A stretch of 64,000 nucleotides of DNA from a virus. Below are positions 1 through 64,000 of this stretch, one piece after another. The notes under the pieces are model-generated. The model was not told where the DNA came from. It saw only the letters and a list, made by a program, of their open reading frames with translations, and searched no databases. A program made the position numbers and the translations under genes. The number at the start of each line of letters is the position of its first letter. The first letter of the stretch is position 1. Where the stretch lies: IMG/VR virus record IMGVR_UViG_3300010397_000002, positions 13,301 through 77,300 of that record; one strand, written 5' to 3'.

Positions 1-1265
1 TATCTCCTTGCCGCTTCTCTCTCTGCCTTTTTCTTTGCCATCATTCTATCAGTTTGGGCATCTATGCTCTCATCCTGAATATCACCACTTGATTTTGGTT
101 TTCTGTCCGGTTTCTTTTTTCCGATGTCCTCGGCTTTAAGTATGTGTGCGCGACTCCGTGCGGATTTAAGCGCCTCTTCTACCATTTCTGCACCGAACAG
201 TGCGAATGCGGCTTGTTGAAATTTTTGTTCCGGATCAAATCCACCCACTAAATTACCTTTCTCATCATAAGACCTTGGGTTGCTTAAATAGCCTTCTGCG
301 ACCACTTTAATTTTACCTAATTTGTCTTTGTTGAATTTGTAGATAAATGGATTCTTTGGATCATCATCCAGTTCAAATACTAAATTATCTAATCCGTCAA
401 GGTGCTCGTTGAATGATTTTGTATTGCTTGCGATACTTGAAACCACTTCTTGAGGAACCTCTTCTGGTTTAGGTTTTTCTTCTTCACTTATAGTTTTAAA
501 TTCTTGTTGTTTCTCTTCAATGAACTTCTTGGCCTTTGAAGCATCGATTTTAAGATCGCTCTCTAAATCTTCTTTCTTGTCCTTATATGCTTCTATAGAC
601 TCGAAGTCTTCTTCTTTAACAATGTACTTACTCTCAAATCTCCGGTTGAATTTTCTCCTGGACTCATCGATGCTGAGTTCTGGATGCTGCATGATGAATT
701 CCTGTTCAAGTATTAGTTTAGGATCTGTTTTATTAACATCTATGCTAATAAGTGAGGCCATCATTTGAAGACCATCCTGAAGTCTGGCTGGATCGTAGTC
801 CTTTAATGCTTCATAAACTAATTTTTGTTGTTCACTTTTGAAGACTGGTTCTTTCGGAGCGGCCTTTTCTAATTCAGCAACTTTTTTAATGAGGACTGTA
901 TTTTCATCCAAAAGTTCTGCAGCGCGGTCAATTACCTCAATGAACTCCTCTTCGTTTTTGATTCCGTATTTATCGGAAAAATTATCGGCAATGAAGTTAT
1001 CAATTTCGGCAGGCTGATCTTCTTCTTTCTCCTCTTCATTTTCTACTTCTTCTTCAGGCTTATCGTCATCCTTAGACTCTTTTTCTTCAGACTCTTCCTC
1101 TTTCTTATCGGCATCAACTTCTTCATTCTCTTCTTCGGTTTCCTGTTCTTCCTCCTCTGTTTCAACCTTGTCTTTCGGAGCCTCTTTTTCAATTTTTGTA
1201 TCTGCGGGTTTGTCCTCTACGGTAACCATTTTGTCTTCATCGAACGAATAAATTTCTCTTGCCAT
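1..1265 (-). CDS. Putative capsid scaffolding protein (acidic; 3' end at window edge)
   Basis: Not in ORF track. ATG at 1265 reads MAREIYSFDEDKMVTVEDKPADTKIEKEAPKDKVETEEEEQE (very Glu-rich). The same frame ends ...AKKKAEREAARR then TA at the window edge. Lies downstream of the portal. Confidence 0.65.
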   Translation of the reverse strand, partial: MAREIYSFDEDKMVTVEDKPADTKIEKEAPKDKVETEEEEQETEEENEEVDADKKEEESEEKESKDDDKPEEEVENEEEKEEDQPAEIDNFIADNFSDKYGIKNEEEFIEVIDRAAELLDENTVLIKKVAELEKAAPKEPVFKSEQQKLVYEALKDYDPARLQDGLQMMASLISIDVNKTDPKLILEQEFIMQHPELSIDESRRKFNRRFESKYIVKEEDFESIEAYKDKKEDLESDLKIDASKAKKFIEEKQQEFKTISEEEKPKPEEVPQEVVSSIASNTKSFNEHLDGLDNLVFELDDDPKNPFIYKFNKDKLGKIKVVAEGYLSNPRSYDEKGNLVGGFDPEQKFQQAAFALFGAEMVEEALKSARSRAHILKAEDIGKKKPDRKPKSSGDIQDESIDAQTDRMMAKKKAEREAARR

Positions 1266-1310
1266 AACTTATTTATTTCTATAAAGTTCAGAATACTTTA
1301 TCAGAAAAGC

Positions 1311-1338
1311 AAAAAGCCACTTTTTAGGGTGGCTTTTT
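1311..1338. terminator. Bidirectional intrinsic terminator
   Basis: AAAAAGCCAC-TTTTTAGG-GTGGCTTTTT hairpin with A/T tails. Confidence 0.75.
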
Positions 1339-1358
1339 GGGAGGTTTAGGTTAATGAA

Positions 1359-1664
1359 TTATTTCGTGTAGACTTCATCAATAAACTTGAAATGGTATCC
1401 TGCTGGATTTGCTGATTGATGAACAACGGATGTTCGATCTTGCATTGGCCCGCAGTCAGGAATAATTTTAATATTAACACATATTGGGCTCCATACTCTT
1501 GTTACAATTGCTGGAATATCATCATCATTGTGATTTGATTTAGCAATTGAATCATCTGGATTTGGTGTAAAAAGGACTATCTCGCCTATTTTTGGAGTTC
1601 GTCCTTGAACGAGAGTTATTGTCGTTCCTTCTGAAGTGGTACCGGTGTAAGTTTCATTTTTCAT
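1359..1664 (-). CDS. Hypothetical phage protein
   Basis: 101-aa ORF (PKIGEIVLF...PAIVTRVWS) with its own TATCTTTG -7 box at 1696-1703 and a terminator downstream. Confidence 0.7.
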   Translation of the reverse strand: MKNETYTGTTSEGTTITLVQGRTPKIGEIVLFTPNPDDSIAKSNHNDDDIPAIVTRVWSPICVNIKIIPDCGPMQDRTSVVHQSANPAGYHFKFIDEVYTK

Positions 1665-1707
1665 AATTGTAAAATTGTTTAGTTTTAAAGATATTCAAAG
1701 ATATAAA

Positions 1708-4149
1708 TTATTTTTCTTTCGATTTACTCATTGCTTTCTTCGCGTCATTATCGGCCTTTTTTGAATCGTTTTCAGCTTTCTTTGCGTCACCTTCTGCCCT
1801 CACCTGAGCCATGGCATACTTCGGTTTATTCTCAACAGCCTTCTTAATGATCTCATCAACACTGGTTTGTTTGGCAATTTGCTTTTTAACCTGATCAGAT
1901 TTGTCAGCAATAACTCCTTCGAGTTCTTTAGTTCTATTGAGTATATCCACGTCAATTTTAGCCTTCAATTTCATCATCTCTTCCTCGGCCATTGCTTTGG
2001 CTTGAATAACTGCAATTTCTCCATCTGTCTTATCAGAAGCAGCTTGACGATTTGCATCCATAGCAGCCTGTTGGTTGGCGACATTAGCTTGCCCTGCCTT
2101 CCGTTCATTGATCTTAATACGGATACCAAGTATCTGACGTGCCTTCTTGAGATTTTTTATCTCGCGGATAAAAGCTACATCCAAATGAGTAAGCGTTCCT
2201 TTATCCAGACCAATTGCTAAATCTTGGAAGAAAGCTGCCCATTCTTGTGCCGATGGAGCCCGCACTAAAAATAATCCATAATCGCATAAAGCGATACTAT
2301 CCGGGATGGTAAAGTGACGTCCCATGGCAGGAATGAATCCTTCAATACCAACCCCATCTCGTTTAGCCTGCTGAACGAGCAGTAATAGTTGATTGGTCGC
2401 TGCCCGATACATATAGGTGTAAGAATTGAAAAGATACTCCATATCTAGATCACCAGTAGCTTGCGATTGCTCCATAACACGAACAGCCAATCTATCTGGT
2501 GTTTCTGTAGATTCGGCCACAGTGGTTCCAGTCATTTGCTCAAGCATATTTATCCCAGTAGTGAACATATTCAGATAATCAGCCATCATTAATCCAGATG
2601 GATTGTTACCTACCGCGCTGCTGGAATATCGCTGGTCATACTTATTTATCGGAGATCTTTTTACCAAGGTACCAGTTTGAAGGAAATGCTTGTAAACCTC
2701 GCGCGGAGTCCAAGACTTTCCTCCCTTGCCAAAAGCTACAGCTTCCAGTTGGGTAAAATCAATTTCTCTGGCGCCCATGAATCCTTGAGCAAGGATTTGT
2801 TTCATTTTATTCCAAGCCACATTGATCATAAATAAAGGCTCGATCATCTGTGCAGCAAAGCTCACAGTCCTTCCTTCTTTATAATTTGGGGCAAAGGTTA
2901 TGATCGGTAATACGCTATTTACCAAATTTAACCGTGGATATTCTTTACGGCCGTAACCATAAACTACGTGGCTATCCAATACCCAAGTGCCACCGTACAC
3001 ACTGGTATATGAGTTTTTAATAATATCATACTCTTGATCATCAGCGAATTTTGGATCATCTTGTCTTGGCTTCCAGTTCAGACCGCGTTCCATTATTGTC
3101 TTATTGCCAGCTTTGTTCTTTCTGGTAATGAATACTCGATCATCTTGGCTTAAATAGTAAAATCGCATCACTGGGATATAATTCAATCCATCAAATTTCT
3201 GGTTAAATCGGTTGATGGCGTAAGTTGCCGGAATGCTATTTTGATTAGCGTATTGCTGTATTACTCTTTCGATTTCATCTTCGGTTAAATAAGCTGAAGA
3301 TTCTTTACGGAACTGATTAACGGTGGGGAAGTCAAGATATCCTGCATATTCCTGGTTTTGGAAGTTCTCATCCTCAACATAAGATCCAATGTAATACTTA
3401 GGGTTTATCCGGTCGCATCTTGGGATCCCGTTTTCATCACGGTAACAATGCATATGTCCACGACCAATAACAACTTTGTCATTGGCAACCATCCGCATTT
3501 TCTGATTGAAATCATTGATTTGATGGATCAGTGCAATAGACAATTCACCATCAATAGCCTTTTGCAGCTTAGGGTTGGTGAGCATCTCATACATTAATTC
3601 ATCTGGATATTCAGGTAAAACATCCACATCTAAGTCGGGAAAGAAATCCCGGGGATTCATTTTTATGTCAGTTATCCACTTCCTGAACTCGTAGTATGTC
3701 TGAATATTGGCCTCATATGTCTTTTTCTCATGAACGGAGACAGGATCAATAGCCTCCAATTGTACCTCATATTGCAGGTTCATCATCTTAGCCACCGCAC
3801 GATTTATGTACTTTGGCGCCAGATTTAATACCTGAATATCCAGATAAGCCAAGCTTGAGGAACCATCGTCTGCCGCATCATTGTGAACATCCTTAAAAAA
3901 ACCGAACATATTTCTAAGGTTGTCTACGCTCTGTCTTCCTTGAGAAACCTCGATCAATGCCTGGTATTCGCTATCGTTCCAAAACCGAGATCCTCCGAAA
4001 CGCCCGCTCGAATAGTACATAGCCTTCGCGTATTGGAGTCCATATTCCGGCAGTTCCTTTATATTCGGACTTACAAATTCGTTTGGAAATACCGATCCTT
4101 TGACAGCAAAGTCAGAATCTACTAATCGTGTTTCTTCTGCAGAATCCAT
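1708..4149 (-). CDS. Portal protein
   Basis: About 810 aa next to the terminase, with PKYINRAVAKM-type N-terminal segment and coiled-coil C-terminus. Likely start is MDSAEET at 4149, just after the 4151 stop of the upstream gene. Confidence 0.85.
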   Translation of the reverse strand: MDSAEETRLVDSDFAVKGSVFPNEFVSPNIKELPEYGLQYAKAMYYSSGRFGGSRFWNDSEYQALIEVSQGRQSVDNLRNMFGFFKDVHNDAADDGSSSLAYLDIQVLNLAPKYINRAVAKMMNLQYEVQLEAIDPVSVHEKKTYEANIQTYYEFRKWITDIKMNPRDFFPDLDVDVLPEYPDELMYEMLTNPKLQKAIDGELSIALIHQINDFNQKMRMVANDKVVIGRGHMHCYRDENGIPRCDRINPKYYIGSYVEDENFQNQEYAGYLDFPTVNQFRKESSAYLTEDEIERVIQQYANQNSIPATYAINRFNQKFDGLNYIPVMRFYYLSQDDRVFITRKNKAGNKTIMERGLNWKPRQDDPKFADDQEYDIIKNSYTSVYGGTWVLDSHVVYGYGRKEYPRLNLVNSVLPIITFAPNYKEGRTVSFAAQMIEPLFMINVAWNKMKQILAQGFMGAREIDFTQLEAVAFGKGGKSWTPREVYKHFLQTGTLVKRSPINKYDQRYSSSAVGNNPSGLMMADYLNMFTTGINMLEQMTGTTVAESTETPDRLAVRVMEQSQATGDLDMEYLFNSYTYMYRAATNQLLLLVQQAKRDGVGIEGFIPAMGRHFTIPDSIALCDYGLFLVRAPSAQEWAAFFQDLAIGLDKGTLTHLDVAFIREIKNLKKARQILGIRIKINERKAGQANVANQQAAMDANRQAASDKTDGEIAVIQAKAMAEEEMMKLKAKIDVDILNRTKELEGVIADKSDQVKKQIAKQTSVDEIIKKAVENKPKYAMAQVRAEGDAKKAENDSKKADNDAKKAMSKSKEK

Positions 4150-4150
4150 T

Positions 4151-4468
4151 TTAGAATAGACGTTTAAAAAGTTTATACGGTAAGGCCATTTTATTATTTC
4201 CGGAGTCAACAAAAAGGTAATCCCCTTTCCGTCCGATCTCAAAGTCATTATCCATTTGCCGATATTTTATAGACTTCGGAGAGGAGATGGCCGCTTCAAT
4301 ATTGAAGAAGGCCCGCTTCTCTAAAGCCAAATCACGCTTGATGGTCTTGAATGGTTCGGCTGATTTACAAAAATGCCAGTCATTAACATGGTCAGGATTT
4401 AATTCCGCAACGCTAACATCTTCCTCCAAAATCTGCTCCATTGTCTTTCGGTCGTTATCTTTTGCCAT
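4151..4468 (-). CDS. Hypothetical protein between terminase and portal
   Basis: 105-aa ORF; TAAATTTG -7 box at 4488-4495. Confidence 0.7.
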   Translation of the reverse strand: MAKDNDRKTMEQILEEDVSVAELNPDHVNDWHFCKSAEPFKTIKRDLALEKRAFFNIEAAISSPKSIKYRQMDNDFEIGRKGDYLFVDSGNNKMALPYKLFKRLF

Positions 4469-4499
4469 AAAAGTTGTGTTAATTAATCAAATTTAGCGA

Positions 4500-6641
4500 T
4501 TACCTGTTAACATTCCCATATTCATCAAATCCTGGCATAATATCATAGATGTCCATGGGTGGTAAAGTATATGTTTTAGGCTGAATTTTACCTCCAAGTT
4601 CAGTGAACCCTGCCGCTACCGAATAGTCATATTCAGTGGTTTTCTTAGGATTGAATACCAATAAATCTTCCACCAAATCAATGAAAGGAATGGTATGCCC
4701 CCAATACTCAATATACGTTGCAAGGGCACTTGTATACTCCTGAATGATCTGCCCGCTGGCCGGGGTACCGTCTGCGTACACATTTTTCCTTGTTCCTGAC
4801 TCAGCTATGTATTTCTGCAAAATAAAATCTCCGCACCCATGTTCAATGAAATAATTCATGATCCCTGGCTTTTGAGACTCAGCATGCAGTGAGCACCCGA
4901 AATACCACATCATCATCAGTGCCCGTTCAAAAAACACATTTGGATCATTCGGGCGAACGTCCATCATCGCGATGTATCGATTGGTCTTATACTGATACTT
5001 CTCTTTGGCGCGTTGCTCCAAAATATCCTGCGTCAATATCCCATCAATTGATGAATCGTATTTACGTTTTACGAAAAGGACTGGCTTTGACCGGCGAGTG
5101 CTGATATATTCTTCATCTCCTCCTTTACCTTCCACGACAACTCCGTGATCTACCGGATCGACTCCTGAAATAAATTTAGCATCATTGAGCGGAGCAAAGT
5201 TGGGTCTATCTCCTCCTAATTTTCTTTGTACTAGATTTGTTTCTTTTGCATCATTAATGAGTGAGTGTACCCATGCCCATCCGGTGTATTGATTTGGTCT
5301 GAACCTGACTTCTGTAAATCTCTTATTGTCTACCCAATAAAATTCTCCTTTAACAAGTATTGACTCTGCGATAGATTCAAGTTCTGATTTACGGTCTTGG
5401 AGGACAGTGGCGTTGAATTCGCAGCGGTCTGTGTTGATGTAAAAAATTTCTTTTAAGTATAATGGATACCTTCTTATAACACCAGACAATTCTTTTGGGC
5501 TATCCTTATAAGATTCTCTTTCAAGTAATATCCATTCTTTAGCTTCCTTCCTTAATGGATGACCCCATTGATCTAAAAAACTTTCGTGAGCGCAATCACC
5601 TGGAAGGAAACAAACATATAGTCCACTCTTCGTTCTTCCATCTGGTTGACGTTGATCGAAGTCACTTTCATAAAACATTTTTTTGTATGCTCTACCACCC
5701 TTACCAGTAGAATCCATAAATTCAACGGTGGTCCCTATGAAGCATTTTCCTCGTAACTCTTTACCTCTTCTTAAACAAGGCTTTACAACGGCCCATCTAT
5801 CGTTTACATTACAATTTAAAATTTTACCGGCCTCCTCCATTAAATAAGTGTGAAGGATGCTACCATCATACTCACTTACTCCACTTGATCTATAATCAAG
5901 TTTTGATTCTAAATCTATTGAGTCATCATAATCACCAATGACCATTGACTTACTCCTAGCTGCTGGCTGTTCAAATTTTATATCCGATGTTAAGGCTGAT
6001 GTTGTGTCGTACGTTGGTGTAAAATAATATGGAAGCTTCTTGAATGGAGACTTGATCATTTGAGTGTAAAACAATCCTGCTTTATGATCATTTTCTCCTT
6101 GGCAGCCTGTATAATGATTTCTATTTCGTGTCGTTCTGTATATTGCCCATCCTCCCATTAATGATGACTTACCATAACGACGAACAGTGTTGAATAATAA
6201 TCCATAAGAGTTTGGATCTTCTTCACAATACTTTAATAAATATGTAAGTTCTTTATCTGTCTCTCGATATGTTGGGAATCCGAATGTTGTTTGCCATGCT
6301 GTTAAGTACCAATAGTAAAACCCAGTGATGTAAGTTGGTGTGCCGTTATTCCAAAACCAAAATCCTTCTTCAGATCGATCCCACTCTTGATCTGCCCATC
6401 TATTTATTTCTGATTGAAGTGGGTGAATATAATTAGGATCAAGCTGAACTCTTTTCGCGTATTCCCTAATTGCTTTTTTAATTGTTTCGGTTGGGGATGG
6501 GCGGGTCCATTTTTGTTCATTGAAGAAATGTATTTTTTTATCAGATGGGACTTGTGGCAAATAAACACACGGAATGCCTTGTCCGGTTATCGCGGTGATT
6601 AAATATTTTAGTTGATATGGATTTTTAGTCTCCTGAAACAT
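4500..6641 (-). CDS. terL: Terminase large subunit
   Basis: RRYGKSS Walker A, LMEEAGK Walker B, GTT coupling motif, GVDPVD RNase H-like nuclease motif. Confidence 0.92.
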   Translation of the reverse strand: MFQETKNPYQLKYLITAITGQGIPCVYLPQVPSDKKIHFFNEQKWTRPSPTETIKKAIREYAKRVQLDPNYIHPLQSEINRWADQEWDRSEEGFWFWNNGTPTYITGFYYWYLTAWQTTFGFPTYRETDKELTYLLKYCEEDPNSYGLLFNTVRRYGKSSLMGGWAIYRTTRNRNHYTGCQGENDHKAGLFYTQMIKSPFKKLPYYFTPTYDTTSALTSDIKFEQPAARSKSMVIGDYDDSIDLESKLDYRSSGVSEYDGSILHTYLMEEAGKILNCNVNDRWAVVKPCLRRGKELRGKCFIGTTVEFMDSTGKGGRAYKKMFYESDFDQRQPDGRTKSGLYVCFLPGDCAHESFLDQWGHPLRKEAKEWILLERESYKDSPKELSGVIRRYPLYLKEIFYINTDRCEFNATVLQDRKSELESIAESILVKGEFYWVDNKRFTEVRFRPNQYTGWAWVHSLINDAKETNLVQRKLGGDRPNFAPLNDAKFISGVDPVDHGVVVEGKGGDEEYISTRRSKPVLFVKRKYDSSIDGILTQDILEQRAKEKYQYKTNRYIAMMDVRPNDPNVFFERALMMMWYFGCSLHAESQKPGIMNYFIEHGCGDFILQKYIAESGTRKNVYADGTPASGQIIQEYTSALATYIEYWGHTIPFIDLVEDLLVFNPKKTTEYDYSVAAGFTELGGKIQPKTYTLPPMDIYDIMPGFDEYGNVNR

Positions 6642-7171
6642 TACGAAACATCTCTCATTTTAATCCTCTGCTCAGGTCTCAACATTTGCACAACATGATT
6701 AACGGCCATGTCTTTTACATCCTCTTGCGCATATATTTCAGAGTAAAGCCTATTTATCCGGGTCAATAATTCGTCGCTTGTCTTCGAAAGTTCTCCCCTG
6801 GCTTTATACTTTTTCATCAACTCCTCCTCATCGGTGGTGGCCGCAGGACTCATCAAAATACTCTGAATGTCCCAAAAAAGCTGCTGATCGGAGCATAGCT
6901 TGTGATATGCATTGCTATTCTGATAAGTAGATAAAAACGCGAAAATGAGCTTATTTACAGCTTCGTCCTTTAAATCCATGATATTTATAACATCCGGATC
7001 GCTTAAATTAAGTTTAGCTTGTTGGGCTGCTTCCCGTTTTCTCTCGGATAAATTTTGGGTATTATTAAGCGGAGAGTCCTTTGAATATAAAAGCTCGATG
7101 TATTTGCACAACTTTAATTTATCTTTGCCTACGAACCGCTGGCACACGTCCATGTCGGAGAACTTAATCAT
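6641..7171 (-). CDS. Hypothetical protein upstream of terL (possible small terminase)
   Basis: Helical ORF coupled to terL. Probable start MIKFSDM at 7171, with TATCTTTG -7 box at 7186-7193. Function inferred from position only. Confidence 0.5.
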   Translation of the reverse strand: MIKFSDMDVCQRFVGKDKLKLCKYIELLYSKDSPLNNTQNLSERKREAAQQAKLNLSDPDVINIMDLKDEAVNKLIFAFLSTYQNSNAYHKLCSDQQLFWDIQSILMSPAATTDEEELMKKYKARGELSKTSDELLTRINRLYSEIYAQEDVKDMAVNHVVQMLRPEQRIKMRDVS

Positions 7172-7192
7172 ATTTAACCTTTTAACAAAGAT

Positions 7193-7666
7193 ATGAAAAC
7201 ATACAGCAACAAAGCCATCGACCCACCAAAGAAGAAAGTGCAATCAAATGTTACGCTCGGGTTTCAGAAGGGATCAGAGAAAAAAGAATATACTCCAACC
7301 AGGGTATTATCGGGCCATCCGGAATATGGAAAAGAAAGTTCTTCTAATAAAGACGCAAAGTTTATTGAAGATGCCAGGGCTAAAAAAGAGGATATTGCTT
7401 ATAAAGATGGCAAGCCTTATCGCGCTGGTACTACCACTGTTACCAAGACTCCAGATAAATTCACTACGAATGTGACGGTGGATAAGCCTAATTTCAAGCC
7501 TGTTTCAAAGCCTGCTATGGAAGAAAAGAAGAAACCAGAGGCAAACAATACTGGTAAAAAGATGGCTAAACTTAAGCCGATGGCCATGACTTATGGTACT
7601 GACAGCCCGACTAAGGGCGGAGGAACGATGTATAAGAAGAAGGTAAGATCGTTATTGGGCCGATAA
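7193..7666 (+). CDS. Lysine-rich low-complexity protein
   Basis: 157 aa, very basic; begins MKTYSNKA. Confidence 0.7.
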   Translation: MKTYSNKAIDPPKKKVQSNVTLGFQKGSEKKEYTPTRVLSGHPEYGKESSSNKDAKFIEDARAKKEDIAYKDGKPYRAGTTTVTKTPDKFTTNVTVDKPNFKPVSKPAMEEKKKPEANNTGKKMAKLKPMAMTYGTDSPTKGGGTMYKKKVRSLLGR

Positions 7667-7692
7667 TTTTAACAATCTAAAAAATAAGACAT

Positions 7693-8034
7693 ATGAAAAA
7701 GCTATTATTAATTGCACTCACATTCACGGTACTTGCATGCTCTACTGGTTCGTCAACTGACAATATTTCAAGTCCTTTTACGAAGGCTTCTTATGTGTTA
7801 CCGGTTGTTAACCGAAGCATACACCTAAGAGTTACTACTCTCAATGGTCAGAATTTAGTTAATGATAGTGAATTAAATGTCATAAACAGTGGGATAGTCT
7901 CTATTTCTAGAGATGGCTTAACTACTGATCCTAATATCTGGATACGAGATATGGGTTCTGATGTGATGGAAATAACGATTAAGATTGACGCGGTTAATCT
8001 AGAGAAGTTGATTCAATGTGCTAACACACAATAA
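7693..8034 (+). CDS. Putative lipoprotein
   Basis: MKKLLLIALTFTVLAC lipobox signal. Confidence 0.7.
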   Translation: MKKLLLIALTFTVLACSTGSSTDNISSPFTKASYVLPVVNRSIHLRVTTLNGQNLVNDSELNVINSGIVSISRDGLTTDPNIWIRDMGSDVMEITIKIDAVNLEKLIQCANTQ

Positions 8035-8045
8035 TATTTGTCTCT

Positions 8046-8429
8046 TCAATCAGATAGCCTCGCGCAGGCTATCTCTCCTTTTCTTACAAATCCTATTCTC
8101 CGGGCCTTCCTGTTTAAAATTAACTTTCTGTGCGGAATATGCCTTAACCATATCTCCAGATCAGAACCTTTCGCTAATACTTCGGCTTTAAAATGATGGC
8201 CTTTTGTAGGAGTTACATCACCATGCCTTAATCCTCCGTGGTAAACAGAAATAATTTTATCTATTCTGGCAGAGGCTTCTTTCTCCAGCACAGTATCAAT
8301 TTCAAGTTCTCTTAGTAAATGACTTCTACGGTACTCATTCAGCTTAACATAAAAATCCTGAGCACCAACTTGCGCTGATGTCAGGACTGCTATTGCCATA
8401 GCTAAAAAAGTCTTAATGATAACTACCAT
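8046..8429 (-). CDS. Secreted CAP/SCP-domain protein
   Basis: Signal peptide, LNEYRRSH..L, H...ILN..ARRIGF CAP motifs. Confidence 0.7.
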   Translation of the reverse strand: MVVIIKTFLAMAIAVLTSAQVGAQDFYVKLNEYRRSHLLRELEIDTVLEKEASARIDKIISVYHGGLRHGDVTPTKGHHFKAEVLAKGSDLEIWLRHIPHRKLILNRKARRIGFVRKGEIACARLSD

Positions 8430-8707
8430 GAATCGCTAGATCCTCCACCTCCAAAATCACCACCTCCACCGAAGTCTGAACTACCACTATCCGAAGAGGA
8501 TGATGAATAATCAATAGATGAACTACTATCGTTCATCATCATGTCAGCAATTAAAACTCCGGTCAATACATCAATAATGGAGTCATTACTTCCGCTTCGA
8601 CTACCAGAACATGAATGTCTGTTGGCTTCTGATTTACTATCAAAAGTCCGACCGCAAGAATTGCACTTGAATTTACTCATATATTTGTTTTTTAAAACAC
8701 TCTTCAC
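8423..8707 (-). CDS. Small protein with Zn-finger-like N-terminus and Ser/Gly-rich tail
   Basis: CNSCGRTF...HSC followed by SSSSDSGSSDFGGGGDFGGGGSSDSW. Confidence 0.6.
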   Translation of the reverse strand: MKSVLKNKYMSKFKCNSCGRTFDSKSEANRHSCSGSRSGSNDSIIDVLTGVLIADMMMNDSSSSIDYSSSSSDSGSSDFGGGGDFGGGGSSDSW

Positions 8708-8812
8708 ATTGGATCAGTCCTTTTTGTTTATTGTGATTTTCATCATGAATTGGATATGACTTTCCAATAAAGTTAAGTCCGCATGAATCACATAATTTTT
8801 TGATTATTTTTT

Positions 8813-9277
8813 TCATAACACAATCAACCAAACCCCAACAAATAAGAACACCAAGTAAACAATAGCTCTACCTCCCCATCCGAATGATCTCCACCACTTC
8901 TCTTTATCAGGCCATGCTCTGTCACTTAAATGCTTCACTACATGATTGAGAATCTCTGGCATAGTTAAGTACCTAAATCCATAACGGTGTGATTTTGGAA
9001 TGCCAGCGTATGTAGTAACGTTATTCTTTAAATGAATATAGTTTATCCAGTAAGGGAATAATGCTGCAAATAAGAATGTGGCTGCTGTGGTGAATCTAAT
9101 GAGATTAAGAATATAGTTTGTGTCATACATTAAAAAGGAGATGATACAAGCAACAATAAAGCAAGTTATACCTCTTATCCTCCAATCATAATTCGGATGC
9201 ACGTCTCCATATTTATCTCGGTATACTTCGAAAAGTGTTGGTAGGATGAGGATTACTATTGTCATGAATGTTTTCAT
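8813..9277 (-). CDS. Membrane protein
   Basis: Several hydrophobic segments. Confidence 0.65.
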   Translation of the reverse strand: MKTFMTIVILILPTLFEVYRDKYGDVHPNYDWRIRGITCFIVACIISFLMYDTNYILNLIRFTTAATFLFAALFPYWINYIHLKNNVTTYAGIPKSHRYGFRYLTMPEILNHVVKHLSDRAWPDKEKWWRSFGWGGRAIVYLVFLFVGVWLIVL

Positions 9278-9282
9278 AAGTA

Positions 9283-9468
9283 TTATTTGTTTTTGAGTAG
9301 TCCAATAACCTCAATAATAATTTCAAAAGCGAATGTGGCTAAAAATAAAATGGACGCTATCTTACCAATTATCCAAAGATGTTGATAATCACTTGCTCCT
9401 GTAACCACTACATTAATGACCATTACGATGGCTAGAAATATTTGAAAATAAAATGCTGTCCTTATCAT
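9283..9468 (-). CDS. Small two-TM membrane protein
   Basis: 61 aa, two hydrophobic helices. Confidence 0.6.
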   Translation of the reverse strand: MIRTAFYFQIFLAIVMVINVVVTGASDYQHLWIIGKIASILFLATFAFEIIIEVIGLLKNK

Positions 9469-9761
9469 GGTTTTATTTCTAATTTTATAACTCTAATCTC
9501 TGATACGTTATGCTTTTTCATGTAGTCTACTCCATAAAATAAAGCAGAACTAATACATGTATAAGTTTTAGAGATGCCGGTTCCATTTTTGTAGTATACA
9601 TAAAGTCTATGTGTTGGAACTTTACTTTTAACTCCCATACAGAAATTTTTAAAGAACATTTTGTCTCATCGACCAAGATCCCTCGCCACCAATCTAGCGA
9701 GGGACGACTCTGTTTTAAACCAATAAACTGCGGAACTCTCAAAACCGCAATCGCATATACA

Positions 9762-9781
9762 ATAGTAATATATATCACTAT
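9762..9781. promoter_or_regulatory. Palindromic operator copy 1
   Basis: ATAGTAATATATATCACTAT; 9762-9786 is the exact reverse complement of 36473-36497. Confidence 0.75.
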
Positions 9782-10051
9782 CTAATCCAAATTTAATAAC
9801 AAGAATTTTTCCCATGTGTCGATAGTATATACTTCTCCACCATGTTTGCGAATCTGTGAATGGACGTATTTTTGTAATTTTTCTGCATCTTTTTCTGGTT
9901 TTTTTACTTCAATTCTAATGGTTCTACCATTTTTTATAGCTTCTAAATCAGGCCATCCACTCTTTGAAACGATGATATGTTTAACGGCATACCATCCTCT
10001 TTTCTTTAAATGACTTCTTATCTTCGATTGAAGTTTTGATTCTAGAGCCAT
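9782..10051 (-). CDS. VRR-NUC domain nuclease
   Basis: ESKLQSKI...GWPDL...IEVK PD-(D/E)XK pattern; follows the helicase. Confidence 0.85.
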   Translation of the reverse strand: MALESKLQSKIRSHLKKRGWYAVKHIIVSKSGWPDLEAIKNGRTIRIEVKKPEKDAEKLQKYVHSQIRKHGGEVYTIDTWEKFLLLNLD

Positions 10052-10052
10052 T

Positions 10053-11333
10053 CTATCTTAATCCAAAATCTTTTCTGAAATAATTTAATGTGTAATCTAA
10101 CTTCTTCGAAACTGCTTTATACACATATTTTTCAATACCATTCTTACTGAATATCCAATATAACTTGCTTGCAATAGTTCTGGTTTGAGATTGCATTCGG
10201 GCTCGGAATTGGAAATAGGTTGTTGCCGAAAAGGCGATATTGTATGCCACTAGCGCATCAGCAGTACTTAAATTAACTCCCATTCTTCCACTTACAAATT
10301 GACACACAAATGTGATGTTTGCGTTCTCGTTGAATATCTCTGGATTATCGGTACTCAATGGAAATACCTTTCTTAAAATATTACCTTCTTCAATGAAGTT
10401 ATAAAAAATTGCTATTTTTTTACCTGCGAATTTTGATTTAATAAACCATGCCTTGCTCTCATCTAAAGTCTGTCTTTTTTCTTCGTCAGAGATGATGGTG
10501 CCAGAAGAAATTTGATGGAATGCGCTTTGCATTTTAGCTGGCGTATCACATACGATATGACCACCATTTTTTAACTTATAAATTCTATCTTTCTTAAGCA
10601 CATCCATTAATTGATATAATCTTTTATCAATATCAACCCATAGAATTTCTTCTTCAACATGAGAAGTAAATCCAGCCTCTTCTTGACTAAGTGTCACCAT
10701 GTAATGCTTGGTCACTTCTTTTATCTTTTCTTCAAGTCCTTCTGAATAATCATTCAATTGTAATCTATGCAAATACTTCTGTTTTACTTGTCTCTTTATT
10801 ACCTTGCCACTTCCATCTCTTACATCGTAATGCTTTACATAATCTTTTGCCCACGCATAGAAATTTCGGTAAATAGAGAATGGGCTATAATAACATACTG
10901 AGAATTGATGGAATATTTGGCTTGGAGATTCTGGAGTTGGACTACCTGACATTAATATGACTGGAGTCTTTCCTGCAAGTTCTTTTACTTTTTGACAATA
11001 GACTCCAGGCTTAGGAAAAGCTGAAAGAAAAGTTGCCTCATCACATATTATAAGATCGTACTCTTGAATTAAATTGCCGACCTGTTGGTAATTAGTGATT
11101 GTTATTTTATTGAATGTATGTCCAAGCTTTAAATAATCACTCTTTATACTTGATATGGCTTTTTTTACCGTTAAGAATAAAATTCTTTTGAATCCAAGTT
11201 CTTTGGCAATTGTCATGGACATGATTGTTTTTCCACAACGAACTTGAGCCGCTAAGTATAATAAATTATATCTTTTTAGTATAGCTACACTTTTAGCAAC
11301 TGTTTTCAGTTGGTCTTCTCTTAAAATAATCAT
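10053..11333 (-). CDS. SF2 helicase (phage DEAD/SNF2-like)
   Basis: LREDQ Q-motif, RCGKT Walker A, CDEA, SGSP, GVNL, QFRAR motifs. Confidence 0.88.
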   Translation of the reverse strand: MIILREDQLKTVAKSVAILKRYNLLYLAAQVRCGKTIMSMTIAKELGFKRILFLTVKKAISSIKSDYLKLGHTFNKITITNYQQVGNLIQEYDLIICDEATFLSAFPKPGVYCQKVKELAGKTPVILMSGSPTPESPSQIFHQFSVCYYSPFSIYRNFYAWAKDYVKHYDVRDGSGKVIKRQVKQKYLHRLQLNDYSEGLEEKIKEVTKHYMVTLSQEEAGFTSHVEEEILWVDIDKRLYQLMDVLKKDRIYKLKNGGHIVCDTPAKMQSAFHQISSGTIISDEEKRQTLDESKAWFIKSKFAGKKIAIFYNFIEEGNILRKVFPLSTDNPEIFNENANITFVCQFVSGRMGVNLSTADALVAYNIAFSATTYFQFRARMQSQTRTIASKLYWIFSKNGIEKYVYKAVSKKLDYTLNYFRKDFGLR

Positions 11334-11851
11334 ACAATAATAATGTCTGTAGTATTAATTGTCTTTTTAACAACTCTTTGAAGAGTATGAACTTTAATAT
11401 TTTTAGCTATTGCTGCTTGGGCTATTGAATCATAATAAATTCCGGTCTGTAAATCTAAAACCATTTTAGCTTCTGGTGATGTCTTGCCTAAAAATCTATG
11501 AGAGTGTTTTTCGTTTTGTGATGGTGTGCACCACTCTAAATTAGAAACATAATTATCAGTTTTGACTCCATTTTTATGGTTAACATGTGGAAGATTGCTT
11601 GGATTAGGGATGAAGGAAATAGCTACAAGACGATGGACTATAAATCTTTTTGTTTTATTATTAAGACAAAGAGTTATTCTTAAATAACCACCATTTATTA
11701 TATCTGATTTTAATATTTTTTCATGTATTTTATACACGCCACCACCAAAAGCCTTTGTGTCGGTATACCTGCCTACACTTTTAACTCTACCTAAATTACT
11801 AACTTGATAAGAACCATTATAACCATCTATGTCTTTCCACTCTTCAATCAT
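11330..11851 (-). CDS. NUMOD4-HNH homing endonuclease
   Basis: EEWKDIDGY..YQVSNLGRVKS (NUMOD4); VHRLVA...VNHKNGVKTDN..NLEW (HNH). Confidence 0.92.
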   Translation of the reverse strand: MIEEWKDIDGYNGSYQVSNLGRVKSVGRYTDTKAFGGGVYKIHEKILKSDIINGGYLRITLCLNNKTKRFIVHRLVAISFIPNPSNLPHVNHKNGVKTDNYVSNLEWCTPSQNEKHSHRFLGKTSPEAKMVLDLQTGIYYDSIAQAAIAKNIKVHTLQRVVKKTINTTDIIIV

Positions 11852-12066
11852 ACCTTACCACTTTTATACAGTTCTAAATGTAACTCCCATTTTTTAATCA
11901 GCATCTCCATGTGTTGCTTAATGTCTTGCGGCATTTTATCAATACCTATTGTCAATAAATGTTTGTAGTGGTCGATCATGTACTCAAGACCATCTTTGGT
12001 ATGTCCAATCTTTTCACTACCAATCTGAATTTGATTTTCAAGGTATATTTCTTTTGGCCGATTCAT
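11848..12066 (-). CDS. Hypothetical protein
   Basis: 72-aa ORF with ATGA-type overlaps on both sides. Confidence 0.6.
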   Translation of the reverse strand: MNRPKEIYLENQIQIGSEKIGHTKDGLEYMIDHYKHLLTIGIDKMPQDIKQHMEMLIKKWELHLELYKSGKV

Positions 12067-12455
12067 AGATATCCTTTTTCTTCAAGTAACATCTCGACTT
12101 TTTTCCAATCAACAAAAGGCTTTGGATGAATCTCTGGATCATAGATCAATTTTATCCCGATATTTTTGTCATCTATGAGAGCCCCGCAAAAAATTTTACG
12201 CGAACCGGTTTCAAATTCAGGATTACAGTTCAAATACTTCATTTCAATACCATGATTCCGTAATAATTCTTCCGCGTCATCAAGAAGATGATTCTCTCTC
12301 ATTGTTATAAGAATAAGAGTATGGCCCGCATCTTGTAATTTTTTTATAGTCTCAATGGCACCTGGAATTGGCTCTCCGATATATGGGTATTCATTGTAAC
12401 AAATCGTAGAGTCAAAATCTATTCCTATTGATGTAACTTTAATTTCCTTCTTCAT
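12063..12455 (-). CDS. HAD-superfamily phosphatase (BT0820-like)
   Basis: IGIDFDSTI DxD motif, LILITMR, IDDKN. Confidence 0.82.
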   Translation of the reverse strand: MKKEIKVTSIGIDFDSTICYNEYPYIGEPIPGAIETIKKLQDAGHTLILITMRENHLLDDAEELLRNHGIEMKYLNCNPEFETGSRKIFCGALIDDKNIGIKLIYDPEIHPKPFVDWKKVEMLLEEKGYL

Positions 12456-12657
12456 AAGCTGTGCCTTTTAATATACAAATCCAACGAATCATTAATATCT
12501 CTTAACACTGTAACAAGAGACTTACTTTTTCCTTTTTTATATTCCTTCATCGCCTCCTCCATCCGCTCTTTACTGATGCGCTTAATAGGCACCTTCAACT
12601 TTGGCCGCATTTGGTTGTAGTCGAAAAGAGAAAATTGATGGTGAACTCGGATGAATT

Positions 12658-12951
12658 TCATTTTATTAACTCGTATATTCTTTCAGGTTCAAAATCTGCA
12701 AGCATCCTATTCATATCATCATCCGACTCAACACCTTTTGGTCTTGGATAAATTAACGTTGGTGGCTTATCTTTTTCATGTAATCCAAAAACAATTTCGT
12801 GTCCATCTTTTAAATATCGAATATCCAATTTACCTGGACTATATGTAGAGAAGTAATCATCCACTGATGGAGCGTACGTCTTTACACCGTCTACATAATC
12901 AACACGAAAGGTAGAATATCCGATACTCAATAAATATTTTTGAAAACTCAT
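12658..12951 (-). CDS. Hypothetical protein
   Basis: 97-aa coupled ORF. Confidence 0.6.
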   Translation of the reverse strand: MSFQKYLLSIGYSTFRVDYVDGVKTYAPSVDDYFSTYSPGKLDIRYLKDGHEIVFGLHEKDKPPTLIYPRPKGVESDDDMNRMLADFEPERIYELIK

Positions 12952-13820
12952 AGCTTTAATAAATCCTCACTCTTAATCGCATACACTCCAGCATGCTTAC
13001 AAGTCTCTGCGGCAGCTTTATTCGCCAGTTCAAGCGAATCATCAATCAGCATTCCGCAAGCATAACACAATGCAATGATAGCAGTTATAGTATCGCCTGC
13101 ACCGCATACATCAACCACACCAACTTCTTCTCCTGGTAAGTGATCTCTTCCTGAAGATGAATACAGATACAATCCTAACTCCCCAATTGTGACCACAAAA
13201 TAATTTATCTTAAGCGTGGTCCTGATGGAGTCTATATCTAATCCTTTAGCTTCGTGCTTATTGCATTTTACAATGTTTGCCCATTTATATTTATGAAAAT
13301 CTTTTTTAGCATCCACAATAACAGGGACATGATTGTCGTTACATAAGTTTATTATTATCTGCGCAATACTAAGGCTAATGGTGCCCTTATGATAATCGGA
13401 GAATATAACTGCATCCAGCGATGGTAACAATTTCTCGAAATCTTCTCTCCAATGGACATCATCATAAGTTATATCTTCTTGGTTGGCATCTTCTTCATCA
13501 ATACGGAGAAGATGATGGTTGGACGACATGATCCTTGTTTTAACAGGAGTTACACCTGCATGGACAAAGACTGTGTGTGCTTTTTTAGCAGATGAACAGC
13601 GTGTGAATAGATAAGCATCAACACCAAGATTCAATAAATTCAAAAGAACATTTCCGGCACCGCCTAGATAAGAAGTTTCTGATGTCTTCATTACCACAAC
13701 AACAGGAGCCTCTGGAGACACTCGTTCAACATCACCAAAGATGTATCGGTCTTCGATAAGATCACCGATGATGGCAATTTTAAGTTTGGATGCTTTTTCT
13801 AGGAGTTCTTGGATATTCAT
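12948..13820 (-). CDS. hldA: D-glycero-beta-D-manno-heptose-7-phosphate kinase (HldE/RfaE kinase domain)
   Basis: IGDLIEDRY..G.VERVSPEAPV, LGGAGNV, SDYHKG, DVCGAGDT (PfkB) motifs typical of RfaE1. Confidence 0.9.
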   Translation of the reverse strand: MNIQELLEKASKLKIAIIGDLIEDRYIFGDVERVSPEAPVVVVMKTSETSYLGGAGNVLLNLLNLGVDAYLFTRCSSAKKAHTVFVHAGVTPVKTRIMSSNHHLLRIDEEDANQEDITYDDVHWREDFEKLLPSLDAVIFSDYHKGTISLSIAQIIINLCNDNHVPVIVDAKKDFHKYKWANIVKCNKHEAKGLDIDSIRTTLKINYFVVTIGELGLYLYSSSGRDHLPGEEVGVVDVCGAGDTITAIIALCYACGMLIDDSLELANKAAAETCKHAGVYAIKSEDLLKL

Positions 13821-14025
13821 TTTAAACTATTTTGTAATTTTTTCTAATAAAAATATACTCCAGATTCATTGTAAACTTCTTCTCGCCTACGCTTATATTC
13901 AGTTTTTATGATAATCTTAGGTATTTCAATCCCCCTTAATGCCATAATTTTACACGCTGCTTCTACCCAAGTATTTGGCCAGTATTTACTAGCTTCCTTT
14001 TTACCATCATTAACTATATGATAAA

Positions 14026-14454
14026 TTAATTTTTGTAGTGTTGTCTCCTGCATGCCTCAATAATTTTAGTTGATGAAAATCTCTTGTCTCTTTCAAAGAA
14101 GATTACTTTTGCATGTTCGCTGCCGACTACATATTTGTCTTTGTAGTCGGAGCCTACTACGATGTAGTCAGGTTTCATTATTGATATCCTCTCTTCAAGA
14201 AGATTATTATCATCATGAGAGTCAATTGCTGAAACTACTTGATTTCCATAACAAGTTAATGAAGCGATAGCATCATGCCGTTCTGAAAATTTAAATATTG
14301 GTCGATTTATACCTTTATCTATTGTTATTTTTTTATCAGAATCAAGGCTTACGATAACAGTGCCGTTTACTCCTGCTATTTGTCGACAGAATAAAAGTAG
14401 GTTGATGTGTGCAACTGTTAGGACATCATATGTCCCATTTGTAAATATCTTCAT
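14026..14454 (-). CDS. hldC: Heptose-1-phosphate adenylyltransferase-like (RfaE2) nucleotidyltransferase
   Basis: FTNGTYDVLTVAH, SD..I..DKG..RPI, KPDYIVVGSDY, FSSTKII. Confidence 0.82.
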   Translation of the reverse strand: MKIFTNGTYDVLTVAHINLLLFCRQIAGVNGTVIVSLDSDKKITIDKGINRPIFKFSERHDAIASLTCYGNQVVSAIDSHDDNNLLEERISIMKPDYIVVGSDYKDKYVVGSEHAKVIFFERDKRFSSTKIIEACRRQHYKN

Positions 14455-14457
14455 AAA

Positions 14458-14739
14458 TTAAAATGGAATGTCATCCGTATTAACATTACTATCTCCAGCG
14501 GGACTCGCATAAGTATCACCACTATTTGGTCTTGTGGGACCAATGATCTTACCGTTGCCGAGGATATTTCCTTTCTTTCCGGCATCACGTTCTTCTTTCG
14601 AAATTTGCTGGATAGCCATGTAATCATTACCATAGGCTTGTTTGTCAATAAGAACAATATCCAAGTACATGGCCCCATCCTTGCCAGGAAACAATCTTGT
14701 CTTATCTATTTTTTTAACATTTATCTTAATCGTGATCAT
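14458..14739 (-). CDS. Single-stranded DNA-binding protein (putative)
   Basis: INVKKIDKTRLF.GK...YLD pattern and acidic DDIPF C-terminal tail. Confidence 0.7.
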   Translation of the reverse strand: MITIKINVKKIDKTRLFPGKDGAMYLDIVLIDKQAYGNDYMAIQQISKEERDAGKKGNILGNGKIIGPTRPNSGDTYASPAGDSNVNTDDIPF

Positions 14740-14740
14740 A

Positions 14741-15010
14741 CTATTCGTTTTTAATCTTGTTAAACTCTTCCATATTCACAACATAAAGTATGGCGACATA
14801 TTCACCATTTCCAGTAGCCATTGAACTCATTAATTTTTGACCGGTTATTTTATCTATTCCCATGGTTACCTTACAACCTGTCTTTACTGTATCACAAGAT
14901 ACAATGGTGGTACTACATGCGATGTCTCCATTTCTTTTAGACATCTCGCTCATAACTTCAAAATCACCTTTACTTTTTGCCATAACTATACAAATCCAAA
15001 TTGTTTCCAA
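14741..15010 (-). CDS. Hypothetical protein
   Basis: ORF within the operon. Confidence 0.55.
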   Translation of the reverse strand: METIWICIVMAKSKGDFEVMSEMSKRNGDIACSTTIVSCDTVKTGCKVTMGIDKITGQKLMSSMATGNGEYVAILYVVNMEEFNKIKNE

Positions 15011-15582
15011 ACACCAATTGCTCTCTCTATTTTAACCTGACCACTTTTATAATACTCATGGTCTTTTGTTAAGAGCCTTTTAAATAATCGTCTAGGGTCT
15101 TTCTTCGACACGCCAACGATAAGATAATTTTCATAGCCAACAACATTCAAATAAAAGTAACAGGATGCATCATAGTCGTGATTTATGATGGCATTGTCAA
15201 ATCCATTCTCTGTTGTTATCGCAAGTCCTTTATATTCAAAGATGGTGGATAGCACTCTGCTGTCCCCATCTGTCTTACACCTAACTCCCTTGAGTCCGAA
15301 TCTATCAGTCCGGTACCATTCACGCTCACGCCTGAAGTCATGCATCATAATTAACTTCCTGCACAACTCATCTTTCAAAACTGTCTCTGCCATCATCTTA
15401 GCTAAATTATAACCGCTATGTGTTTTATCAGCTTTGTATGGCTCAAGTAGAGCATTATGGTTTAAAGTTCCTGCTTCAAAAATTTCGTTCAAGTTCTCCG
15501 GCGCTTCTCGCTTGGGAGCAATTTTATTTACGATCGATTTAAGATCAGAGTTTGATACAAAGTCGTGATCAAAATATCCCAT
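14986..15582 (-). CDS. RecE/Exo VIII-like PD-(D/E)XK exonuclease
   Basis: VSNSDL, GTL.H..LLEP, RCKTD, EYK motifs; near RecT. Confidence 0.7.
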   Translation of the reverse strand: MGYFDHDFVSNSDLKSIVNKIAPKREAPENLNEIFEAGTLNHNALLEPYKADKTHSGYNLAKMMAETVLKDELCRKLIMMHDFRREREWYRTDRFGLKGVRCKTDGDSRVLSTIFEYKGLAITTENGFDNAIINHDYDASCYFYLNVVGYENYLIVGVSKKDPRRLFKRLLTKDHEYYKSGQVKIERAIGVWKQFGFV

Positions 15583-16144
15583 TCTCTTTCATCTTTAAAA
15601 AACAAGCCATTGTAGCCTGACAATCACTCAATGCATCATGAGCTCCAATAAAGTCCATCCCGAATAAATGTTTATGAAGTTCTTCTAATTTAGGCCACTT
15701 AAATGATTTCCCATATTGTCCAGGGATTTGACAAATGTCAGTGCCTATCTTCATCGTGCAAATTTTATCAGTCTTAGCAGTTGCCCTTGCTTTATACCGA
15801 ATCATTTCAGCACCTAACACATTGTAATCAAAATCTACATTATGCGCGATCATGTACTTTGATCGGTTGATGTCTTTAACAAGCATCTCAAGAACCATTT
15901 TCATTGGCATGCCTTCGGCTTCGCATCGTGCTGTATTGTATCCTTTATTAGTCCAAAAGTCTTCTTTCGGAACTACCCATCCATCTGGCTTGATGAAGAA
16001 TTTATTTTCTGATTTAGTTTTTAAATCTTCCGATAAGAATATCCAACCAAGCTGGATTACACGCGGCCAGTTATCAACATTGAACATAGATGCTTTGTAA
16101 TCTTTAGGAAGTCCGTTGGTTTCAGTATCGAAGAATGTGTACAT
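15569..16144 (-). CDS. DEDDh 3'-5' exonuclease (DnaQ-like)
   Basis: FFDTETNG, AHNVDFD, KWPKLEELH, AHDALSD. Confidence 0.92.
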   Translation of the reverse strand: MYTFFDTETNGLPKDYKASMFNVDNWPRVIQLGWIFLSEDLKTKSENKFFIKPDGWVVPKEDFWTNKGYNTARCEAEGMPMKMVLEMLVKDINRSKYMIAHNVDFDYNVLGAEMIRYKARATAKTDKICTMKIGTDICQIPGQYGKSFKWPKLEELHKHLFGMDFIGAHDALSDCQATMACFLKMKENGIF

Positions 16145-17355
16145 TATTTTCTGATTATTACCTTCGAAATTTCTTTGACTTCGAGCCCTTGAATATTCAC
16201 ATCACAATTCTTTAAAAAGAAACTAAGCAATGAGTCAACCCAGTCAACATAAACCGGGAATCCGTTCTCATCCATCTTAGGCTGCTTAGTCTTACTATCG
16301 ACTTTAATAATATTCGGAAACTTATCATTCATGAAGCAATGATACATGATCTCGGTCAATGGCTTCAAAGGCTTATCATCCTTAAATTTAGCGATCAGTT
16401 TTATAGCACCTACTTCTCCTAATTGTTGTGTAACTGCTTGCTCACGAAAGTCATTTTGCACCTTGTCAATCTCTGCCTCCCGATTAATGTTCTCATCGCT
16501 TTCCTTCTGCATATTGGCCAATTCTTTCTGATGAGCAGCCTCTTCTTCTGCGGCTTTACGCTTCTGTTCCTCTTGTAAGATTTTTTTAGCCTCAGCATCA
16601 TTCTCTGAATTTTTAAGATCAATCAAATTCTGTTTAATCTCTCCAATCTTTCCTCTCCACTCATTTATAACAGGGATAATTTTATCAGAAACAGCGGCAT
16701 CCCATTTAATGTAATTCTCTTCTATACCAATCAGAGCAAGTAGTTCTTCGAATTCTTCTTTGGTAATAAGGTTGTTGTTATATGATACTGAAAAACATTT
16801 GTTGTACATCTCTGTTTTAAGAGTAACCTTAAAAGACATAAATGTTTTTTCTCTGGCATCCCACGTTTCAAGCGTAGTATCATCCCAAAATTTCTTACTG
16901 CCTTCATGCACTTCCTTAACCCGAGTGATAACCAGATCAGCAAGATTCTTTTTTATCCTGGCAGTGATGTCAACTTTATGATTTTCTTTCTCCTTTTGCT
17001 TTTGGGCCTTAGCCTCTTCTTTCCGTTTTTCTTCAAGCTTCACCTGGTTATGAGCGCCAACTAAAGAACGTAACCGTACAGCTTCTTCATTCACATCTTT
17101 CTCATACTGCATAAGAAGTTTTTTCAGTGAATCAAACTCCTCAGTAATAGGCTTGCGTAGATTCTGCATGGCAGTGCCTGTGTTCTCTGTGGCGATGATG
17201 GTGGCACTAACATAAGCAAGAGACTCATCGTCTACAGAAGTAATTGCCTGTGTGGCTAGTAACGTCTTCTCACGTCCTTTTTGCATGCGGGGCACGATCT
17301 CCTGCATTTGCTTTACTATCGGCTCTAATTTGATTGGTACCAATTCTTCTGCCAT
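16144..17355 (-). CDS. Coiled-coil recombination-module protein
   Basis: 403 aa, RKPIT..FD motif, long coiled coils. Confidence 0.6.
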   Translation of the reverse strand: MAEELVPIKLEPIVKQMQEIVPRMQKGREKTLLATQAITSVDDESLAYVSATIIATENTGTAMQNLRKPITEEFDSLKKLLMQYEKDVNEEAVRLRSLVGAHNQVKLEEKRKEEAKAQKQKEKENHKVDITARIKKNLADLVITRVKEVHEGSKKFWDDTTLETWDAREKTFMSFKVTLKTEMYNKCFSVSYNNNLITKEEFEELLALIGIEENYIKWDAAVSDKIIPVINEWRGKIGEIKQNLIDLKNSENDAEAKKILQEEQKRKAAEEEAAHQKELANMQKESDENINREAEIDKVQNDFREQAVTQQLGEVGAIKLIAKFKDDKPLKPLTEIMYHCFMNDKFPNIIKVDSKTKQPKMDENGFPVYVDWVDSLLSFFLKNCDVNIQGLEVKEISKVIIRK

Positions 17356-17369
17356 GATGTTAGTCTTTT

Positions 17370-17612
17370 TTAGCCCAGCAATAATTTCTCAACGATGTTC
17401 ACGATATCACTAACCGTTTTAATATTATCTTCAACATCTGCATCCGGGATGCGAATGGAGAATTTTTTCTCGATCATGATGACAACCTCAATTTCGTCCA
17501 GACTATCCATGCCAAGGTCATCACGTAGATTTTCTTTTTCCTCAACGTGATCATGGTTTGTCACTACGCACAAGATGTTGGATACTGACTTTAAAATTTC
17601 TTCTCTGCTCAT
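17370..17612 (-). CDS. acpP: Acyl carrier protein
   Basis: [27 protein letters not shown] with the phosphopantetheine Ser. Confidence 0.9.
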
Positions 17613-17830
17613 TAGCTTACTTTTTTATATGGATATTGTAGTTTGATATGTTCGTTTACGAACTTGCCGATTGATTTCACTTCAAGTGCCATGTCAAATA
17701 CGTGACGTGGTACATTAGCATAATCATATACCTTACCTGTAATGTAAGTGATGGTTAAAACTTTAGTTTTATCATCGTACTTAATGGCACGGACTGTGCT
17801 GGAATCGACGAATACTTTTTCGTTTGACAT
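17612..17830 (-). CDS. KTSC domain protein
   Basis: [12 protein letters not shown]...YDYANVP...SIGKFVN. Confidence 0.88.
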
Positions 17831-17832
17831 AA

Positions 17833-18037
17833 TTATATTGCTTCAAGGCAAGATTTCATTTTTAAAATAATTTCATCAATGGTTGCACCTTCAAATTTTT
17901 GTTCTGCTACTGTATTCCCATTTTTAAATTTAATGGTACCGCTGGCACTCCATTTATCATCGAAAAAACTTTTATTGAAATGGGTCTTTAATCACACTAG
18001 GCATTTTTTCGTTTCCAAAACCGATTAATAAATCCAT
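17833..18037 (-). pseudogene. Frameshifted small gene
   Basis: ATG at 18037 (overlapping the upstream stop) gives MDLLIGFGNEKMPSVIKDPFQ*. A different frame continues DDKWSASGTIKFKNGNTVAEQKFEGATIDEIILKMKSCLEAI* and ends next to the KTSC start. Confidence 0.5.
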
Positions 18038-18222
18038 TAGAATAATTTTGGTTGAGTTTTTTCTTGTTCGTATTTCTCTATGAAAGCATCAACTTGTCTT
18101 TCTAAACTTTTACTGTCCGTGATAAGGATTCCGGTCATAAGGCTATCGTTCCTTTTCCTGGCTGTAAAATAGTTCTTCTGCGTCTCGCGCATTTTTTTGA
18201 CAAGTTTGATAAAGTCTTCCAT
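18037..18222 (-). CDS. Small protein ending in QPKLF
   Basis: MRETQKNYF...LERQVD; clamp-binding-like C-terminus. Confidence 0.7.
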   Translation of the reverse strand: MEDFIKLVKKMRETQKNYFTARKRNDSLMTGILITDSKSLERQVDAFIEKYEQEKTQPKLF

Positions 18223-19083
18223 TTACATGAAACTTTTAGGTGTCTCCTCTTTTACATTTGGAAGAGGATTAACTTCTCCAGATTCGGTATCAACAGTTTC
18301 TCCTTCTGCTGTAGTGTATACCGGAGCATCAGGCATATCACCAACCTCTGTATATCCGGTATCCTCAGTGTCTTCTACTGGAGGACCATACAGAACAACA
18401 TTGTCTGGGTATTTATGGTACAGACGGAAAGCGCGATTGGTCGCTGTTTTCTTTGCCATCTCCACTGGCCACGTATTCCATGGAGAGTCATCACTTTTGG
18501 TTTTAGACTTGGTTTTCGCTTTCAAAAGATCATCCTGATAAACAACGGTGTCTACAATAGATCCGTCTTTATAAAAGAGTCTTTGATACACTGCGCGCAC
18601 ATTATCCAGTACATTTTTCTCAACAGTCTTATCGGTTGAATAATGCTCTTTAACTACGAAGTTTGCCTTATCATGAATAAAGTGATCTCCTTTATAAACG
18701 ATAACAGCTTCGGGTGCCTTCTTAACATCCGGCATCATCTCAAACATTTCGCGTTTACCAGCGGGTGAAGATTGTACTTTAAGTCCTCCTCTGCCGTTGG
18801 GATAAACGTAGAGTTTACTGTCGCGGAAACTTAGGCCTGTTGTACCGGCATAAACAAGACTCGCAACATGGTAAAAATTGTCAATTTTCTGCAGATCTGG
18901 CTTATCGGCAATAATTTGAAGATACGCGAATCGTTCTTGCTCCAACCTATTCTCTCCGTCTTTACGTCCAGTCACAGATTCGTAGTTCTTAATGAATCGT
19001 TCCCTTACATCCGGTATCTGGAATAATTCCTTAACACTTTTTGCTTCTTTAATAGATTGCTCAAATTTTTGTAGTTGTCCCAT
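18223..19083 (-). CDS. recT: RecT-family ssDNA annealing recombinase
   Basis: GLSF...YVYP, VYKGD.F, SPW..WP.EMAKKT. Confidence 0.82.
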   Translation of the reverse strand: MGQLQKFEQSIKEAKSVKELFQIPDVRERFIKNYESVTGRKDGENRLEQERFAYLQIIADKPDLQKIDNFYHVASLVYAGTTGLSFRDSKLYVYPNGRGGLKVQSSPAGKREMFEMMPDVKKAPEAVIVYKGDHFIHDKANFVVKEHYSTDKTVEKNVLDNVRAVYQRLFYKDGSIVDTVVYQDDLLKAKTKSKTKSDDSPWNTWPVEMAKKTATNRAFRLYHKYPDNVVLYGPPVEDTEDTGYTEVGDMPDAPVYTTAEGETVDTESGEVNPLPNVKEETPKSFM

Positions 19084-19086
19084 TTT

Positions 19087-19581
19087 TTAAATTATATTTA
19101 ATTTTGCGAATTCACCATGATATTTTAAAGCGGCATTATTATAAGCTTTTGCGGCTTCGGTTAATGAACGAAATTCACCTAAACTGATTCTTTTTTTATT
19201 AACCCCTATTCTAGATTTAAATTTTCCTTTATACCCTATAGTAACCCCTTTAAATCCTGTAGTATTTATTGTAGAAAGTCCTCTATTCATGGAACTTTGT
19301 GATGGATTTACAATTCTTAAATTAATCCTCCTATTATCAAGTCCATTCCCATTCTTATGATCCACAATTTCTTTGTTTTTTGCATTTAATATTAATCTAT
19401 GCATAGATATAGTTTCCCTTTCCGATCTAGACTTACTTATATCAGAACACGCATAAAAATTATTTGTCTTATGAATAATTTTTAAACACCAAGTATATTT
19501 AGATACTAAATCAAAATCAATAGGATCTATTTTTACTACTTTTTTGCCGTGTTTTTTACTATTGATAATAATTTGCCTCAT
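19087..19581 (-). CDS. HNH-AP2 homing endonuclease
   Basis: MHRLIL..VDHKNGNGLDNRRINLR; NTTGFKGV...AAKAYN.AA..HGEFA. Confidence 0.92.
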   Translation of the reverse strand: MRQIIINSKKHGKKVVKIDPIDFDLVSKYTWCLKIIHKTNNFYACSDISKSRSERETISMHRLILNAKNKEIVDHKNGNGLDNRRINLRIVNPSQSSMNRGLSTINTTGFKGVTIGYKGKFKSRIGVNKKRISLGEFRSLTEAAKAYNNAALKYHGEFAKLNII

Positions 19582-19667
19582 GATGTATCAAAACAACAAT
19601 AAAATATTTTAACATCAAAATTTTGAGTCTGAAATTTTTATTGTATGTTTGTTGAAACGAAAGGAAT

Positions 19668-19862
19668 ATGTCAATTTATAACATTTCAGCAATAAAAAAT
19701 TTAATTCCTGGCGGCAATCATTATTCCTACACCAGAATAAAGAATTTGCTTATGGGGTTAAAAGGTAATTCTTCAAAAAAAGATATACAACAAGTTAGAA
19801 AACTTCTAAAACAAGAATGGGTTGAAGTTGATAATACACTTGAAAAACTTGAAAATCAATAG
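19668..19862 (+). CDS. Small hypothetical protein (possible DNA-binding)
   Basis: First gene of the divergent arm; TATGTTTG -7 box at 19644-19651. Confidence 0.55.
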   Translation: MSIYNISAIKNLIPGGNHYSYTRIKNLLMGLKGNSSKKDIQQVRKLLKQEWVEVDNTLEKLENQ

Positions 19863-19890
19863 TAAAAATTAACTTAAAATAATACTTAAA

Positions 19891-20433
19891 ATGCTACATC
19901 CCTGTTTACCTTCAACATTTACTCCAGAAAAATTAGCTGGATGGATTACTGATAATGCCATTGAGGTTCTTGATCATATTGAAAAGATAGAACTAGAAAC
20001 CGAACAGATTCACGAACTTGAAAGCAAATCATCCTTAGCTTCTAGAGCTATCGATAGATTGGAAAAAATAAAAAAAGATTTTATGGATATCTTAACAGAA
20101 GGAACGCCTGATGAAGAGAATCCTGTCGATATTATAATCTATCCGACTAAAGGTTTTAAAATCCTTAAAGCCAATCGGGCCTTCGCAGACAAGCAATTAG
20201 AACAAGGATTCCAAGAAGAAGTTATTCCTCTTTACATCATCCCATATCCTGAAGATTCACAAATGGTTGCTGTGGATATTGTTGGCAACGAATGGCCAGA
20301 GTTTACAAAGGATATGACTTCAGAGCAAATCAATCAACACAAGCCGATGTTGAAGAAGGATAAAAAAGTAAAGAAACAAACATCATTTTTAGATCAAGAA
20401 GATGATGATGAACAATCTACTCTGGATCTTTAA
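19891..20433 (+). CDS. Hypothetical protein
   Basis: 180 aa with acidic tail. Confidence 0.7.
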   Translation: MLHPCLPSTFTPEKLAGWITDNAIEVLDHIEKIELETEQIHELESKSSLASRAIDRLEKIKKDFMDILTEGTPDEENPVDIIIYPTKGFKILKANRAFADKQLEQGFQEEVIPLYIIPYPEDSQMVAVDIVGNEWPEFTKDMTSEQINQHKPMLKKDKKVKKQTSFLDQEDDDEQSTLDL

Positions 20434-20656
20434 TACGCGCAACTTTAATATAATACCCTAGCTCAGTAATGAAGGGATTTATCGCATCATACAAAGCATT
20501 TACAAGTTTACTTTTCTCTAGTGCGTTCAAAGAAGTATAAGTGCCTTTGAGATTAGAGTAAACTTTATGATGAGCTACACCAGATTCTTTACAAAGGGCT
20601 AGTAAAGAGATAACGGAAGGTTTTTTTTTCTTTCTTTTAGTTTTTGCCATACCCAA
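20417..20656 (-). CDS. Putative HTH transcriptional regulator
   Basis: ISLLALCKESGVAHHKVYSNLKG resembles a Cro/XRE HTH; lone reversed gene with an operator variant upstream. Confidence 0.5.
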   Translation of the reverse strand: MGMAKTKRKKKKPSVISLLALCKESGVAHHKVYSNLKGTYTSLNALEKSKLVNALYDAINPFITELGYYIKVARIKDPE

Positions 20657-20674
20657 AATTAGTATAATATATCA

Positions 20675-20694
20675 ATAATGACAAATATCACTAT
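20675..20694. promoter_or_regulatory. Operator variant between divergent genes
   Basis: ATAATGACAAATATCACTAT. Confidence 0.55.
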
Positions 20695-20697
20695 TTT

Positions 20698-20940
20698 ATG
20701 AGTAAAAGTCCAATGGAGTGGCGCTATTCAGTTATTGAATATCAGCAAAAAAAGTCTGAAATAATTTTAATCGGACAATATAATGCACCGGTGAAATCGG
20801 TTTGGAATATCCTATTTTCGGCTCCTTATGATCCGATGGGTAATGATGAAATTATTGCATTTGAGGCGTGTCAGATGTGGCTTGAGCAAAATAGAGTTGA
20901 GGGTAGTAATTATATCATCACTGAATTGTTTTTCGCATGA
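20698..20940 (+). CDS. Hypothetical protein
   Basis: 80-aa ORF coupled to the next gene. Confidence 0.6.
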   Translation: MSKSPMEWRYSVIEYQQKKSEIILIGQYNAPVKSVWNILFSAPYDPMGNDEIIAFEACQMWLEQNRVEGSNYIITELFFA

Positions 20941-21479
20941 ATAACGACATTACAAAAAAGCTTGAGGCTTACACTGCCGCCAATAGTAACTTCGAAACGT
21001 CAAGAAGTTACATCTCCATGTCCCACGCCTCCTCAACGGTAGAAGAAATTATCAATTCATGGAAGAATGGGTTTGAAGATTCTCTGCAGATCAGACTACG
21101 ATGCTACAAAGGATACCAAATGGAAAAAGATTTGGTTGGTAGAATTCTTAACACATTCCCGGCTGAGGCTAAAAAGCATCATGAACTAACGGCCTTTGGT
21201 GGATTAGTGAAAGGACATCCTGATTTTGCTTTTTATAATTATCCTGCCGATGTTAAGGCTGTTCCTTTAGAGGAACATCTCCCAGGATTTAAGTTGCCGC
21301 GTAGGGTTTATGCGCAGATGCAGTCGTATATGCTTTACGGTAATAAGAACAAAGCACTTGTGGTATATGAGGCGCGTGATTCCGGTAAGATCCAACATTA
21401 CTGGATTGACGCCAACCATAAAATTCAGCAAGATATTGATCAGAAGTTTAGGACTGTGATTAAAGAATTGGGGTTATGA
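20937..21479 (+). CDS. PD-(D/E)XK (Cas4/YqaJ-like) nuclease
   Basis: KGHPDF...DVK...AQMQSYM. Confidence 0.7.
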   Translation: MNNDITKKLEAYTAANSNFETSRSYISMSHASSTVEEIINSWKNGFEDSLQIRLRCYKGYQMEKDLVGRILNTFPAEAKKHHELTAFGGLVKGHPDFAFYNYPADVKAVPLEEHLPGFKLPRRVYAQMQSYMLYGNKNKALVVYEARDSGKIQHYWIDANHKIQQDIDQKFRTVIKELGL

Positions 21480-21919
21480 AAGTAAATATCAAAAATTATA
21501 CTTCCACTGTTGCTGCATCCAAATCGGTTGCTCGTATTGAAGAGGTACTTGTCTCTATTGGTGCTGATCATATCAATAAAAATTACAAAGATGGACAGTT
21601 GGTCTCCATCTCATTCATGGTAGTCGTTAACGGCAATACCATTCCATTTAAACTACCAGCAAAAGTTGATAATGTTTATCAGGCATTAAAAAAGTCTTAC
21701 AAAAGATTGTCAACACCTGCACTTAAAAATTTAACTGAGCAATCTGCGCGTACCGCATGGAAAATATGTTGTGATTGGGTAGAAATTCAAGCCACGTTAA
21801 TTCGTCTTGAGCAGGCTGAGTTTATTGAAGTGTTCTTACCTTATGTTTATAAAATTGATACTGATCAAACGTTTTTTGAGTCGTTGAAGCAGAAGAATTA
21901 TAAGGCGTTGTTGGAATAA
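21476..21919 (+). CDS. Conserved phage hypothetical protein
   Basis: NYTS.V...S...IE..L...GA; RTAWKI..DWV; EVFLPY. Confidence 0.7.
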   Translation: MKVNIKNYTSTVAASKSVARIEEVLVSIGADHINKNYKDGQLVSISFMVVVNGNTIPFKLPAKVDNVYQALKKSYKRLSTPALKNLTEQSARTAWKICCDWVEIQATLIRLEQAEFIEVFLPYVYKIDTDQTFFESLKQKNYKALLE

Positions 21920-21945
21920 AAGATATTTTTAAAAGGCAAAAGGAT

Positions 21946-23594
21946 ATGAATGAAACAGAAATAAAAATGCTTGAACTTTTATTAGGCAAGCTTCAAATGG
22001 ATCTAAAGCATAACATTTGCATTACAACAGGATTTGTACAAGATGGGTTTCATATAGGTGTTTACCATGATAAAACAGGAGAAGTTATTATAAAAGAATG
22101 CGGTCACGATTTAATGACAGCTATAAATAACTGTAAGTTAAAGCTATGAATAAAATCATATACCACACAAAGCCGGGAACGACAGGGTTCTTTTTGATGA
22201 ACGTGCCTGAAGAACCTGTTTATTTACCACTTAATTGTGCATGTAATGCTTGTAGAACAGATTATAGTAGGAAATTTCAGAAGTACACCGCAGACCTACA
22301 ATCCTGCAAAGAAGAAGCCATTAAGAATGGAGAAATAACAAACCCTGAAATAATTTATATCATTGAGTTACGAAATGATCATCCAATATCTACTTACTGG
22401 AAATACAAAGACACTTTAAATATAATCCGTGATGGTGATACATTTGACTTACCAAAGGGATTGAAGGTTGAGGAAGTAAAGCTTTACAGTGATTGTCAGG
22501 ACATTCCTATTATATGGTCAGAAGTTGATGACGATGATTGTATTCAGTCAAAAACAGTTATTTGTCTAGTACCTTCCGATAAGGAAGAGAAAGAACCGGT
22601 TGAAAGTCAAGATGAGTTATTTGATTCGCTTGGTAAGATACTGCACCATGATATTACTTCAAATGGGTGGGAGTATGATAAGCATACAGCTATGAGTTTA
22701 TTCACCATAACCCGTAAAGAGAAATGAGAAAGTTAAAAACACCTGAGGAGATAATCCTAGCAGCTTCCACTCAACGTGGATATGATACACCGGAAGATGC
22801 TTACAAAGCTTTGATCATAACCGCTCAACGTGATGCTTTAGAGTGTGCTGCTGAAAGTGCCAAAATAACATCCAAATTAGATGATTCAGAATATCATCGT
22901 GGTTACATAACGGTAGTGGATAAGTCTAGTATTTTGAACCTAATGCCTAAAGAGAAATGAGCATCGAAGAAATAAAGGATCAGGTTGCTAAAGAATTATT
23001 GTTTAGAAACGCTCAACATCTATACGATTCGGGGAGCGATCATGAAATAAATAATTTATTAGAGCAAACATGCAAACGTTACGCAACCGAGTGCTGTAAG
23101 GCATCGCTTGAAAAGGCAAGTATATACGCACATTTTAATGTAACGTGTGAAGGTAAATCTCACGTACTTCAAAGTCAACTTGCAACGAAAGACAACTTTA
23201 CTTACAAGTTAGATAAATCCTCAATAACAGACGAATCAAACATTACACTTTTATGACCGATCAGGACAAAGAACCCAAAAGTGAGGACAAAGAACGAATA
23301 GAGAAGGCTGAAATTTTAGAAGTTTCAACAGGAGCAAATCCTATATTTTTGTATAACTCAGAACTAAATTCACTATTCAATATCTGTGAGTTTAAGCCAT
23401 ATATGATGCATTTGGAGAAAGAAATAATTCAACCGATTATAAGAGAATCATACGATAAAGGTAAAATAGAAGGATTCAATGAGGGGATAGAGGCTTTAGA
23501 AAAAAGTTTAATTGCCCGTGGCTTCAATAAAGAAGATTACAATGGAGTTATAATATTTGAAGAAATTGAAAAACTAAAAACCCATTCTAAGTAA
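21946..23594 (+). CDS. Run of five coupled hypothetical ORFs (21946-22149, 22146-22727, 22724-22960, 22957-23256, 23253-23594)
   Basis: ATGA stop/start overlaps; no recognisable domains. Confidence 0.6.
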
Positions 23595-23756
23595 GCTATG
23601 CTGATAAGACCGAAACACAACGTTGATCTTAAATGTTCTAAAAGCTAAGATCAACAATTTTATAATCGTATTCTTTTCAATTGGGGTTGTTGGGGTACGA
23701 GGAAGTTAAATGTGGGATAACGGTTGCTTAGAATTGGGTTTTTTAAATGAAAAATT

Positions 23757-24011
23757 ATGAAATACATACTAATGATCTTTGCTGTATTAACATTCTCATG
23801 TAGTAAAAATACAGATTCTGTACAGAGTCAGGGAAAAATAAGAATTATAAATATACCAAAGGGCTATAGATTAATGAGTGCTTCGTGGGAGCATACTACA
23901 CTTTGGTATCTTATTGAACCTATGCCAAAAGGATACGAGTCTAAAGAAAAAATTTTCTGCGACAATGATAAAGTTAATCAATCTAAAATTGTATTTAAAG
24001 AAACAAAATGA
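23757..24011 (+). CDS. Putative lipoprotein
   Basis: MKYILMIFAVLTFSC lipobox. Confidence 0.65.
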   Translation: MKYILMIFAVLTFSCSKNTDSVQSQGKIRIINIPKGYRLMSASWEHTTLWYLIEPMPKGYESKEKIFCDNDKVNQSKIVFKETK

Positions 24012-24678
24012 ACTCCAGCGACTACATCGACAAACGCGTCACAATAAAGTCTTCTGAAGCAGAAGGCACAATCAAAGAAGTAATCCCAAAGCGCGGCGCC
24101 GATGGAAGCCTTGGTGCCAGGTTCATCGTGATCGATGATGATGATAAAAAGTATGAGTTGAGACCGGATGAAATAAAGATACATGTATGAAGTGGAGAAA
24201 CATGAGTGTTTGTTTTGAATGTGAACATCCGTTAAATTCTCATGAGGAATGCTACGAGGGGAGTCTGCCCACATTGTGGCTATGATAGTGGTAGCACGAT
24301 CTGCAAAACGAAAAAGTTAATTTATACAATTGTAAATGAAGGCACTTTCTTCTTTCGTAAAATAAAGTATATAGGTAAAGATGAGTTTTTAAAGCAATGG
24401 ATTGAAAAATATAACAAATCATGAAAGGACTTACACTAGAAATATTTGAGCATACACCTCAAACCAGATCTTTAAGTGATGCTGGTCTTAATTTTGAATA
24501 TGAAGATTGCGATATTATAAATATGACTTTCTATCACATAAATGCTGTGTCGGAAGAAAAGTATGGCGATAAAATTTATTCTGGTATTTTTTCAAATGGA
24601 TCAGTTTTCATGAGTCCGTTAAAAATAAAGGAAGTTCGGAGATCAATTAATTTGGCTTATGAAAATGGATTGCTATGA
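24008..24678 (+). CDS. Small hypothetical ORFs (24008-24190, 24242-24424, 24421-24678)
   Basis: Short coupled ORFs; one carries CPHC. Confidence 0.5.
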
Positions 24679-25202
24679 GTCGCGTAATAACTTTTAGTAC
24701 TACATTTCCTTCTTATCATCCTCGTAAAGGCGAGCCAACTAGGTTTATTGAAAAGATCTACGCATCACTTGCTGATACGGTCGAAGGATTTAAAATACCA
24801 AACGATGCAAATGAGTATTGGGACTGGCATGAATATTATAACTGCAGGCATCCAAAACATCACACCGTCCGCGCAGGTCATCGCTTTAAAGTCGGAGATT
24901 GGTTCAGTCCTCGTATCTGGTCTGGCATACCTTATAGATCACCTCAGATCGTCATTGGACCAGACATCCAAATAAAAAATATCTGGGATTTTGAAATTAA
25001 GAAAGCATGGAAAGAGTTGCCGCTTGATTACGATACCGATATAATTATAAATCATATGTTTTATCATTCCGATGATGAAATAATAACATTACTAGCTAAA
25101 AATGATGGGCTTACATTACCAGAACTATTACAATGGTTTAAGTATCCAAAGCCTTTTGATGGCCAAATAATATGTTGGGGCCAAAATATTAACTACTCAT
25201 AG
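24675..25202 (+). CDS. Conserved Bacteroidetes-phage protein (ASCH/PUA-like)
   Basis: FP..HPRKGEPT.F, KHHTVR, WSG.PYRSPQ, LAKNDGL. Confidence 0.6.
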   Translation: MSRVITFSTTFPSYHPRKGEPTRFIEKIYASLADTVEGFKIPNDANEYWDWHEYYNCRHPKHHTVRAGHRFKVGDWFSPRIWSGIPYRSPQIVIGPDIQIKNIWDFEIKKAWKELPLDYDTDIIINHMFYHSDDEIITLLAKNDGLTLPELLQWFKYPKPFDGQIICWGQNINYS

Positions 25203-25215
25203 TGATATATATTAC
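25199..25215. promoter_or_regulatory. Operator copy upstream of the helicase
   Basis: ATAGTGATATATATTAC. Confidence 0.65.
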
Positions 25216-25321
25216 AAAACTTTTTTACCTTCAATCCCTCTAGTCAAGTTTTATCCCGAGTGCAACGTATGATTTACCCGATTTTTTGGTCAAAATTCCC
25301 ATCCTTTAATTTTTAACATCT

Positions 25322-26896
25322 ATGGATGAGAAGAAAAAATATGATAAAAAATCGACCAGCTTAAGGCTAATCCCTCGCGATATTAGTGAATCGTTAGGAA
25401 AGCTGCCACCACAAGACATTGCTCTGGAAGAGTCTGTCCTTGGTGCCATCATGCTGGAGAAGCCCGCAATAGATACGGTTAATAAGTTTTTAACGCCTGA
25501 ACACTTTTACTCAGAGGCTCATAAAGAAATTTATACTGCTATCCTGGCTTTAAAGACAAACAATGATCCCATCGACATGCGGACCGTTGTTGACATCTTG
25601 CGAAAGACCGGGAAAATAGAGTTGGTTGGAGGGGCTTATTATATCGCCGAACTAACATCTAAAGTTTCTTCCGCTGCTAATATTGATTATCACGCTCGAA
25701 TCATTGTGGAGATGTCGATCAAGAGATCGATGATTGAACTGGCCAGCCGAATACATGAACAGGCTTATGGTGATACGGACTGTTTTGAATTATTGGAGGA
25801 TGGGATTAAGAAACTGCAGCATCTTCATGACTCATCTACTTTAGAGAATACTGAAGCCAAAATAAAAGAGCTATGGAAAGAACGCCAACTCACCATAGAA
25901 CCGCCTGCCGAAATCCCTCTCATCACAATCAATGGTGTCACAGTATGTACCGCTGAAAACCATTCTCTCATCATCGGGAAGAAAAAAAGCCGTAAGACTT
26001 TGTTTATCACATGGCTCATCCATCAGTTTTTTCTCCAAAACAAAGGTAATGAAAATGATATTCTTCTTTTTGATACCGAGCAGGGCAAGTCCCACGTATG
26101 GAAAGTCCGTAAAAAAATAAAAAAATTGACTGGCTTTGAACTCCCAATATTTTACATGCGCGGCATGTCTCCAAAAGAACGCCGGGATTTTGTTGCCAAT
26201 ACCGTGAAGTACTGGCCGAAGAAACCAAGGATTATTGTTATCGATGGTGTGCGAGACATGATGAGTAACATTAATGACGCAGATGAAAGCACTGAACTTA
26301 TCGTTTGGCTTGAACAAATTATTCTCACCTACAATCTTCACATCGTTGAGGTCCTCCATCAAAACAAAACGGATAATAATGCCCGTGGGCATATCGGCTC
26401 TGAGTTGCTGAACAAAGCTCAAGTTACTATTGAACTGGAACTCGATGAAAAGTCTGGTGTTACGATTGTGAAGTGTGAGAGCTCTCGCGAACGCGACTTT
26501 GAAACATTCTCCTTCACCCATGGTGCCGATGATTTGCCAGAAATTGTGGGAATGCCAATTCAAGGAAAAATTATACCGAATGATACTCGCAGGGCAATGC
26601 TAGTTGAAATATTTGATGATGGCCCAATGAAGTATAAAGAACTGATCAAAGAAATGATGACCACATTCGGAGTATCAAAAAATAAATGTGAGTTTATGGC
26701 TAAGGAGTTTAATCGTATGGGATGGGTTATCAAGTCAGGAAAGCGCGGTGACCCGACTTCGTTGTGGAAGCTTGCGATATCGGAGAATGGGCACTCACAA
26801 GAGCACGGAAATTTAATACCGTTCGCTGAAGCTGTGAAGCAGGCTGAGTTGTTTGATAATGGGCAAGATGATAAGCCAGAAGATATGCCTTTTTAA
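25322..26896 (+). CDS. Replicative helicase: DnaB N-terminal domain fused to AAA_25/RepA-type ATPase
   Basis: KLPPQ...EESVLGA...FY..AH..IY (DnaB-N); GKKKSRKT Walker A, FDTEQG, IDGVRD, RGHIGSEL. Confidence 0.82.
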   Translation: MDEKKKYDKKSTSLRLIPRDISESLGKLPPQDIALEESVLGAIMLEKPAIDTVNKFLTPEHFYSEAHKEIYTAILALKTNNDPIDMRTVVDILRKTGKIELVGGAYYIAELTSKVSSAANIDYHARIIVEMSIKRSMIELASRIHEQAYGDTDCFELLEDGIKKLQHLHDSSTLENTEAKIKELWKERQLTIEPPAEIPLITINGVTVCTAENHSLIIGKKKSRKTLFITWLIHQFFLQNKGNENDILLFDTEQGKSHVWKVRKKIKKLTGFELPIFYMRGMSPKERRDFVANTVKYWPKKPRIIVIDGVRDMMSNINDADESTELIVWLEQIILTYNLHIVEVLHQNKTDNNARGHIGSELLNKAQVTIELELDEKSGVTIVKCESSRERDFETFSFTHGADDLPEIVGMPIQGKIIPNDTRRAMLVEIFDDGPMKYKELIKEMMTTFGVSKNKCEFMAKEFNRMGWVIKSGKRGDPTSLWKLAISENGHSQEHGNLIPFAEAVKQAELFDNGQDDKPEDMPF

Positions 26897-26913
26897 AATT
26901 AAAATTTAATTGT

Positions 26914-27612
26914 ATGAATAGAAAAGAACATTTATTAGACATCGCACAAGAAGAATGTGCGGAAGTAGCACAACGCATAAGCAAGGCGTTAAGATTTAGT
27001 TTGGAGGAAATTCAGCCTGGGCAATCGCTAAATAATGCAGATAGAATCATGAAAGAATATTACGACTTAAAGGCCATGATTAAAATTTTACAAAAAGAAG
27101 GACATCTTCCTGAATGGTCTGAAGAAAGAAGTTCATTTCAAATGAATGCTAAAATAATTCAGATTGAAAAATATATTTTACATAGTAAGTCAGTGGGCAC
27201 TTTAACAGAAGACATCTGCAAAATTGAGGTTCCCACTGAGCCTGTGGCACTAGAGAGACATGTGTGTATTTCGCAAGACCATGACCACTATGAATACGAT
27301 AGTTACACAACAGGCCGTAAACAGGACTACGGGCATCACACTCTCAATACAGAAAATGGTTGGGATTGCTACAGCTGGGATCGTGACGAATACACCGAAA
27401 CAATGTACATGAAGCGTCCAAAGGAAGGTAAAGGATGGAAGTCATTCAGGGTTATCACGTATACATCAACTTTTGAAGATTTCCTATCTGAAGTCATGGC
27501 TAGAGCCTACTATGAATCGGTACCAAATTTTGGGTACAAATCCATTGTTGAAGTCGATACGGTATCTGGACAACAGGTTAAGATACTTGAACAGTCTATG
27601 CCGGGTGAGTGA
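26914..27612 (+). CDS. MazG-like nucleotide pyrophosphohydrolase domain protein
   Basis: QEECAEVAQRISKALRF...E..DL; extra C-terminal domain. Confidence 0.6.
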   Translation: MNRKEHLLDIAQEECAEVAQRISKALRFSLEEIQPGQSLNNADRIMKEYYDLKAMIKILQKEGHLPEWSEERSSFQMNAKIIQIEKYILHSKSVGTLTEDICKIEVPTEPVALERHVCISQDHDHYEYDSYTTGRKQDYGHHTLNTENGWDCYSWDRDEYTETMYMKRPKEGKGWKSFRVITYTSTFEDFLSEVMARAYYESVPNFGYKSIVEVDTVSGQQVKILEQSMPGE

Positions 27613-27633
27613 ACTACATAATCATACTGATAT

Positions 27634-27817
27634 ATGATCACCTACCACATCTACCCGGAAAATGATTCATCTCCACATAAACTTGATGGATACCAATGCT
27701 CTTGTGAGCCCAAGGCTGGAGTATGATGAGAATAATGAAACGGTACTCGTTGTCCATAATTCTTTCGATGGTAGAGAATTGGTGGAAGAGGCTAATAGGA
27801 TTTTAAAAGAAAAATAA
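27634..27817 (+). pseudogene. Frameshifted small gene
   Basis: MITYHIYPEND..H...CSCEPK, then in a shifted frame LEYDENNETVLVVHNSFDGRE...; one extra base near 27714. Confidence 0.55.
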
Positions 27818-28836
27818 TGTGGATAATACCAAGAAATCACCCAGAGTTATCTCGTTTTGCTCAGGAATCCGTGGAATCGAAAGAGGAATTGAGCAAGTTA
27901 TTGGTCCATTACGAATCGTGGCCCATGTGGAGATCGAAGCCATCATCATTGAAAACATGGTGTGTGAGATGGAAGCGGGTGCCGTGGCTCCAGCGCCTAT
28001 TTGGACGAATGCTCGAACCTTCCCATCGCATCTCTTTCGAGGCTGTGTTGACTGGATTGTGGGTGGATACCCCTGCCAGGGAGAATCACTTGCCGGAAAA
28101 AGAGAACTCGAAAATTATGCTGGATACCTTTGGCCGGCTATACGAGAAAGTATTCGCACAATTAAACCTATGGGATGTTTCTTCGAAAATGTCGACGACC
28201 ACCTCACAGGAACTTTCAAATACGTACTTGATGACTTACACCAAATGGGTTACTCAGTTGAGGCAGGAGTATTCTCAGCGGAAGAAGTTGGCGCGCCACA
28301 TGAGAGACAGCGAATATTCATCCTCGCTGTTCACAACTCCAGTCGCCACCGATTCAGTGAGGTTACAAGTAAAATGGGCGACTCCAACAACCAACAGATC
28401 AACTCGAGCAAGCGAAGGATATGGACAGAATTTAATCCAACAAGTAAAGTGGTCAACTCCTCAAAACAGAGATTATCGGTCTCCCGATTTGAATGGATCA
28501 GGCAACATGGAAAGGAAAAGATTACAGGGATGGACCGAGGACTTGAACAGTCAAGTAGTGAATTTGGGAACACCAACAACCCGGGATTGGAAGGACGGAA
28601 CGGCCCAGTCTGTAAAAAATGTACCACACAATGGACTACTCGGGAGAATGGACCATTCTCCCGAGTTCGTAAATGGCCAGCAACCGCAGGGCAAAATCAG
28701 TTTAAATGGGAACATCCAAGAACTATCTCGCGAGAGGCTGAATCCACTGTGGGTTTGTCAGCTAATGGGTTTCGATTTCGAGAAGACTTTCTTCGTGCAC
28801 TTGGAAATGCCTGTGTTCCCGATCAAGCCGAGTTAG
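27817..28836 (+). CDS. Overlapping alternative-frame ORF, putative MTase partner subunit (motif IX)
   Basis: 339 stop-free codons. WATPT, WSTPQNRDYRS and TPTTRDWKD repeats; RERLNPLWVCQLMGF resembles motif IX. Starts in a TAATG overlap. Confidence 0.7.
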   Translation: MWIIPRNHPELSRFAQESVESKEELSKLLVHYESWPMWRSKPSSLKTWCVRWKRVPWLQRLFGRMLEPSHRISFEAVLTGLWVDTPARENHLPEKENSKIMLDTFGRLYEKVFAQLNLWDVSSKMSTTTSQELSNTYLMTYTKWVTQLRQEYSQRKKLARHMRDSEYSSSLFTTPVATDSVRLQVKWATPTTNRSTRASEGYGQNLIQQVKWSTPQNRDYRSPDLNGSGNMERKRLQGWTEDLNSQVVNLGTPTTRDWKDGTAQSVKNVPHNGLLGRMDHSPEFVNGQQPQGKISLNGNIQELSRERLNPLWVCQLMGFDFEKTFFVHLEMPVFPIKPS

Positions 28837-28865
28837 CGTTTAGAACTTTGGTACAGAAATTTTAA
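27819..28865 (+). CDS. DNA cytosine-5 methyltransferase, catalytic subunit
   Basis: Motif I FCSGIRG, IV GYPCQ, VI ENV, VIII PHERQRIFI, X ALGNACVP. Confidence 0.9.
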   Translation: MDNTKKSPRVISFCSGIRGIERGIEQVIGPLRIVAHVEIEAIIIENMVCEMEAGAVAPAPIWTNARTFPSHLFRGCVDWIVGGYPCQGESLAGKRELENYAGYLWPAIRESIRTIKPMGCFFENVDDHLTGTFKYVLDDLHQMGYSVEAGVFSAEEVGAPHERQRIFILAVHNSSRHRFSEVTSKMGDSNNQQINSSKRRIWTEFNPTSKVVNSSKQRLSVSRFEWIRQHGKEKITGMDRGLEQSSSEFGNTNNPGLEGRNGPVCKKCTTQWTTRENGPFSRVRKWPATAGQNQFKWEHPRTISREAESTVGLSANGFRFREDFLRALGNACVPDQAELAFRTLVQKF

Positions 28866-29047
28866 ACATTCACTTTCCCAAAATACCCGAAAGCACCAAC
28901 TGCCTTCAGCAACCATATCACCACCGCAACAATAACCACGATGTTTAATATCTGCTTTATTTTCCCATCCATCGGAATAAAGCTATTGATGCAGTACAAG
29001 ATCAGGCCCACTACGACCAGCACGATAACAATGGTAAGTAAGCTCAT
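28862..29047 (-). CDS. Small two-TM membrane protein (Thivi_2564-like)
   Basis: LVVVGLILY.IN..IPMD.KIK.ILNIVV. Confidence 0.7.
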   Translation of the reverse strand: MSLLTIVIVLVVVGLILYCINSFIPMDGKIKQILNIVVIVAVVIWLLKAVGAFGYFGKVNV

Positions 29048-29164
29048 ATAATTTTCGTTTGTGGATATGAGCTAAATTATCGTGCCGATGGAATAATTTT
29101 AGAATAAAAAGTGGAATATTTTGACTGCAAAAAGTAACTAAGACTCACAAATCTGTACCATTTT

Positions 29165-29201
29165 AGTGTCCTGATAGTGTCCTGACCAAGCTTAGGACAC
29201 T
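29165..29201. repeat. AGTGTCCT iteron cluster (left)
   Basis: AGTGTCCTGA at 29165 and 29176; inverted AGGACACT at 29194. Confidence 0.85.
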
Positions 29202-29657
29202 TTAATTGTTTATTTCTGGCTTGTTCTTGCGGTATTTTGCTTTAATCTGATTATACAGATCAAGCCTCTCCTGCTTTTCTTCATCAGTAAGTCTTCTTCG
29301 GGTTCCCTTACTTATGGTCTGATAAAGTTTGATCATAAGTTTAGCTAATTCTTTATCCCTCTCAAGTTCATCTATAACCAGTTCAAGAAGCATTATTGCG
29401 CGCCGGTCCTGAGTATCATGCCAATAATAAAGTTTACCATCTTTCTCTTGAACTGACCTTGCTCCACCAAACATTTCGTACATAAAATCAACTTCCTCTT
29501 CATCCTCCGTCCTAATACGAACGAAAAACTTATACCCAACATATTCCCCAACAAACTTCTGTGAAGAGCCTATAAAAGCATAAGTTTCGACAATATCAGC
29601 AGCTTTTGAAATAGTAAAATCATCTACATCATTGAAAATAATTTTGATTTTTTTCAT
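29202..29657 (-). CDS. Degenerate LAGLIDADG-fold protein
   Basis: AADIVETYAFI helix, beta region ...FGG, YYW...A..LLE, RRLTDEEKQERLDLYNQIK. Probable start MKKIKI at 29657. Confidence 0.6.
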   Translation of the reverse strand: MKKIKIIFNDVDDFTISKAADIVETYAFIGSSQKFVGEYVGYKFFVRIRTEDEEEVDFMYEMFGGARSVQEKDGKLYYWHDTQDRRAIMLLELVIDELERDKELAKLMIKLYQTISKGTRRRLTDEEKQERLDLYNQIKAKYRKNKPEINN

Positions 29658-29663
29658 AAAAAC

Positions 29664-29700
29664 AAAAAACCCATGCAGTCTAGTAAGTACCTGCACGGGC
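29664..29700 (-). terminator. Leader terminator/attenuator hairpin
   Basis: Minus strand: GCCCGUGCAG-12 nt loop-CUGCAUGGGU-UUUUU, immediately before the ATG. Confidence 0.7.
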
Positions 29701-29773
29701 TTTAAAGATGGATATGGAGACCCGATCTTGATACCCCGCTTACTAGTTCGAAATAGCAAAATCATTACCGCAT

Positions 29774-29804
29774 CAAAGGTAAAAAGATTATTAGATTTAC
29801 CAAA
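29774..29804 (-). promoter_or_regulatory. Bacteroidetes primary-sigma promoter
   Basis: TTTG-19 nt-TACCTTTG matches the -33/-7 consensus. Confidence 0.8.
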
Positions 29805-29824
29805 TTTAAACACTCATTTATGGT

Positions 29825-30010
29825 AGTATCCTGAGTGTCCTGATAGTGTCCTGAAGTGTCCTAGGACACTCAAAATACAAGGTCTCTCTCTAGTGTCCTG
29901 CTTGTCCTAGTAGGTATAGGAATACCCTAGGACAGCAGGACACTAGGAGTATGCGGGTAGTAGGACGCTTAAAAAAAATAATATATTTTACTATTTGGTC
30001 AGGACACTAG
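29825..30010. repeat. Iteron/palindrome array, putative replication origin
   Basis: About ten full or partial AGTGTCCT/AGGACACT copies; perfect palindrome AGTGTCCTAGGACACT (29855-29870); 20-bp-arm inverted repeat 29890-29946. Confidence 0.8.
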
Positions 30011-30011
30011 A

Positions 30012-30299
30012 ATGCTATATTTTCGTTCCATGCTAAACGAATCACAACTCAGAATCCTAAACCTACCTAACGTCCAAGAACTCATCAAGGCCCTGGACTG
30101 TGAAGTCCACGACTCAGGGGTTGAAACCAGAAGGAAAGTATCAAACCGTGTCGAAGATATTCTTGGTAAAATTCAGAAGTCAGAAACCAAACCCCGGATT
30201 CTATCGGAAGATGCTCCGGTAAACGACCCGTTCTCAGACAAAGCAGCATGGGTAGAAGCTCAGAAGTCCATTCACGGTGAAGGATGGTCCCCGTTTTAG
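30012..30299 (+). CDS. Hypothetical protein
   Basis: ORF after the repeat array; probable start MLNESQ at 30030. Confidence 0.55.
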   Translation: MLYFRSMLNESQLRILNLPNVQELIKALDCEVHDSGVETRRKVSNRVEDILGKIQKSETKPRILSEDAPVNDPFSDKAAWVEAQKSIHGEGWSPF

Positions 30300-30619
30300 G
30301 AGATCGTTGCTCTAATGGGCTGTATTGAAGCCGAAATATTCTGTAAGGATGGGCGCTTGCGCCACCCGGTACCCCAGGCCCCGGTCGATCGATCATTGGG
30401 CAAGTCGGTTTTTCAGACCCGGGGGCCTCGAAAAAGAAAAAATATTTTTGCAAGCATTATGCTTATTGCTATATTTGAGCGGAAACAAAGCGTTTCTGTT
30501 GTTAGAGAGTAAAACAAACTCTAGTTTAATTGACAACGAGTGCAACAATAGAAAATTTGGCGGTATATGTCTCAAAATCAACACATTATTCCCATTCTGG
30601 TTCTATTTAACATAAGGTA

Positions 30620-31132
30620 ATGGCGCGCCGCGTCGTTAAGCCGATTGGACCATCAAATAATCGCTTAGAGGATTTCTTTTCAAAGAGTACAAGCGAAGTT
30701 CGTATAGCATTAGGTTTAATCTCAAGTATTCGCTTTCGCGATTCTATCTACCAACAATTTAAAATTAATCGGTCTGAGGTTTGGGCGCTTACTTCCTTAG
30801 AATCTTACCTTGCGGTTAACGATAAGGTTATAGTAAGTCAGCAAATGTTTATTGACCATTGTTCTGGCAACTTTCAGCAAAAGCGTAAGATTATGGGTTT
30901 TATGTCTGGTTTGCTGAAGAAAGGTTGTTTAGGCTCTTTCGAGTATGTTAATACCAAGGGTTCATTCTCCGTTGGCATTACAGATTTTGGTTTTACGGTC
31001 ATTAATGCGTATTACAATGATGTTAATGCATTGTTTGGCCGATACATTAAGATGCCAAAGATTAACAATCAAAGATCCATTGATATTACGACCAATATAC
31101 CGATTCGTTACCGCTCTTTAATGTGTGCATAA
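30620..31132 (+). CDS. Hypothetical protein (possible winged-helix)
   Basis: 170 aa with a MarR-like helical pattern. Confidence 0.5.
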   Translation: MARRVVKPIGPSNNRLEDFFSKSTSEVRIALGLISSIRFRDSIYQQFKINRSEVWALTSLESYLAVNDKVIVSQQMFIDHCSGNFQQKRKIMGFMSGLLKKGCLGSFEYVNTKGSFSVGITDFGFTVINAYYNDVNALFGRYIKMPKINNQRSIDITTNIPIRYRSLMCA

Positions 31133-31178
31133 TTTTGCTATTTTGTTCTTAAATAGTTAGTAAACACCATTCCATTCT

Positions 31179-31265
31179 CAAAAACTTTCTAACTCATTAT
31201 CAGCAACTTACATCTTTTTTCTTTAACAGCTATTGACATAGTAATATATATCACTATGTTTACAT
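31179..31265 (+). promoter_or_regulatory. Early promoter module A (IHF-like box + operator + -7 variant)
   Basis: CAAAAACTTT...TATCAGCAACTTA, operator 31238-31257, TATGTTTA. Confidence 0.7.
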
Positions 31266-31293
31266 AACAATTCGAAACAAAACGACTAAAGTT

Positions 31294-31515
31294 ATGCGAA
31301 CCTTAGATAAAATAATTACAAAAGTGAGCACTAAATATGGCGCTCCAATGGGTCGGGTAAATGTTGGTTCATTTCCTGATGATGTAAAAGTATTTGATTC
31401 AGCGGTGCCAATGCGTGGAACTTATGACAAAGGCGGCGCTTATTGGGGTTTAGGTACTCAGTTAAGAGTATCGTACACTAAAGACCTTTCATACATCAAT
31501 TTTTACAGGAAATGA
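31294..31515 (+). CDS. Early hypothetical protein
   Basis: VSTKYGAPMGR...YDKGGAYWG; AAAACGACTAAA upstream. Confidence 0.7.
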   Translation: MRTLDKIITKVSTKYGAPMGRVNVGSFPDDVKVFDSAVPMRGTYDKGGAYWGLGTQLRVSYTKDLSYINFYRK

Positions 31516-31633
31516 AAAAAGCCACCCTTTTAATAATCGGCATATTGACTGTAATAGTTGCGGTTGCTTTATGCCCAAGGCCAATTGCGATGCGATCTTT
31601 AAATGTATTTAAAACGACTAAATAATAACGACT

Positions 31634-31969
31634 ATGAAAACATTAACAAAAGACATGGTAAACTTTTCAATCAATTGTTTATCAGAATACGAGCCAATTA
31701 CTAAGTCTCTTTCATTTGAGACAACCGGTGCAGATCACTCTGAATACATACAAAAAGTACAACTTGACAACGGCGAAAACCCTTGGTTATGGTGTGCGGT
31801 TGAAGTGATTGCAGAGTTCAAAGGTATTCGTGGCGCGGCTTATTTAGGTGGCTGTGCATATGAAGATGAGCAAGGGTTTAAAGTTGGCGGCTATTATGAG
31901 CAAATGATTGATGAGGCTTTCGAGGAATTGAAGTCTAAAGTAGACGAAATAGTTAACGCCTTAAATTAA
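31634..31969 (+). CDS. Early hypothetical protein
   Basis: W.W..VEV.A......YLGGC.Y; AACGACTA motif at the start. Confidence 0.7.
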   Translation: MKTLTKDMVNFSINCLSEYEPITKSLSFETTGADHSEYIQKVQLDNGENPWLWCAVEVIAEFKGIRGAAYLGGCAYEDEQGFKVGGYYEQMIDEAFEELKSKVDEIVNALN

Positions 31970-32242
31970 AAATTTATGATAACCTTTAAACAAATGCCAT
32001 TATGCCCGAAATGTGGGTGTGCTATGGTAGGAGGTGCGCCTCATGGGCCTTGGCCTGTGCAGTATGAATGCCATTCATGCGGTCATATACTGATACCTAA
32101 ATAATCAAGATCATGAAACCCACCGAACAAATCTTATTCTTAACCAAAGACGCTGACATAATTTACGTGCCCTTCATTGGAGCGATTAAAAGCGTACTTG
32201 TTTTTGAGTATGTGAGTGTTAACAATTAAACGACTAAATATT

Positions 32243-32476
32243 ATGGAGATAACAACGGTAATTTTTTATAAAGAAGATGATGGGAGCATATTAGCGGTAT
32301 TCCCATACGAGCACAAAAGGATTCATGAAGTTGAATGTTATTCTTTTATCGGTCAGCATTCCAGTGCGGGTACTGAGTATTGCAACAAACTAAAGAAGGC
32401 AACTAAAAAAGAGTATGCTTCACTTAAAACAGAACTTGAAAGTAAGCCATATAATTACAAATTGAATGTTATTTAA
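32243..32476 (+). CDS. Early hypothetical protein
   Basis: Start MEITTVIF after AAACGACTAAA; AVFP...CY..GQH. Confidence 0.7.
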   Translation: MEITTVIFYKEDDGSILAVFPYEHKRIHEVECYSFIGQHSSAGTEYCNKLKKATKKEYASLKTELESKPYNYKLNVI

Positions 32477-32630
32477 AACATCTTAAAAGATCATGGAACT
32501 AAAAAAAGAAATAACTAGGCTTGCGAAACTAAAAGGCTATCCGCACATAAAATTGTCAGCGTTACAATATCTCGACATTCTTACTCAGGCGCATAAAAAT
32601 ATTTATAAAACCTCTTAAACGACTACTAAA

Positions 32631-33206
32631 ATGAAAACGACTATTAAAAAATCAATCACAATCAAGCAAGCTTTGAAAACTGCAAATGACGGCAAGAATC
32701 AAAGTATCAAACAAAAGTTTGTAGGTCAACATGTTTATTGCAATGTGGGTTCTCTCTGTGAATATGTTGTTAATAAGGGCTTTGAAGATCCAAACGCGCC
32801 TTTTACGTTGGATGATATTGAGAACTATTATTCTTATCCTGAATACAACGGAATTTCCGCAAGCTTTGACGGTGGCAGTGAAGATCAAAGAAATGAAGAA
32901 ATTGAACGTCTACGCGATTTAATTACAGATAATGATCATAAAAAAGAAATGTGTGATACAATTGAATCTGAAATTGAAGAACTTAAAAATCTCGAATCCG
33001 AACCGCAAGAAATATTTGAATGGTGGGCGGTATCTGAGTACTTATATGATAAGCTAAAAGATATGGGTCATTGTGTTGTAGACGCTGGAAGCTGTTACGT
33101 TTGGGGTAGATGCACAACCGGTCAAGCTATTTTACTAGATCATTGTATTAGTCAGATATGTGCTGACATGGGAATATTAGAGGGACAAGCTAACAGTTGG
33201 GCATAA
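32631..33206 (+). CDS. Early conserved phage protein
   Basis: EIFEWWAVS...WGRCTTGQAI.LD. Confidence 0.75.
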   Translation: MKTTIKKSITIKQALKTANDGKNQSIKQKFVGQHVYCNVGSLCEYVVNKGFEDPNAPFTLDDIENYYSYPEYNGISASFDGGSEDQRNEEIERLRDLITDNDHKKEMCDTIESEIEELKNLESEPQEIFEWWAVSEYLYDKLKDMGHCVVDAGSCYVWGRCTTGQAILLDHCISQICADMGILEGQANSWA

Positions 33207-33622
33207 TGAAACATCTATTTGTCCCCTACGAAATTGCAAGGCAATTAAAGGAAAAAGGATTTAATGAACCGTGTTTTTTAGTCTACCATGATAAAAAACT
33301 GGTTGCTATAAAAGATCATGTTTCGTCTAACTTTTTAATTCCAATAACAACAAATAAAGAGTTAGGTGTAAAAACATTTTGTGCCCCACTATACCAACAA
33401 GTAATAAATTGGTTTAGGGATACACACAAAATATACATGAGTATTTTCCCCGACTATAATTCTAAAGATGATTATAAAACATGTTGGGGGTTTAATATTG
33501 TCCAACTTGAATGGGGCGAAGATAAAGAACACCATCTAGCCAGTTATGACCGAGAATATGAGACCTTATACAACGAAGCACTAACCAAAGCAATCGAAGC
33601 AGCACTAAAACTCATCGCTTAA
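33197..33622 (+). CDS. Conserved Bacteroidetes-phage protein
   Basis: FVPYE.A..LKEKGFNEPC; APLYQQV..WFR. Confidence 0.75.
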   Translation: MGIMKHLFVPYEIARQLKEKGFNEPCFLVYHDKKLVAIKDHVSSNFLIPITTNKELGVKTFCAPLYQQVINWFRDTHKIYMSIFPDYNSKDDYKTCWGFNIVQLEWGEDKEHHLASYDREYETLYNEALTKAIEAALKLIA

Positions 33623-33636
33623 TTAACCTAAGCACT

Positions 33637-33675
33637 CCAGACCGGTTTTACTTAGTCGTTTGCCGGTCTGGTTTT
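33637..33675 (+). terminator. Terminator-like hairpin with anti-AAACGACTAA loop
   Basis: CCAGACCGG-TTTTACTTAGTCGTTTG-CCGGTCTGG-TTTT. Confidence 0.8.
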
Positions 33676-33710
33676 ATCTCAAATGACTTTATGCAAACTA
33701 AATTTGGATC

Positions 33711-35126
33711 ATGATACTGCATTACATAAATAACAAATTAATTGGAATTGCTAATGAAAATTTATTCTCGGTTAATCTTTTTGATTATCAGTTATTACAG
33801 CAAGACATCATACAAGAAATAGATAACTCTCGGTGGGTTGATAATCATATCTTAATTATAGATAACAAAAAACGATATGAGTTTACGCATAGAGAAGAAA
33901 AAATTTATCTAGGCGATGAACTTATAAGTAATGATTTTAGAGATTTATTTATATCTCTGATTAATCCTGAAATGTGTAGACTGAAAAACAGATTTAAAAC
34001 ATTTACGGATTAACCATCTTCAAAACCTTTCGGTGTATAGGCCAACCGTTGATTTAACTGCAAACTAAATTTAAAACAATGAAACCAACAACTAAAATCC
34101 TCAAAGTATTCACCACCTATTGGACTAAGCAAAGGTATGCACTAGTTCGTATCAATGGAGTTGGTGTATTTATTAAGCTAAACTTTTTAACTGCAAACTA
34201 ATTATGAAAACAATAGACTTACATAAAAATTACATCCTCATTCATAAATTTCGTTATCCAGATGAGCCCATGAAGCAATGGGTTGTAGAAGATGAAACAT
34301 CAATCGGGCAGTATCACAATGATTGGAATGAGTTGATGGAAGTAGTTGATAAGATTGAATCATTAGGTTATGATTCTGGTATTTGTGGCGTAGTAATTAA
34401 AAACGAAAAACTGACAGAGATACTATTTGCCCCACAAGTCAAAAGTAATACCATAGAGGTTCATACCAGGACAAGAAAATCAAAAATAATGGCTACGTAT
34501 GAAGCTGTTGTTATGTGGATAGAATTACATGGAGAAGAAATCCTTAGAGCAAACTAATTATGAAAACTGAACAACAAGTTTTATTCGAAGCAAAAGCAAT
34601 TTTATTTGGCCTATTAGTTAATAAGTCTGATAGTGAATTAACACTTGTTGAAGCTGAGATTTTAGAGGCTATTTCCAGGGATCACCAAATCCAAGAGAAA
34701 CTTAATCTCCCCAAAGATCAAGCTGAAATTGATCGAAGACTGAAAGAGCGAAACACAATCACAAAGCACAATAGCGAATTTCCTTTACCGCCTTACGAAT
34801 CGTATGAAAAAGAATAGACTCCCGCGCAAACTAAAAAAGAAAATTAAAAATCGTCCAAACTTTTTAATTAAGAAGCTGGCGAAAGAAAACGGGCATCTCA
34901 TTTAATCGACTCAAGAAAAATTATAAAGAACGGAAAGATGACCAACACCGAAAAAATAGACACCTTCTTCCATAAGCTTACAGAGGATGAGAAACATGAG
35001 TTAGTATGTCGAAGTGCAAACAGCCAATGGAATTGGCAAACTAATACTGTGATTTTGGGTTGGAGCTCTATGAAGCATTTAGAAAAATACCAAGAAATGT
35101 TAATCACTAAATATTACAACAAATGA
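33711..35126 (+). CDS. Early small ORFs (33711-34013, 34079-34201, 34204-34557, 34560-34817, 34938-35126)
   Basis: Tandem ORFs; four are preceded by GCAAACTAA. Confidence 0.6.
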
Positions 35127-35833
35127 AAGATGCAATTGGCGACCGAATGAAAAACTACTATGAAGATAGAACAAGATTCTCTCTCATTCGCAGATCATAC
35201 ACGATCATACGCATAGATGGCAAAGCATTTCACACCTACACAAAAGGACTGCAAAGACCTTTCGACGATCAGTTAATAAATGATATGGATCAAACCGCAT
35301 GCTTTCTTTGTAAAAACATTCAAGGTGCTAAGTTTGCATTTGTTCAGTCAGATGAGATTTCAATATTATTAACTGACTTTGAGGAATTAACTACTGATGC
35401 TTGGTTTGATGGTAACATTCAAAAAATGGTTAGTGTATCGGCCAGCTTGGCAACTGCAAGGTTTAATGAATTGCGACCTAGCAAACTAGCTTTTTTTGAT
35501 TCACGCGTATTTCAAATTCCAAGTAAAATTGAGGTAGAAAATTATTTCATTTGGCGCCAACAAGATACTGTTAGAAATAGCATTCAATCTACTGCTCAGT
35601 CAGTGTATTCACACAAAGAACTCGAAAATAAAACCACGGATCAGCAACAAGAGATGATCTTTCAGAAGGGTATAAACTGGAATGATTACGAACCAAAATA
35701 TAAAAGAGGGCGAATTATTCTTAAAGAAAATTATTTGAAAGAATATGCTATTAGAAGTCGTTGGATAAGTTCGGAGGCCCCCACATTCACCAAAGACAGG
35801 GAATTTTTATCAACTAAAATTCCTATCTTATGA
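35123..35833 (+). CDS. tRNA(His) guanylyltransferase Thg1-like 3'-5' polymerase
   Basis: GDRMK.YE, RIDGKAFH, QSDEISI, FDSR, WRQQD..RNS. Confidence 0.93.
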   Translation: MKDAIGDRMKNYYEDRTRFSLIRRSYTIIRIDGKAFHTYTKGLQRPFDDQLINDMDQTACFLCKNIQGAKFAFVQSDEISILLTDFEELTTDAWFDGNIQKMVSVSASLATARFNELRPSKLAFFDSRVFQIPSKIEVENYFIWRQQDTVRNSIQSTAQSVYSHKELENKTTDQQQEMIFQKGINWNDYEPKYKRGRIILKENYLKEYAIRSRWISSEAPTFTKDREFLSTKIPIL

Positions 35834-36417
35834 TCCGAGGCTACGCCCGCGTTTCCACCCAACACCAAGACCTTGGCCGACAGATCCAAGACCTCAATCA
35901 ATACGGTTGTGAGATCATCTACCAAGAGAAGATTTCAGGCAAACTAAATAAGAGACCTGAGCTTGATAGGATGCTTGAAGAGATGCAAGCGGGTGACGTG
36001 ATTGTCATCCATAAGCTGGACCGACTAGGGCGCTCCCTTCAGCATTTGATTGAGCTTGTGAACACGTTCAAGGACCGAGGCGTTGACTTTATATCGCTCA
36101 AAGATAACTTCAACACCACCACCCCACAGGGCAAACTAATTTTCAATATCATGGGCTCCATCGCAGAGTTTGAGAGAGAGCTAATATTAGAGCGAGTGAA
36201 CAGTGGCATAAAGCACACTAAAATCCATGGCACTAAAACAGGACGGGCACATGGTAGGCCAGACAAAAGCAAGGACCCGAAAACTATTGAGGATGTTGTT
36301 AATTTATATCAATCTGATACAGCGATAACGGTTAAAGAAATTTCGGAAAAGATGAAGATTAGCAGACCAACTGTTTATAAAATTTTGAGGCAAAACACCG
36401 AATTAGTCATTCGTTAA
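35830..36417 (+). CDS. Small serine recombinase (resolvase/invertase)
   Basis: GYARVST..Q, KLDRLGRS, AEFERELI.ER, C-terminal HTH. Confidence 0.95.
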   Translation: MIRGYARVSTQHQDLGRQIQDLNQYGCEIIYQEKISGKLNKRPELDRMLEEMQAGDVIVIHKLDRLGRSLQHLIELVNTFKDRGVDFISLKDNFNTTTPQGKLIFNIMGSIAEFERELILERVNSGIKHTKIHGTKTGRAHGRPDKSKDPKTIEDVVNLYQSDTAITVKEISEKMKISRPTVYKILRQNTELVIR

Positions 36418-36418
36418 A

Positions 36419-36505
36419 CAAAAACTTTATACCTAATAATCAGGTATTTAACTAATAATTGTTACATAGTGCATTAGATAGTGATATATATTACTATATT
36501 TGAAC
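36419..36505 (+). promoter_or_regulatory. Early promoter module B (IHF-like box + operator + -7)
   Basis: CAAAAACTTT...AATCAGGTATTTA, operator 36478-36497, TATATTTG; same spacing as module A. Confidence 0.75.
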
Positions 36506-36526
36506 AAGCAAAACAAAAAACTCTTT

Positions 36527-36623
36527 ATGGAAACACATTGATTTGGAGCCAGGGACCTACGAATTTACGATTCAGAACGCATACAATCCTTTCAAGAAAG
36601 TATTTGAAAGAGTGATTGACTAA
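36527..36623 (+). pseudogene. Gene remnant
   Basis: The ATG frame stops after 4 codons; an out-of-frame tail HIDLEPGTYEFTIQNAYNPFKKVFERVID* reads like a protein C-terminus. Confidence 0.45.
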
Positions 36624-36630
36624 AAATACA

Positions 36631-36695
36631 AACTAAGCCCGGGCGCGAGAGTTTTTGAAGAGGGTCTTTTTCTCTCGTTGCCCGCTTAGTTTTTT
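36631..36695 (+). terminator. Long hairpin terminator
   Basis: AACTAAGC-CCGGGCGCGAGAG...CTCTCGTTGCCC-GCTTAGTT-TTTT. Confidence 0.65.
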
Positions 36696-36896
36696 ATCAA
36701 CTAAAATCTAATAATTATGAAAGTAGGCGACATCACCCGCACAGTAATCTCTACCTCTAAAAAACTAAGAGGAGAATCAGAGGTAGTATACAAAACATAC
36801 CTCGGCCAGCACAAAGGCAAGGCTCGGTATAGTTCGAAGACCAAGCATGAGAAGGTTAAAGCGAACTTATAGTATTCTCATTAAATCGATAAATGA

Positions 36897-39635
36897 ATGC
36901 AAAAGACATCTTGGTTAGAATTCTATAATGAAATGATTGTGTTGGATGAAATGCCATATAATGGTATTTGTCCAAACCTATGGAAAAATTATTCACACGA
37001 AATGGAGACTGATCTGATACTTTATATGAAACCGGAAGATACTAGTTACTTTAACTATTGGGCTGACCCTGAATCTAACAAAAAAGAATTCTCGCCTCAG
37101 CGTCAAAACATAGTACTATTAATGGCGGCACTAAATAATGAATTATGAAACACAACATAATCAAAACCGATTCCATACACATTGCTCTTGACTTGATGCA
37201 AAGCGCAGAGGTTAATCTGTCTGTACATTGGAGTTGGAGATATTTTAAATTCATCTATCACATTGAGTTTCTGGCAGCTTAAATATTTCATTATGAAATT
37301 TAAAACTTTTATTAAAGAAACAATGCACTTAAGACGTAGTATGTCGGGTGTTTCCCTTGATTTTGGATGGGGTAATGGATATGTATGTATTCCGAACTGG
37401 CATCCATTTTATGGGCTTGGTTATGATGATATTCACGATATCGCAGAAATAAGCATAAATGGAGGGCTAACATTTTCATCTCACGCAAAAGATATTGCAA
37501 ATTGGCCAGAACTTCCTAAAGATTGTACAGATCATTGGGTCATTGGATTTGATACTGCACATTATCGTGATACCCTTTTGGAATGGCCAATTAATGCTGT
37601 GCAGTTAGCTGCGGATAATTTAGCATTGCAGATATCTTCTTTAAACATCATTGTTTTGTGGTACAGAAGAATCAAGTTGTTGTTTTTAAAATGGATACAT
37701 AATAAAACCGCATGAAAGCACAAACAATCATAACCGTTTTCTCTTGCGTCATTCTCCTTCTGATAGGATTCTTTATAGGCTTTGCCTGGGGTTCATATTC
37801 AAATTATCATCTGGTAGTAGAGCCAGATAAAGGTAGAACAGGATACACTGTGATTGATCATGATAGTGTGGAGTGGAGCGATGGGAAAAGAGAGAAGTAT
37901 AATTGGCATGTGCATACAAGGAAACATAAAGCAAAATAAATTATGAAAAAATTCAAATATCCTCTTGCTATTGAAGGCACAAAAGAACAGTTAGCCAATC
38001 TGGAACCATTGTTAATTTCTTTAGGATACATGATGGTAAATGAATGTAGGCAATATAAACATTCTTCTCCGTGGCTATTAACACGTTTTGGCGTACACCG
38101 TTACCACATAGGATATAATCAAACCCGAGCAAATCATTTAGTAGTCAATGCCTCCAATCCAGACCTTGTATTAGCATTGGCGGCAATGGTTGATGATGGT
38201 GAATTTTATGAAGGTGAGATTGTAAAATATATTGGTAATGATCATAGATGGTGTACGGCTGTTAGTGGAGGACAAGGGAATACATTCATAGTTGATAAAC
38301 AAACAGGCAGAAAGGAATATCTATATGTTAAACCACCTCCAAATGCGATTTGCAATACACCAAATACTTATATTCATCATTTCTGCAAGGCAACAAAAGA
38401 AGAAATTATACAACATTTCACTAAACATACTGATCCCACGGAAAAGAAAATTATTGGATATAAAGTCGTAACAAATATTTTACGATGGGATTACGGAACT
38501 GTCCTAGTAAAACAAAGTACAGGACAATGGGCACCTGAAGGAGCTAGGCCGGGACAAGAATGCGTTAGCAATAATCATTTATTACTTGAAAAAGATCTCT
38601 TTGATCCTGTGTACGAAGAAGAAATAAAGATTATAACTCTCCGTTGTGAAGGAGGAACATTTGAGATTGAGGTGAGTAAGAAAGGGATTTATTATAAACC
38701 GGAGGATGTTTACTTAAGTCTCATTCTATTGAGAAAAGCTATTGATAATAAAATTATGGTTAGTTCTACCAATAAAGACTATTCATTTGTGCCATCACAT
38801 ATAAACTCCGGTTGCAAAAAATCGGTTCCGGTATGTGATTGGGTTAAAGTTCTTGACGCTTACGATGATATAAGCAAATGATCAAACTCCCATCTCTATA
38901 CGCCCTAAAAAAACAACCTCCAACACAAGACATTGTGTATGTCAAAACGGTTAATAAACTTTACCGGTACATTGATGGTGAATGGATTGAGAGAGCATAT
39001 TATACCAATGCTGAGTGTGCGGATATACTAGGGATTAAAGTTGATCGGATGAACCGCATATTCAATAGACTTGGTGTGAATAAGAAATTATACAAGACCG
39101 TAAACTTAAATTACGAACAACTTATTTTGCTTGTGAAGATTTTGAAAATGAAGAAAGAAAATCCTCAGTTGAGGTATAAGGATATAAAACTAAAAATGAA
39201 GTTATAAATATGTTCAACACGACCCACATCCATAATACAAAAGACAGACTAGTTCCTTATGAAAAGACAGTTACTGTTACTGAACATCGGGCGCCAACTG
39301 ATCATTCTGTAGAATTACTGAATGAATTCACTGAGAAGGCGAAGCAAAACATTATTGATACAATTCATATTAAGAACAACGTTATAGAATGCGTTGTTGT
39401 GTATTACTCAGATGATCTTTTGAAGGATAGAATTAATTTCTGGCTTAGATTCAAACTCAACGATAAAGAATATAAGTTAAATGGCGATATCGAAAAAACT
39501 GAATTAATGGAAGTTCACTCTGCGCATGGACTCAGAGTTCAAAAAGTTTTTGATCTTTTAGTAAAAAAGTATTCAGAGATAATAGCTATTGAAATACTCA
39601 AACAAACTCCACAATCACATCAAATATTCTCATGA
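36897..39635 (+). CDS. Hypothetical ORFs (36897-37148, 37263-37715, 37712-37939, 37943-38881, 38878-39207, 39210-39635)
   Basis: Coupled ORFs. 37263 has the common phage GYV.IP..HP..G...GGLTF...GFDTAH pattern; 38878 has an HTH-like segment. Confidence 0.65.
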
Positions 39636-40210
39636 AAGACATCATCAAACAAGAACTCCAACAAGCCAGCGATGTGCTGAATAAATTCATGGCCGATGAA
39701 GTGAATATTCAAACCATTTGGAATGCCGCTGATGTTATGCGTCATGCTATCAAGTATGGAAAAAAAGTTATTTCATGTGGTAACGGAGGTTCTATGGCTG
39801 ATGCTATGCATTTCGCAAGTGAACTAACTGGCAGGTATCGACATACAAGACGACCATTTAAAGCAATGGCAATTAGCGATCCTTGCTACATTAGCTGCGT
39901 TGCAAATGACTTTGGGTATGAAAATATATTCCACAGATGGATTATGGCATTTGGCGAGCCAGGTGATGTTTTACTCGCCATTAGCACAAGTGGTCAATCA
40001 GAGAATATAATTAAGGCTATTCATGCTGCTCACGATAAGGATATGCATATAGTTTTCCTCACTGGTAAAGAAGGAGGATCAGTTAGGCCAATATTAGATA
40101 TTAATGATATTGAGATAAATGTAGACCATATTGGATATGCTGATCGCATCCAAGAATGTCATATCAAAATCATCCACATTTTAGTTCATTTAATCGAGCA
40201 AGGAATATGA
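39632..40210 (+). CDS. gmhA: Phosphoheptose (sedoheptulose-7-P) isomerase
   Basis: CGNGGS.ADAMHFA.EL.GRY, NDFGYE, GDVLLAISTSG.S.N, DRIQE.HIKIIH. Confidence 0.95.
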   Translation: MKDIIKQELQQASDVLNKFMADEVNIQTIWNAADVMRHAIKYGKKVISCGNGGSMADAMHFASELTGRYRHTRRPFKAMAISDPCYISCVANDFGYENIFHRWIMAFGEPGDVLLAISTSGQSENIIKAIHAAHDKDMHIVFLTGKEGGSVRPILDINDIEINVDHIGYADRIQECHIKIIHILVHLIEQGI

Positions 40211-41036
40211 CAAACCATGACTTTAAACTCTTATCGAAACAGAACCAAATCCATCTCACCGTATTTGATGCAACTTATTTATGCTCCAGAGAAGTGAATG
40301 GATGTAGCGTATGCCTTTATTATTACGAAGGATTGTTCATCGAGGTATATCACATTAATTCAGAGCACGTAGATGTGATGCTTAACTCTTTTACAGGAAG
40401 CGTTCCTCTTGATTATTATTTGGATAGTATTGATTTGGAATTTTTAATGGATTAAATCCTTATGAGGCACGAAGATTACAAATTAATTCCGTTTAATGAT
40501 ATATCGGACGATGCGCGTAAAATTGCCGTGGATTGGTTTGAATATAAGCCAATGGGTTTTGATCTACACAATAGGCATAAACTTGCAAGTGATATTATGA
40601 ACTACTCAAATGTTCAGCTTGCAGAATATAAGACGAAACTTAAAAAAGCAATATCTAATTCAATTGATGGGACACTAGAAGCAAACACATTTTATCTACA
40701 CAAAGATTTTATTGAAACAATTATTGATGCCTTATGAAAAAACGATTCCATGACGGTGAAGAGGTTGTGTGCGTTGACAGAAATATGTTTCCGAACTCAA
40801 TTACTGGTATGTATGCGCCAGACTTATCGTATAAAGGAAAGTATATTATAGATCAATATGATAACTTCCGTGATGGTCATTGGTGGCTAAAAATAATAGG
40901 TATTCAAGATGGCGCTGTGTATTCAGAAAATAGTTTTTGTAAACTTACTGAAGCTACCGAACGATTTGAATCGCATATAAGAGAAGACTTATTTGTGCAA
41001 CACATGAAAACTTTACGCTATGAAAAGACAAGATAG
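40207..41036 (+). CDS. Three small hypothetical ORFs (about 40207-40455, 40462-40737, 40734-41036)
   Basis: Coupled ORFs at the end of the plus-strand arm. Confidence 0.55.
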
Positions 41037-41128
41037 ATACTACGCAAAGAAAATGTTACAAAGACATGCTGGATGTAGAACAACTATGATTATTTTATTC
41101 GTATTAATAATGATGGCTATCGTTTCTT

Positions 41129-42049
41129 TTATTTGCAGTGTTGTTTAGCCCATTGCCACCAAATAAGATTAGCCGTTTCAGTTACGGAAGCACGTATTAT
41201 ATTTTCATTTAAATTTCCTGTTCTGATTAAGAAGTCACAAGCAAGCTGTTCATCAGATGATTTAAAAGGATCAACCTCTCTTTCACTTGCCCATTGTTGA
41301 ATGAACTTAGGTAGCTTCTCTTGGATTGGTTCTACATCTGCTGGTGAGAATCCAAATTTCCAGCAATCAAAGCCATCAACACAATCATGTATTCTTTTGT
41401 CGGCTTCACCGAATAGGAATATGTCTTCTTGGATGTGTTTAATTTTTACGAGGTGTTTGTGTTTGTCGCGGACGAAGCCGGTATGATAAATACGGATATC
41501 ATTTAAAAAATCAGGCGAAGCTGATGGCATAAGTCCTAAGCTTTCAGCATCTCCTACACACCTGTATTTAGTTTTAGCAAGACGAATGACGTGTGTGCTT
41601 ACTGGTTTCCTTTCATTTGATACGTTAAGCACAGTATAGGAACTCGCCCAGCAATTCAATCTATGGCAAAAGAATGACTCCTCATCAGTTTCAATTGCTT
41701 GTCGTATGGCATTGGCGCAAGACTCATGAACGCACTCGTCTGATTGAACGTATAGGTTATAATCGGATGTTAAATTATCGATAGCTTTATTCGAGAAGTA
41801 AGAAAGCTTTTCTCTCCCTTGTTGTGAGGCCCATTCTTCTTCACTTATTGGATAAAGAAATATAGGCTTTAATGGAGATGGTAATGATCTTATCCAATTA
41901 TAAACTTCTTCGTTAGTTCCATCCGTACCCCCATAAGCAATGGATATCTGATCACATAGTTCGTAAATACAATTGAATGTTTCTATAAAGCTATAGTCTT
42001 GAGATATCCCATTATAAACGAAGCTGCTTCCACCTAAAGTTATGGCCAT
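41129..42049 (-). CDS. GT2-like glycosyltransferase
   Basis: FVYNG...DY.F.E, GTDGT, YVQSDE, IYHTGFVR; resembles Bacteroidetes LPS-cluster GT2. Confidence 0.75.
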   Translation of the reverse strand: MAITLGGSSFVYNGISQDYSFIETFNCIYELCDQISIAYGGTDGTNEEVYNWIRSLPSPLKPIFLYPISEEEWASQQGREKLSYFSNKAIDNLTSDYNLYVQSDECVHESCANAIRQAIETDEESFFCHRLNCWASSYTVLNVSNERKPVSTHVIRLAKTKYRCVGDAESLGLMPSASPDFLNDIRIYHTGFVRDKHKHLVKIKHIQEDIFLFGEADKRIHDCVDGFDCWKFGFSPADVEPIQEKLPKFIQQWASEREVDPFKSSDEQLACDFLIRTGNLNENIIRASVTETANLIWWQWAKQHCK

Positions 42050-42051
42050 AA

Positions 42052-42558
42052 TTACAATTGATTTATATTAGCAAATTCCCCATGATGCATAAGAGCCAAT
42101 TCATTATATTTTTTGGCAACATCTATAGCTGTTTCAAAATATCCTGCATGAATATGGATACGATTAACCTTAATTTGACATTGAAATTTTCTCTTATCAG
42201 GTCTCCATGAAACGCCTTTATATCCACTTTTATTCCATTTTTTCTTAGGCATATTATACATATTTTGAGAACCGTTTACGATTCTTAAATTCTGCCTAGT
42301 ATTATTTAATCCATTCATGTCTTTATGATCGATAGATTGAGAGGGGAATCCCATTATTAATCTATGCATTCTAAATTTTTTAGTATTTTTTCTACCACCA
42401 ATCTGAGTGGAGGCATATTTAATTGTTACTTCACCGCTATATCTTGATTTATAACAACTTAAAGTCCAAGTATACCCAGAAACCAATTCGTAATCTTCAT
42501 CATCAACCATCACCTCATGCCTCCCATACTTAGGAGAATTAATTACAATCACTTTCAT
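42052..42558 (-). CDS. HNH-AP2 homing endonuclease
   Basis: MHRLIM..IDHKD.NGLNN...NLR; SGYKGVSW...YN..A...HGEFA. Confidence 0.92.
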   Translation of the reverse strand: MKVIVINSPKYGRHEVMVDDEDYELVSGYTWTLSCYKSRYSGEVTIKYASTQIGGRKNTKKFRMHRLIMGFPSQSIDHKDMNGLNNTRQNLRIVNGSQNMYNMPKKKWNKSGYKGVSWRPDKRKFQCQIKVNRIHIHAGYFETAIDVAKKYNELALMHHGEFANINQL

Positions 42559-43163
42559 GCCGCAGTATTTTTATAAAGGGCTATATTGCCCATAGTCTTC
42601 ACCTCTTCAAGCTGCGGATGCTTAGCAATGGCCGGTAATACACCGGGCCCAAACTGACTAAGAATATCATCAAAAGCGAACCACTTAATTTTCAGATCAA
42701 GCGCAAGTTTAATGTCGGCCATGACGTGGTGTTCGAGATGGCCCCCATCGATAAACGCGAGGTCATACTTACGATAACACACATCTGGAAATACCTGAGC
42801 GCTGTCTTTTATAACAACATGAATCCGAGTATTGAATTGTTCGAACAATAATTCAGCGGCCCGCATCGTTTCTGCCTTATCACTTATATCAACAGATACA
42901 AGTGTAGCATCAGTCAAATTAAGCCAAATAGATGCCGAGTACCCGAGGTTAAAACCAATTTCTAGAATTGACTTAGGTTTCACAATATCGACAATCTCCC
43001 GAAAGCATCTCACAGAGTGAGGTCCAACACCCCAAGGTATTCTTTCACCTTTAGCATCAAATCCAGTTCCACTAAATCCTTCTACACCAGGTAATCCAGC
43101 GGTGCATTTATGGAAGAAGGCAATATCCTCATTAGAGGCGTACATTAATTCTTGTTCGGTCAT
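42555..43163 (-). CDS. Class I SAM methyltransferase (Methyltransf_24-like)
   Basis: ILEIGFNLGYS, DLAFIDGGH, FDD. Confidence 0.85.
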   Translation of the reverse strand: MTEQELMYASNEDIAFFHKCTAGLPGVEGFSGTGFDAKGERIPWGVGPHSVRCFREIVDIVKPKSILEIGFNLGYSASIWLNLTDATLVSVDISDKAETMRAAELLFEQFNTRIHVVIKDSAQVFPDVCYRKYDLAFIDGGHLEHHVMADIKLALDLKIKWFAFDDILSQFGPGVLPAIAKHPQLEEVKTMGNIALYKNTAA

Positions 43164-43344
43164 TTTGAAAGTCTTATTAAGTTTTTTCTTAGTATTTGTA
43201 ATGTGGCAACATGGCCATCTCTTTGAATAAAATGTTCTGGAATAGGATTTTTACGCCACTTTCTATCAAATAAATACAGAGCACCTTTCTGAAAGGCAAT
43301 GCGCTTTTTCGTTTCCGCTATTTTTCTTTTGATGTAATTACAAG

Positions 43345-43893
43345 TCATAATTTTCTTAGTATAACGAAGAAACTATAGCAATTAGGACGTAAATCCATTC
43401 CCGAATCAATTAATTCAAAAATCTTCGGCAAGTGATTTCCTTTGAAGTCTTTCCCTTCTCCGCAGAAGGCGCGTTTAATCCAAAACATGAATGGTTCATA
43501 TTTCATATCTACCATGTGTTCAGGATTCTCTTTATTGTCGTAGTGGTCTCCGTCTGGAAGATAGAGTATCATGTGTCCTCCTGGCTTCAACATCATTTCC
43601 CACATCTTAATAGTACCATGTTGATCAGGCATATGCTCCAAAAAATGACTAGAGTATATGGTGTCAAATACATTTATAAAATGATTATCTTTTCTATGCA
43701 TTCTAACCTTCTCCCAAATATCTTCATGTTCACACACAACATCAACACCGGGTAGTAATCTGCCATCAACCCCTGTGGCCTCTGGAGTAATCTTGTGATC
43801 ACCAGACCCAATATCTAAAATGTCTCCAGTAATATACTGCATCACTTGCGGTAGGTCTAGAACCTTATCTGTCTCCGATCTATAATCCCTCAT
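43345..43893 (-). CDS. Class I SAM methyltransferase (type 11-like)
   Basis: LDIGSG, FD.IYSSHFLEH, LKPGG..ILYLPD. Confidence 0.85.
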   Translation of the reverse strand: MRDYRSETDKVLDLPQVMQYITGDILDIGSGDHKITPEATGVDGRLLPGVDVVCEHEDIWEKVRMHRKDNHFINVFDTIYSSHFLEHMPDQHGTIKMWEMMLKPGGHMILYLPDGDHYDNKENPEHMVDMKYEPFMFWIKRAFCGEGKDFKGNHLPKIFELIDSGMDLRPNCYSFFVILRKL

Positions 43894-44201
43894 TTTTCAT
43901 TTTCTTTACGTAATTCTATTCCCCTCTTAATTAAGAGTTCGCCTATTTGAATAGCTTGTACAGAGGTAAATCCTATCCAATGGACTTGTTTACCAAAATC
44001 AATAACTACAGTTCCGTTTGTCTTAGTAATACCTATTGCAATTTCGCCCTCATCATTAGCGTTTAGTTTGCCATTAGGAAAACTTCCTGTTGGTCCTAAT
44101 ACGTCAGATATAGTTCCCTCTTTTTGTTTTATGAATTGTTTCATAAAATCAGAATCAAAAGGTTCTTGCTTGTAAAATGGTTGGTCTCCGTGATGTGCCA
44201 T
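43890..44201 (-). CDS. Conserved phage hypothetical protein
   Basis: LG.TG.FP.GKLN..DEG...DFGK.V.W. Confidence 0.7.
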   Translation of the reverse strand: MAHHGDQPFYKQEPFDSDFMKQFIKQKEGTISDVLGPTGSFPNGKLNANDEGEIAIGITKTNGTVVIDFGKQVHWIGFTSVQAIQIGELLIKRGIELRKENEK

Positions 44202-44206
44202 AACTT

Positions 44207-45598
44207 TTATTTTTTCCTGTTATATAAAATTACTTCTAATTTATTAATTACTGATTCAGTTGTATGCGTAATACAAGGAGGAGTTGCTTCCTGAACTTCA
44301 CATCCAACACCCTCAACACTGATCACGGAGTGATAGCACCCATCTTTTTTGATCGGGCATTCATTCTGGATGACATGGATGTTGCTTAGATCAGCATACC
44401 GTAGCTTAGCATCAACGCTGCCGAAGAAAATGATTGACTCTACGTTAAGACCAACTGATATTTGCGCCACGCCGCTATCAATACCGATGAAATAATCTGC
44501 ACCATTCAATAAATATAGCATTGAACTTTTATTATGTGCAACCCATCTCAGCCCTACTTTCTTTGATCCATTACCAACGCACAAAATATCATAACCATAA
44601 GCTTTAAACAAATTAGCCACCTCGTACCAATCCACCCCATGCACATTCCTATGATCCATCGCTGTGTCATCAATATGAAACACCACGTATTTCTCAAATA
44701 TTTTCGGCGCGGGGAAATTAAGCTTTGGATTTTTCAGTACACCATCAGTGATCCCGCACACTTCGTAATAAGACTTCAATACCAATTGCTTTGGATTAAC
44801 CTCATAGGCCATGTCCAGGTTAATGGTCTTAGCCTTAATGCCAGGATATTGCTGTACATGAAAGACAGGATAATGATGATGATCAAATAGACTGAAGAAC
44901 TCCGGCATCACGTCGATAATAACTCGATATCCATGATCGTTGAACCATGACATCACAGGCTCCATCATAATAATGTCACCCATGGCCGCTGTACGCTTCA
45001 GGATGATTGGTTCTTTGTAAGGAGGATGGAATTTACCGTGAAAGCCGAACGTGGGCTGCATGGGCTCATGGCATTCATAGGCGAATTGATGTGCAAGTTC
45101 CTCGGGAGCGAATTTTAATCCATCAAGCTCAAGAAGATTGCGATATAATCTACAAATTATTTCATCTTCAGGATGGTATGCCTCTGGTTCAGAAAGGACG
45201 TCGGACTGCATTAATCTTTTAGATCTCAAAGAGAACCCACCATTCCCAACATTCCTCCCATCCTTATAAAACCAAGGAGCGCCAATATAATCGTACTCTA
45301 AAAATTCATCCGTCCACACAGATCCATCGAGTACGTATCCATCGTTTTGAATTATAAGAACGTGAGATGTTATGATATATCTCCACAATTCCTTAACAAT
45401 AAATTTGGAATACTCCTCTTTAGAATTTATTCTTGGAATAACAATTGTTTCGAAGTTATCTGCTTTTAAAGGCTGATCGGTGAAGAAAATTACGCTATGC
45501 GGTGTTATTTGCTCAAGCGTTCGTGTGATTGCCATTATAGCTTCACCGTAGTTTACACAGTCGACGATGATGATGGTTACATTTGGAAGGTGCTTCAT
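44207..45598 (-). CDS. DUF5672 / GT9 heptosyltransferase-like fusion
   Basis: N-half: IQNDG..W..EFLEYDYIGAPW..VGNGGFSLRS. C-half: R.AAMGDI.M..P and ADYFIGIDSG (GT9). Confidence 0.82.
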   Translation of the reverse strand: MKHLPNVTIIIVDCVNYGEAIMAITRTLEQITPHSVIFFTDQPLKADNFETIVIPRINSKEEYSKFIVKELWRYIITSHVLIIQNDGYVLDGSVWTDEFLEYDYIGAPWFYKDGRNVGNGGFSLRSKRLMQSDVLSEPEAYHPEDEIICRLYRNLLELDGLKFAPEELAHQFAYECHEPMQPTFGFHGKFHPPYKEPIILKRTAAMGDIIMMEPVMSWFNDHGYRVIIDVMPEFFSLFDHHHYPVFHVQQYPGIKAKTINLDMAYEVNPKQLVLKSYYEVCGITDGVLKNPKLNFPAPKIFEKYVVFHIDDTAMDHRNVHGVDWYEVANLFKAYGYDILCVGNGSKKVGLRWVAHNKSSMLYLLNGADYFIGIDSGVAQISVGLNVESIIFFGSVDAKLRYADLSNIHVIQNECPIKKDGCYHSVISVEGVGCEVQEATPPCITHTTESVINKLEVILYNRKK

Positions 45599-45815
45599 TT
45601 ATAAAGGATAGCTCGTGGAATATTATTTATATTAGAATATTTGACTTTTCTTCTTACAATTTTCCCCTCGATCATATCATCCTCCAAAATTTTCATATTC
45701 CCGCATTTACATATAAAAATTGTGTGTAATAAGAGATATGGACCATGATGATCTTGTGGAGATTTATTTGTTAATTTCCTGAAATGAATGCCTAATTTAC
45801 AAAGAATGCTCATTT

Positions 45816-46121
45816 TTAATTATTCAAATGAGGGTAATAAAATCTTAATCTTTGATATTCGTCCATTTGATCTCCATCAAGTTTACTTAATTCTGGATAC
45901 ACATTTCCAGATATATATAATGAATAGCACACGTACAAAAACATCTCTAACTCTTCTTCCTTGATCATGACTTGACCTTCATCTAAAGTATAAGACTCAG
46001 AAACGCTTGTTAGATACCATTTTAAATCCTTACGATTTTGCACTCTAACCGATGTTGAAATAGTTATTTGTTGTCCCTCTTTATTAATCTTAAGTTTTGG
46101 GTATATGTAATTTTTATACAT
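45816..46121 (-). CDS. Hypothetical protein
   Basis: 101-aa ORF. Confidence 0.55.
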   Translation of the reverse strand: MYKNYIYPKLKINKEGQQITISTSVRVQNRKDLKWYLTSVSESYTLDEGQVMIKEEELEMFLYVCYSLYISGNVYPELSKLDGDQMDEYQRLRFYYPHLNN

Positions 46122-46126
46122 GTTTT

Positions 46127-46510
46127 TTATTTTAATAGTTCTGGATTTTGATGGATGTTACCGATTACCTCTTTATTATTTACGTGAATCCATCCATTAG
46201 ATATACTTCCACATTCACGATCCGTTTTTAAATCAAATATCATAAATCTAGCTTCTGAATCAACCCATTTAACTATATGCCTACATGGTGATCCGTCTGA
46301 ATAAAGTGACTGTATAATATCTGAATCATAAATTTCTACTCGGTTTTTATCTTTAAGTCCGGTATACTGCATAAAAATAATATTGTCTTGCCAAGTGCGT
46401 TCAATAAGATGACTTCCATCATTAGGCTGTATGAATGTAGATATTTCTTGAAGGGTAAAAGTCTTATTCATCCCAGTGATGCCAAACGTTCTAAATTTTA
46501 ATTCCCTCAT
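46127..46510 (-). CDS. YopX family protein
   Basis: MRELKFR, MQYTGLKDKN..EIY..DI, EVIGNIHQNPELL. Confidence 0.92.
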   Translation of the reverse strand: MRELKFRTFGITGMNKTFTLQEISTFIQPNDGSHLIERTWQDNIIFMQYTGLKDKNRVEIYDSDIIQSLYSDGSPCRHIVKWVDSEARFMIFDLKTDRECGSISNGWIHVNNKEVIGNIHQNPELLK

Positions 46511-46941
46511 TTCACTTCCCCAAAACAGTCCGCAAATCTCATGATCAAATACTTTACCTCATCAATAGTGAAGTCAGTACCGGCGTAGCTGCCGTAAGCA
46601 ATCTTCTGTCCTATATGCAAAGGCAATGCCTTTTCTTTACCTGGGCCGAAAGCAACTACAGTTCCAATCTTTGGCTTCTCTTTATTAATCAGTTCTTCAG
46701 GCTTGTACAAGCCACCCTTTGTCATGGTCTCAACAGGATCAGGATAAACAAGAATGCGATCCTCGTAGGGAGCGAACTTCTCCGTCATGAAGTCTACAGC
46801 GTTTTTCTTTTCTGTACTTTCCTGATGCCTTTTTGATAAGAACTCAGTTTTGTCCTGCATTTCTTTCTGCGACATCTGCTTCACCGCTTCTCTTTCTTCG
46901 TCAGTGAGTTTTGTGCCGGGCATTAAATACGTTTTTTGCAT
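46507..46941 (-). CDS. groES: Co-chaperonin GroES
   Basis: P..DRILV, TKGGLY.P, G.VVA.GPG, Y.GT...ID...YLIM. Confidence 0.88.
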   Translation of the reverse strand: MQKTYLMPGTKLTDEEREAVKQMSQKEMQDKTEFLSKRHQESTEKKNAVDFMTEKFAPYEDRILVYPDPVETMTKGGLYKPEELINKEKPKIGTVVAFGPGKEKALPLHIGQKIAYGSYAGTDFTIDEVKYLIMRFADCFGEVK

Positions 46942-46944
46942 AGG

Positions 46945-47313
46945 TTATTTTTGATTGATTGTTAATTCTTCTCCAGTTAATGCGTAAAAAAGATTCTGTA
47001 ATTGATGCACATAATAAATTCGTTCTGCTATCAGGGCTTTTAATACATAATTGAACATTGTATAGCTACCGCTTAAGTCACGCCATTGAAGATTCATTCT
47101 TGCGTCTCCATTTGGATATTTTTCATAAGATTTACATTCCTCATTCCATATCCAGCCAAACTTTATCAACCATTCTTCATTTAATGGAATGGGTTTTGGT
47201 TTTAAATAATCTGCAACCTGTTCAATAATTTCAAAATCTACAGCACTAACTTGAAAAATATCACCTGATAGATATTGAATATAATTTCCGAGCATTAATT
47301 CTGAGGCTTTCAT
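46945..47313 (-). CDS. Conserved Bacteroidetes-phage protein
   Basis: ELMLGNY, PIPL.EEWL.KFG, VHQLQNLFYALTGEEL. Confidence 0.75.
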   Translation of the reverse strand: MKASELMLGNYIQYLSGDIFQVSAVDFEIIEQVADYLKPKPIPLNEEWLIKFGWIWNEECKSYEKYPNGDARMNLQWRDLSGSYTMFNYVLKALIAERIYYVHQLQNLFYALTGEELTINQK

Positions 47314-48170
47314 TCTCCCATCAATTTATTAACCCAATACTCAAACAACTCCGTCACTCGAAAATAATAACCACCATCCCCACAAGGATGCACATTTGGA
47401 GCAAAGTCACAAACCTCTAATAATCTAGGTACTTTCATTGCCTCGGCAATCGCGAAGCACATGGATTGGTTGCCTATGAAAAGCTTACAGGAGTTGATGG
47501 CAACGGCCAGTTCATAAAAATCTTTTACTTCAAGTAGTGGTAATTCGAGGTTCCAGTCATGTTTGAAAGTCTCGTATTCCTCTTTAGTACCGGTAAATAT
47601 TAATTTCTCTTCGTATTTTTTGAGATGGAAATAATCGATCCAGTGGCATTGGTAACGTGAGGTACGGTTGATGAGAATTTTACCTCTAAGTTTTATTATT
47701 AATGGATTCTCGGGATAATAATCAGGATCAAGACTTGTAATATCTTTCCTTTCCAATTCAATCCAATGCTTCCAATACTCCGGCCTCATCTCAGCAAACA
47801 CCATTGGCAACCAAGTGACAATATTCCCATAAGGCATGTGAGACTTGACCTGGCGAAGCATATCCAAATCCACCATCACCTTCTCCCCTTTCCACTCATT
47901 AAAAGACTCTACATAAGGCTGCGCTTCGATCAGCGGCTTCAGCATATCAAAGGCGTACCGATTCATCATGCTATTACCATAAGGATGGTTAGCGCCATCG
48001 TACAGGCGCCCTTGCTGGTCCAGCCATTGGTAGATTACAGCCTTTTGGCCGTAGGTATCGCAGTAACTTTTAATGCCCGCAAGCGCATAAATAAGGTCTC
48101 CGGCAAAGCACCCGTGCTTAAATAGTAATTTATTCTCCAAATTTGTATCTTTAAACCTGTTAATTAACAA
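47310..48170 (-). CDS. GT9-like glycosyltransferase
   Basis: FKH...GDLIY.L and FIGNQS..FAIAEAMK.PR.LE GT-B motifs. Confidence 0.7.
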   Translation of the reverse strand: MLINRFKDTNLENKLLFKHGCFAGDLIYALAGIKSYCDTYGQKAVIYQWLDQQGRLYDGANHPYGNSMMNRYAFDMLKPLIEAQPYVESFNEWKGEKVMVDLDMLRQVKSHMPYGNIVTWLPMVFAEMRPEYWKHWIELERKDITSLDPDYYPENPLIIKLRGKILINRTSRYQCHWIDYFHLKKYEEKLIFTGTKEEYETFKHDWNLELPLLEVKDFYELAVAINSCKLFIGNQSMCFAIAEAMKVPRLLEVCDFAPNVHPCGDGGYYFRVTELFEYWVNKLMGE

Positions 48171-48186
48171 TTAAACTAATTATACC

Positions 48187-48426
48187 ATGGCTACCAACAT
48201 TTTAATCGACGTGTACGAATTCAGCACCGGTATGGAGTTGAACCAAAAATACACTCAACCATTTGTGGCTGCTGAGATTACGTATCAACCAGCCAGTATT
48301 TACAATTTCAAGAACGTTTATTTTACCGGCGTTCGGTCTAAAATCACGTCCAAATTTGGCGGCATTCTGAAAGACTACTATGTAGCTCAGACTCCAGCAC
48401 AGATCAAAACGCTCTTAGACGCCTAA
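48187..48426 (+). CDS. Small hypothetical (possible virion) protein
   Basis: 79 aa followed by an AAAGCCC...GGGCTTT terminator. Confidence 0.65.
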   Translation: MATNILIDVYEFSTGMELNQKYTQPFVAAEITYQPASIYNFKNVYFTGVRSKITSKFGGILKDYYVAQTPAQIKTLLDA

Positions 48427-48499
48427 TTTAAAGCCCTTCGATTTACTTCGTTGGGCTTTGCTTTGCCTAAATATTTATCAAATATAACATTTTTTTTAA

Positions 48500-48524
48500 A
48501 TAGTCATATTTATCACTATTTTTG
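48500..48524 (+). promoter_or_regulatory. Operator variant overlapping -7 box
   Basis: ATAGTCATATTTATCACTAT plus TATTTTTG. Confidence 0.6.
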
Positions 48525-48528
48525 TTTT

Positions 48529-49323
48529 ATGATTTCCATCCTCCAAGACTATTTCACCGTATCCATCGAATCCCGTTACAACGAGACTAAATCCAAATCA
48601 GGCATTATCCTGGTAAATACTGCATGGATTGACGATACGGAGATGGACCGCAATGAACATAAAAGAATTTATGGTACTGTGCTGGCCGTACCTGAGGTGT
48701 TCTCTGATACTCCCTACCGTGCTATTGATGATGGAATGCCAGCGTATCACAAGTATGTAGGACATGACGATATTGTAGATAAGATCAACCGAGGATACAC
48801 AAACCACAACGACAAATCTTACTACCCGAGCACATTTGAGCGATACACCGTGGTGACCATGGAGGATATTGCCAAGAACATTGATATTAAAGTTGGCGAT
48901 AAGATTTATTTCTTACCTCAGTGTACAGAAGATGAGCACATGATGGAGAAGAAAAAAGGAGAGGAGATTTACCGGATTAATGTCAGTGAGATAATTTGTG
49001 TGGTTAGAACTATGATTCTTACTGATCGCACAAATAGCATTGAGGTTGGTTTTGAGAGAAGAATCATCATGCAAGGCGAATGGGTACTCATCAAACCAAA
49101 CACCGAATCATGGTCAGAGATCACCACCAAATCAGGCATTATTATGAAGCCACTACCAACGGCTAAATGGCTTGAGGGAATTGTGGCGCACAGCAGGCAT
49201 AAGCATTTAAAAGTTGGCGCTAAAATAGTTTATCTGCCTAATGCTGACTGTCCAGTGAAGATTGAGGATGAAGATTATTATGTGATGCCTGCGCAGGATA
49301 TAATTGGGGAATTAAAGTCATGA
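48529..49323 (+). CDS. Tandem GroES-like domain protein
   Basis: Two repeats of T.SGII...G.V....IKVGD.I.F; probable start MISILQ at 48529. Confidence 0.7.
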   Translation: MISILQDYFTVSIESRYNETKSKSGIILVNTAWIDDTEMDRNEHKRIYGTVLAVPEVFSDTPYRAIDDGMPAYHKYVGHDDIVDKINRGYTNHNDKSYYPSTFERYTVVTMEDIAKNIDIKVGDKIYFLPQCTEDEHMMEKKKGEEIYRINVSEIICVVRTMILTDRTNSIEVGFERRIIMQGEWVLIKPNTESWSEITTKSGIIMKPLPTAKWLEGIVAHSRHKHLKVGAKIVYLPNADCPVKIEDEDYYVMPAQDIIGELKS

Positions 49324-49367
49324 GCGCGAGTCCATCCAATAAAAAAGCTTAACAAACAATAAAATAT

Positions 49368-50222
49368 ATGATAGGTATTTATCACAACCGTGATCTTGAC
49401 GGATTCGCATCTGGGGCGATAATAAAGAAAAAATATCCTGATGCGAAAATGATTGGATATGATTATGGGCAACCACTTCAATTAGAAGCTAATGGTGATT
49501 CCGTTATTATGGCTGACGTATCATTGCCCATGAAGACAATGTTAAAAATAGCCCAAATGGCTAATTATAATTTTACTTGGATCGATCATCATATCTCTGC
49601 AATGAATGATTATGAATTATTTGTTGGTAATGGTGAGTCTTTCTGTACGGCCATTTTGGATTCTAAAATATCAGCATGCGAAGGCACTTGGAAACACCTT
49701 TTCCCTAATGAAGGTATCCCAAAAGGAATCCAATTACTCGGTGAATACGATACATGGAGAAATGGTGATATAGAAAAGTGGAACAATGAAATTCTTCCAT
49801 TCCAGTTCGGCATCCGAATGTACTGCAATTCACTTGATACTTTCCCAGATAATGTATTTTGGAATGAGGACTGGATTAGAAAAGTGATAGAAAAAGGCAA
49901 AACAATTCTTCAATACCAAGCACAAGTAAACGAATCAGCATGCAATAAGTCTGCTTTTGAGTTTAATTTTGAAGGACTCAAGGCAATTTGCTTAAACGGT
50001 GGTGGATTTAATTCCGATGTTTTTAAATCTGTCTATAATGAAGAGATACATGATATTATGATGCCATTTGTTTTTAATGGTAAGTTCTGGGTAATTAGTC
50101 TGTACACAACAAAGGATATTGATTGCTCAAATATTGCTAAAAAACATGGTGGAGGAGGTCATAAAAAAGCTGCCGGATTCCAAGTTTATGATATTAAGAC
50201 CATATTCACAAACATGAAATAA
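49368..50222 (+). CDS. DHH/DHHA1 phosphoesterase
   Basis: H..DLDG, WIDHH, GGGGHKKAAGF. Confidence 0.92.
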   Translation: MIGIYHNRDLDGFASGAIIKKKYPDAKMIGYDYGQPLQLEANGDSVIMADVSLPMKTMLKIAQMANYNFTWIDHHISAMNDYELFVGNGESFCTAILDSKISACEGTWKHLFPNEGIPKGIQLLGEYDTWRNGDIEKWNNEILPFQFGIRMYCNSLDTFPDNVFWNEDWIRKVIEKGKTILQYQAQVNESACNKSAFEFNFEGLKAICLNGGGFNSDVFKSVYNEEIHDIMMPFVFNGKFWVISLYTTKDIDCSNIAKKHGGGGHKKAAGFQVYDIKTIFTNMK

Positions 50223-50253
50223 AAAACCCCAGGAATAAATCCCTGGGGAAAAA
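50221..50253. terminator. Terminator between convergent operons
   Basis: AAAAAA-CCCCAGG-AATAAATC-CCTGGGG. Confidence 0.7.
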
Positions 50254-50302
50254 GGCTTCAATCTTCGGAGTGCAACGTCGGAAGACGGATTTGATTACAA
50301 AA

Positions 50303-50596
50303 CTAATCAGTTTTTTCAACTTTCTCCACTTTTGTCTTTTCAGTGGTAGTTGTCGATGAAGATACCTTACCAGCCCTGAAATCTATCACCTGTTGTAAGG
50401 TTATAATTCCCATGCATAATAATGCGAACAGCAGCCAAGCGATAATAACATCAACCAATATTTTTTCATCACAAAATCGGAACGTTGCAATCATCGCTAC
50501 CATTACGCCAGCGAAAGCACTGAGCTTCCTGGCAGAAAAACCTTCCGTCTTACTGTTGTTATTAAAACTATTGTAGATGTCATCAATAAGTTTCAT
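50303..50596 (-). CDS. Holin-like two-TM protein
   Basis: GFSARKL, two TM helices, charged tail. Confidence 0.6.
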   Translation of the reverse strand: MKLIDDIYNSFNNNSKTEGFSARKLSAFAGVMVAMIATFRFCDEKILVDVIIAWLLFALLCMGIITLQQVIDFRAGKVSSSTTTTEKTKVEKVEKTD

Positions 50597-50994
50597 TTCT
50601 TATGCAGTCTATATCCTTCCTCAAACGCTATAGGAACGGCAATAATAAAGATCCATTTTAATATTTTCTGCTTCCTTCGGTCTTTCTCACAATCGGCAGT
50701 TTCCTTTCCTTTAACCACTAATTCTTTGTCCTTAACTGATATTTTCCTAAGAAGTAACTTATTATCATGAGAGATTTTACTTATTACCGAGTCGGTATTT
50801 ACGTGGGCTTGCCGAAGGAATGACATTGTGATGCTGTCGGCCACGGCATTTTGCTTCAGCATCTTGTTCTCCGCGTTCTGGTCTAAAATCCTTTTAGAGA
50901 TAATTTCCCATTCTTTAGTAGAGAAAGATTGCGCGAATAACTGAGTCCCTGGCATGGACGCTAAGATGATGATAACGAGCAGTATCTTTTTCAT
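50593..50994 (-). CDS. Spanin-like protein (signal peptide, coiled coil, C-terminal TM)
   Basis: Overlaps the upstream ORF by 80 nt; in the lysis cassette. Confidence 0.5.
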   Translation of the reverse strand: MKKILLVIIILASMPGTQLFAQSFSTKEWEIISKRILDQNAENKMLKQNAVADSITMSFLRQAHVNTDSVISKISHDNKLLLRKISVKDKELVVKGKETADCEKDRRKQKILKWIFIIAVPIAFEEGYRLHKK

Positions 50995-51244
50995 ATTGTG
51001 CTTTATAAACGATCTTCACTTTTTGCTCCTTAATTGCCTTTTGATAAGCTGAGTCGGCTTTGTTTTTATAGAGAGTGATTGAGTCTTTATTCTGTTTTAA
51101 CTGCAAGTCAATGGCTTTGTATGCAAGATTAATACTGTCCAGTTCGGCTTTGTAATCTTTTTTTGGTTTCGGCGCTGTGAAGCGGCCAACGAAGAAGAGT
51201 GCGACAGCTATTGCAATAAGAACTAAAACCGTTTTGTAGTTCAT
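50915..51244 (-). CDS. i-spanin-like protein
   Basis: N-terminal TM plus coiled coil, directly after the endolysin. Confidence 0.55.
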   Translation of the reverse strand: MNYKTVLVLIAIAVALFFVGRFTAPKPKKDYKAELDSINLAYKAIDLQLKQNKDSITLYKNKADSAYQKAIKEQKVKIVYKAQYEKDTARYHHLSVHARDSVIRAIFLY

Positions 51245-51657
51245 TTTTTCTTTTTATAAGTCACTTCAAATTTAGCTGGCAATAATTCATATAATTTAGC
51301 AAGCGTAGCCCTTGAGTTGAGCACATCCAGAACATCGTCTTTATTCCGATCACCAAATCCATCGCCAACAATATAGCATCCAAGAGTATCGGAAAAGTAA
51401 TTGCCAGCATGCCAAAGTATTCCGGCCCTATGAGGTACTTTACCAACGCGAAAATGCGGGTATTCATGATGAGTAGAAGTTTCCTCCTTCTCTACTGGAT
51501 AAACTCCTTCTGGAATACAGGATATATTGTGCTGATTACCTTTATTTGGTGGTTCAAGGCCTTTACAAGCAAAAACTATTTTATCATCATCATCCAAAAC
51601 ATTTAGCGTACTCAATGTTTCTTCAGGGAGGTATACCCTTATAATCTCGGCTCTCAT
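51241..51657 (-). CDS. DUF5675-family putative endolysin
   Basis: LE.P...N...ISCIPEG.Y, R.GIL.HAGN...DT.GC..VG. Confidence 0.75.
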   Translation of the reverse strand: MRAEIIRVYLPEETLSTLNVLDDDDKIVFACKGLEPPNKGNQHNISCIPEGVYPVEKEETSTHHEYPHFRVGKVPHRAGILWHAGNYFSDTLGCYIVGDGFGDRNKDDVLDVLNSRATLAKLYELLPAKFEVTYKKKK

Positions 51658-52761
51658 TTATGATTTTAGTTTTAAGTACATAAAGATTAAAGATATTATA
51701 CTTACAATTAATGCTATGTAAGATTTGAAGTCAACTTTGCTTTCTTCTTTTGTATCTAGCTTACTTTCCTGTTTTAACTTCCAATCATTTAAAATGGTAA
51801 TCTTACGCTCGAATTTTTCATTCAAAGAGTCAATCATTCTGTCAAAAACCTCACGTGGTATAGACTCCTTTTGAACATCTTTTATCCTTCCTGCCTCTCC
51901 ATTCAAATCCTCCAGTCTGCGTTCATACTCTTTTGCCTGTAGCTTAAGAGCCTTTTCCATGCTTCTGAATTTCTCACGGATGTGCTTTTTCAAAGTTTTT
52001 TGATAAACCTCATTTATGGTTTGGCTTAGTATTATTGGCAATCTCCTTTAATGTGTCAATCTCTGACTTAAGAAATAGATCTATCCTATTACTTAATTTT
52101 AGAGTAGAATCCTCAACTTTTTTACTCAAATTATCAACTGCAATACTTAAAGTTTTAATACTATCACTGAATCCAGTAGTCATAGTCTGTATTGTGGCTA
52201 TTTTTTTACCCTGTTGAATGTGGGATAAACTCAACCATGTAAGAATTCCACTTATTATAGTGATTACAATTTTTTCAAAGTCCATAGAATAAAGAAATAA
52301 AGGTAGAGAAAAATCTTGAAGTCTGTAAACTGCACACCGTAAGTGCCAATATGGAACCAATCGTGCTCATAAATAAGACCAAAATCGAGCAATGAAGCGA
52401 TTTCTATTGCTATGAACTTATAAAATAATTGTGCCTTGTCGTGAAGTTTTATCCGGCAGTAATACCAGAAGGAGAGAGTTAAAAGATGTTGAGAGATGAA
52501 TCCGGCATAGGATTGAAGTGTTAATCCTATTGCTTTACCATTCTCATCGACAATCTCATAAAGCGGGAATGGATGGATATAGTAATACTTCGGAAGCCAG
52601 CCAATGGCCCTATTTGATACAAATGCTCCGAAGATTGCAAATATTGCGTCCTGCTTTAATATCCAGGCCCAAAATGCACTAACCCATTTTTTTAAGAGCA
52701 ACCACTTATTAATTAAACTTTTAATAAGTGATAACAAAAATGTACTAATCCACCTTTTCAA
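51658..52761 (-). CDS. Three membrane/coiled-coil proteins (51658-52041, about 52010-52285, 52264-52761)
   Basis: TM segments and coiled coils; holin-like context. Confidence 0.55.
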
Positions 52762-53079
52762 GGGTGAGGATTAGTTGGTGGTGGATTTTCAGGGGTTGTG
52801 TCGGCGCTTTCAGCATGGCCATGATGCTCCAATTCAGCGATAGCCTTTTTAACATCTTCAACCACTAATTCAGCATGAAGAAGAATTAATTTAAGTCGTC
52901 TTAGTTCGTTACTCATATTTTTCGATCAGTTTAATAACTTTCATCTTCAGACCATAAATCTCTCTTTTACTCATTTTCAGTTGAGTATGTAGAGATTTAA
53001 TCTGTTTTTTTTTGTAGCGATCTGAAGTGAATAAGATTGCCACACAAAGTAGGAGTAAAGCCAGTACACCGTTCATCAT
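52758..53079 (-). CDS. Two small unlisted ORFs (52909-53079 TM protein; 52758-52916 Pro-rich tail)
   Basis: MMNGVLALLLLCVAILF...KYE* overlaps MSNELRRLKL...PENPPPTNPHP*. Confidence 0.5.
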
Positions 53080-53147
53080 CTTCACGTAAGTGTTTCATAA
53101 AGTTAGCGATGGTTTTACTCTGGTTCAACATTACCTTATATTTTGGC

Positions 53148-53654
53148 TTACTGATGCACCTCAAATGATATTTCCCCGGCAGAGGAAGCATCATAGCTAT
53201 ATGGCGCTCCACCGTCTACAACACGGTCATTTGGCCTAAATGGGGCCTCTTGAAGGATTGCCGACTGCGTAGCATGCGTACTCATCGCTATAATCATTTT
53301 GTAAAATTGACGCTCACAAATTTTTACCGTAGTATCCACGGACACATCAGTTGGGAATCCCTGCTTTAACACAAGGAACGTATCGCTCACCACATAATCG
53401 ATCTGGCGAAGAACATTTCCATCATATAAAAAGCTATTGAGAATAAATCTGGTAAACTGAGTATTTGTTCCCCTGACATTTTTCCCAGTAGATTTAAAAG
53501 TACCTGGATAAGCGAGGGATACCGGTATTGTTCCTTTTAGAGGAAAAGAACTTCCGCTCACGATGTCACCGTATGAGTTCGGAATGTTATATGCTGATCC
53601 GGTTACCGCTCTAAAGACGGCTGATTCGGAATGGGATATGGTTTCGTTAATCAT
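53148..53654 (-). CDS. Putative structural protein
   Basis: Beta-rich, V.GTNTQFT tail-fibre-like motif; TAAATTTG -7 box at 53674-53681. Confidence 0.55.
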   Translation of the reverse strand: MINETISHSESAVFRAVTGSAYNIPNSYGDIVSGSSFPLKGTIPVSLAYPGTFKSTGKNVRGTNTQFTRFILNSFLYDGNVLRQIDYVVSDTFLVLKQGFPTDVSVDTTVKICERQFYKMIIAMSTHATQSAILQEAPFRPNDRVVDGGAPYSYDASSAGEISFEVHQ

Positions 53655-53690
53655 AGCGGTGTTATTTTTAAATCAAATTTAATGAATATT

Positions 53691-56600
53691 TTAGTAAGTA
53701 AAGCCAAGGCTATCCTCACGTTGTTTTTTCTTCTTTTTCTTTGCCTCATAATTCTGAACTCCGATACCAAAGAATGCAGGAACCATAGATGTTAAGAGTC
53801 CTGTCGGTCCTTCTGTTTTATAGATTGCAGAAATATCTTGTAGATACAACGGGATTACATTTTTCACAGCTTCTCCTTCAATTGTGACTTCATTCCCAAT
53901 AAGATCCTTTCCGGTCATTAAATTAACAATTGTGCCGGCTGTAGGTGAAAGTTTTGTCCTGGCAAATCGTGCGGCTACATCTCCTCTATTTTCGAATGGA
54001 AATTCTTTCCCATCAATTTTAATAATCTTTCCAGTACTTGTGCTCTTCCTTTCTGCTGTTGTAAGCTGTGTAATAAATCTCATCACTTGCGCGAATCCAG
54101 CCCAAATATCATATCGAGTGTTCCCAATCTTTATCTTTCCAAAGTCAGAGCTTCTTGGATCATGCTCAACATCTGCGCCGGCGGCACCGGCCAATGCCAC
54201 GATCAATACTCCAAGGCCAGCGTAAGTAATAACATTTTTTAATGCCATTATACTTACCTCTTTGGGCATTTTAGCGTAAGTAACAGGATTCAATAAATTT
54301 ACACGAGAAGCCAAATATCGTGGAGAGAAGAAAAAGCCATTCAATACAGTAGCCGCATTCTCAAGTGCTCCAAGATTCCCTCGGCCTGTGGCATTATTAA
54401 TGAATGATGCCCATGCTTTATAAGCTTCAGGATTAGATGTTGGCGTGATTCCCTGCTCCATTAGACGATCTGCTCCGTTAGCAAAAACATCTACTCGTAA
54501 TTTATTCAGGTATCCAGTATATGCACGTTCACTCCCCTTCACTAACCGGCCGATAACTGGAATTTTACTGGCAAAATTTGATATGAAATTCTCTTCTTTG
54601 GCCGTCAATTTTGTATTTGGTTCAGCCAAATACAATTTGCTTTGTTTCATTAAATCATATTCTGGAGTATCCCTTAACTTCAACAACCATTCATTAGCCT
54701 TCTTTTCAGAGAAAGCCTGTCTGAACATTTCTACAAAAGATTTTGCTCCGGCTTTTGGATGTGATGCTGATAGAAGAGCTCCTTGACGGAATGGTGCCGA
54801 CATGTCTATCGATGCTAAAAGTGATTTCGGGATGTTCCACACATCAACTGCAGTATCCCATACCTTCTCACTCATTGGTCGATTAATACGACGAACCTTC
54901 TCTTGCTCTATATCAAATTGAGCTTTTATTTTATCTCGCTCAAGTCTTAATGCTATAGCCTCTTTATCCAGATCAATTGGCTTCTTTTTTACCGGAGGAG
55001 CAAAGTCTTTATTCTTTATCCGCTCTTCGTATTTACCAATGCTCTTCTGAATGGATTTTTTATAGTTGGCCAGCTTCTTCTTATCAGCTACACCGAGATC
55101 TTGCTCAAGCTGTTTGTAAGTAGCCTTTAGTTTATCGCGAGTCTCACGCAATGATTTTAATTCAGCGGTTTCAGTAGTCTTTGACTTTTCTTTTGGCTCA
55201 AAGTCTTTCTCTTTAATCCTTCGATCATATTCATCAATCGTTCTTTGAACTGCACTGATGGCATTGCGTGTTTTTTGTTCATCAGATATAGATTGCTTGC
55301 CTTCAGTTTCAGCTAATATTTTTTTCAATTCATCTCTACGTTCTTTCAGCGCATTAGCCTCAGCATCATATTCAATACCCTTCTTTTTAGGAGTTTTAGC
55401 GCCTGTTTCGATCTGATTTTGTAGATCGCTTATTTGGTTGGTTAGGCGAGATTTAACGCTATCTAACGAGTTTTTCCACGCTTTATCGATTTCTTCCTGA
55501 TCTACAGGCAGGTCTTTCATGGCCTCCTTTATCTCACGCTGCATTCTGCGCTCTTGATCGGTAAGTTTGTCGCGTTGAAGCCCGCTGCGCAGTGGGCGTA
55601 ATTTATTTTGGACATCCTCAAGTGCTGAAATTAATTTGCCAACACGTTTTATCTCACGAATTTTTACATTAATATCCTCTTGAGATAGAGTTCTGGTCTC
55701 TCCATATTTTGTGACCGCATCACGCACTTCTCGAAGCGTAACTTCTGGCAGTGTTTCTTTAATAATGGAATGTAAATTCTCCGTCAGTTCATTAATGTTA
55801 TCAACTCCAGACTCTACAATTTGTCTGATGAGTGAATTAGGAATAATTAATTTTCCGTTTCTTATGGATGCAGATTTTATTTTACCTCCTTCTTCACTTG
55901 GTACCAATTTCTCAATACCAGGCTGAACCATATTCCTGAACTCATCCTCATTAAAATCATCGCCACGGTAATGCTCATTGATATAATCAATACCGGCCTG
56001 AATTGCAGTAGCTACATCAGCACCGGCCAGCACTGCTTTACGCATCACCTCAACTGATCCATTCCATACAGCCTCGCCAATTACTTGAGTGATGGAATTT
56101 AATTTGTTAGGATCATTCTTAACTTTTAAAGAATCGAAGAAACTATCAATCTTTTCTTTCTTCGCTTTAGCGGACTGAATTCTTTTTTCTTTTTGTGCTT
56201 GTAGGTCTTGGCGAATGTTTTGGAGATGTTCTTTAGATGATGACTTACTTGATGTTTCTTCTAACGCCTTAATCTTATCATTAGCTTCTTTTAATTGTTT
56301 ACCAAGTTCAGTGAATTTAGTCTCAACTTCTGGAGATATTTTACCATTGTTTACCTCCTTATATTTTTTGATTTGATAATCTGCCTTGTATCCAAAATCA
56401 GATGAACGATAAACTTCTTGTAATGCAGAAATGAATCGGCCACCGGACCTAGCTTTCTTGTCAAACTCATCAACCAATTCTGTTTGAAGATCAGTAAGTT
56501 CTTTTACTTGTTCTGGAGTTTTAGCTTGAGATAATTTTTCTCCGATATTATCAATAGCTTTTGCCCATACAAAAGCAGCGGCACCATCATCCACTTCACT

Positions 56601-58700
56601 CTTACGAACTGCTTCAACAGCATTTTCTACTCCGACATCTTTAATGAAATTGGATGCTGCTTTTTCAGCGGAAGCATGAGACTCTACTTCGTAGTTCAGT
56701 CCATGTTTCTCGATGGATGATTTTACTTGCTCATCAGTTGTTCCTTCGTAAGCACGATTGAGTAATGATTTTTTATTTACTTCTTTCCCTTGTGGGCCAT
56801 TGCCTCCATCTTCTCCTTTCCGTACTTTTTCATTCCTATTGAGGCCGCTACCGCGCCCGGATTCTTTACTCCCTTCTCTTTGCTGAGTTTGTCCTTCAGT
56901 TCCTTGAACCGTGTCCCCGATCCCAGCTTCGCTTTGTTGCTGTGTACTTTCATTTTGATTTAAATTACTTTGTTGCTTCTCACCTTCATTTTGGACTTCT
57001 CCTTCTTGGGTTTGTCCTTGATCATTCGTTGGTACAAACTCTTCTTGTCCGACACTTTCTCCGGAAGAACCTTGCCCTTGCTGGCTTGGTTCCACTCCTC
57101 CACGTTCACTCCTTTGGCCTCCAGTTCCTTCCTGTGGAGGTTGAAGTAGGCTCGTTGCTTGGCGCTCTTGTACGGCATTTTCCTCTAAATTAGATGTTGT
57201 TGGTAATTGATCAGTAATAGTATTTGAACCCTTTGGAGTTTCTTCAATAGATTTCTCCGTGGCAACCGTAGCCTCATCGGCTTGCTGAACTCTTGTATCG
57301 ATTATATCTGCTGCATGCTCAATGGATGGAGTGTCAGTAGATGTTATATTATCTGTTTGTTCTTTTACTAAATCAGGAGTTCGCTGCGCATTTTGTTCTG
57401 GTGATAAATTAATTTTAGAGGTAGCGCCTATTACACCACCTCCAATAATACCACCAACGGCACTTGTTGCTATCCTCCAAGCATCAGGGTGATATTCTGT
57501 GTCGGCACCTTTTGCAGCACCTACTTCTTCAAGTTCACCCTGAGCAACCTCAGTAATAGCTTCTGGCGCTGCACCGCGAACAAATCCTTTCGCAAAATTC
57601 TTTACTACACTTTCTGTAAGTTGTTTGCCAGCGGCCTTCTTAAACATACCAACCAAATTAATCTCACTGGCGGCATCTAATGTTCCGGCTAATACTGCAA
57701 GAGCCTGACCTTCGGCTGGTTTATCAAGACCTTGTTTAATAACCTCTTCACGGCTGATGCCTTTATCTTCAGCAATCAAATCAAGTTGGCGATCGTAAAC
57801 CGCAGATGACTCCGATATGATAGATCCAATCGGACCACCAACAATTGTGGTTGGGGCACGATATAAAGCTTGCCCAATCATATTTCCGGCAAAGTTTAAG
57901 AAGTCAGTAGCTCCATGCACATCTTGAAGGCCCTGAATTGTGCCATCTAATTTTTGATTGGCCTCAATATTTTGTTCTTGGATATTTTTTTCGAAACCAA
58001 TTCTTTGCTCTATATTTTTGACTTTGAATTTATCTTGCAATTGAGCGAATCCTTTTGCTCCAAGTTTCTCAGTTAAGAATATTTTAGCCCGTTCATTAAT
58101 TGATTTGCTGGATACATCACTTCCTTGTTTAAGATTCCATTCTGTGAAATCATCAATTGAAGTTCCTTTGGGAAGATTTTTTGCAAATTCATCACCACCA
58201 AAAGCATTCAGATCACTCCGCTTATCATATAAGTCTCCGAATTCTCCTTTGCTCATACGAAGACGTTGAGCATAATATTCTTTAGGTAGTTGGTCGGCCA
58301 GTCCACTATGAATTGTTTTAACTAAATCCTCGACAATTGGGATCTTAAATAATTCAGGATTCTCTTTAGTAACAAATTGCTTTGTCGCTCTGCGCTGGCT
58401 TTCTTCGAATTGTTCTTGTTGAGGAGTTTTAGGAACGACAGCTTTGGCTAAAATTTGTTTTTGCTCATCGCTTAACTGAATATTTGGCGTATTCTTTCCA
58501 GAAGGCTCTCCAAGACCTTCTGAGCCGCTCGAAGAAACTGATAGGTCTTCTTGATCTTTTTTTTTTACAGGCTTAGATGGAATACCATCTGTTGGAGGAG
58601 TCCATCCTTGACTTTGCTCAACATGATTATCTTCTGCCGGTATTGTGCTGGCATTAATACCATCTACTGGAGGAGTCCATCCTTTTACCTGCTTTCCCAT
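53691..58700 (-). CDS. Giant internal virion/DNA-ejection protein
   Basis: 1669 aa with Gly/Ala-rich hydrophobic helices, long coiled coils, and an LPD38-like C-terminus (SP....NL.TGKD..G; FGIGVQ.Y). Confidence 0.75.
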   Translation of the reverse strand: MGKQVKGWTPPVDGINASTIPAEDNHVEQSQGWTPPTDGIPSKPVKKKDQEDLSVSSSGSEGLGEPSGKNTPNIQLSDEQKQILAKAVVPKTPQQEQFEESQRRATKQFVTKENPELFKIPIVEDLVKTIHSGLADQLPKEYYAQRLRMSKGEFGDLYDKRSDLNAFGGDEFAKNLPKGTSIDDFTEWNLKQGSDVSSKSINERAKIFLTEKLGAKGFAQLQDKFKVKNIEQRIGFEKNIQEQNIEANQKLDGTIQGLQDVHGATDFLNFAGNMIGQALYRAPTTIVGGPIGSIISESSAVYDRQLDLIAEDKGISREEVIKQGLDKPAEGQALAVLAGTLDAASEINLVGMFKKAAGKQLTESVVKNFAKGFVRGAAPEAITEVAQGELEEVGAAKGADTEYHPDAWRIATSAVGGIIGGGVIGATSKINLSPEQNAQRTPDLVKEQTDNITSTDTPSIEHAADIIDTRVQQADEATVATEKSIEETPKGSNTITDQLPTTSNLEENAVQERQATSLLQPPQEGTGGQRSERGGVEPSQQGQGSSGESVGQEEFVPTNDQGQTQEGEVQNEGEKQQSNLNQNESTQQQSEAGIGDTVQGTEGQTQQREGSKESGRGSGLNRNEKVRKGEDGGNGPQGKEVNKKSLLNRAYEGTTDEQVKSSIEKHGLNYEVESHASAEKAASNFIKDVGVENAVEAVRKSEVDDGAAAFVWAKAIDNIGEKLSQAKTPEQVKELTDLQTELVDEFDKKARSGGRFISALQEVYRSSDFGYKADYQIKKYKEVNNGKISPEVETKFTELGKQLKEANDKIKALEETSSKSSSKEHLQNIRQDLQAQKEKRIQSAKAKKEKIDSFFDSLKVKNDPNKLNSITQVIGEAVWNGSVEVMRKAVLAGADVATAIQAGIDYINEHYRGDDFNEDEFRNMVQPGIEKLVPSEEGGKIKSASIRNGKLIIPNSLIRQIVESGVDNINELTENLHSIIKETLPEVTLREVRDAVTKYGETRTLSQEDINVKIREIKRVGKLISALEDVQNKLRPLRSGLQRDKLTDQERRMQREIKEAMKDLPVDQEEIDKAWKNSLDSVKSRLTNQISDLQNQIETGAKTPKKKGIEYDAEANALKERRDELKKILAETEGKQSISDEQKTRNAISAVQRTIDEYDRRIKEKDFEPKEKSKTTETAELKSLRETRDKLKATYKQLEQDLGVADKKKLANYKKSIQKSIGKYEERIKNKDFAPPVKKKPIDLDKEAIALRLERDKIKAQFDIEQEKVRRINRPMSEKVWDTAVDVWNIPKSLLASIDMSAPFRQGALLSASHPKAGAKSFVEMFRQAFSEKKANEWLLKLRDTPEYDLMKQSKLYLAEPNTKLTAKEENFISNFASKIPVIGRLVKGSERAYTGYLNKLRVDVFANGADRLMEQGITPTSNPEAYKAWASFINNATGRGNLGALENAATVLNGFFFSPRYLASRVNLLNPVTYAKMPKEVSIMALKNVITYAGLGVLIVALAGAAGADVEHDPRSSDFGKIKIGNTRYDIWAGFAQVMRFITQLTTAERKSTSTGKIIKIDGKEFPFENRGDVAARFARTKLSPTAGTIVNLMTGKDLIGNEVTIEGEAVKNVIPLYLQDISAIYKTEGPTGLLTSMVPAFFGIGVQNYEAKKKKKKQREDSLGFTY
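56777..56953 (-). CDS. Nested small basic protein 2 (alternative frame)
   Basis: MKVHSNKAKLGSGTRFKELKDKLSKEKGVKNPGAVAASIGMKKYGKEKMEAMAHKGKK*, 58 aa, preceded by TAAATCAAA. Confidence 0.7.
   Translation of the reverse strand: MKVHSNKAKLGSGTRFKELKDKLSKEKGVKNPGAVAASIGMKKYGKEKMEAMAHKGKK
56960..57178 (-). CDS. Nested small basic protein 1 (alternative frame)
   Basis: MPYKSAKQRAYF...EEWNQASKGKVLPEKV, preceded by AGAGGAAA. Confidence 0.7.
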   Translation of the reverse strand: MPYKSAKQRAYFNLHRKELEAKGVNVEEWNQASKGKVLPEKVSDKKSLYQRMIKDKPKKEKSKMKVRSNKVI

Positions 58701-60587
58701 TTATTTTTTAATCCAGTTAATACCATCAGGACCCATCAAACTCTCTCCCGATTTAAGCGTGCTCCATTTTGCATTAAAATCTTCGGGAGTAATAGGTTTT
58801 ACTTTTGTTTTCTTCTGTCCCTTCACCGGCTCAGATTTAAATCCAGTCTCAACTGCTTTATTATAACGTTCCTTATAAGCAGCCTGAACTTTACGCATAT
58901 CATCATTATGATACTCAGGATTTTTAAGATCAAGACCTTGAGTGATGGCTTTCACGTTTGCTAAGTCCGTATCAGAAGCTTGAACCAACTCATTTACTTG
59001 AACCCCATTAATACCTGCACGACTTGCCGCCAATGATATTTCTCCATCTTCAACCCCGGCGCCAACCATTGATTTAAGAGTCTTTACTTTCTCAAGATTT
59101 GCTTCCTGCACAGCAATTTCATCAGCATCATTTTTATTTTGAGCTTCATAAATTTTTTGCTGTATAGATTGTTCTTGGTTATTAGCCGCATTCAAAATGT
59201 TGGCCTTATTCACCGTATATCCTTGAAGAGCAATTTTTAATTCAGGTTGTAATTTATATTTTCCTTTTGGATCAAAATACTCTAACGGCATCCGATTGAT
59301 ATAATCAACCATCTCATTTGAGTTATTCCCATGTAAGAGCATAGGAGCGCCATCCTGTTTGAAAGCCTGTAATTGATATCCAGTCAAATTGAAATCAACA
59401 TTACCAATCTTGCTTTTATTCGTTGTGCCTGTATTAATATCAGTCCTAATAGGATTGGTAGAGCTAAATACTATTGGCTTACCACTTTTTTGAAATATTA
59501 CACCTCCTGCGCCAGGGTTGGATGTTGGAGTTACATCTGATCCAAGTAAAGAAGATTGTACTTTAGAATTATTAAAAGAGTAGCTATGAACAATATTTGG
59601 ATTCTTAAATAGTCCTCCAGAGGTGTCCTTATCTGCTTTATAATCAACTGAAACTTTAGAGTTTATTCTGTCAGCCTCAGCTAAATCAGCCTTCGCTAAA
59701 TCTCTTTTCCGTACACCGAAATCTTGGCTATTAATAATATTCTTTGATGGATCATTAATCAATTCATTCTTGATATCCTCATCACTTTTACCTTTCATCC
59801 AAGATGTTCTACTATCTCCGCTGGCCTTCATTTTGGCTATTTCGGAAGACAATTGATCGCCAACTTTTCTAGTAAAATATTGATCAACTCGACCCTGTGG
59901 ATCACTTTTTAAATAATCAATTGCATGCTCATTTGTAACACCAAGTTTACCGGTGGATGTATCCCAAAATGTTCCTTGCGAAAATTTACTTTTGGTTACA
60001 TTATCATTACCATATTCTTCAATTTTTGACTTTTCACCTTTATTTTTTACATAATCAGCCCGATAGTTTGAATATTTAAAAGAATCAACTCCACCTAATG
60101 TTTTTTCTGCCTGATTAAGCCGTTCGCCACGAGTGAGAAAATTCACATCATTATTCTCCCCATTAACAGCAATCTTTAATTTATTGCTATCGATGGTACC
60201 GTCATAATAAGGATCTTTTGCATCGCGTGATGCTATGTCAGCTTGCAGTGCTTTTGTTTTCTCAAGTTGTATCTGGCTTAATTGCTGATATCCTTTACCC
60301 TGATTCATCAGATCAGATGTCTCATTGGTTATCTTACCGGTATGGAAAATATCTTGTTTGCCACGATCAACGACATGATTTGCAAATTCAGTTAATATTT
60401 TCTGATCATTTTCAAATTTACCTTGAGATAGATCATAAGTAAATTGATCGGCATTGATCTGTTTTTGTTTATGCTGTAGAGCTAAATTTTGAAATAGATG
60501 AGACACAGCTTGAGTGGATGCATCCAGGAAATGACTCGTGTCCGGAGCTTCATATTGTTTTTCGTAATGAAATTCTCTGTATGCCAT
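58701..60587 (-). CDS. Internal virion protein
   Basis: 628 aa, in the ejection-protein gene run. Confidence 0.65.
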   Translation of the reverse strand: MAYREFHYEKQYEAPDTSHFLDASTQAVSHLFQNLALQHKQKQINADQFTYDLSQGKFENDQKILTEFANHVVDRGKQDIFHTGKITNETSDLMNQGKGYQQLSQIQLEKTKALQADIASRDAKDPYYDGTIDSNKLKIAVNGENNDVNFLTRGERLNQAEKTLGGVDSFKYSNYRADYVKNKGEKSKIEEYGNDNVTKSKFSQGTFWDTSTGKLGVTNEHAIDYLKSDPQGRVDQYFTRKVGDQLSSEIAKMKASGDSRTSWMKGKSDEDIKNELINDPSKNIINSQDFGVRKRDLAKADLAEADRINSKVSVDYKADKDTSGGLFKNPNIVHSYSFNNSKVQSSLLGSDVTPTSNPGAGGVIFQKSGKPIVFSSTNPIRTDINTGTTNKSKIGNVDFNLTGYQLQAFKQDGAPMLLHGNNSNEMVDYINRMPLEYFDPKGKYKLQPELKIALQGYTVNKANILNAANNQEQSIQQKIYEAQNKNDADEIAVQEANLEKVKTLKSMVGAGVEDGEISLAASRAGINGVQVNELVQASDTDLANVKAITQGLDLKNPEYHNDDMRKVQAAYKERYNKAVETGFKSEPVKGQKKTKVKPITPEDFNAKWSTLKSGESLMGPDGINWIKK

Positions 60588-60593
60588 TTTTTA

Positions 60594-61187
60594 TTATCCT
60601 TTACTTCCCATCGATGAACCCGCAAATGCAGATGATGAAGATATCGCTGTGGATGACGCTGAATCTGCGGCCTTCGCAGACATTTCTCTCCTAGCTTTAA
60701 TTTCGTCACGTAATGCCGCAATCTTCATTTGATATGGCATATTCGAATTGTAGTTCCATGCTTTATCTTTTTCATCAATCATTTGATTATTGACATTATA
60801 AAGCTGTCCTACTTTTTGATTTTGAATTTGAGCCTCATCATTACCCAATCCGCGTATGGTGTTATTTTTATTCGTATTAATGGCAGCTATCGTACTCAAT
60901 AAATCAGAGGTGCTACTGGATACTTGTTGGGCCCTGCCCGCATCATTTGCGGCATCCTGTTCAACCGTCTTTTGCTGACCCATAATGGATCGATCCCTAC
61001 CAAAAGCCTGTCCTTCAGCTATATTTTTATTTTGATATGCCTCATCAGAAATCTTATATTTTGGAGCATTATTAATGGCATCATTCTCCGCTTTTTGAGC
61101 TTTCTTTGCCTTATTAGCATTATGTGCTGATTGATAAACTTGATAGGTTAACGCTGCTGACGCAACCCCCGCTGCTACCCAAGTCAT
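60594..61187 (-). CDS. DNA pilot/ejection-type virion protein
   Basis: MTWVAAGVASAAL hydrophobic N-terminus; Ala/Gln/Asn-rich helices. Confidence 0.65.
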   Translation of the reverse strand: MTWVAAGVASAALTYQVYQSAHNANKAKKAQKAENDAINNAPKYKISDEAYQNKNIAEGQAFGRDRSIMGQQKTVEQDAANDAGRAQQVSSSTSDLLSTIAAINTNKNNTIRGLGNDEAQIQNQKVGQLYNVNNQMIDEKDKAWNYNSNMPYQMKIAALRDEIKARREMSAKAADSASSTAISSSSAFAGSSMGSKG

Positions 61188-61197
61188 ATTTATAGTT

Positions 61198-61668
61198 TTA
61201 AGATGTTAATAAATCCTTTACTTTAATCTGTTCTATTATCTTATCGATGTAAGGATTGTGTCTTTTCTCGATTATCCTTTCTTCGATCTGATCAACATTT
61301 TCTCCATCAACACAAGCATGTACCGTGGTCCATACAACATCTGTATGGCAAAATAACAATCTCCTTGTCCCCGGTTTGGTAATACCAGTATGAGGAGCCG
61401 TGATTAATACCTCTTCCTCCTCAGTCATTACCGACACTGTTCCTTTTGATATTATAAAAGGATGTTCAGTATTGTGTATTTTAGAGACAATACAAGATCC
61501 GGCTGGCATGTAAATCTCTCTAATGTACAATCCTGGAGTAAATATATGCTTCAATGGAGGATTTATTGATGAATCACTTGATTTCATTAACGCCTCCATT
61601 TGATCCAATGTGTCATGGAAGTCTGCTATCTTATTAACCTCTAATGTGATGTTTTCTATAAGTTCCAT
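61198..61668 (-). CDS. Cupin-fold phage protein
   Basis: H.FTPGLYIRE..MPAG..IVSKIH..EH...ISKG...PGT.R...WTTVH. Confidence 0.75.
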   Translation of the reverse strand: MELIENITLEVNKIADFHDTLDQMEALMKSSDSSINPPLKHIFTPGLYIREIYMPAGSCIVSKIHNTEHPFIISKGTVSVMTEEEEVLITAPHTGITKPGTRRLLFCHTDVVWTTVHACVDGENVDQIEERIIEKRHNPYIDKIIEQIKVKDLLTS

Positions 61669-61677
61669 GTCACGAAT

Positions 61678-64000
61678 TTAAGCATTTATTGGCGACTCGA
61701 TATAACCTGCCATTGAGGAATGTAATAATGTCAAATAAACAACGTCCGGATCAAGCTTGAGCAATACTTGGATAGCTTTTGACCTCACCTTATTACCATT
61801 AACAATCGGGTCTAAAATATTGGGAGTATTAATATCTCCTTTTATCGCTGCCCAATAAGTATCTTCTCTTGGCTCAAATTGATCAAGCGTTATCCTGCTT
61901 TGAATTAATGGGCTCAACCCGCGATATTCTGATAAAATACGCTCCACAGACCATTTATTTGTGGCTAAAATTGTGATAGTCTGCCAATGTTTAACATCAA
62001 AATACTCGCTATTAAACACAGGTTCTACCTTAGAATCATATTTGGTACCATAAAAAGTATTGTAGGTGCTGGATGTTTCGTGCAAATACAATAATCCTCC
62101 CTTCATGCTTACCAATTGGTTGTTCATTCTGCCAAACATCTCGGGTTCGTAGCTATGAATTGATTTCCATCCAGTATCCTTTTCACTGAACATAGATCCT
62201 TTGTATGTATCATAGTTGCGGAAGGTAGACGGTAAGGAACTATGGTTTATAAACGTCACCAACTCATCGTTAAATGAATCAAAAGAACTGATAACAAGCG
62301 GAGGAGTGCTGGTTAAATATTTTGTAATCAAAAGATTGCTTATCTCGCGATACCAATTCCTCATTTTATAGTCAGAAATGGCAGTTAATCCGTCTCGGCC
62401 ATATCTAACCCACGATCCTTTAATGGCATTCCACCAGTAAACACGGCCAGCGTATAAAGAAACGCTCTCAGGATTTAAAGTTCCTTGTGATCCCAGAAGG
62501 GTATTATAGCTTCCTAAAACCTGATTACTGAGACTTACCTGAGTATTGCCGCCGAGATCTTCAATGGTAGTCCGGTTAACATAAATGCTCCATGCTTCAC
62601 GTTCGCCTATGGCCAGCAATATACTCCCAACACTTTCTACTTGTGCATTCGCGGTATTTACAAGGTTTCTGATCCTTCCATATTCTGACGGATAAATAAA
62701 CTGGTCTGCTGCGCGATACCGATTAAGCTGGTTAATTAAAGATTGCTCAATAATTTTACCTCCAAATCTACACTGAGTGGTGAAGAAAATAACTGGAGGA
62801 ATGTCTCTATAAGAAACTGTTGCCCTGCCGTTATACCTATCCCAATAATCGTAATTGAAATTAGGATCTGGATTCATGCTAATAGCTGTTGTCCCTTTTA
62901 TTGTTCCTCCTCCATATCCAGCAAGTGTATCTCGATAAATATCTCGCCCAAAAGCCAGCACATCGGCATAATAAAAAGGAAGCTTATTGAAGATATGCCA
63001 CGGACCAACATCTGTTCCGGTTACCGAGGTGTTATCTACATAAGTCCAGTCCCTTTTTGAGAAATTTCTACTTGCATGACCAGGGAACAGTATCGGATAA
63101 ACTTCTCCTGTTTCATATAATATAGCATCATTCTCATTTGGCACTTTAGGTGTATAAACCTCAATCTGAAAATCAGATGGACCGGTAGATGTAGTATCTG
63201 GCAACCATAATAAATCTTTTGGTCTTTCAATCAGAAGGCCTTTACCCGTGAATGCTATAATAGGAACGTCATAAGTTTTTTTATCTGCCGTCAGGGGAGT
63301 TGCTACAGCACTTCCTAAAAATCTTACTCGATCGCCATTTCTGAAATTGTAATAAAGTTTGTTGATCGTTGGTTGATCCTGTGTGGCAGAAATTTTAGCC
63401 GCATTGTACCAATTATTAATATCGATCATTATTCGGCTACAGTCGGATAGGGTCGTTGTATTTGTAACCTTATAAATCTCAGCCGTCAAATCTCCTTTTA
63501 TAGGATTGTGACGGAGGGTTTCATTTAAACTTTTATTTGATAAAGCAAGTTCTGGAGCCCCACCCGTATATTTCGTTATTGTAGTGGCGAACGTTTCATT
63601 ATTTCTTAAAAAATTATTGAATTGATCTTTCTTCGCGCTTGCATTCCTGGCATTAATCTCATTTTGAATAGCCTGCTTTGTAAAGTCTGCTGCCTCATAG
63701 CTTGATACAGTTTTGCTATTGGCAAAATGATCTCGAATGACTTGTTTTACATTATCTGGAATAGATATTCTATCTAGAATTACATCTACGGAATCAATTA
63801 ACGGAATGAATTGATTCACAATACCAAGCATAAACATATCAATAGTCAATGCGTTAGTTCGCATGATTTGATAAGCAACGGCCCAATCTGGCGGCTTTAC
63901 TGCGGCATCTATTTTAAAATTAAAAGCAAGAATTCTTTGGATAGCAACATCTGTAGCTGTGAACTGAAATACATCTGTTGTAACACCTAAGCTTCTCCAT
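61678..64000 (-). CDS. Tail stabilization/nozzle protein (5' partial)
   Basis: Frame is open to the window edge (PPDWAVAYQIMRT). G..NPES...G..Y......G...R...DG...IS...M..W beta-propeller motif. Confidence 0.75.
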   Translation of the reverse strand, partial: WRSLGVTTDVFQFTATDVAIQRILAFNFKIDAAVKPPDWAVAYQIMRTNALTIDMFMLGIVNQFIPLIDSVDVILDRISIPDNVKQVIRDHFANSKTVSSYEAADFTKQAIQNEINARNASAKKDQFNNFLRNNETFATTITKYTGGAPELALSNKSLNETLRHNPIKGDLTAEIYKVTNTTTLSDCSRIMIDINNWYNAAKISATQDQPTINKLYYNFRNGDRVRFLGSAVATPLTADKKTYDVPIIAFTGKGLLIERPKDLLWLPDTTSTGPSDFQIEVYTPKVPNENDAILYETGEVYPILFPGHASRNFSKRDWTYVDNTSVTGTDVGPWHIFNKLPFYYADVLAFGRDIYRDTLAGYGGGTIKGTTAISMNPDPNFNYDYWDRYNGRATVSYRDIPPVIFFTTQCRFGGKIIEQSLINQLNRYRAADQFIYPSEYGRIRNLVNTANAQVESVGSILLAIGEREAWSIYVNRTTIEDLGGNTQVSLSNQVLGSYNTLLGSQGTLNPESVSLYAGRVYWWNAIKGSWVRYGRDGLTAISDYKMRNWYREISNLLITKYLTSTPPLVISSFDSFNDELVTFINHSSLPSTFRNYDTYKGSMFSEKDTGWKSIHSYEPEMFGRMNNQLVSMKGGLLYLHETSSTYNTFYGTKYDSKVEPVFNSEYFDVKHWQTITILATNKWSVERILSEYRGLSPLIQSRITLDQFEPREDTYWAAIKGDINTPNILDPIVNGNKVRSKAIQVLLKLDPDVVYLTLLHSSMAGYIESPINA

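Follow-up and report, generated by a model that had tools for sequence, protein, structure and literature searches.

Genes, boxes and terminator hairpin of the operon

The stretch of DNA analysed here (the window) consists of 64,000 nt, one strand, and corresponds to positions 13,301 to 77,300 of IMGVR_UViG_3300010397_000002, a phage genome of 77.3 kb from soil, 13.3 kb of which lie outside the window. A search with blastn against phage records gave no match to this phage DNA; that its host belongs to the Bacteroidota is supported indirectly. The operon under study and its sequence elements are as follows.

31233-31262, + strand: promoter of the Bacteroidota type (TTG, 19 nt, TATGTTTA), as read from the sequence
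31236-31259: palindromic operator, overlapping the operon promoter
31280-31289, + strand: box 1 (AAACGACTAA), in the 5' leader, 4 nt before ATG 31294
31294 (ATG), + strand: 73-aa gene, with box 1 in its 5' leader
31512-31625, + strand: 37-aa ORF, its last residues encoded by box 2
31612-31621, + strand: box 2 (AAACGACTAA), within the end of the 37-aa ORF
31627-31634, + strand: box 2' (AACGACTA), its final base being the A of ATG 31634
31634 (ATG), + strand: 111-aa gene, with two boxes (31612, 31627)
32227-32229 (stop codon), + strand: 38-aa ORF, its stop overlapping box 3
32228-32237, + strand: box 3 (AAACGACTAA), sharing 2 bases with the stop of the 38-aa ORF, 5 nt before ATG 32243
32243 (ATG), + strand: 77-aa gene, with box 3 upstream
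32616-32618 (stop codon), + strand: 41-aa ORF, its stop overlapping box 4
32617-32625, + strand: box 4 (AAACGACTA), sharing 2 bases with the stop of the 41-aa ORF, 5 nt before ATG 32631
32631-33206, + strand: gpH, 191 aa, phrog_26364
32635-32643, + strand: box 4' (AAACGACTA), inside gpH codons 2-4
33206-33622, + strand: 138-aa gene, the last before the hairpin, its ATG overlapping the gpH stop (TAATG)
33637-33671, + strand: terminator-type hairpin with a 10-bp stem and a 15-nt loop, starting 14 nt after the last stop
33652-33661, + strand: anti-box (TTAGTCGTTT) in the loop, exact reverse complement of AAACGACTAA
33672-33679, + strand: U-rich tail TTTTATCT

The Bacteroidota promoter consensus is TTG-N19-TAnnTTTG. 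The palindrome of the operator that overlaps the operon promoter is also present at 9760, 25197, 36476 and 48498. No function was assigned to any of the nine operon products. gpH, the sole gene of an otherwise mosaic operon that is conserved in other phages, falls in no Pfam family and has no solved relative, and the Atlas gave no match of use; no Rfam family matches the region.

Concerning the boxes, AACGACTA occurs on the + strand at 31281, 31613, 31627, 32229, 32618 and 32636 and nowhere else on this strand in the genome. Its copies on the - strand are at 33653, in the hairpin loop, and at 21621, inside a coding region, the loop copy being the only one antisense to the operon. These eight copies in the window compare with an expectation of about one, the 13.3 kb beyond the window hold no further copy, and the box motif is confined to 1.4 kb of the genome. 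The longer 10-mer AAACGACTAA is found on the + strand at 31280, 31612 and 32228, and on the - strand at 33652-33661. The boxes constitute an asymmetric repeat in one orientation, a few nucleotides upstream of a subset of start codons, ending 4-5 nt before ATGs 31294, 32243 and 32631. The boxed leaders are A-rich and carry no GGAGG Shine-Dalgarno sequence. A box stands on either side of the gpH start codon, a double arrangement also present in the gpH phages L127 and L142.

The hairpin displays the features of an intrinsic terminator, with a G+C-rich stem (7 G-C pairs out of 10; arms 33637-33646 and 33662-33671, the last pair being U.G) located after a stop codon and followed by UUUUAUCU. Its folding energy is -19.1 kcal/mol (z = -3.4). 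The loop of 15-17 nt exceeds that usual for intrinsic terminators (3-8 nt), and a scan with loops of 3-8 nt misses the hairpin. Over 10 nt the anti-box is perfectly complementary to three leaders, and over 9 nt to both gpH boxes. In these respects the original prediction was accurate: its six motif copies at translation starts, serving four ATGs, were all found at the coordinates it gave, the perfect 10-nt complement lies exactly at 33652-33661 in a loop that can be counted as 17 nt on a 9-bp stem or 15 nt on a 10-bp stem, and the abundance of the motif stood up to shuffling, as none of 100 shuffles reached 8 copies.

We estimated how often such a loop match would arise by chance, using either a loop of the same composition or a random genomic 17-mer. 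A complement of at least 10 nt to any leader of the loop's own nine-gene operon occurred in about 1% of the trials. Hairpin loops across the genome were not enriched for leader complements. Taken together, these results make the window case by itself suggestive only, and the weight must come from relatives. A general loop/leader test on all hairpins of all relatives also gave no enrichment; the effect is specific to the 3' element of gpH. An energy-based z-score for the duplexes was confounded by the G+C content of the leaders. We also noticed a neighbouring repeated leader motif, GCAAACTAA, with no antisense partner, indicating that not every repeated leader box in this phage works through loop pairing.

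Co-variation of start region and 3' element in phages with gpH

gpH was found in many other phages. The relatives compared here share only gpH with the window phage and are more distant from it than its closest relatives, whose gpH proteins are 66-79% identical. In many of these phages the start region of gpH is complementary, over 8-12 nt, to a downstream large-loop hairpin or to sequence just after the stop codon, and the complementary sequences differ from phage to phage. Box and loop thus vary together, as the original prediction had called for, at the level of gpH: five phages each have their own box and their own loop, and in others the anti-box lies just after the gpH stop.

The five phages with the same box/loop layout and different sequences are the window phage (AAACGACTAA and TTAGTCGTTT), L220, L133, L203 and L127. 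L220 carries AAAAACACCACA at -17..-6 of both gpH and a second gene, and TGTGGTGTTTTT in a 23-nt loop; the match of 12 nt is of a length absent from 1,892 mismatched leader/hairpin pairs. L133 has AAAGCGACT and, in a 15-nt loop, AGTCGCTTT; compared with the window phage, its leader has one extra G and its loop one matching extra C. In L203, AAACCGAA is present in two leaders and TTCGGTTT in a loop of 13-17 nt, depending on the closing pairs counted, and in L127, ACAATCAC stands on both sides of the ATG and GTGATTGT in a 15-nt loop. The hairpin is kept though its stem sequences differ in every phage, and the antisense copy is always in a part predicted to be unpaired. The five hairpins were too unlike in sequence to yield an alignment or a consensus fold. 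Some box variants (L142, and AAACGCCAC in L220) retain pairing only through G.U, and the predicted box/anti-box duplexes range from -13 to -20 kcal/mol.

In a permutation test on 44 non-redundant gpH loci, from which the window was excluded, loop/leader complements of at least 8 nt were found at 7 loci against 1.2 expected (p = 5e-5), and those of at least 9 nt at 3 (p = 0.003). About 37 of the 44 loci gave no loop match of at least 8 nt, and some of the 8-nt matches (L140, L150 and L223) are AT-only or weak-stemmed and may be due to chance. An earlier run on 43 loci gave 5 matching loci, with 0 in the complement-only control, 1 in the reversed control and 2 with a same-sense loop. When the gpH start region was compared with the 100 nt that follow the stop codon, complements of at least 9 nt were present in 7 of 52 loci (p = 2.5e-4). 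In L137 (12 nt), L139 (11 nt) and L142 (11 nt), a single-stranded stretch right before a terminator hairpin holds the anti-box, and here it is complementary to the gene's own first codons. A single-stranded antisense stretch before a terminator is the usual build of a 3'-derived small RNA. In terms of the window's own sequence, no relative was found with AACGACTA as a repeated leader box, and scanning IMG/VR with a 14-mer of the box gave single chance matches only, whose loci later served as controls.

A candidate anti-start element and its alternatives

Taking into account that box and loop vary together across phages, pairing of RNA over the start region is the best explanation of the layout, and the complementarity seems to reflect a genuine element of RNA control and not an accident. 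We consider it probable that box and loop make up an RNA anti-start element, in which the 3' end of the message pairs with the landing zone of the ribosome and limits translation of gpH and of three further boxed genes. The operon would be transcribed from the promoter at 31233-31262 into an mRNA in which four start codons are preceded, at -14 to -5, by the A-rich box AAACGACUA(A). A second copy lies just within gpH, and the message would end in a hairpin presenting UUAGUCGUUU in its oversized loop. Loop and box might pair by fold-back within one mRNA, or a stable 3' fragment might act on other mRNAs; in either case the duplex would cover the landing region of the 30S subunit and, once the 3' end exists, translation of the boxed genes would be lowered, or their decay changed. 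gpH would be the conserved core of this arrangement, its start region being complementary to its own 3' flank in many phages, and in the window phage the box would be common to three further genes. The analysis establishes the sequences, their non-random distribution, the hairpin and the co-variation between phages; that pairing occurs in RNA, that it represses, and whether it does so in cis or in trans, are matters of inference.

Initiation in Bacteroidota involves no Shine-Dalgarno pairing and proceeds mainly through an open, A-rich start region. In Flavobacterium, start-region accessibility is reported to govern initiation (PMC6847099). As initiation is expected to proceed mainly through such an open start, a duplex at this position should lower translation.

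As an observation on geometry, a 10-bp helix inside a loop of 15-17 nt is sterically tight, which speaks against pairing.

The box could instead be a double-stranded DNA site for a sequence-specific protein such as a repressor, a nucleoid-type protein or a recombinase, the hairpin copy being a seventh site, inverted, and the co-variation reflecting changes in protein specificity. Co-variation does not by itself tell RNA pairing apart from a DNA-binding specificity held in common, a DNA operator already controls the operon, and a serine recombinase/invertase gene is located 2.2 kb downstream (35830-36417). We nevertheless regard a DNA site as unlikely. The inverted copy is in a hairpin loop in five phages whose stems are all different and in a single-stranded stretch just 5' of the terminator in three others, and a DNA site requires neither placement. 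All sense copies are at -17..-1 of start codons, and the matches of several anti-boxes to the gene's own first codons (L137, L139, L142) also argue against it. As to DNA inversion, the DNA contains inverted copies of 10 bp as well as a gene for a serine recombinase. The 10-bp site has no palindromic half-site structure, which hix sites possess. Three DNA runs, taken as assembled contigs, which cannot show rare inversions, contained no variants or joints. Inverted repeats flanking a gene are also expected from a DNA-level element.

RNA pairing may also be real and control the hairpin rather than translation, through termination and read-through into the gene block that starts at 33711, or through stability of the 3' end. 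No promoter-like element is visible in the sequence between the hairpin and ATG 33711; a GCAAACTAA gene start comes within ~20-40 nt after the hairpin in the window phage, L203 and L133; and box 2 can pair with the hairpin over 16 of 19 nt, entering the 5' arm of the stem. These points are countered by L137, L139 and L142, where the anti-box is not part of the hairpin and pairing would leave the stem untouched, and by L220, whose hairpin has no U tail. The complement moreover always targets a start-codon region, a target that a termination switch does not need, and we judge control of the hairpin quite unlikely.

An evolutionary footprint with no regulatory role, left by recombination-copied junctions or by the terminal inverted repeats of a mobile gpH cassette, would fit a mosaic operon of which only gpH is common to relatives, boxes placed at gene junctions, two of them overlapping the upstream stop by two bases, and the 81% similarity between segments 31620-31646 and 32629-32655. 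The terminal repeats of a mobile element should, however, match between phages, whereas the pairs seen here are particular to each phage; the right-hand copy is consistently in a loop or a single-stranded 3' stretch, and the left copy can sit inside the coding start. A footprint is thereby made very unlikely.

That the box does no more than enhance the start region or offer a favoured context for initiation, the loop match in the window being a coincidence, as could be argued from the ~8-fold enrichment of its core ACTAA(A) in the 30 nt upstream of gene starts genome-wide, from start-adjacent words of their own in relatives (CACCAATG in L124, ACACCATG in L150) for which no antisense copy was found, and from a loop-match probability of only ~1% for the single window, is highly improbable, since the same coincidence recurs with other sequences in the other phages at the significance levels given above.

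A T7/T3-like promoter was rejected as a reading. The box resembles the polymerase promoter TAATACGACT, but no gene for such a polymerase turned up and the motif has a local distribution; a PF00940 search of the complete genome had no match, with its controls silent too, and a giant 1669-aa protein contains no DxDxD motif. A minus-strand Bacteroidota -7 box in GCAAACTA had no consistent -33 element. Pairing of ACGACU with 16S rRNA near 1493-1498 would rest on a 6-mer match, which carries no statistical weight, in a region that is base-paired.

Related systems and implications

Pairing between 3' and 5' UTRs, fold-back inhibition and start-associated sequences are already known. While pairing over the start region survives from the original interpretation as the explanation that best fits the co-variation, the accompanying claim that no such system had been described was overstated. 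In icaR mRNA of Staphylococcus aureus, a UCCCCUG anti-Shine-Dalgarno motif in the 3'UTR pairs with that mRNA's own 5'UTR, blocks the initiation complex and creates an RNase III substrate (PMC3868564), and a 5'/3'-UTR interaction has been reported for hbs (PMC5737220). The phage operon shares with icaR a 3' sequence complementary to a translation start region of the same transcript. It differs in that the target is an A-rich box at -14..-5 with no Shine-Dalgarno sequence, the anti-box is in a terminator loop, the box is common to four operon genes, and the pairing is a prediction from sequence.

The third precedent is the start-associated sequence (SAS) of Cluster K mycobacteriophages, a short asymmetric repeat found in one orientation a few nucleotides upstream of start codons in part of the non-structural genes, with one inverted copy described; it is a 13-mer with a Shine-Dalgarno core and the consensus GGGATAGGAGCCC, spread over half the genome and conserved in the cluster (PMC3203893). 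Like SAS, the phage box is an asymmetric repeat in one orientation a few nucleotides before start codons; unlike SAS, it differs from GGGATAGGAGCCC, is confined to one operon, varies between related phages and has its inverted copy in a hairpin loop.

In hok mRNA (fbi/tac, hok/sok of plasmid R1), the 3' end of the full-length message pairs with the 5' translation region and keeps the message inert until slow 3' trimming frees translation, with the antisense RNA Sok in the circuit. The proposed phage element would resemble hok as a built-in timing device based on 3' pairing with the 5' translation region; for the antisense partner and the 3' processing of hok, the phage operon has no known counterpart. 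RNAIII of S. aureus covers start regions with C-rich loops, including that of its terminator hairpin, and the seeds of enterobacterial 3'UTR-derived sRNAs do likewise. Common to these and the phage element are an antisense sequence, either looped out or placed directly 5' of a terminator hairpin, and several start regions as targets. Those RNAs, however, come from bacteria, act mostly on Shine-Dalgarno sequences and in many cases depend on Hfq, whereas the regulator proposed here would be the terminator of its own target operon. In lambda sib, as in the element proposed here, a phage hairpin 3' of a gene controls the upstream gene; sib, however, works through RNase III cleavage and 3' decay and has no complementarity to a start region.

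Translation control in Bacteroidota is poorly understood because Shine-Dalgarno pairing is absent, and for their phages very little is known of regulation after transcription. The rule suggested here, that a 3' element is complementary to the start region and changes together with it from phage to phage, can be read from sequence and would offer a testable way into the question of how accessibility of the start region determines expression in these bacteria. gpH would then be a widespread phage gene whose dosage appears to be tightly limited. If pairing over the start region is true, phages would join the short list of systems with communication between the 5' and 3' ends of an mRNA, and box and hairpin would be small, re-targetable parts for gene control in Bacteroidota. 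A wider reading, that Bacteroidota phages lacking Shine-Dalgarno sequences use a programmable box/anti-box code, with a 3' anti-start element gating gpH and serving in this phage as an operon-wide address for four genes, seems to us possible but on balance doubtful. A second hairpin/leader pair in the genome (~50262-50285 and 25257-25268) is a hint that hairpin-loop riboregulators may form a broader network timing phage expression.

The boxed operon and its terminator hairpin

The 64-kb window comes from an IMG/VR soil record of a phage whose genome is complete at 77.3 kb and has direct terminal repeats. The large terminase shares ~26% identity with its counterparts in Flavobacterium and Cellulophaga podophages, one tail protein contains a crAss muzzle C-terminal domain, and relatives of gpH, a 191-aa protein encoded in the operon discussed here, are found on ~76-kb contigs binned with Bacteroidota genomes. 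These sequence likenesses make a Bacteroidota host likely. The operon leaders are A-rich and without GGAGG.

The operon consists of nine tightly packed genes (31294 to 33622). A short repeat, AACGACTA (the box), is present in six + strand copies from 31281 to 32643 and nowhere else on the + strand of the whole genome, ~1 copy being expected in the window; three of the six are the full 10-mer AAACGACTAA. Each of the four larger genes (products of 73, 111, 77 and 191 aa) is preceded by a box whose end lies 4-5 nt from the ATG, with two copies at the 111-aa gene and, at gpH, one copy on each side of the ATG. Small ORFs between the boxed genes start by stop/start overlap or in another context (AGATCATG). 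The original prediction, that a motif repeated at the operon's start codons recurs in antisense in the loop of its 3' hairpin, is borne out by the counts and by the following coordinates.

31233-31262: promoter of the Bacteroidota type (TTG, 19 nt, TATGTTTA), read from the sequence
33637-33671: hairpin starting 14 nt past the last stop (stem of 10 bp, loop of 15 nt), followed by a U-rich tail
33652-33661: anti-box TTAGTCGTTT, inside the loop of this hairpin

A palindrome of ~20 bp, ATAGTRATATATATYACTAT, overlaps the promoter at 31236 and occurs at four further gene boundaries (9760, 25197, 36476 and 48498); it is probably the operator of a phage repressor.

Chance occurrence, which the original prediction had proposed to examine by shuffling, was assessed in the window. 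The box repetition is significant in itself and adds no multiplied significance to the loop match. A complement of at least 10 nt to some leader of the boxed operon was obtained in ~1% of trials with shuffled loops or random genomic 17-mers, so that the loop match, taken alone, is only weakly non-chance. General loop/leader complementarity was not found among the hairpin loops of this genome.

Box and loop in other phages carrying gpH

In a protein search, gpH (32631-33206, phrog_26364) was the only widespread gene of the operon. Its neighbouring genes were not conserved among 123 loci, a set drawn from outside the closest relatives, and AACGACTA was a repeated leader box in none of the relative phages compared. 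Hairpins and start codons in the relatives were called with simple scripts. As had been anticipated for a functional pair, box and loop co-vary: several gpH loci (designated L plus a number) keep the layout with a sequence pair of their own. In L220, a 76-kb phage contig whose gpH is 53% identical, AAAAACACCACA lies at -17 to -6 of both gpH and the preceding gene, with weaker variants at later starts, and a hairpin starting 19 nt past the stop of a downstream gene presents TGTGGTGTTTTT in a 23-nt loop. This loop carries the sole copy, in that orientation, of the 7-nt core in the locus and of the 8-mer AACACCAC in the whole contig. In L133, the leader AAAGCGACT is matched by AGTCGCTTT in a 15-nt loop; relative to the window, the leader has gained one G and the loop one C. 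L203, a locus from a complete 76.8-kb genome, carries AAACCGAA in two of its leaders and TTCGGTTT in the loop of a terminator (13-17 nt, according to which closing pairs are counted), and a GCAAACTAA gene start follows the terminator as it does in the window. In L127, ACAATCAC flanks the gpH ATG on either side, and a 15-nt loop directly 3' of gpH contains GTGATTGT. We also observed a tRNA-like gene, of which L133 carries the 3' end (GGTTCGACTCCCGGCC) at 1-48, directly 5' of a GCAAACTAA box and the gpH leader.

Excluding the window, we re-paired hairpins with the leaders of other loci in 20,000 permutations. Complementarity of at least 8 nt to the gpH start region was present in the loop of a downstream hairpin at 7 of 44 non-redundant loci (1.2 expected, p = 5e-5), and of at least 9 nt at three (p = 0.003); 12 nt was reached by 0 mismatched pairs. 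An earlier run on 43 loci gave five matching loci, compared with 0, 1 and 2 when the loop was read as complement only, reversed or in the same sense, respectively. In a further test of different design, the start region of gpH was compared, in 52 loci, with the 100 nt that follow the gpH stop, and matches of at least 9 nt were found in seven (p = 2.5e-4) and of at least 8 nt in 13 (p = 4e-4). In L137, L139 and L142, the start codon and opening codons have a complementary anti-box of 11-12 nt, which forms an unpaired stretch directly 5' of a strong terminator hairpin. The 8-nt matches in L140, L150 and L223 are weak and may be due to chance. Most loci are without any match, and the feature is therefore recurrent, not universal.

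Possible function and precedents

We infer from these sequences that the 3' loop would close the boxed starts, a reading near the "timer" of the original prediction. The operon mRNA would be translatable during its synthesis; once made, the hairpin would pair its loop with a box and shut that start site, either by folding back in cis or, if it outlasts decay, in trans on all boxes. Terminator fragments often do outlast decay. The output of gpH and the co-boxed genes would thereby be limited. Initiation in Flavobacterium is modulated by mRNA structure near the start and a few upstream nucleotides and not by Shine-Dalgarno pairing (PMC6847099), and covering -14 to -5 should therefore matter.

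Pairing could possibly have an activating or stabilising effect instead, or govern read-through into the block that follows (from 33711 on), ahead of which a promoter is not visible. Box/anti-box co-variation would also result from a DNA-binding protein recognising both orientations, but RNA is favoured by a hairpin kept despite a different stem sequence in each phage, by antisense copies always in a predicted single-stranded part (loop or 3'UTR seed), by sense copies confined to the first codons or to the 17 nt that precede the start codon, and by variants in which G.U alone preserves pairing. The predicted duplexes range from -13 to -20 kcal/mol.

Among the nearest functional precedents is the fold-back inhibition of hok. 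The others are the 3'/5'-UTR pairing of icaR (PMC3868564) and the 5'/3'-UTR interaction of hbs (PMC5737220). The repeated boxes resemble the start-associated sequences of Cluster K mycobacteriophages, which have one opposite-orientation copy in four genomes and whose function the authors left open, naming an RNA or protein partner as possible (PMC3203893). As judged from predicted pairing, what is new here is a target other than the Shine-Dalgarno sequence, an anti-box in the operon's own terminator loop, several genes addressed by a single loop, and a pair whose sequence varies between phages while the layout is constant.

Other repeats and neighbouring genes

The block after the hairpin contains a second strand-specific repeat, GCAAACTA(A), with nine copies on the + strand only (33693-36131). 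Four lie 3-11 nt ahead of the ATGs at 33711, 34079, 34204 and 34560, and the rest are inside the genes for a Thg1-like tRNA-His guanylyltransferase homologue (35123-35833) and an invertase/resolvase-type serine recombinase (35830-36417), which overlap by 4 nt. An antisense partner of this repeat was not found. The GCAAACTA 8-mer is also clustered and + only in L133 (three copies) and in the related complete phage behind L203, where one of the five copies, all inside 2 kb, precedes gpH; strand counts were 15 plus and 0 minus in relatives, and 8 and 6 in controls. The core common to both repeats, ACTAA(A), is ~8-fold enriched genome-wide over the 30 nt that precede gene starts (for example 35103-35108, 35810-35815 and 36697-36702), and ACTAAAA is common to the gpH leaders in the window and in L133, L203, L220 and L127. 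The core may be a family-wide start-region signal.

A AGTGTCCT field at 29165-30001, with six direct and four inverted copies and a terminator-like palindrome (29176-29201), looks like iterons or operator sites. Another candidate pair involves a 3'-region hairpin at ~50262-50285 (- strand) with ACGTTGCACTC in its loop region, complementary at 11 of 11 positions to GAGTGCAACGT (25257-25268), 54-65 nt upstream of a helicase ATG (25322). The distant relative L216 has 5'-leader hairpins (4577-4599, 4928-4950 and near 5587) whose loop reads [A/G]ATAGTCGTAA; they follow a promoter-like CTCTTGACTATG and precede A-rich starts, so that an AGTCG-containing loop is placed differently here. In L131 (6043-9720), a composite element of CAATAGCCC, a variable G+C-rich hairpin and GGGCTTTGGTAGTATA occurs six times between small genes, recalling the promoter/stem-loop repeats of T4-type hyperplastic regions.

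Follow-up and report, generated by a model that had tools for sequence, protein, structure and literature searches.

Same-strand, out-of-frame genes embedded in longer genes are well known from Microviridae such as phiX174, in which gene B lies within A and gene E lies within D, with K as a further case; these genes are translated from internal starts on one mRNA. An embedded gene of this kind is regarded as having arisen de novo by overprinting, in a very small genome whose size is constrained. The locus described here shares this same-strand, out-of-frame embedding with the Microviridae, but it lies in a 77-kb genome, its embedded genes belong to apparently old and widespread families, and it is the long gene that seems to have acquired the new reading.

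The closest known architecture is that of the spanin genes Rz/Rz1 of lambda. Spanin genes occur in embedded, overlapped, and separated architectures; the embedded partner is usually missed by gene callers, and no family in the spanin survey mixes embedded with separated members (PMC6139136). As in lambda, each small gene (here named pepA and pepB) is contained entirely within a larger same-strand phage gene, in its +1 frame, with both frames probably functional, and the same kind of gene pair is also found separated in other phages. Unlike Rz/Rz1, the locus has two tandem nested genes, the host is a giant gene of the virion module, the overlap falls in a presumably disordered linker, and a single family (pepA) mixes separated, embedded, and in-frame-fused forms. 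We rejected the possibility that pepA and pepB are themselves a two-component spanin: neither protein contains a cysteine, so that no lipobox is possible, neither contains a hydrophobic stretch, and their host is a 1669-aa virion-module gene with no lysis cassette.

A second point of comparison is provided by the polyvalent proteins, described from phages and conjugative elements (Iyer et al. 2017, PMC5512222). These mosaic giants combine multiple domains, are encoded alongside virion genes, and have been proposed to be packaged and injected; the parts of that account drawn on here make no mention of genes nested in their linkers. Our literature searches found no published description of the nested pepA/pepB arrangement.

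Locus layout

The window analyzed here is a 64,000-nt stretch of an uncultivated virus (IMG/VR record IMGVR_UViG_3300010397_000002). A sequence-only reading had proposed that two small genes lie in another same-strand frame of a giant gene, and all three ORFs were found on the minus strand, with both small ORFs wholly inside the giant one (Table 1). The junction TAA-ATCAAA-ATG between the small ORFs was also confirmed. Translation of pepA starts MPYKSAKQRAYF (ORF listing). Within the giant gene, pepA covers codons 508-581 and pepB covers codons 583-642. The linker encoded by these codons is 51% Q+E+G, compared with 21% in the remainder of the giant protein, and 12.7% hydrophobic, compared with 36.3%.

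Table 1. Coordinates of features at the nested locus (positions in the 64,000-nt window).
Feature	Position	Strand	Description
Giant gene	53691..58700	minus	1669 codons; host gene, reads through pepA and pepB
pepA	56960..57178	minus	nested; 72 codons plus stop; +1 frame of the giant gene
pepB	56777..56953	minus	nested; 58 codons plus stop; shares its frame with pepA
Spacer ATCAAA	56954..56959	minus	6 bases from pepA stop TAA to pepB ATG, read off the sequence
Presumed pepA translation-initiation region	57179..57208	minus	A-rich; inside giant coding sequence
Q/E/G-rich linker	56775..57179	minus	giant codons 508-642; small genes read one base out of phase

The giant gene lies in a structural module that also includes a tail-fibre PHROG match (61198-61668) and a virion structural protein match (61678-63864). 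Full-length homologues of the giant were identified in viral contigs L002 (71% identity) and L001. Sequence searches with the giant of the window found no match in Pfam, PHROG, or PDB, and its C-terminal part has one match among 50,697 GenBank phage records, annotated as "hypothetical protein." The designation of the giant as an ejection protein is presumptive.

Protein families of pepA and pepB

Homologue searches indicate that pepA and pepB are members of large, widespread, unnamed phage families whose small basic proteins are mostly encoded by free-standing genes, in agreement with the earlier suggestion that both peptides occur elsewhere as stand-alone proteins. The pepA search identified 15 small called proteins (E down to 6e-14); pepA is present in at least 285 viral contigs, and the family comprises 694 representative clusters at 50% identity (E≤1e-3). 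The pepB search returned 21 matches (E down to 1e-15), and pepB is present in at least 487 viral contigs. Hallmarks of the pepA family are an N-terminal MPYKS, a core with F-N, G-V-x-V-x-E-W-N, and A-S-K, and a basic tail; the pepA of the window retains all 17 invariant columns of the family alignment (A1) and has 49-74% identity to the 15 other aligned members. The pepB family is marked by F16, an A-x-A-A-x-x-G core, K-Y-G, and a basic C-terminus, and the pepB of the window retains all 8 invariant columns (alignment A2), with 56-78% identity to members.

AlphaFold2 modeled pepA as three short helices over residues 1-38 (pLDDT 86-95 over residues 1-40) and pepB as three predicted helices (pLDDT about 80). 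Neither model matched anything above background in Foldseek against PDB or in a wide VIA search; the best fold match, for pepB, had Z=4.2, which is well inside the range expected for small helical models. Searches of Pfam and PHROGs with both peptides yielded nothing meaningful. Using tblastn and blastn, we found neither peptide in 50,697 GenBank phage records, so that no cultured phage of this collection carries pepA or pepB. When species genomes were scanned, pepA was detected in no isolate and on MAG contigs only.

A protein-language-model search of the ESM Atlas returned unnamed viral clusters only. The nearest named clusters were DUF3008 (score 0.80) and DUF6496 (score 0.77), with only 15% of cluster members carrying the family. 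Pfam DUF3008 (PF11450) and DUF6496 (PF20106) are phage and bacterial small proteins of unknown function that resemble pepA and pepB in size, basic character, and style of N-terminal motif. However, neither family matched the peptides of the window at E≤1; PF11450 did not match pepA even at E≤10, in the family alignment or in the whole phage genome, and PF20106 did not match pepB at E≤10 in the family alignment; the only match of PF20106 in the phage genome (13 bits) lies elsewhere, at about 12518-12580 of the window. We treat both families as leads, not memberships.

An open giant frame across the small genes

The giant frame across the small genes is open to a degree far beyond chance. In 100,000 synonymous recodings of both peptides based on phage codon usage, the giant frame was never open; the recodings carried ~17 stops on average and at least 6, compared with 0 observed. 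Read-through of the giant works only because the codons of the small genes avoid every third-position T ahead of codons starting with AA, AG, or GA. The giant frame was also free of stops in all 26 nested copies of pepA that we identified (the window and 25 other contigs, described below), whereas free-standing pepA genes have a median of 5 stops when their first 40 codons are read in the equivalent frame, with a single stop-free gene among 44. Together with the 51% Q+E+G content, these stop counts agree with the proposal that the odd composition of the linker is what the shifted frame of the small genes gives.

These results bear on whether the 1669-codon ORF could instead comprise separate N-terminal and C-terminal genes with the two small genes between them, linked by an accidental frame or by an assembly error. 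There are precedents for such a layout, as pepA stands between or after large genes in other phages and L003 and L012 encode the C-terminal module by a gene of its own. The explanation is nevertheless barely credible: an open frame is not recovered by synonymous recoding, 26 independent assemblies are open in one relative frame, and the frames of L001, L002, and L052 are continuous even though the flanking protein has diverged by 43-46% (L001 and L052) and 29% (L002). In addition, two indels that compensate each other would be required for an assembly error, and both small ORFs have stops of their own.

Selection on both frames

Within the 26 nested loci, which are not phylogenetically independent, the pepA ATG is exactly in place in 25, and all 26 have a pepA ORF of 46-74 aa with a basic tail, matching the lengths of free-standing copies. 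Entropy across the three pepA codon positions is 0.62/0.41/0.90. The frame-specific dN/dS comparison that the sequence-only reading had suggested points to purifying selection on both nested genes: although dN/dS in overlapping frames is biased and dS is near saturation, the pepA loci give 0.22/1.25 for the pepA frame compared with 0.39/0.19 for the giant frame, and pepB shows the same pattern (0.39/1.08 for its own frame, compared with 0.56/0.29 for that of the giant). In lineages that share the embedded layout, pepA dN/dS is 0.03-0.25, and differences number 69/38/114 at pepA codon positions 1/2/3 (chi-square p=2.5e-9). Selection is thus detected on both frames, in the small frames by substitutions and in the giant frame by its openness.

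It could be argued that the cassette is a relic, swallowed by the giant gene and no longer translated, with its conservation reflecting recent capture or constraint on the linker. Constraint clearly keeps the giant frame open, and the loci were found via conserved pepA motifs; decayed nested copies would be missed and pepA conservation somewhat inflated, as this retrieval favors well-kept copies. However, substitutions within embedded lineages gather at pepA third positions and are fewest at pepA second positions, which are the giant third positions, the opposite of what selection on the giant alone would give. The pepB genes were retrieved without reference to their own sequence, free of the motif bias, and they too have a low dN/dS (0.36). 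Amino acid identity in the pepA frame is 0.85 between the window and L001 and 0.75 between the window and L002, whereas identity in the giant frame over pepA is 0.50 in both pairs, below the giant average of 57-71%. Considering also the retained ATG and the ORF lengths, we regard a relic as very unlikely. Our preferred reading, which we consider likely, is that the segment is truly dual-coding: older pepA and pepB genes lie in the linker of the giant, both readings are used, and the small proteins are made separately.

Start sites and proposed translation of the small genes

A GAGG lies three bases ahead of the pepA ATG. The region from -30 to +21 around the pepA start folds at -2.1 kcal/mol, compared with a mean of -6.8 for the giant gene, and the same region around the pepB start folds at 0.0 kcal/mol. 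Across the 26 nested loci, the pepA start is at the median 92nd percentile of least structure (Wilcoxon p=6e-8), and A mostly makes up 50-75% of the 20 bases that precede pepA. No TAnnTTTG promoter motif was found inside the giant gene. A search of sequencing runs for this phage listed its probable source soil metagenome and no RNA run.

Selection, the retained ATG and stop, and the unstructured, A-rich starts suggest that pepA and pepB are expressed. On this basis, the giant protein would be translated straight through pepA and pepB, with the DNA read there as a presumably disordered inter-domain linker, one base out of phase with the small genes. The small genes would be translated from the late mRNA of the giant as separate basic helical proteins of 72 and 58 aa. 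Ribosomes would start internally at the pepA ATG, in its unstructured A-rich stretch, and pepB would then be started 6 nt past the pepA stop, probably by translational coupling, which the short spacer makes possible.

Alternatively, the two frames might be joined by recoding, in which ribosomes that start at pepA shift -1 into the giant frame, yielding a C-terminal portion of the giant tagged with pepA, or ribosomes translating the giant undergo a +1 shift and stop where pepA ends. Lys-rich tails are A-rich, and pepA is an in-frame N-terminal domain of many larger proteins elsewhere. However, an in-frame X_XXY_YYZ heptamer is present in only 8/26 nested copies, compared with 7/41 free-standing copies, and is absent from the window's copy, where the longest A run in pepA is 4; we rejected a frameshift product for want of a conserved slippery heptamer among nested copies. 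In 24/26 nested loci, a stop in the pepA frame occurs 0-13 codons upstream of the ATG, leaving hardly any room for a +1 shift into pepA. The pepA ATG is itself conserved, and free-standing copies have equal basic tails with no frame to shift into. Recoding is therefore very unlikely.

Nested copies in other phages

Of the best 80 pepA loci, 25 other uncultivated viral contigs contain a nested pepA, always in the identical relative frame; each of the 26 nested sequences, including that of the window, is unique. The enclosing open frames span 427-4407 codons, albeit with three spans, the shortest included, running off the contig end, and nested pepA begins between codon 49 and codon 2270 of the enclosing span. 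Nested pepB was identified in L001, L002, L026, and L052. When we scanned the 26 giants for further conserved alternative-frame ORFs, only pepA and pepB were recovered; other clusters from the scan reflected mere close DNA relatives. A third family, pepC, is nested likewise in 27/80 loci, including giants with the C-terminal module of the window, and occurs in several hundred viral contigs. Among phages selected by the C-terminal module of the giant alone (n=80), pepA/pepB were found in three close relatives only, indicating that the small genes are not obligate partners of the giant.

A collection of 15 billion predicted proteins contained 10/10 free-standing copies and 0/10 nested copies, so that conserved phage genes are being overlooked systematically by standard gene callers.

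Because the pepA family mixes separated and embedded forms with in-frame fusions, it reveals the direction of overprinting: the small gene is the older. The small genes had been described as overprinted inside the giant, but comparison of these forms suggests that the history is likely the reverse, with the linker frame of the giant as the newer reading and hence the overprint. The locus would then be a clear natural case for overlapping-gene evolution, in which a long gene gained a new reading of old small genes under very strict codon constraint. The accompanying proposal of a cassette absorbed into the giant stands in part. The cassette does appear to be older than the reading of the giant and to have been under purifying selection since embedding; in one lineage, however, it was gained by linker replacement, as comparison of L012 with L004 shows the cassette in place of an ordinary linker between homologous flanks. 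We considered embedding via read-through of the giant's stop, which this comparison does not support. Giant genes also neighbor free-standing copies: at about 14 such loci, the pepA ATG follows the end of an ORF of 879-2664 codons by 4-22 nt.

Host proteins and the N-terminal position of pepA

The giants with nested pepA are mosaic, and some contain Pfam domains that are hallmarks of the polyvalent class. The giant of L031 contains LPD1 and ddrB-ParB domains (also sigma-70) and shares modules with the mosaic giant set; the giant of L069 contains ART-PolyVal and shares none. In L026, nested pepB and pepA lie on either side of a GGACT domain. SNF2, NUDIX, and SLT domains, a further likeness to polyvalent proteins, occur in larger proteins to which pepA is fused. 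The window's own giant differs in having no domain recognizable by Pfam or PHROG. The nested loci tie three unnamed small-protein families (pepA, pepB, and pepC) to giants of the virion or polyvalent kind.

In 114 of 120 longer proteins, the pepA domain begins at residue 5 or earlier, and it is the first domain of larger proteins with NUDIX, ferritin-like, SNF2, SET, or SLT domains. The in-frame fusions in L042, L043, L060, and L063 contain no informative domain, and a sub-threshold Zn_peptidase_2 match was detected in L043. Since this position is almost invariable, a free N-terminus seems to be required by pepA, which may be why it is not simply fused in frame to the giant; an own start codon within the giant would preserve its function. 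As a strict N-terminal module on enzyme-bearing proteins, pepA offers a testable handle on the handling of cargo proteins.

The weakest step of the proposed mechanism concerns function: pepA and pepB might be small basic partners of virion-packaged, polyvalent-type giants, with a possible role in packaging, in targeting, or in nucleic acid binding. More broadly, and as a speculation that we think has a small chance of holding as a whole, the disordered linkers of injected, polyvalent-type giants may be a regular home of hidden small genes, with pepA and pepC as obligate free-N-terminus modules in three interchangeable forms. These would be a mini-protein encoded beside the giant gene, a nested mini-protein, and the first domain of single-enzyme cargo proteins; pepB may be a further case of a hidden linker gene. 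The pepA and pepC modules would serve, for example, as tags by which cargo is loaded into the capsid or guided through the portal, and nesting, if this is true, would tie the amount of tag protein to the mRNA of the giant. The N-termini of pepA and pepC both have the form MP[YF][KQ]S..Q.

Small genes nested in the linker of the giant gene

The window derives from a complete uncultivated virus record of 77.3 kb with direct terminal repeats. Two small basic ORFs, pepA and pepB, are nested within the Q/E/G-rich linker of its giant, a large gene of the virion module whose product would be an ejection protein, judging from gene position and relatives. The pepA-pepB junction reads TAA-ATCAAA-ATG. 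Giant codons 508-581 are overlapped by pepA and codons 583-642 by pepB; the overlapped stretch encodes 51% Q+E+G (vs. 21% elsewhere in the giant) and 12.7% hydrophobic residues (vs. 36.3%). ORF reading and composition thus bear out the layout described in the sequence-only reading: both ORFs, their shared frame, the spacer, and the odd linker.

Coordinates of the giant gene and of nested small genes
Feature	Location	Strand	Frame
Giant ORF, 1669 codons	58700 to 53691	minus	
pepA, 72 codons	57178 to 56960	minus	+1 frame of giant
pepB, 58 codons	56953 to 56777	minus	+1 frame of giant, same frame as pepA
Nested pepC	L189:8838-8999		+1 frame of a giant sharing the window's C-terminal module
Nested pepC	L192:8874-9047		+1 frame of a giant sharing the window's C-terminal module
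Nested pepC	L210:8883-9050		+1 frame of a giant sharing the window's C-terminal module

The last 11 codons of pepA (ending KMKVRSNKVI; 56960-56995, minus strand) resemble a diverged tandem copy of the spacer plus pepB start (MKVHSNKAK; 56924-56959, minus strand), with 22/36 nt identical overall and 21 of the first 28 (hand count). The pepA of L002, a locus with a close relative of the giant, stops earlier; the L002 pepB start, which is in the same frame, aligns with the tail of the window's pepA. The extra length of the window's pepA seems to stem from a short duplication at the junction.

pepA and pepB as gene families

Neither peptide matched Pfam or PHROG, and 50,697 GenBank phage records contained no relative of either. 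Among metagenome predicted proteins, 15 small proteins matched pepA (E down to 6e-14) and 21 matched pepB (E down to 1e-15), and the relatives of each aligned cleanly. At least 285 IMG/VR contigs carry pepA and at least 487 carry pepB; with the pepA profile, a search of 1.84 billion representatives identified 694 clusters at 50% identity. The earlier impression that both peptides read like stand-alone phage proteins is therefore backed by many metagenome relatives. In AlphaFold2 predictions, three short helices form a confident pepA core (pLDDT 86-95 over residues 1-40); pepB also has three helices (pLDDT ~80). In a collection of 15 billion proteins, none of 10 nested copies tested (including eight of pepA and that of pepB in the window) was present, whereas all 10 free-standing copies tested were.

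Free-standing pepB often lies ~2 kb upstream of portal gene phrog_1216 (L101, L102, L109, L120-L123, L132, L133). In L091, the start of a 1223-codon ORF that matches portal and endolysin overlaps pepB, and in L144, pepB forms the C-terminal domain of a protein in a 518-codon open frame just upstream of a portal gene.

Selection on both frames

Nested copies (the window plus 25 loci) were sampled via conserved pepA motifs; pepB was not used for locus retrieval. The pepA ATG is retained in 25/26 copies, and all 26 have an ORF of 46-74 aa with a basic tail like that of free-standing copies. Variability tracks pepA phase, with entropies of 0.62/0.41/0.90 at pepA codon positions 1/2/3. For pepA, dN/dS was 0.22/1.25 in its own frame vs. 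0.39/0.19 in that of the giant; the corresponding pepB values were 0.39/1.08 and 0.56/0.29. Constraint in the nested frame, as expected if the small genes remained expressed as first proposed, was found for both.

If the cassette were a relic whose small genes are no longer translated, this constraint could predate embedding. We therefore compared only pairs sharing the embedded layout, so that their divergence arose after embedding. Differences at pepA codon positions 1/2/3 numbered 69/38/114 (p=2.5e-9), pepA dN/dS was 0.03-0.25, and amino acid identity was 68-97% in the pepA frame vs. 42-90% in the giant frame. The relic explanation is contradicted by these substitutions, which follow pepA codon phase. 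The least variable position in these pairs was the third codon position of the giant, the opposite of what is expected under selection on the giant alone.

The giant's open frame might instead be accidental or mis-assembled. We recoded both peptides synonymously, sampling codons at this phage's usage frequencies; the giant frame was open in 0/100,000 draws (mean ~17 stops, minimum 6). K, E, N, D, S, and R abound in the peptides and have codons starting with AA, GA, or AG; recodings gain stops because a T-ending codon before such a codon creates one in the other frame. No stop interrupts the giant frame in any of the 26 nested pepA copies, whereas the median in free-standing copies is 5 per 40 codons. 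These results exclude an accidental or mis-assembled frame, and small-frame constraint together with a stop-free giant frame indicates that selection keeps both frames.

Recurrence and origin of the nesting

Among the 80 best pepA loci, 25 have pepA inside an open frame of 427-4407 codons, and the relative frame is the same in all; pepA positions range from codon 49 to codon 2270 of the span. Three of these spans, the shortest among them, are cut off by a contig end. Nested pepB occurs at four pepA-nested loci, where its order and distance with respect to pepA differ. The other 55 loci are free-standing or in-frame fusions; at ~14 of them, the pepA ATG follows the end of a long ORF (879-2664 codons) by 4-22 nt. 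A single family therefore has both separated and embedded layouts. ATG-started alternative-frame ORFs in giants favored +1 over +2 by 113 to 4 (≥35 codons) and, in a second scan, by 308 to 20 (≥40 codons), a general codon-bias effect that may explain the constant +1 nesting.

The pepA-bearing giants are mosaic relatives of each other; only L069 has no module in common with the rest. Some carry domains (LPD1 and ddrB-ParB in L031, ART-PolyVal in L069) of the types described as hallmarks of "polyvalent proteins" by Iyer et al. (PMC5512222). The 4407-codon giant of L031 (1190-14410) also has sigma-70 regions 2 and 4 beside LPD1 and ddrB-ParB, which would be a sigma-factor module within a presumed virion-delivered polyvalent protein. 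The L026 giant (6002-16138; at least 3379 codons, running off the locus end) has a helicase domain and, at residues 568-665, a GGACT (gamma-glutamyl cyclotransferase-like) domain. The GGACT domain lies exactly between nested pepB, which starts at residue 506, and nested pepA, which starts at residue 666, so that the nested genes fill the linkers on both sides of one enzymatic domain.

The pepA domain also occurs in 133 longer proteins (E≤0.001). Within the best 120 (P0037-P0156; 214-1554 aa), it begins at residue ≤5 in 114, and these proteins carry NUDIX, ferritin-like, SNF2 helicase, SET, SLT, and Hva1_TUDOR domains, many with DUF6321 (PF19846) at the C-terminus. In the literature searched, no description of this N-cap/cargo/C-cap layout was found, and a search for DUF6321 returned no paper. 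Based on domain position, pepA behaves as a strict N-terminal module, a role that would explain why it has its own out-of-frame start rather than being an internal domain.

The L012 giant, which contains nested pepA, is collinear with the L004 giant, whose stop precedes pepA. In place of an ordinary linker of similar length, L012 has the segment overlapped by pepA, between flanks homologous to those of L004. The cassette thus appears to have been put into a linker, at least in the L012 lineage, where this replacement between homologous flanks argues against capture of pepA via stop-codon loss.

In the lambda Rz/Rz1 pair, a small gene is embedded in the +1 frame; such pairs also occur separated, and gene callers usually overlook the embedded partner (PMC6139136). 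pepA is similar in all three respects. However, pepA and pepB are not a spanin pair, because they lack cysteine, a lipobox, and a lysis context. Also unlike Rz/Rz1, one family (pepA) spans separated, embedded, and fused forms, which makes the history readable: the small genes appear to be old, and the giant's linker reading the overprint. Our literature search identified no paper on genes nested in giant or polyvalent phage genes, an absence that is weak evidence.

Start sites and predicted expression

Predicted folding energies of 51-nt start windows were -2.1 kcal/mol for pepA and 0.0 for pepB, against a giant-gene mean of -6.8; ranked by lack of structure, pepA starts at the 26 nested loci had a median percentile of 92 (Wilcoxon p=6e-8). 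In the 20 bases 5' of nested pepA starts, A content is mostly 50-75% (vs. 26-45% in giants), and in the window, GAGG lies three bases 5' of the pepA ATG. No Bacteroidota-type TAnnTTTG box was found within the window's giant gene. The simplest explanation is therefore that pepA would be translated from the mRNA of the giant itself, with pepB coupled to it over the 6-nt spacer. Alternatively, a frameshift could make a chimera instead of separate small proteins; however, there are no conserved slippery sites, and the pepA frame has a stop 0-13 codons before the ATG in 24/26 nested loci, which leaves too little room for a shift into pepA.

A close relative's contig was binned with a Cyclobacteriaceae MAG, a weak hint of the host. 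Such a host would fit initiation independent of a Shine-Dalgarno sequence, which is known in Bacteroidota.

A third nested gene

We selected 80 phages by the giant's C-terminal module (alignment A3) alone. Only three, all close relatives, have pepA or pepB; in three others, a third small gene, pepC, is nested at the equivalent place. pepC begins MPFQSEAQRR, and the family start (loci L266-L345) is MPFQSEAQRRLLWMKHPE. It occurs in at least 301 viral contigs; among 80 sampled, 27 copies are nested (+1), 42 free-standing, and 11 fused in frame. Profile-profile comparison suggests a borderline relation between pepA and pepC (probability 50%, E=1.7e-4), and the two have an N-terminal motif in common.
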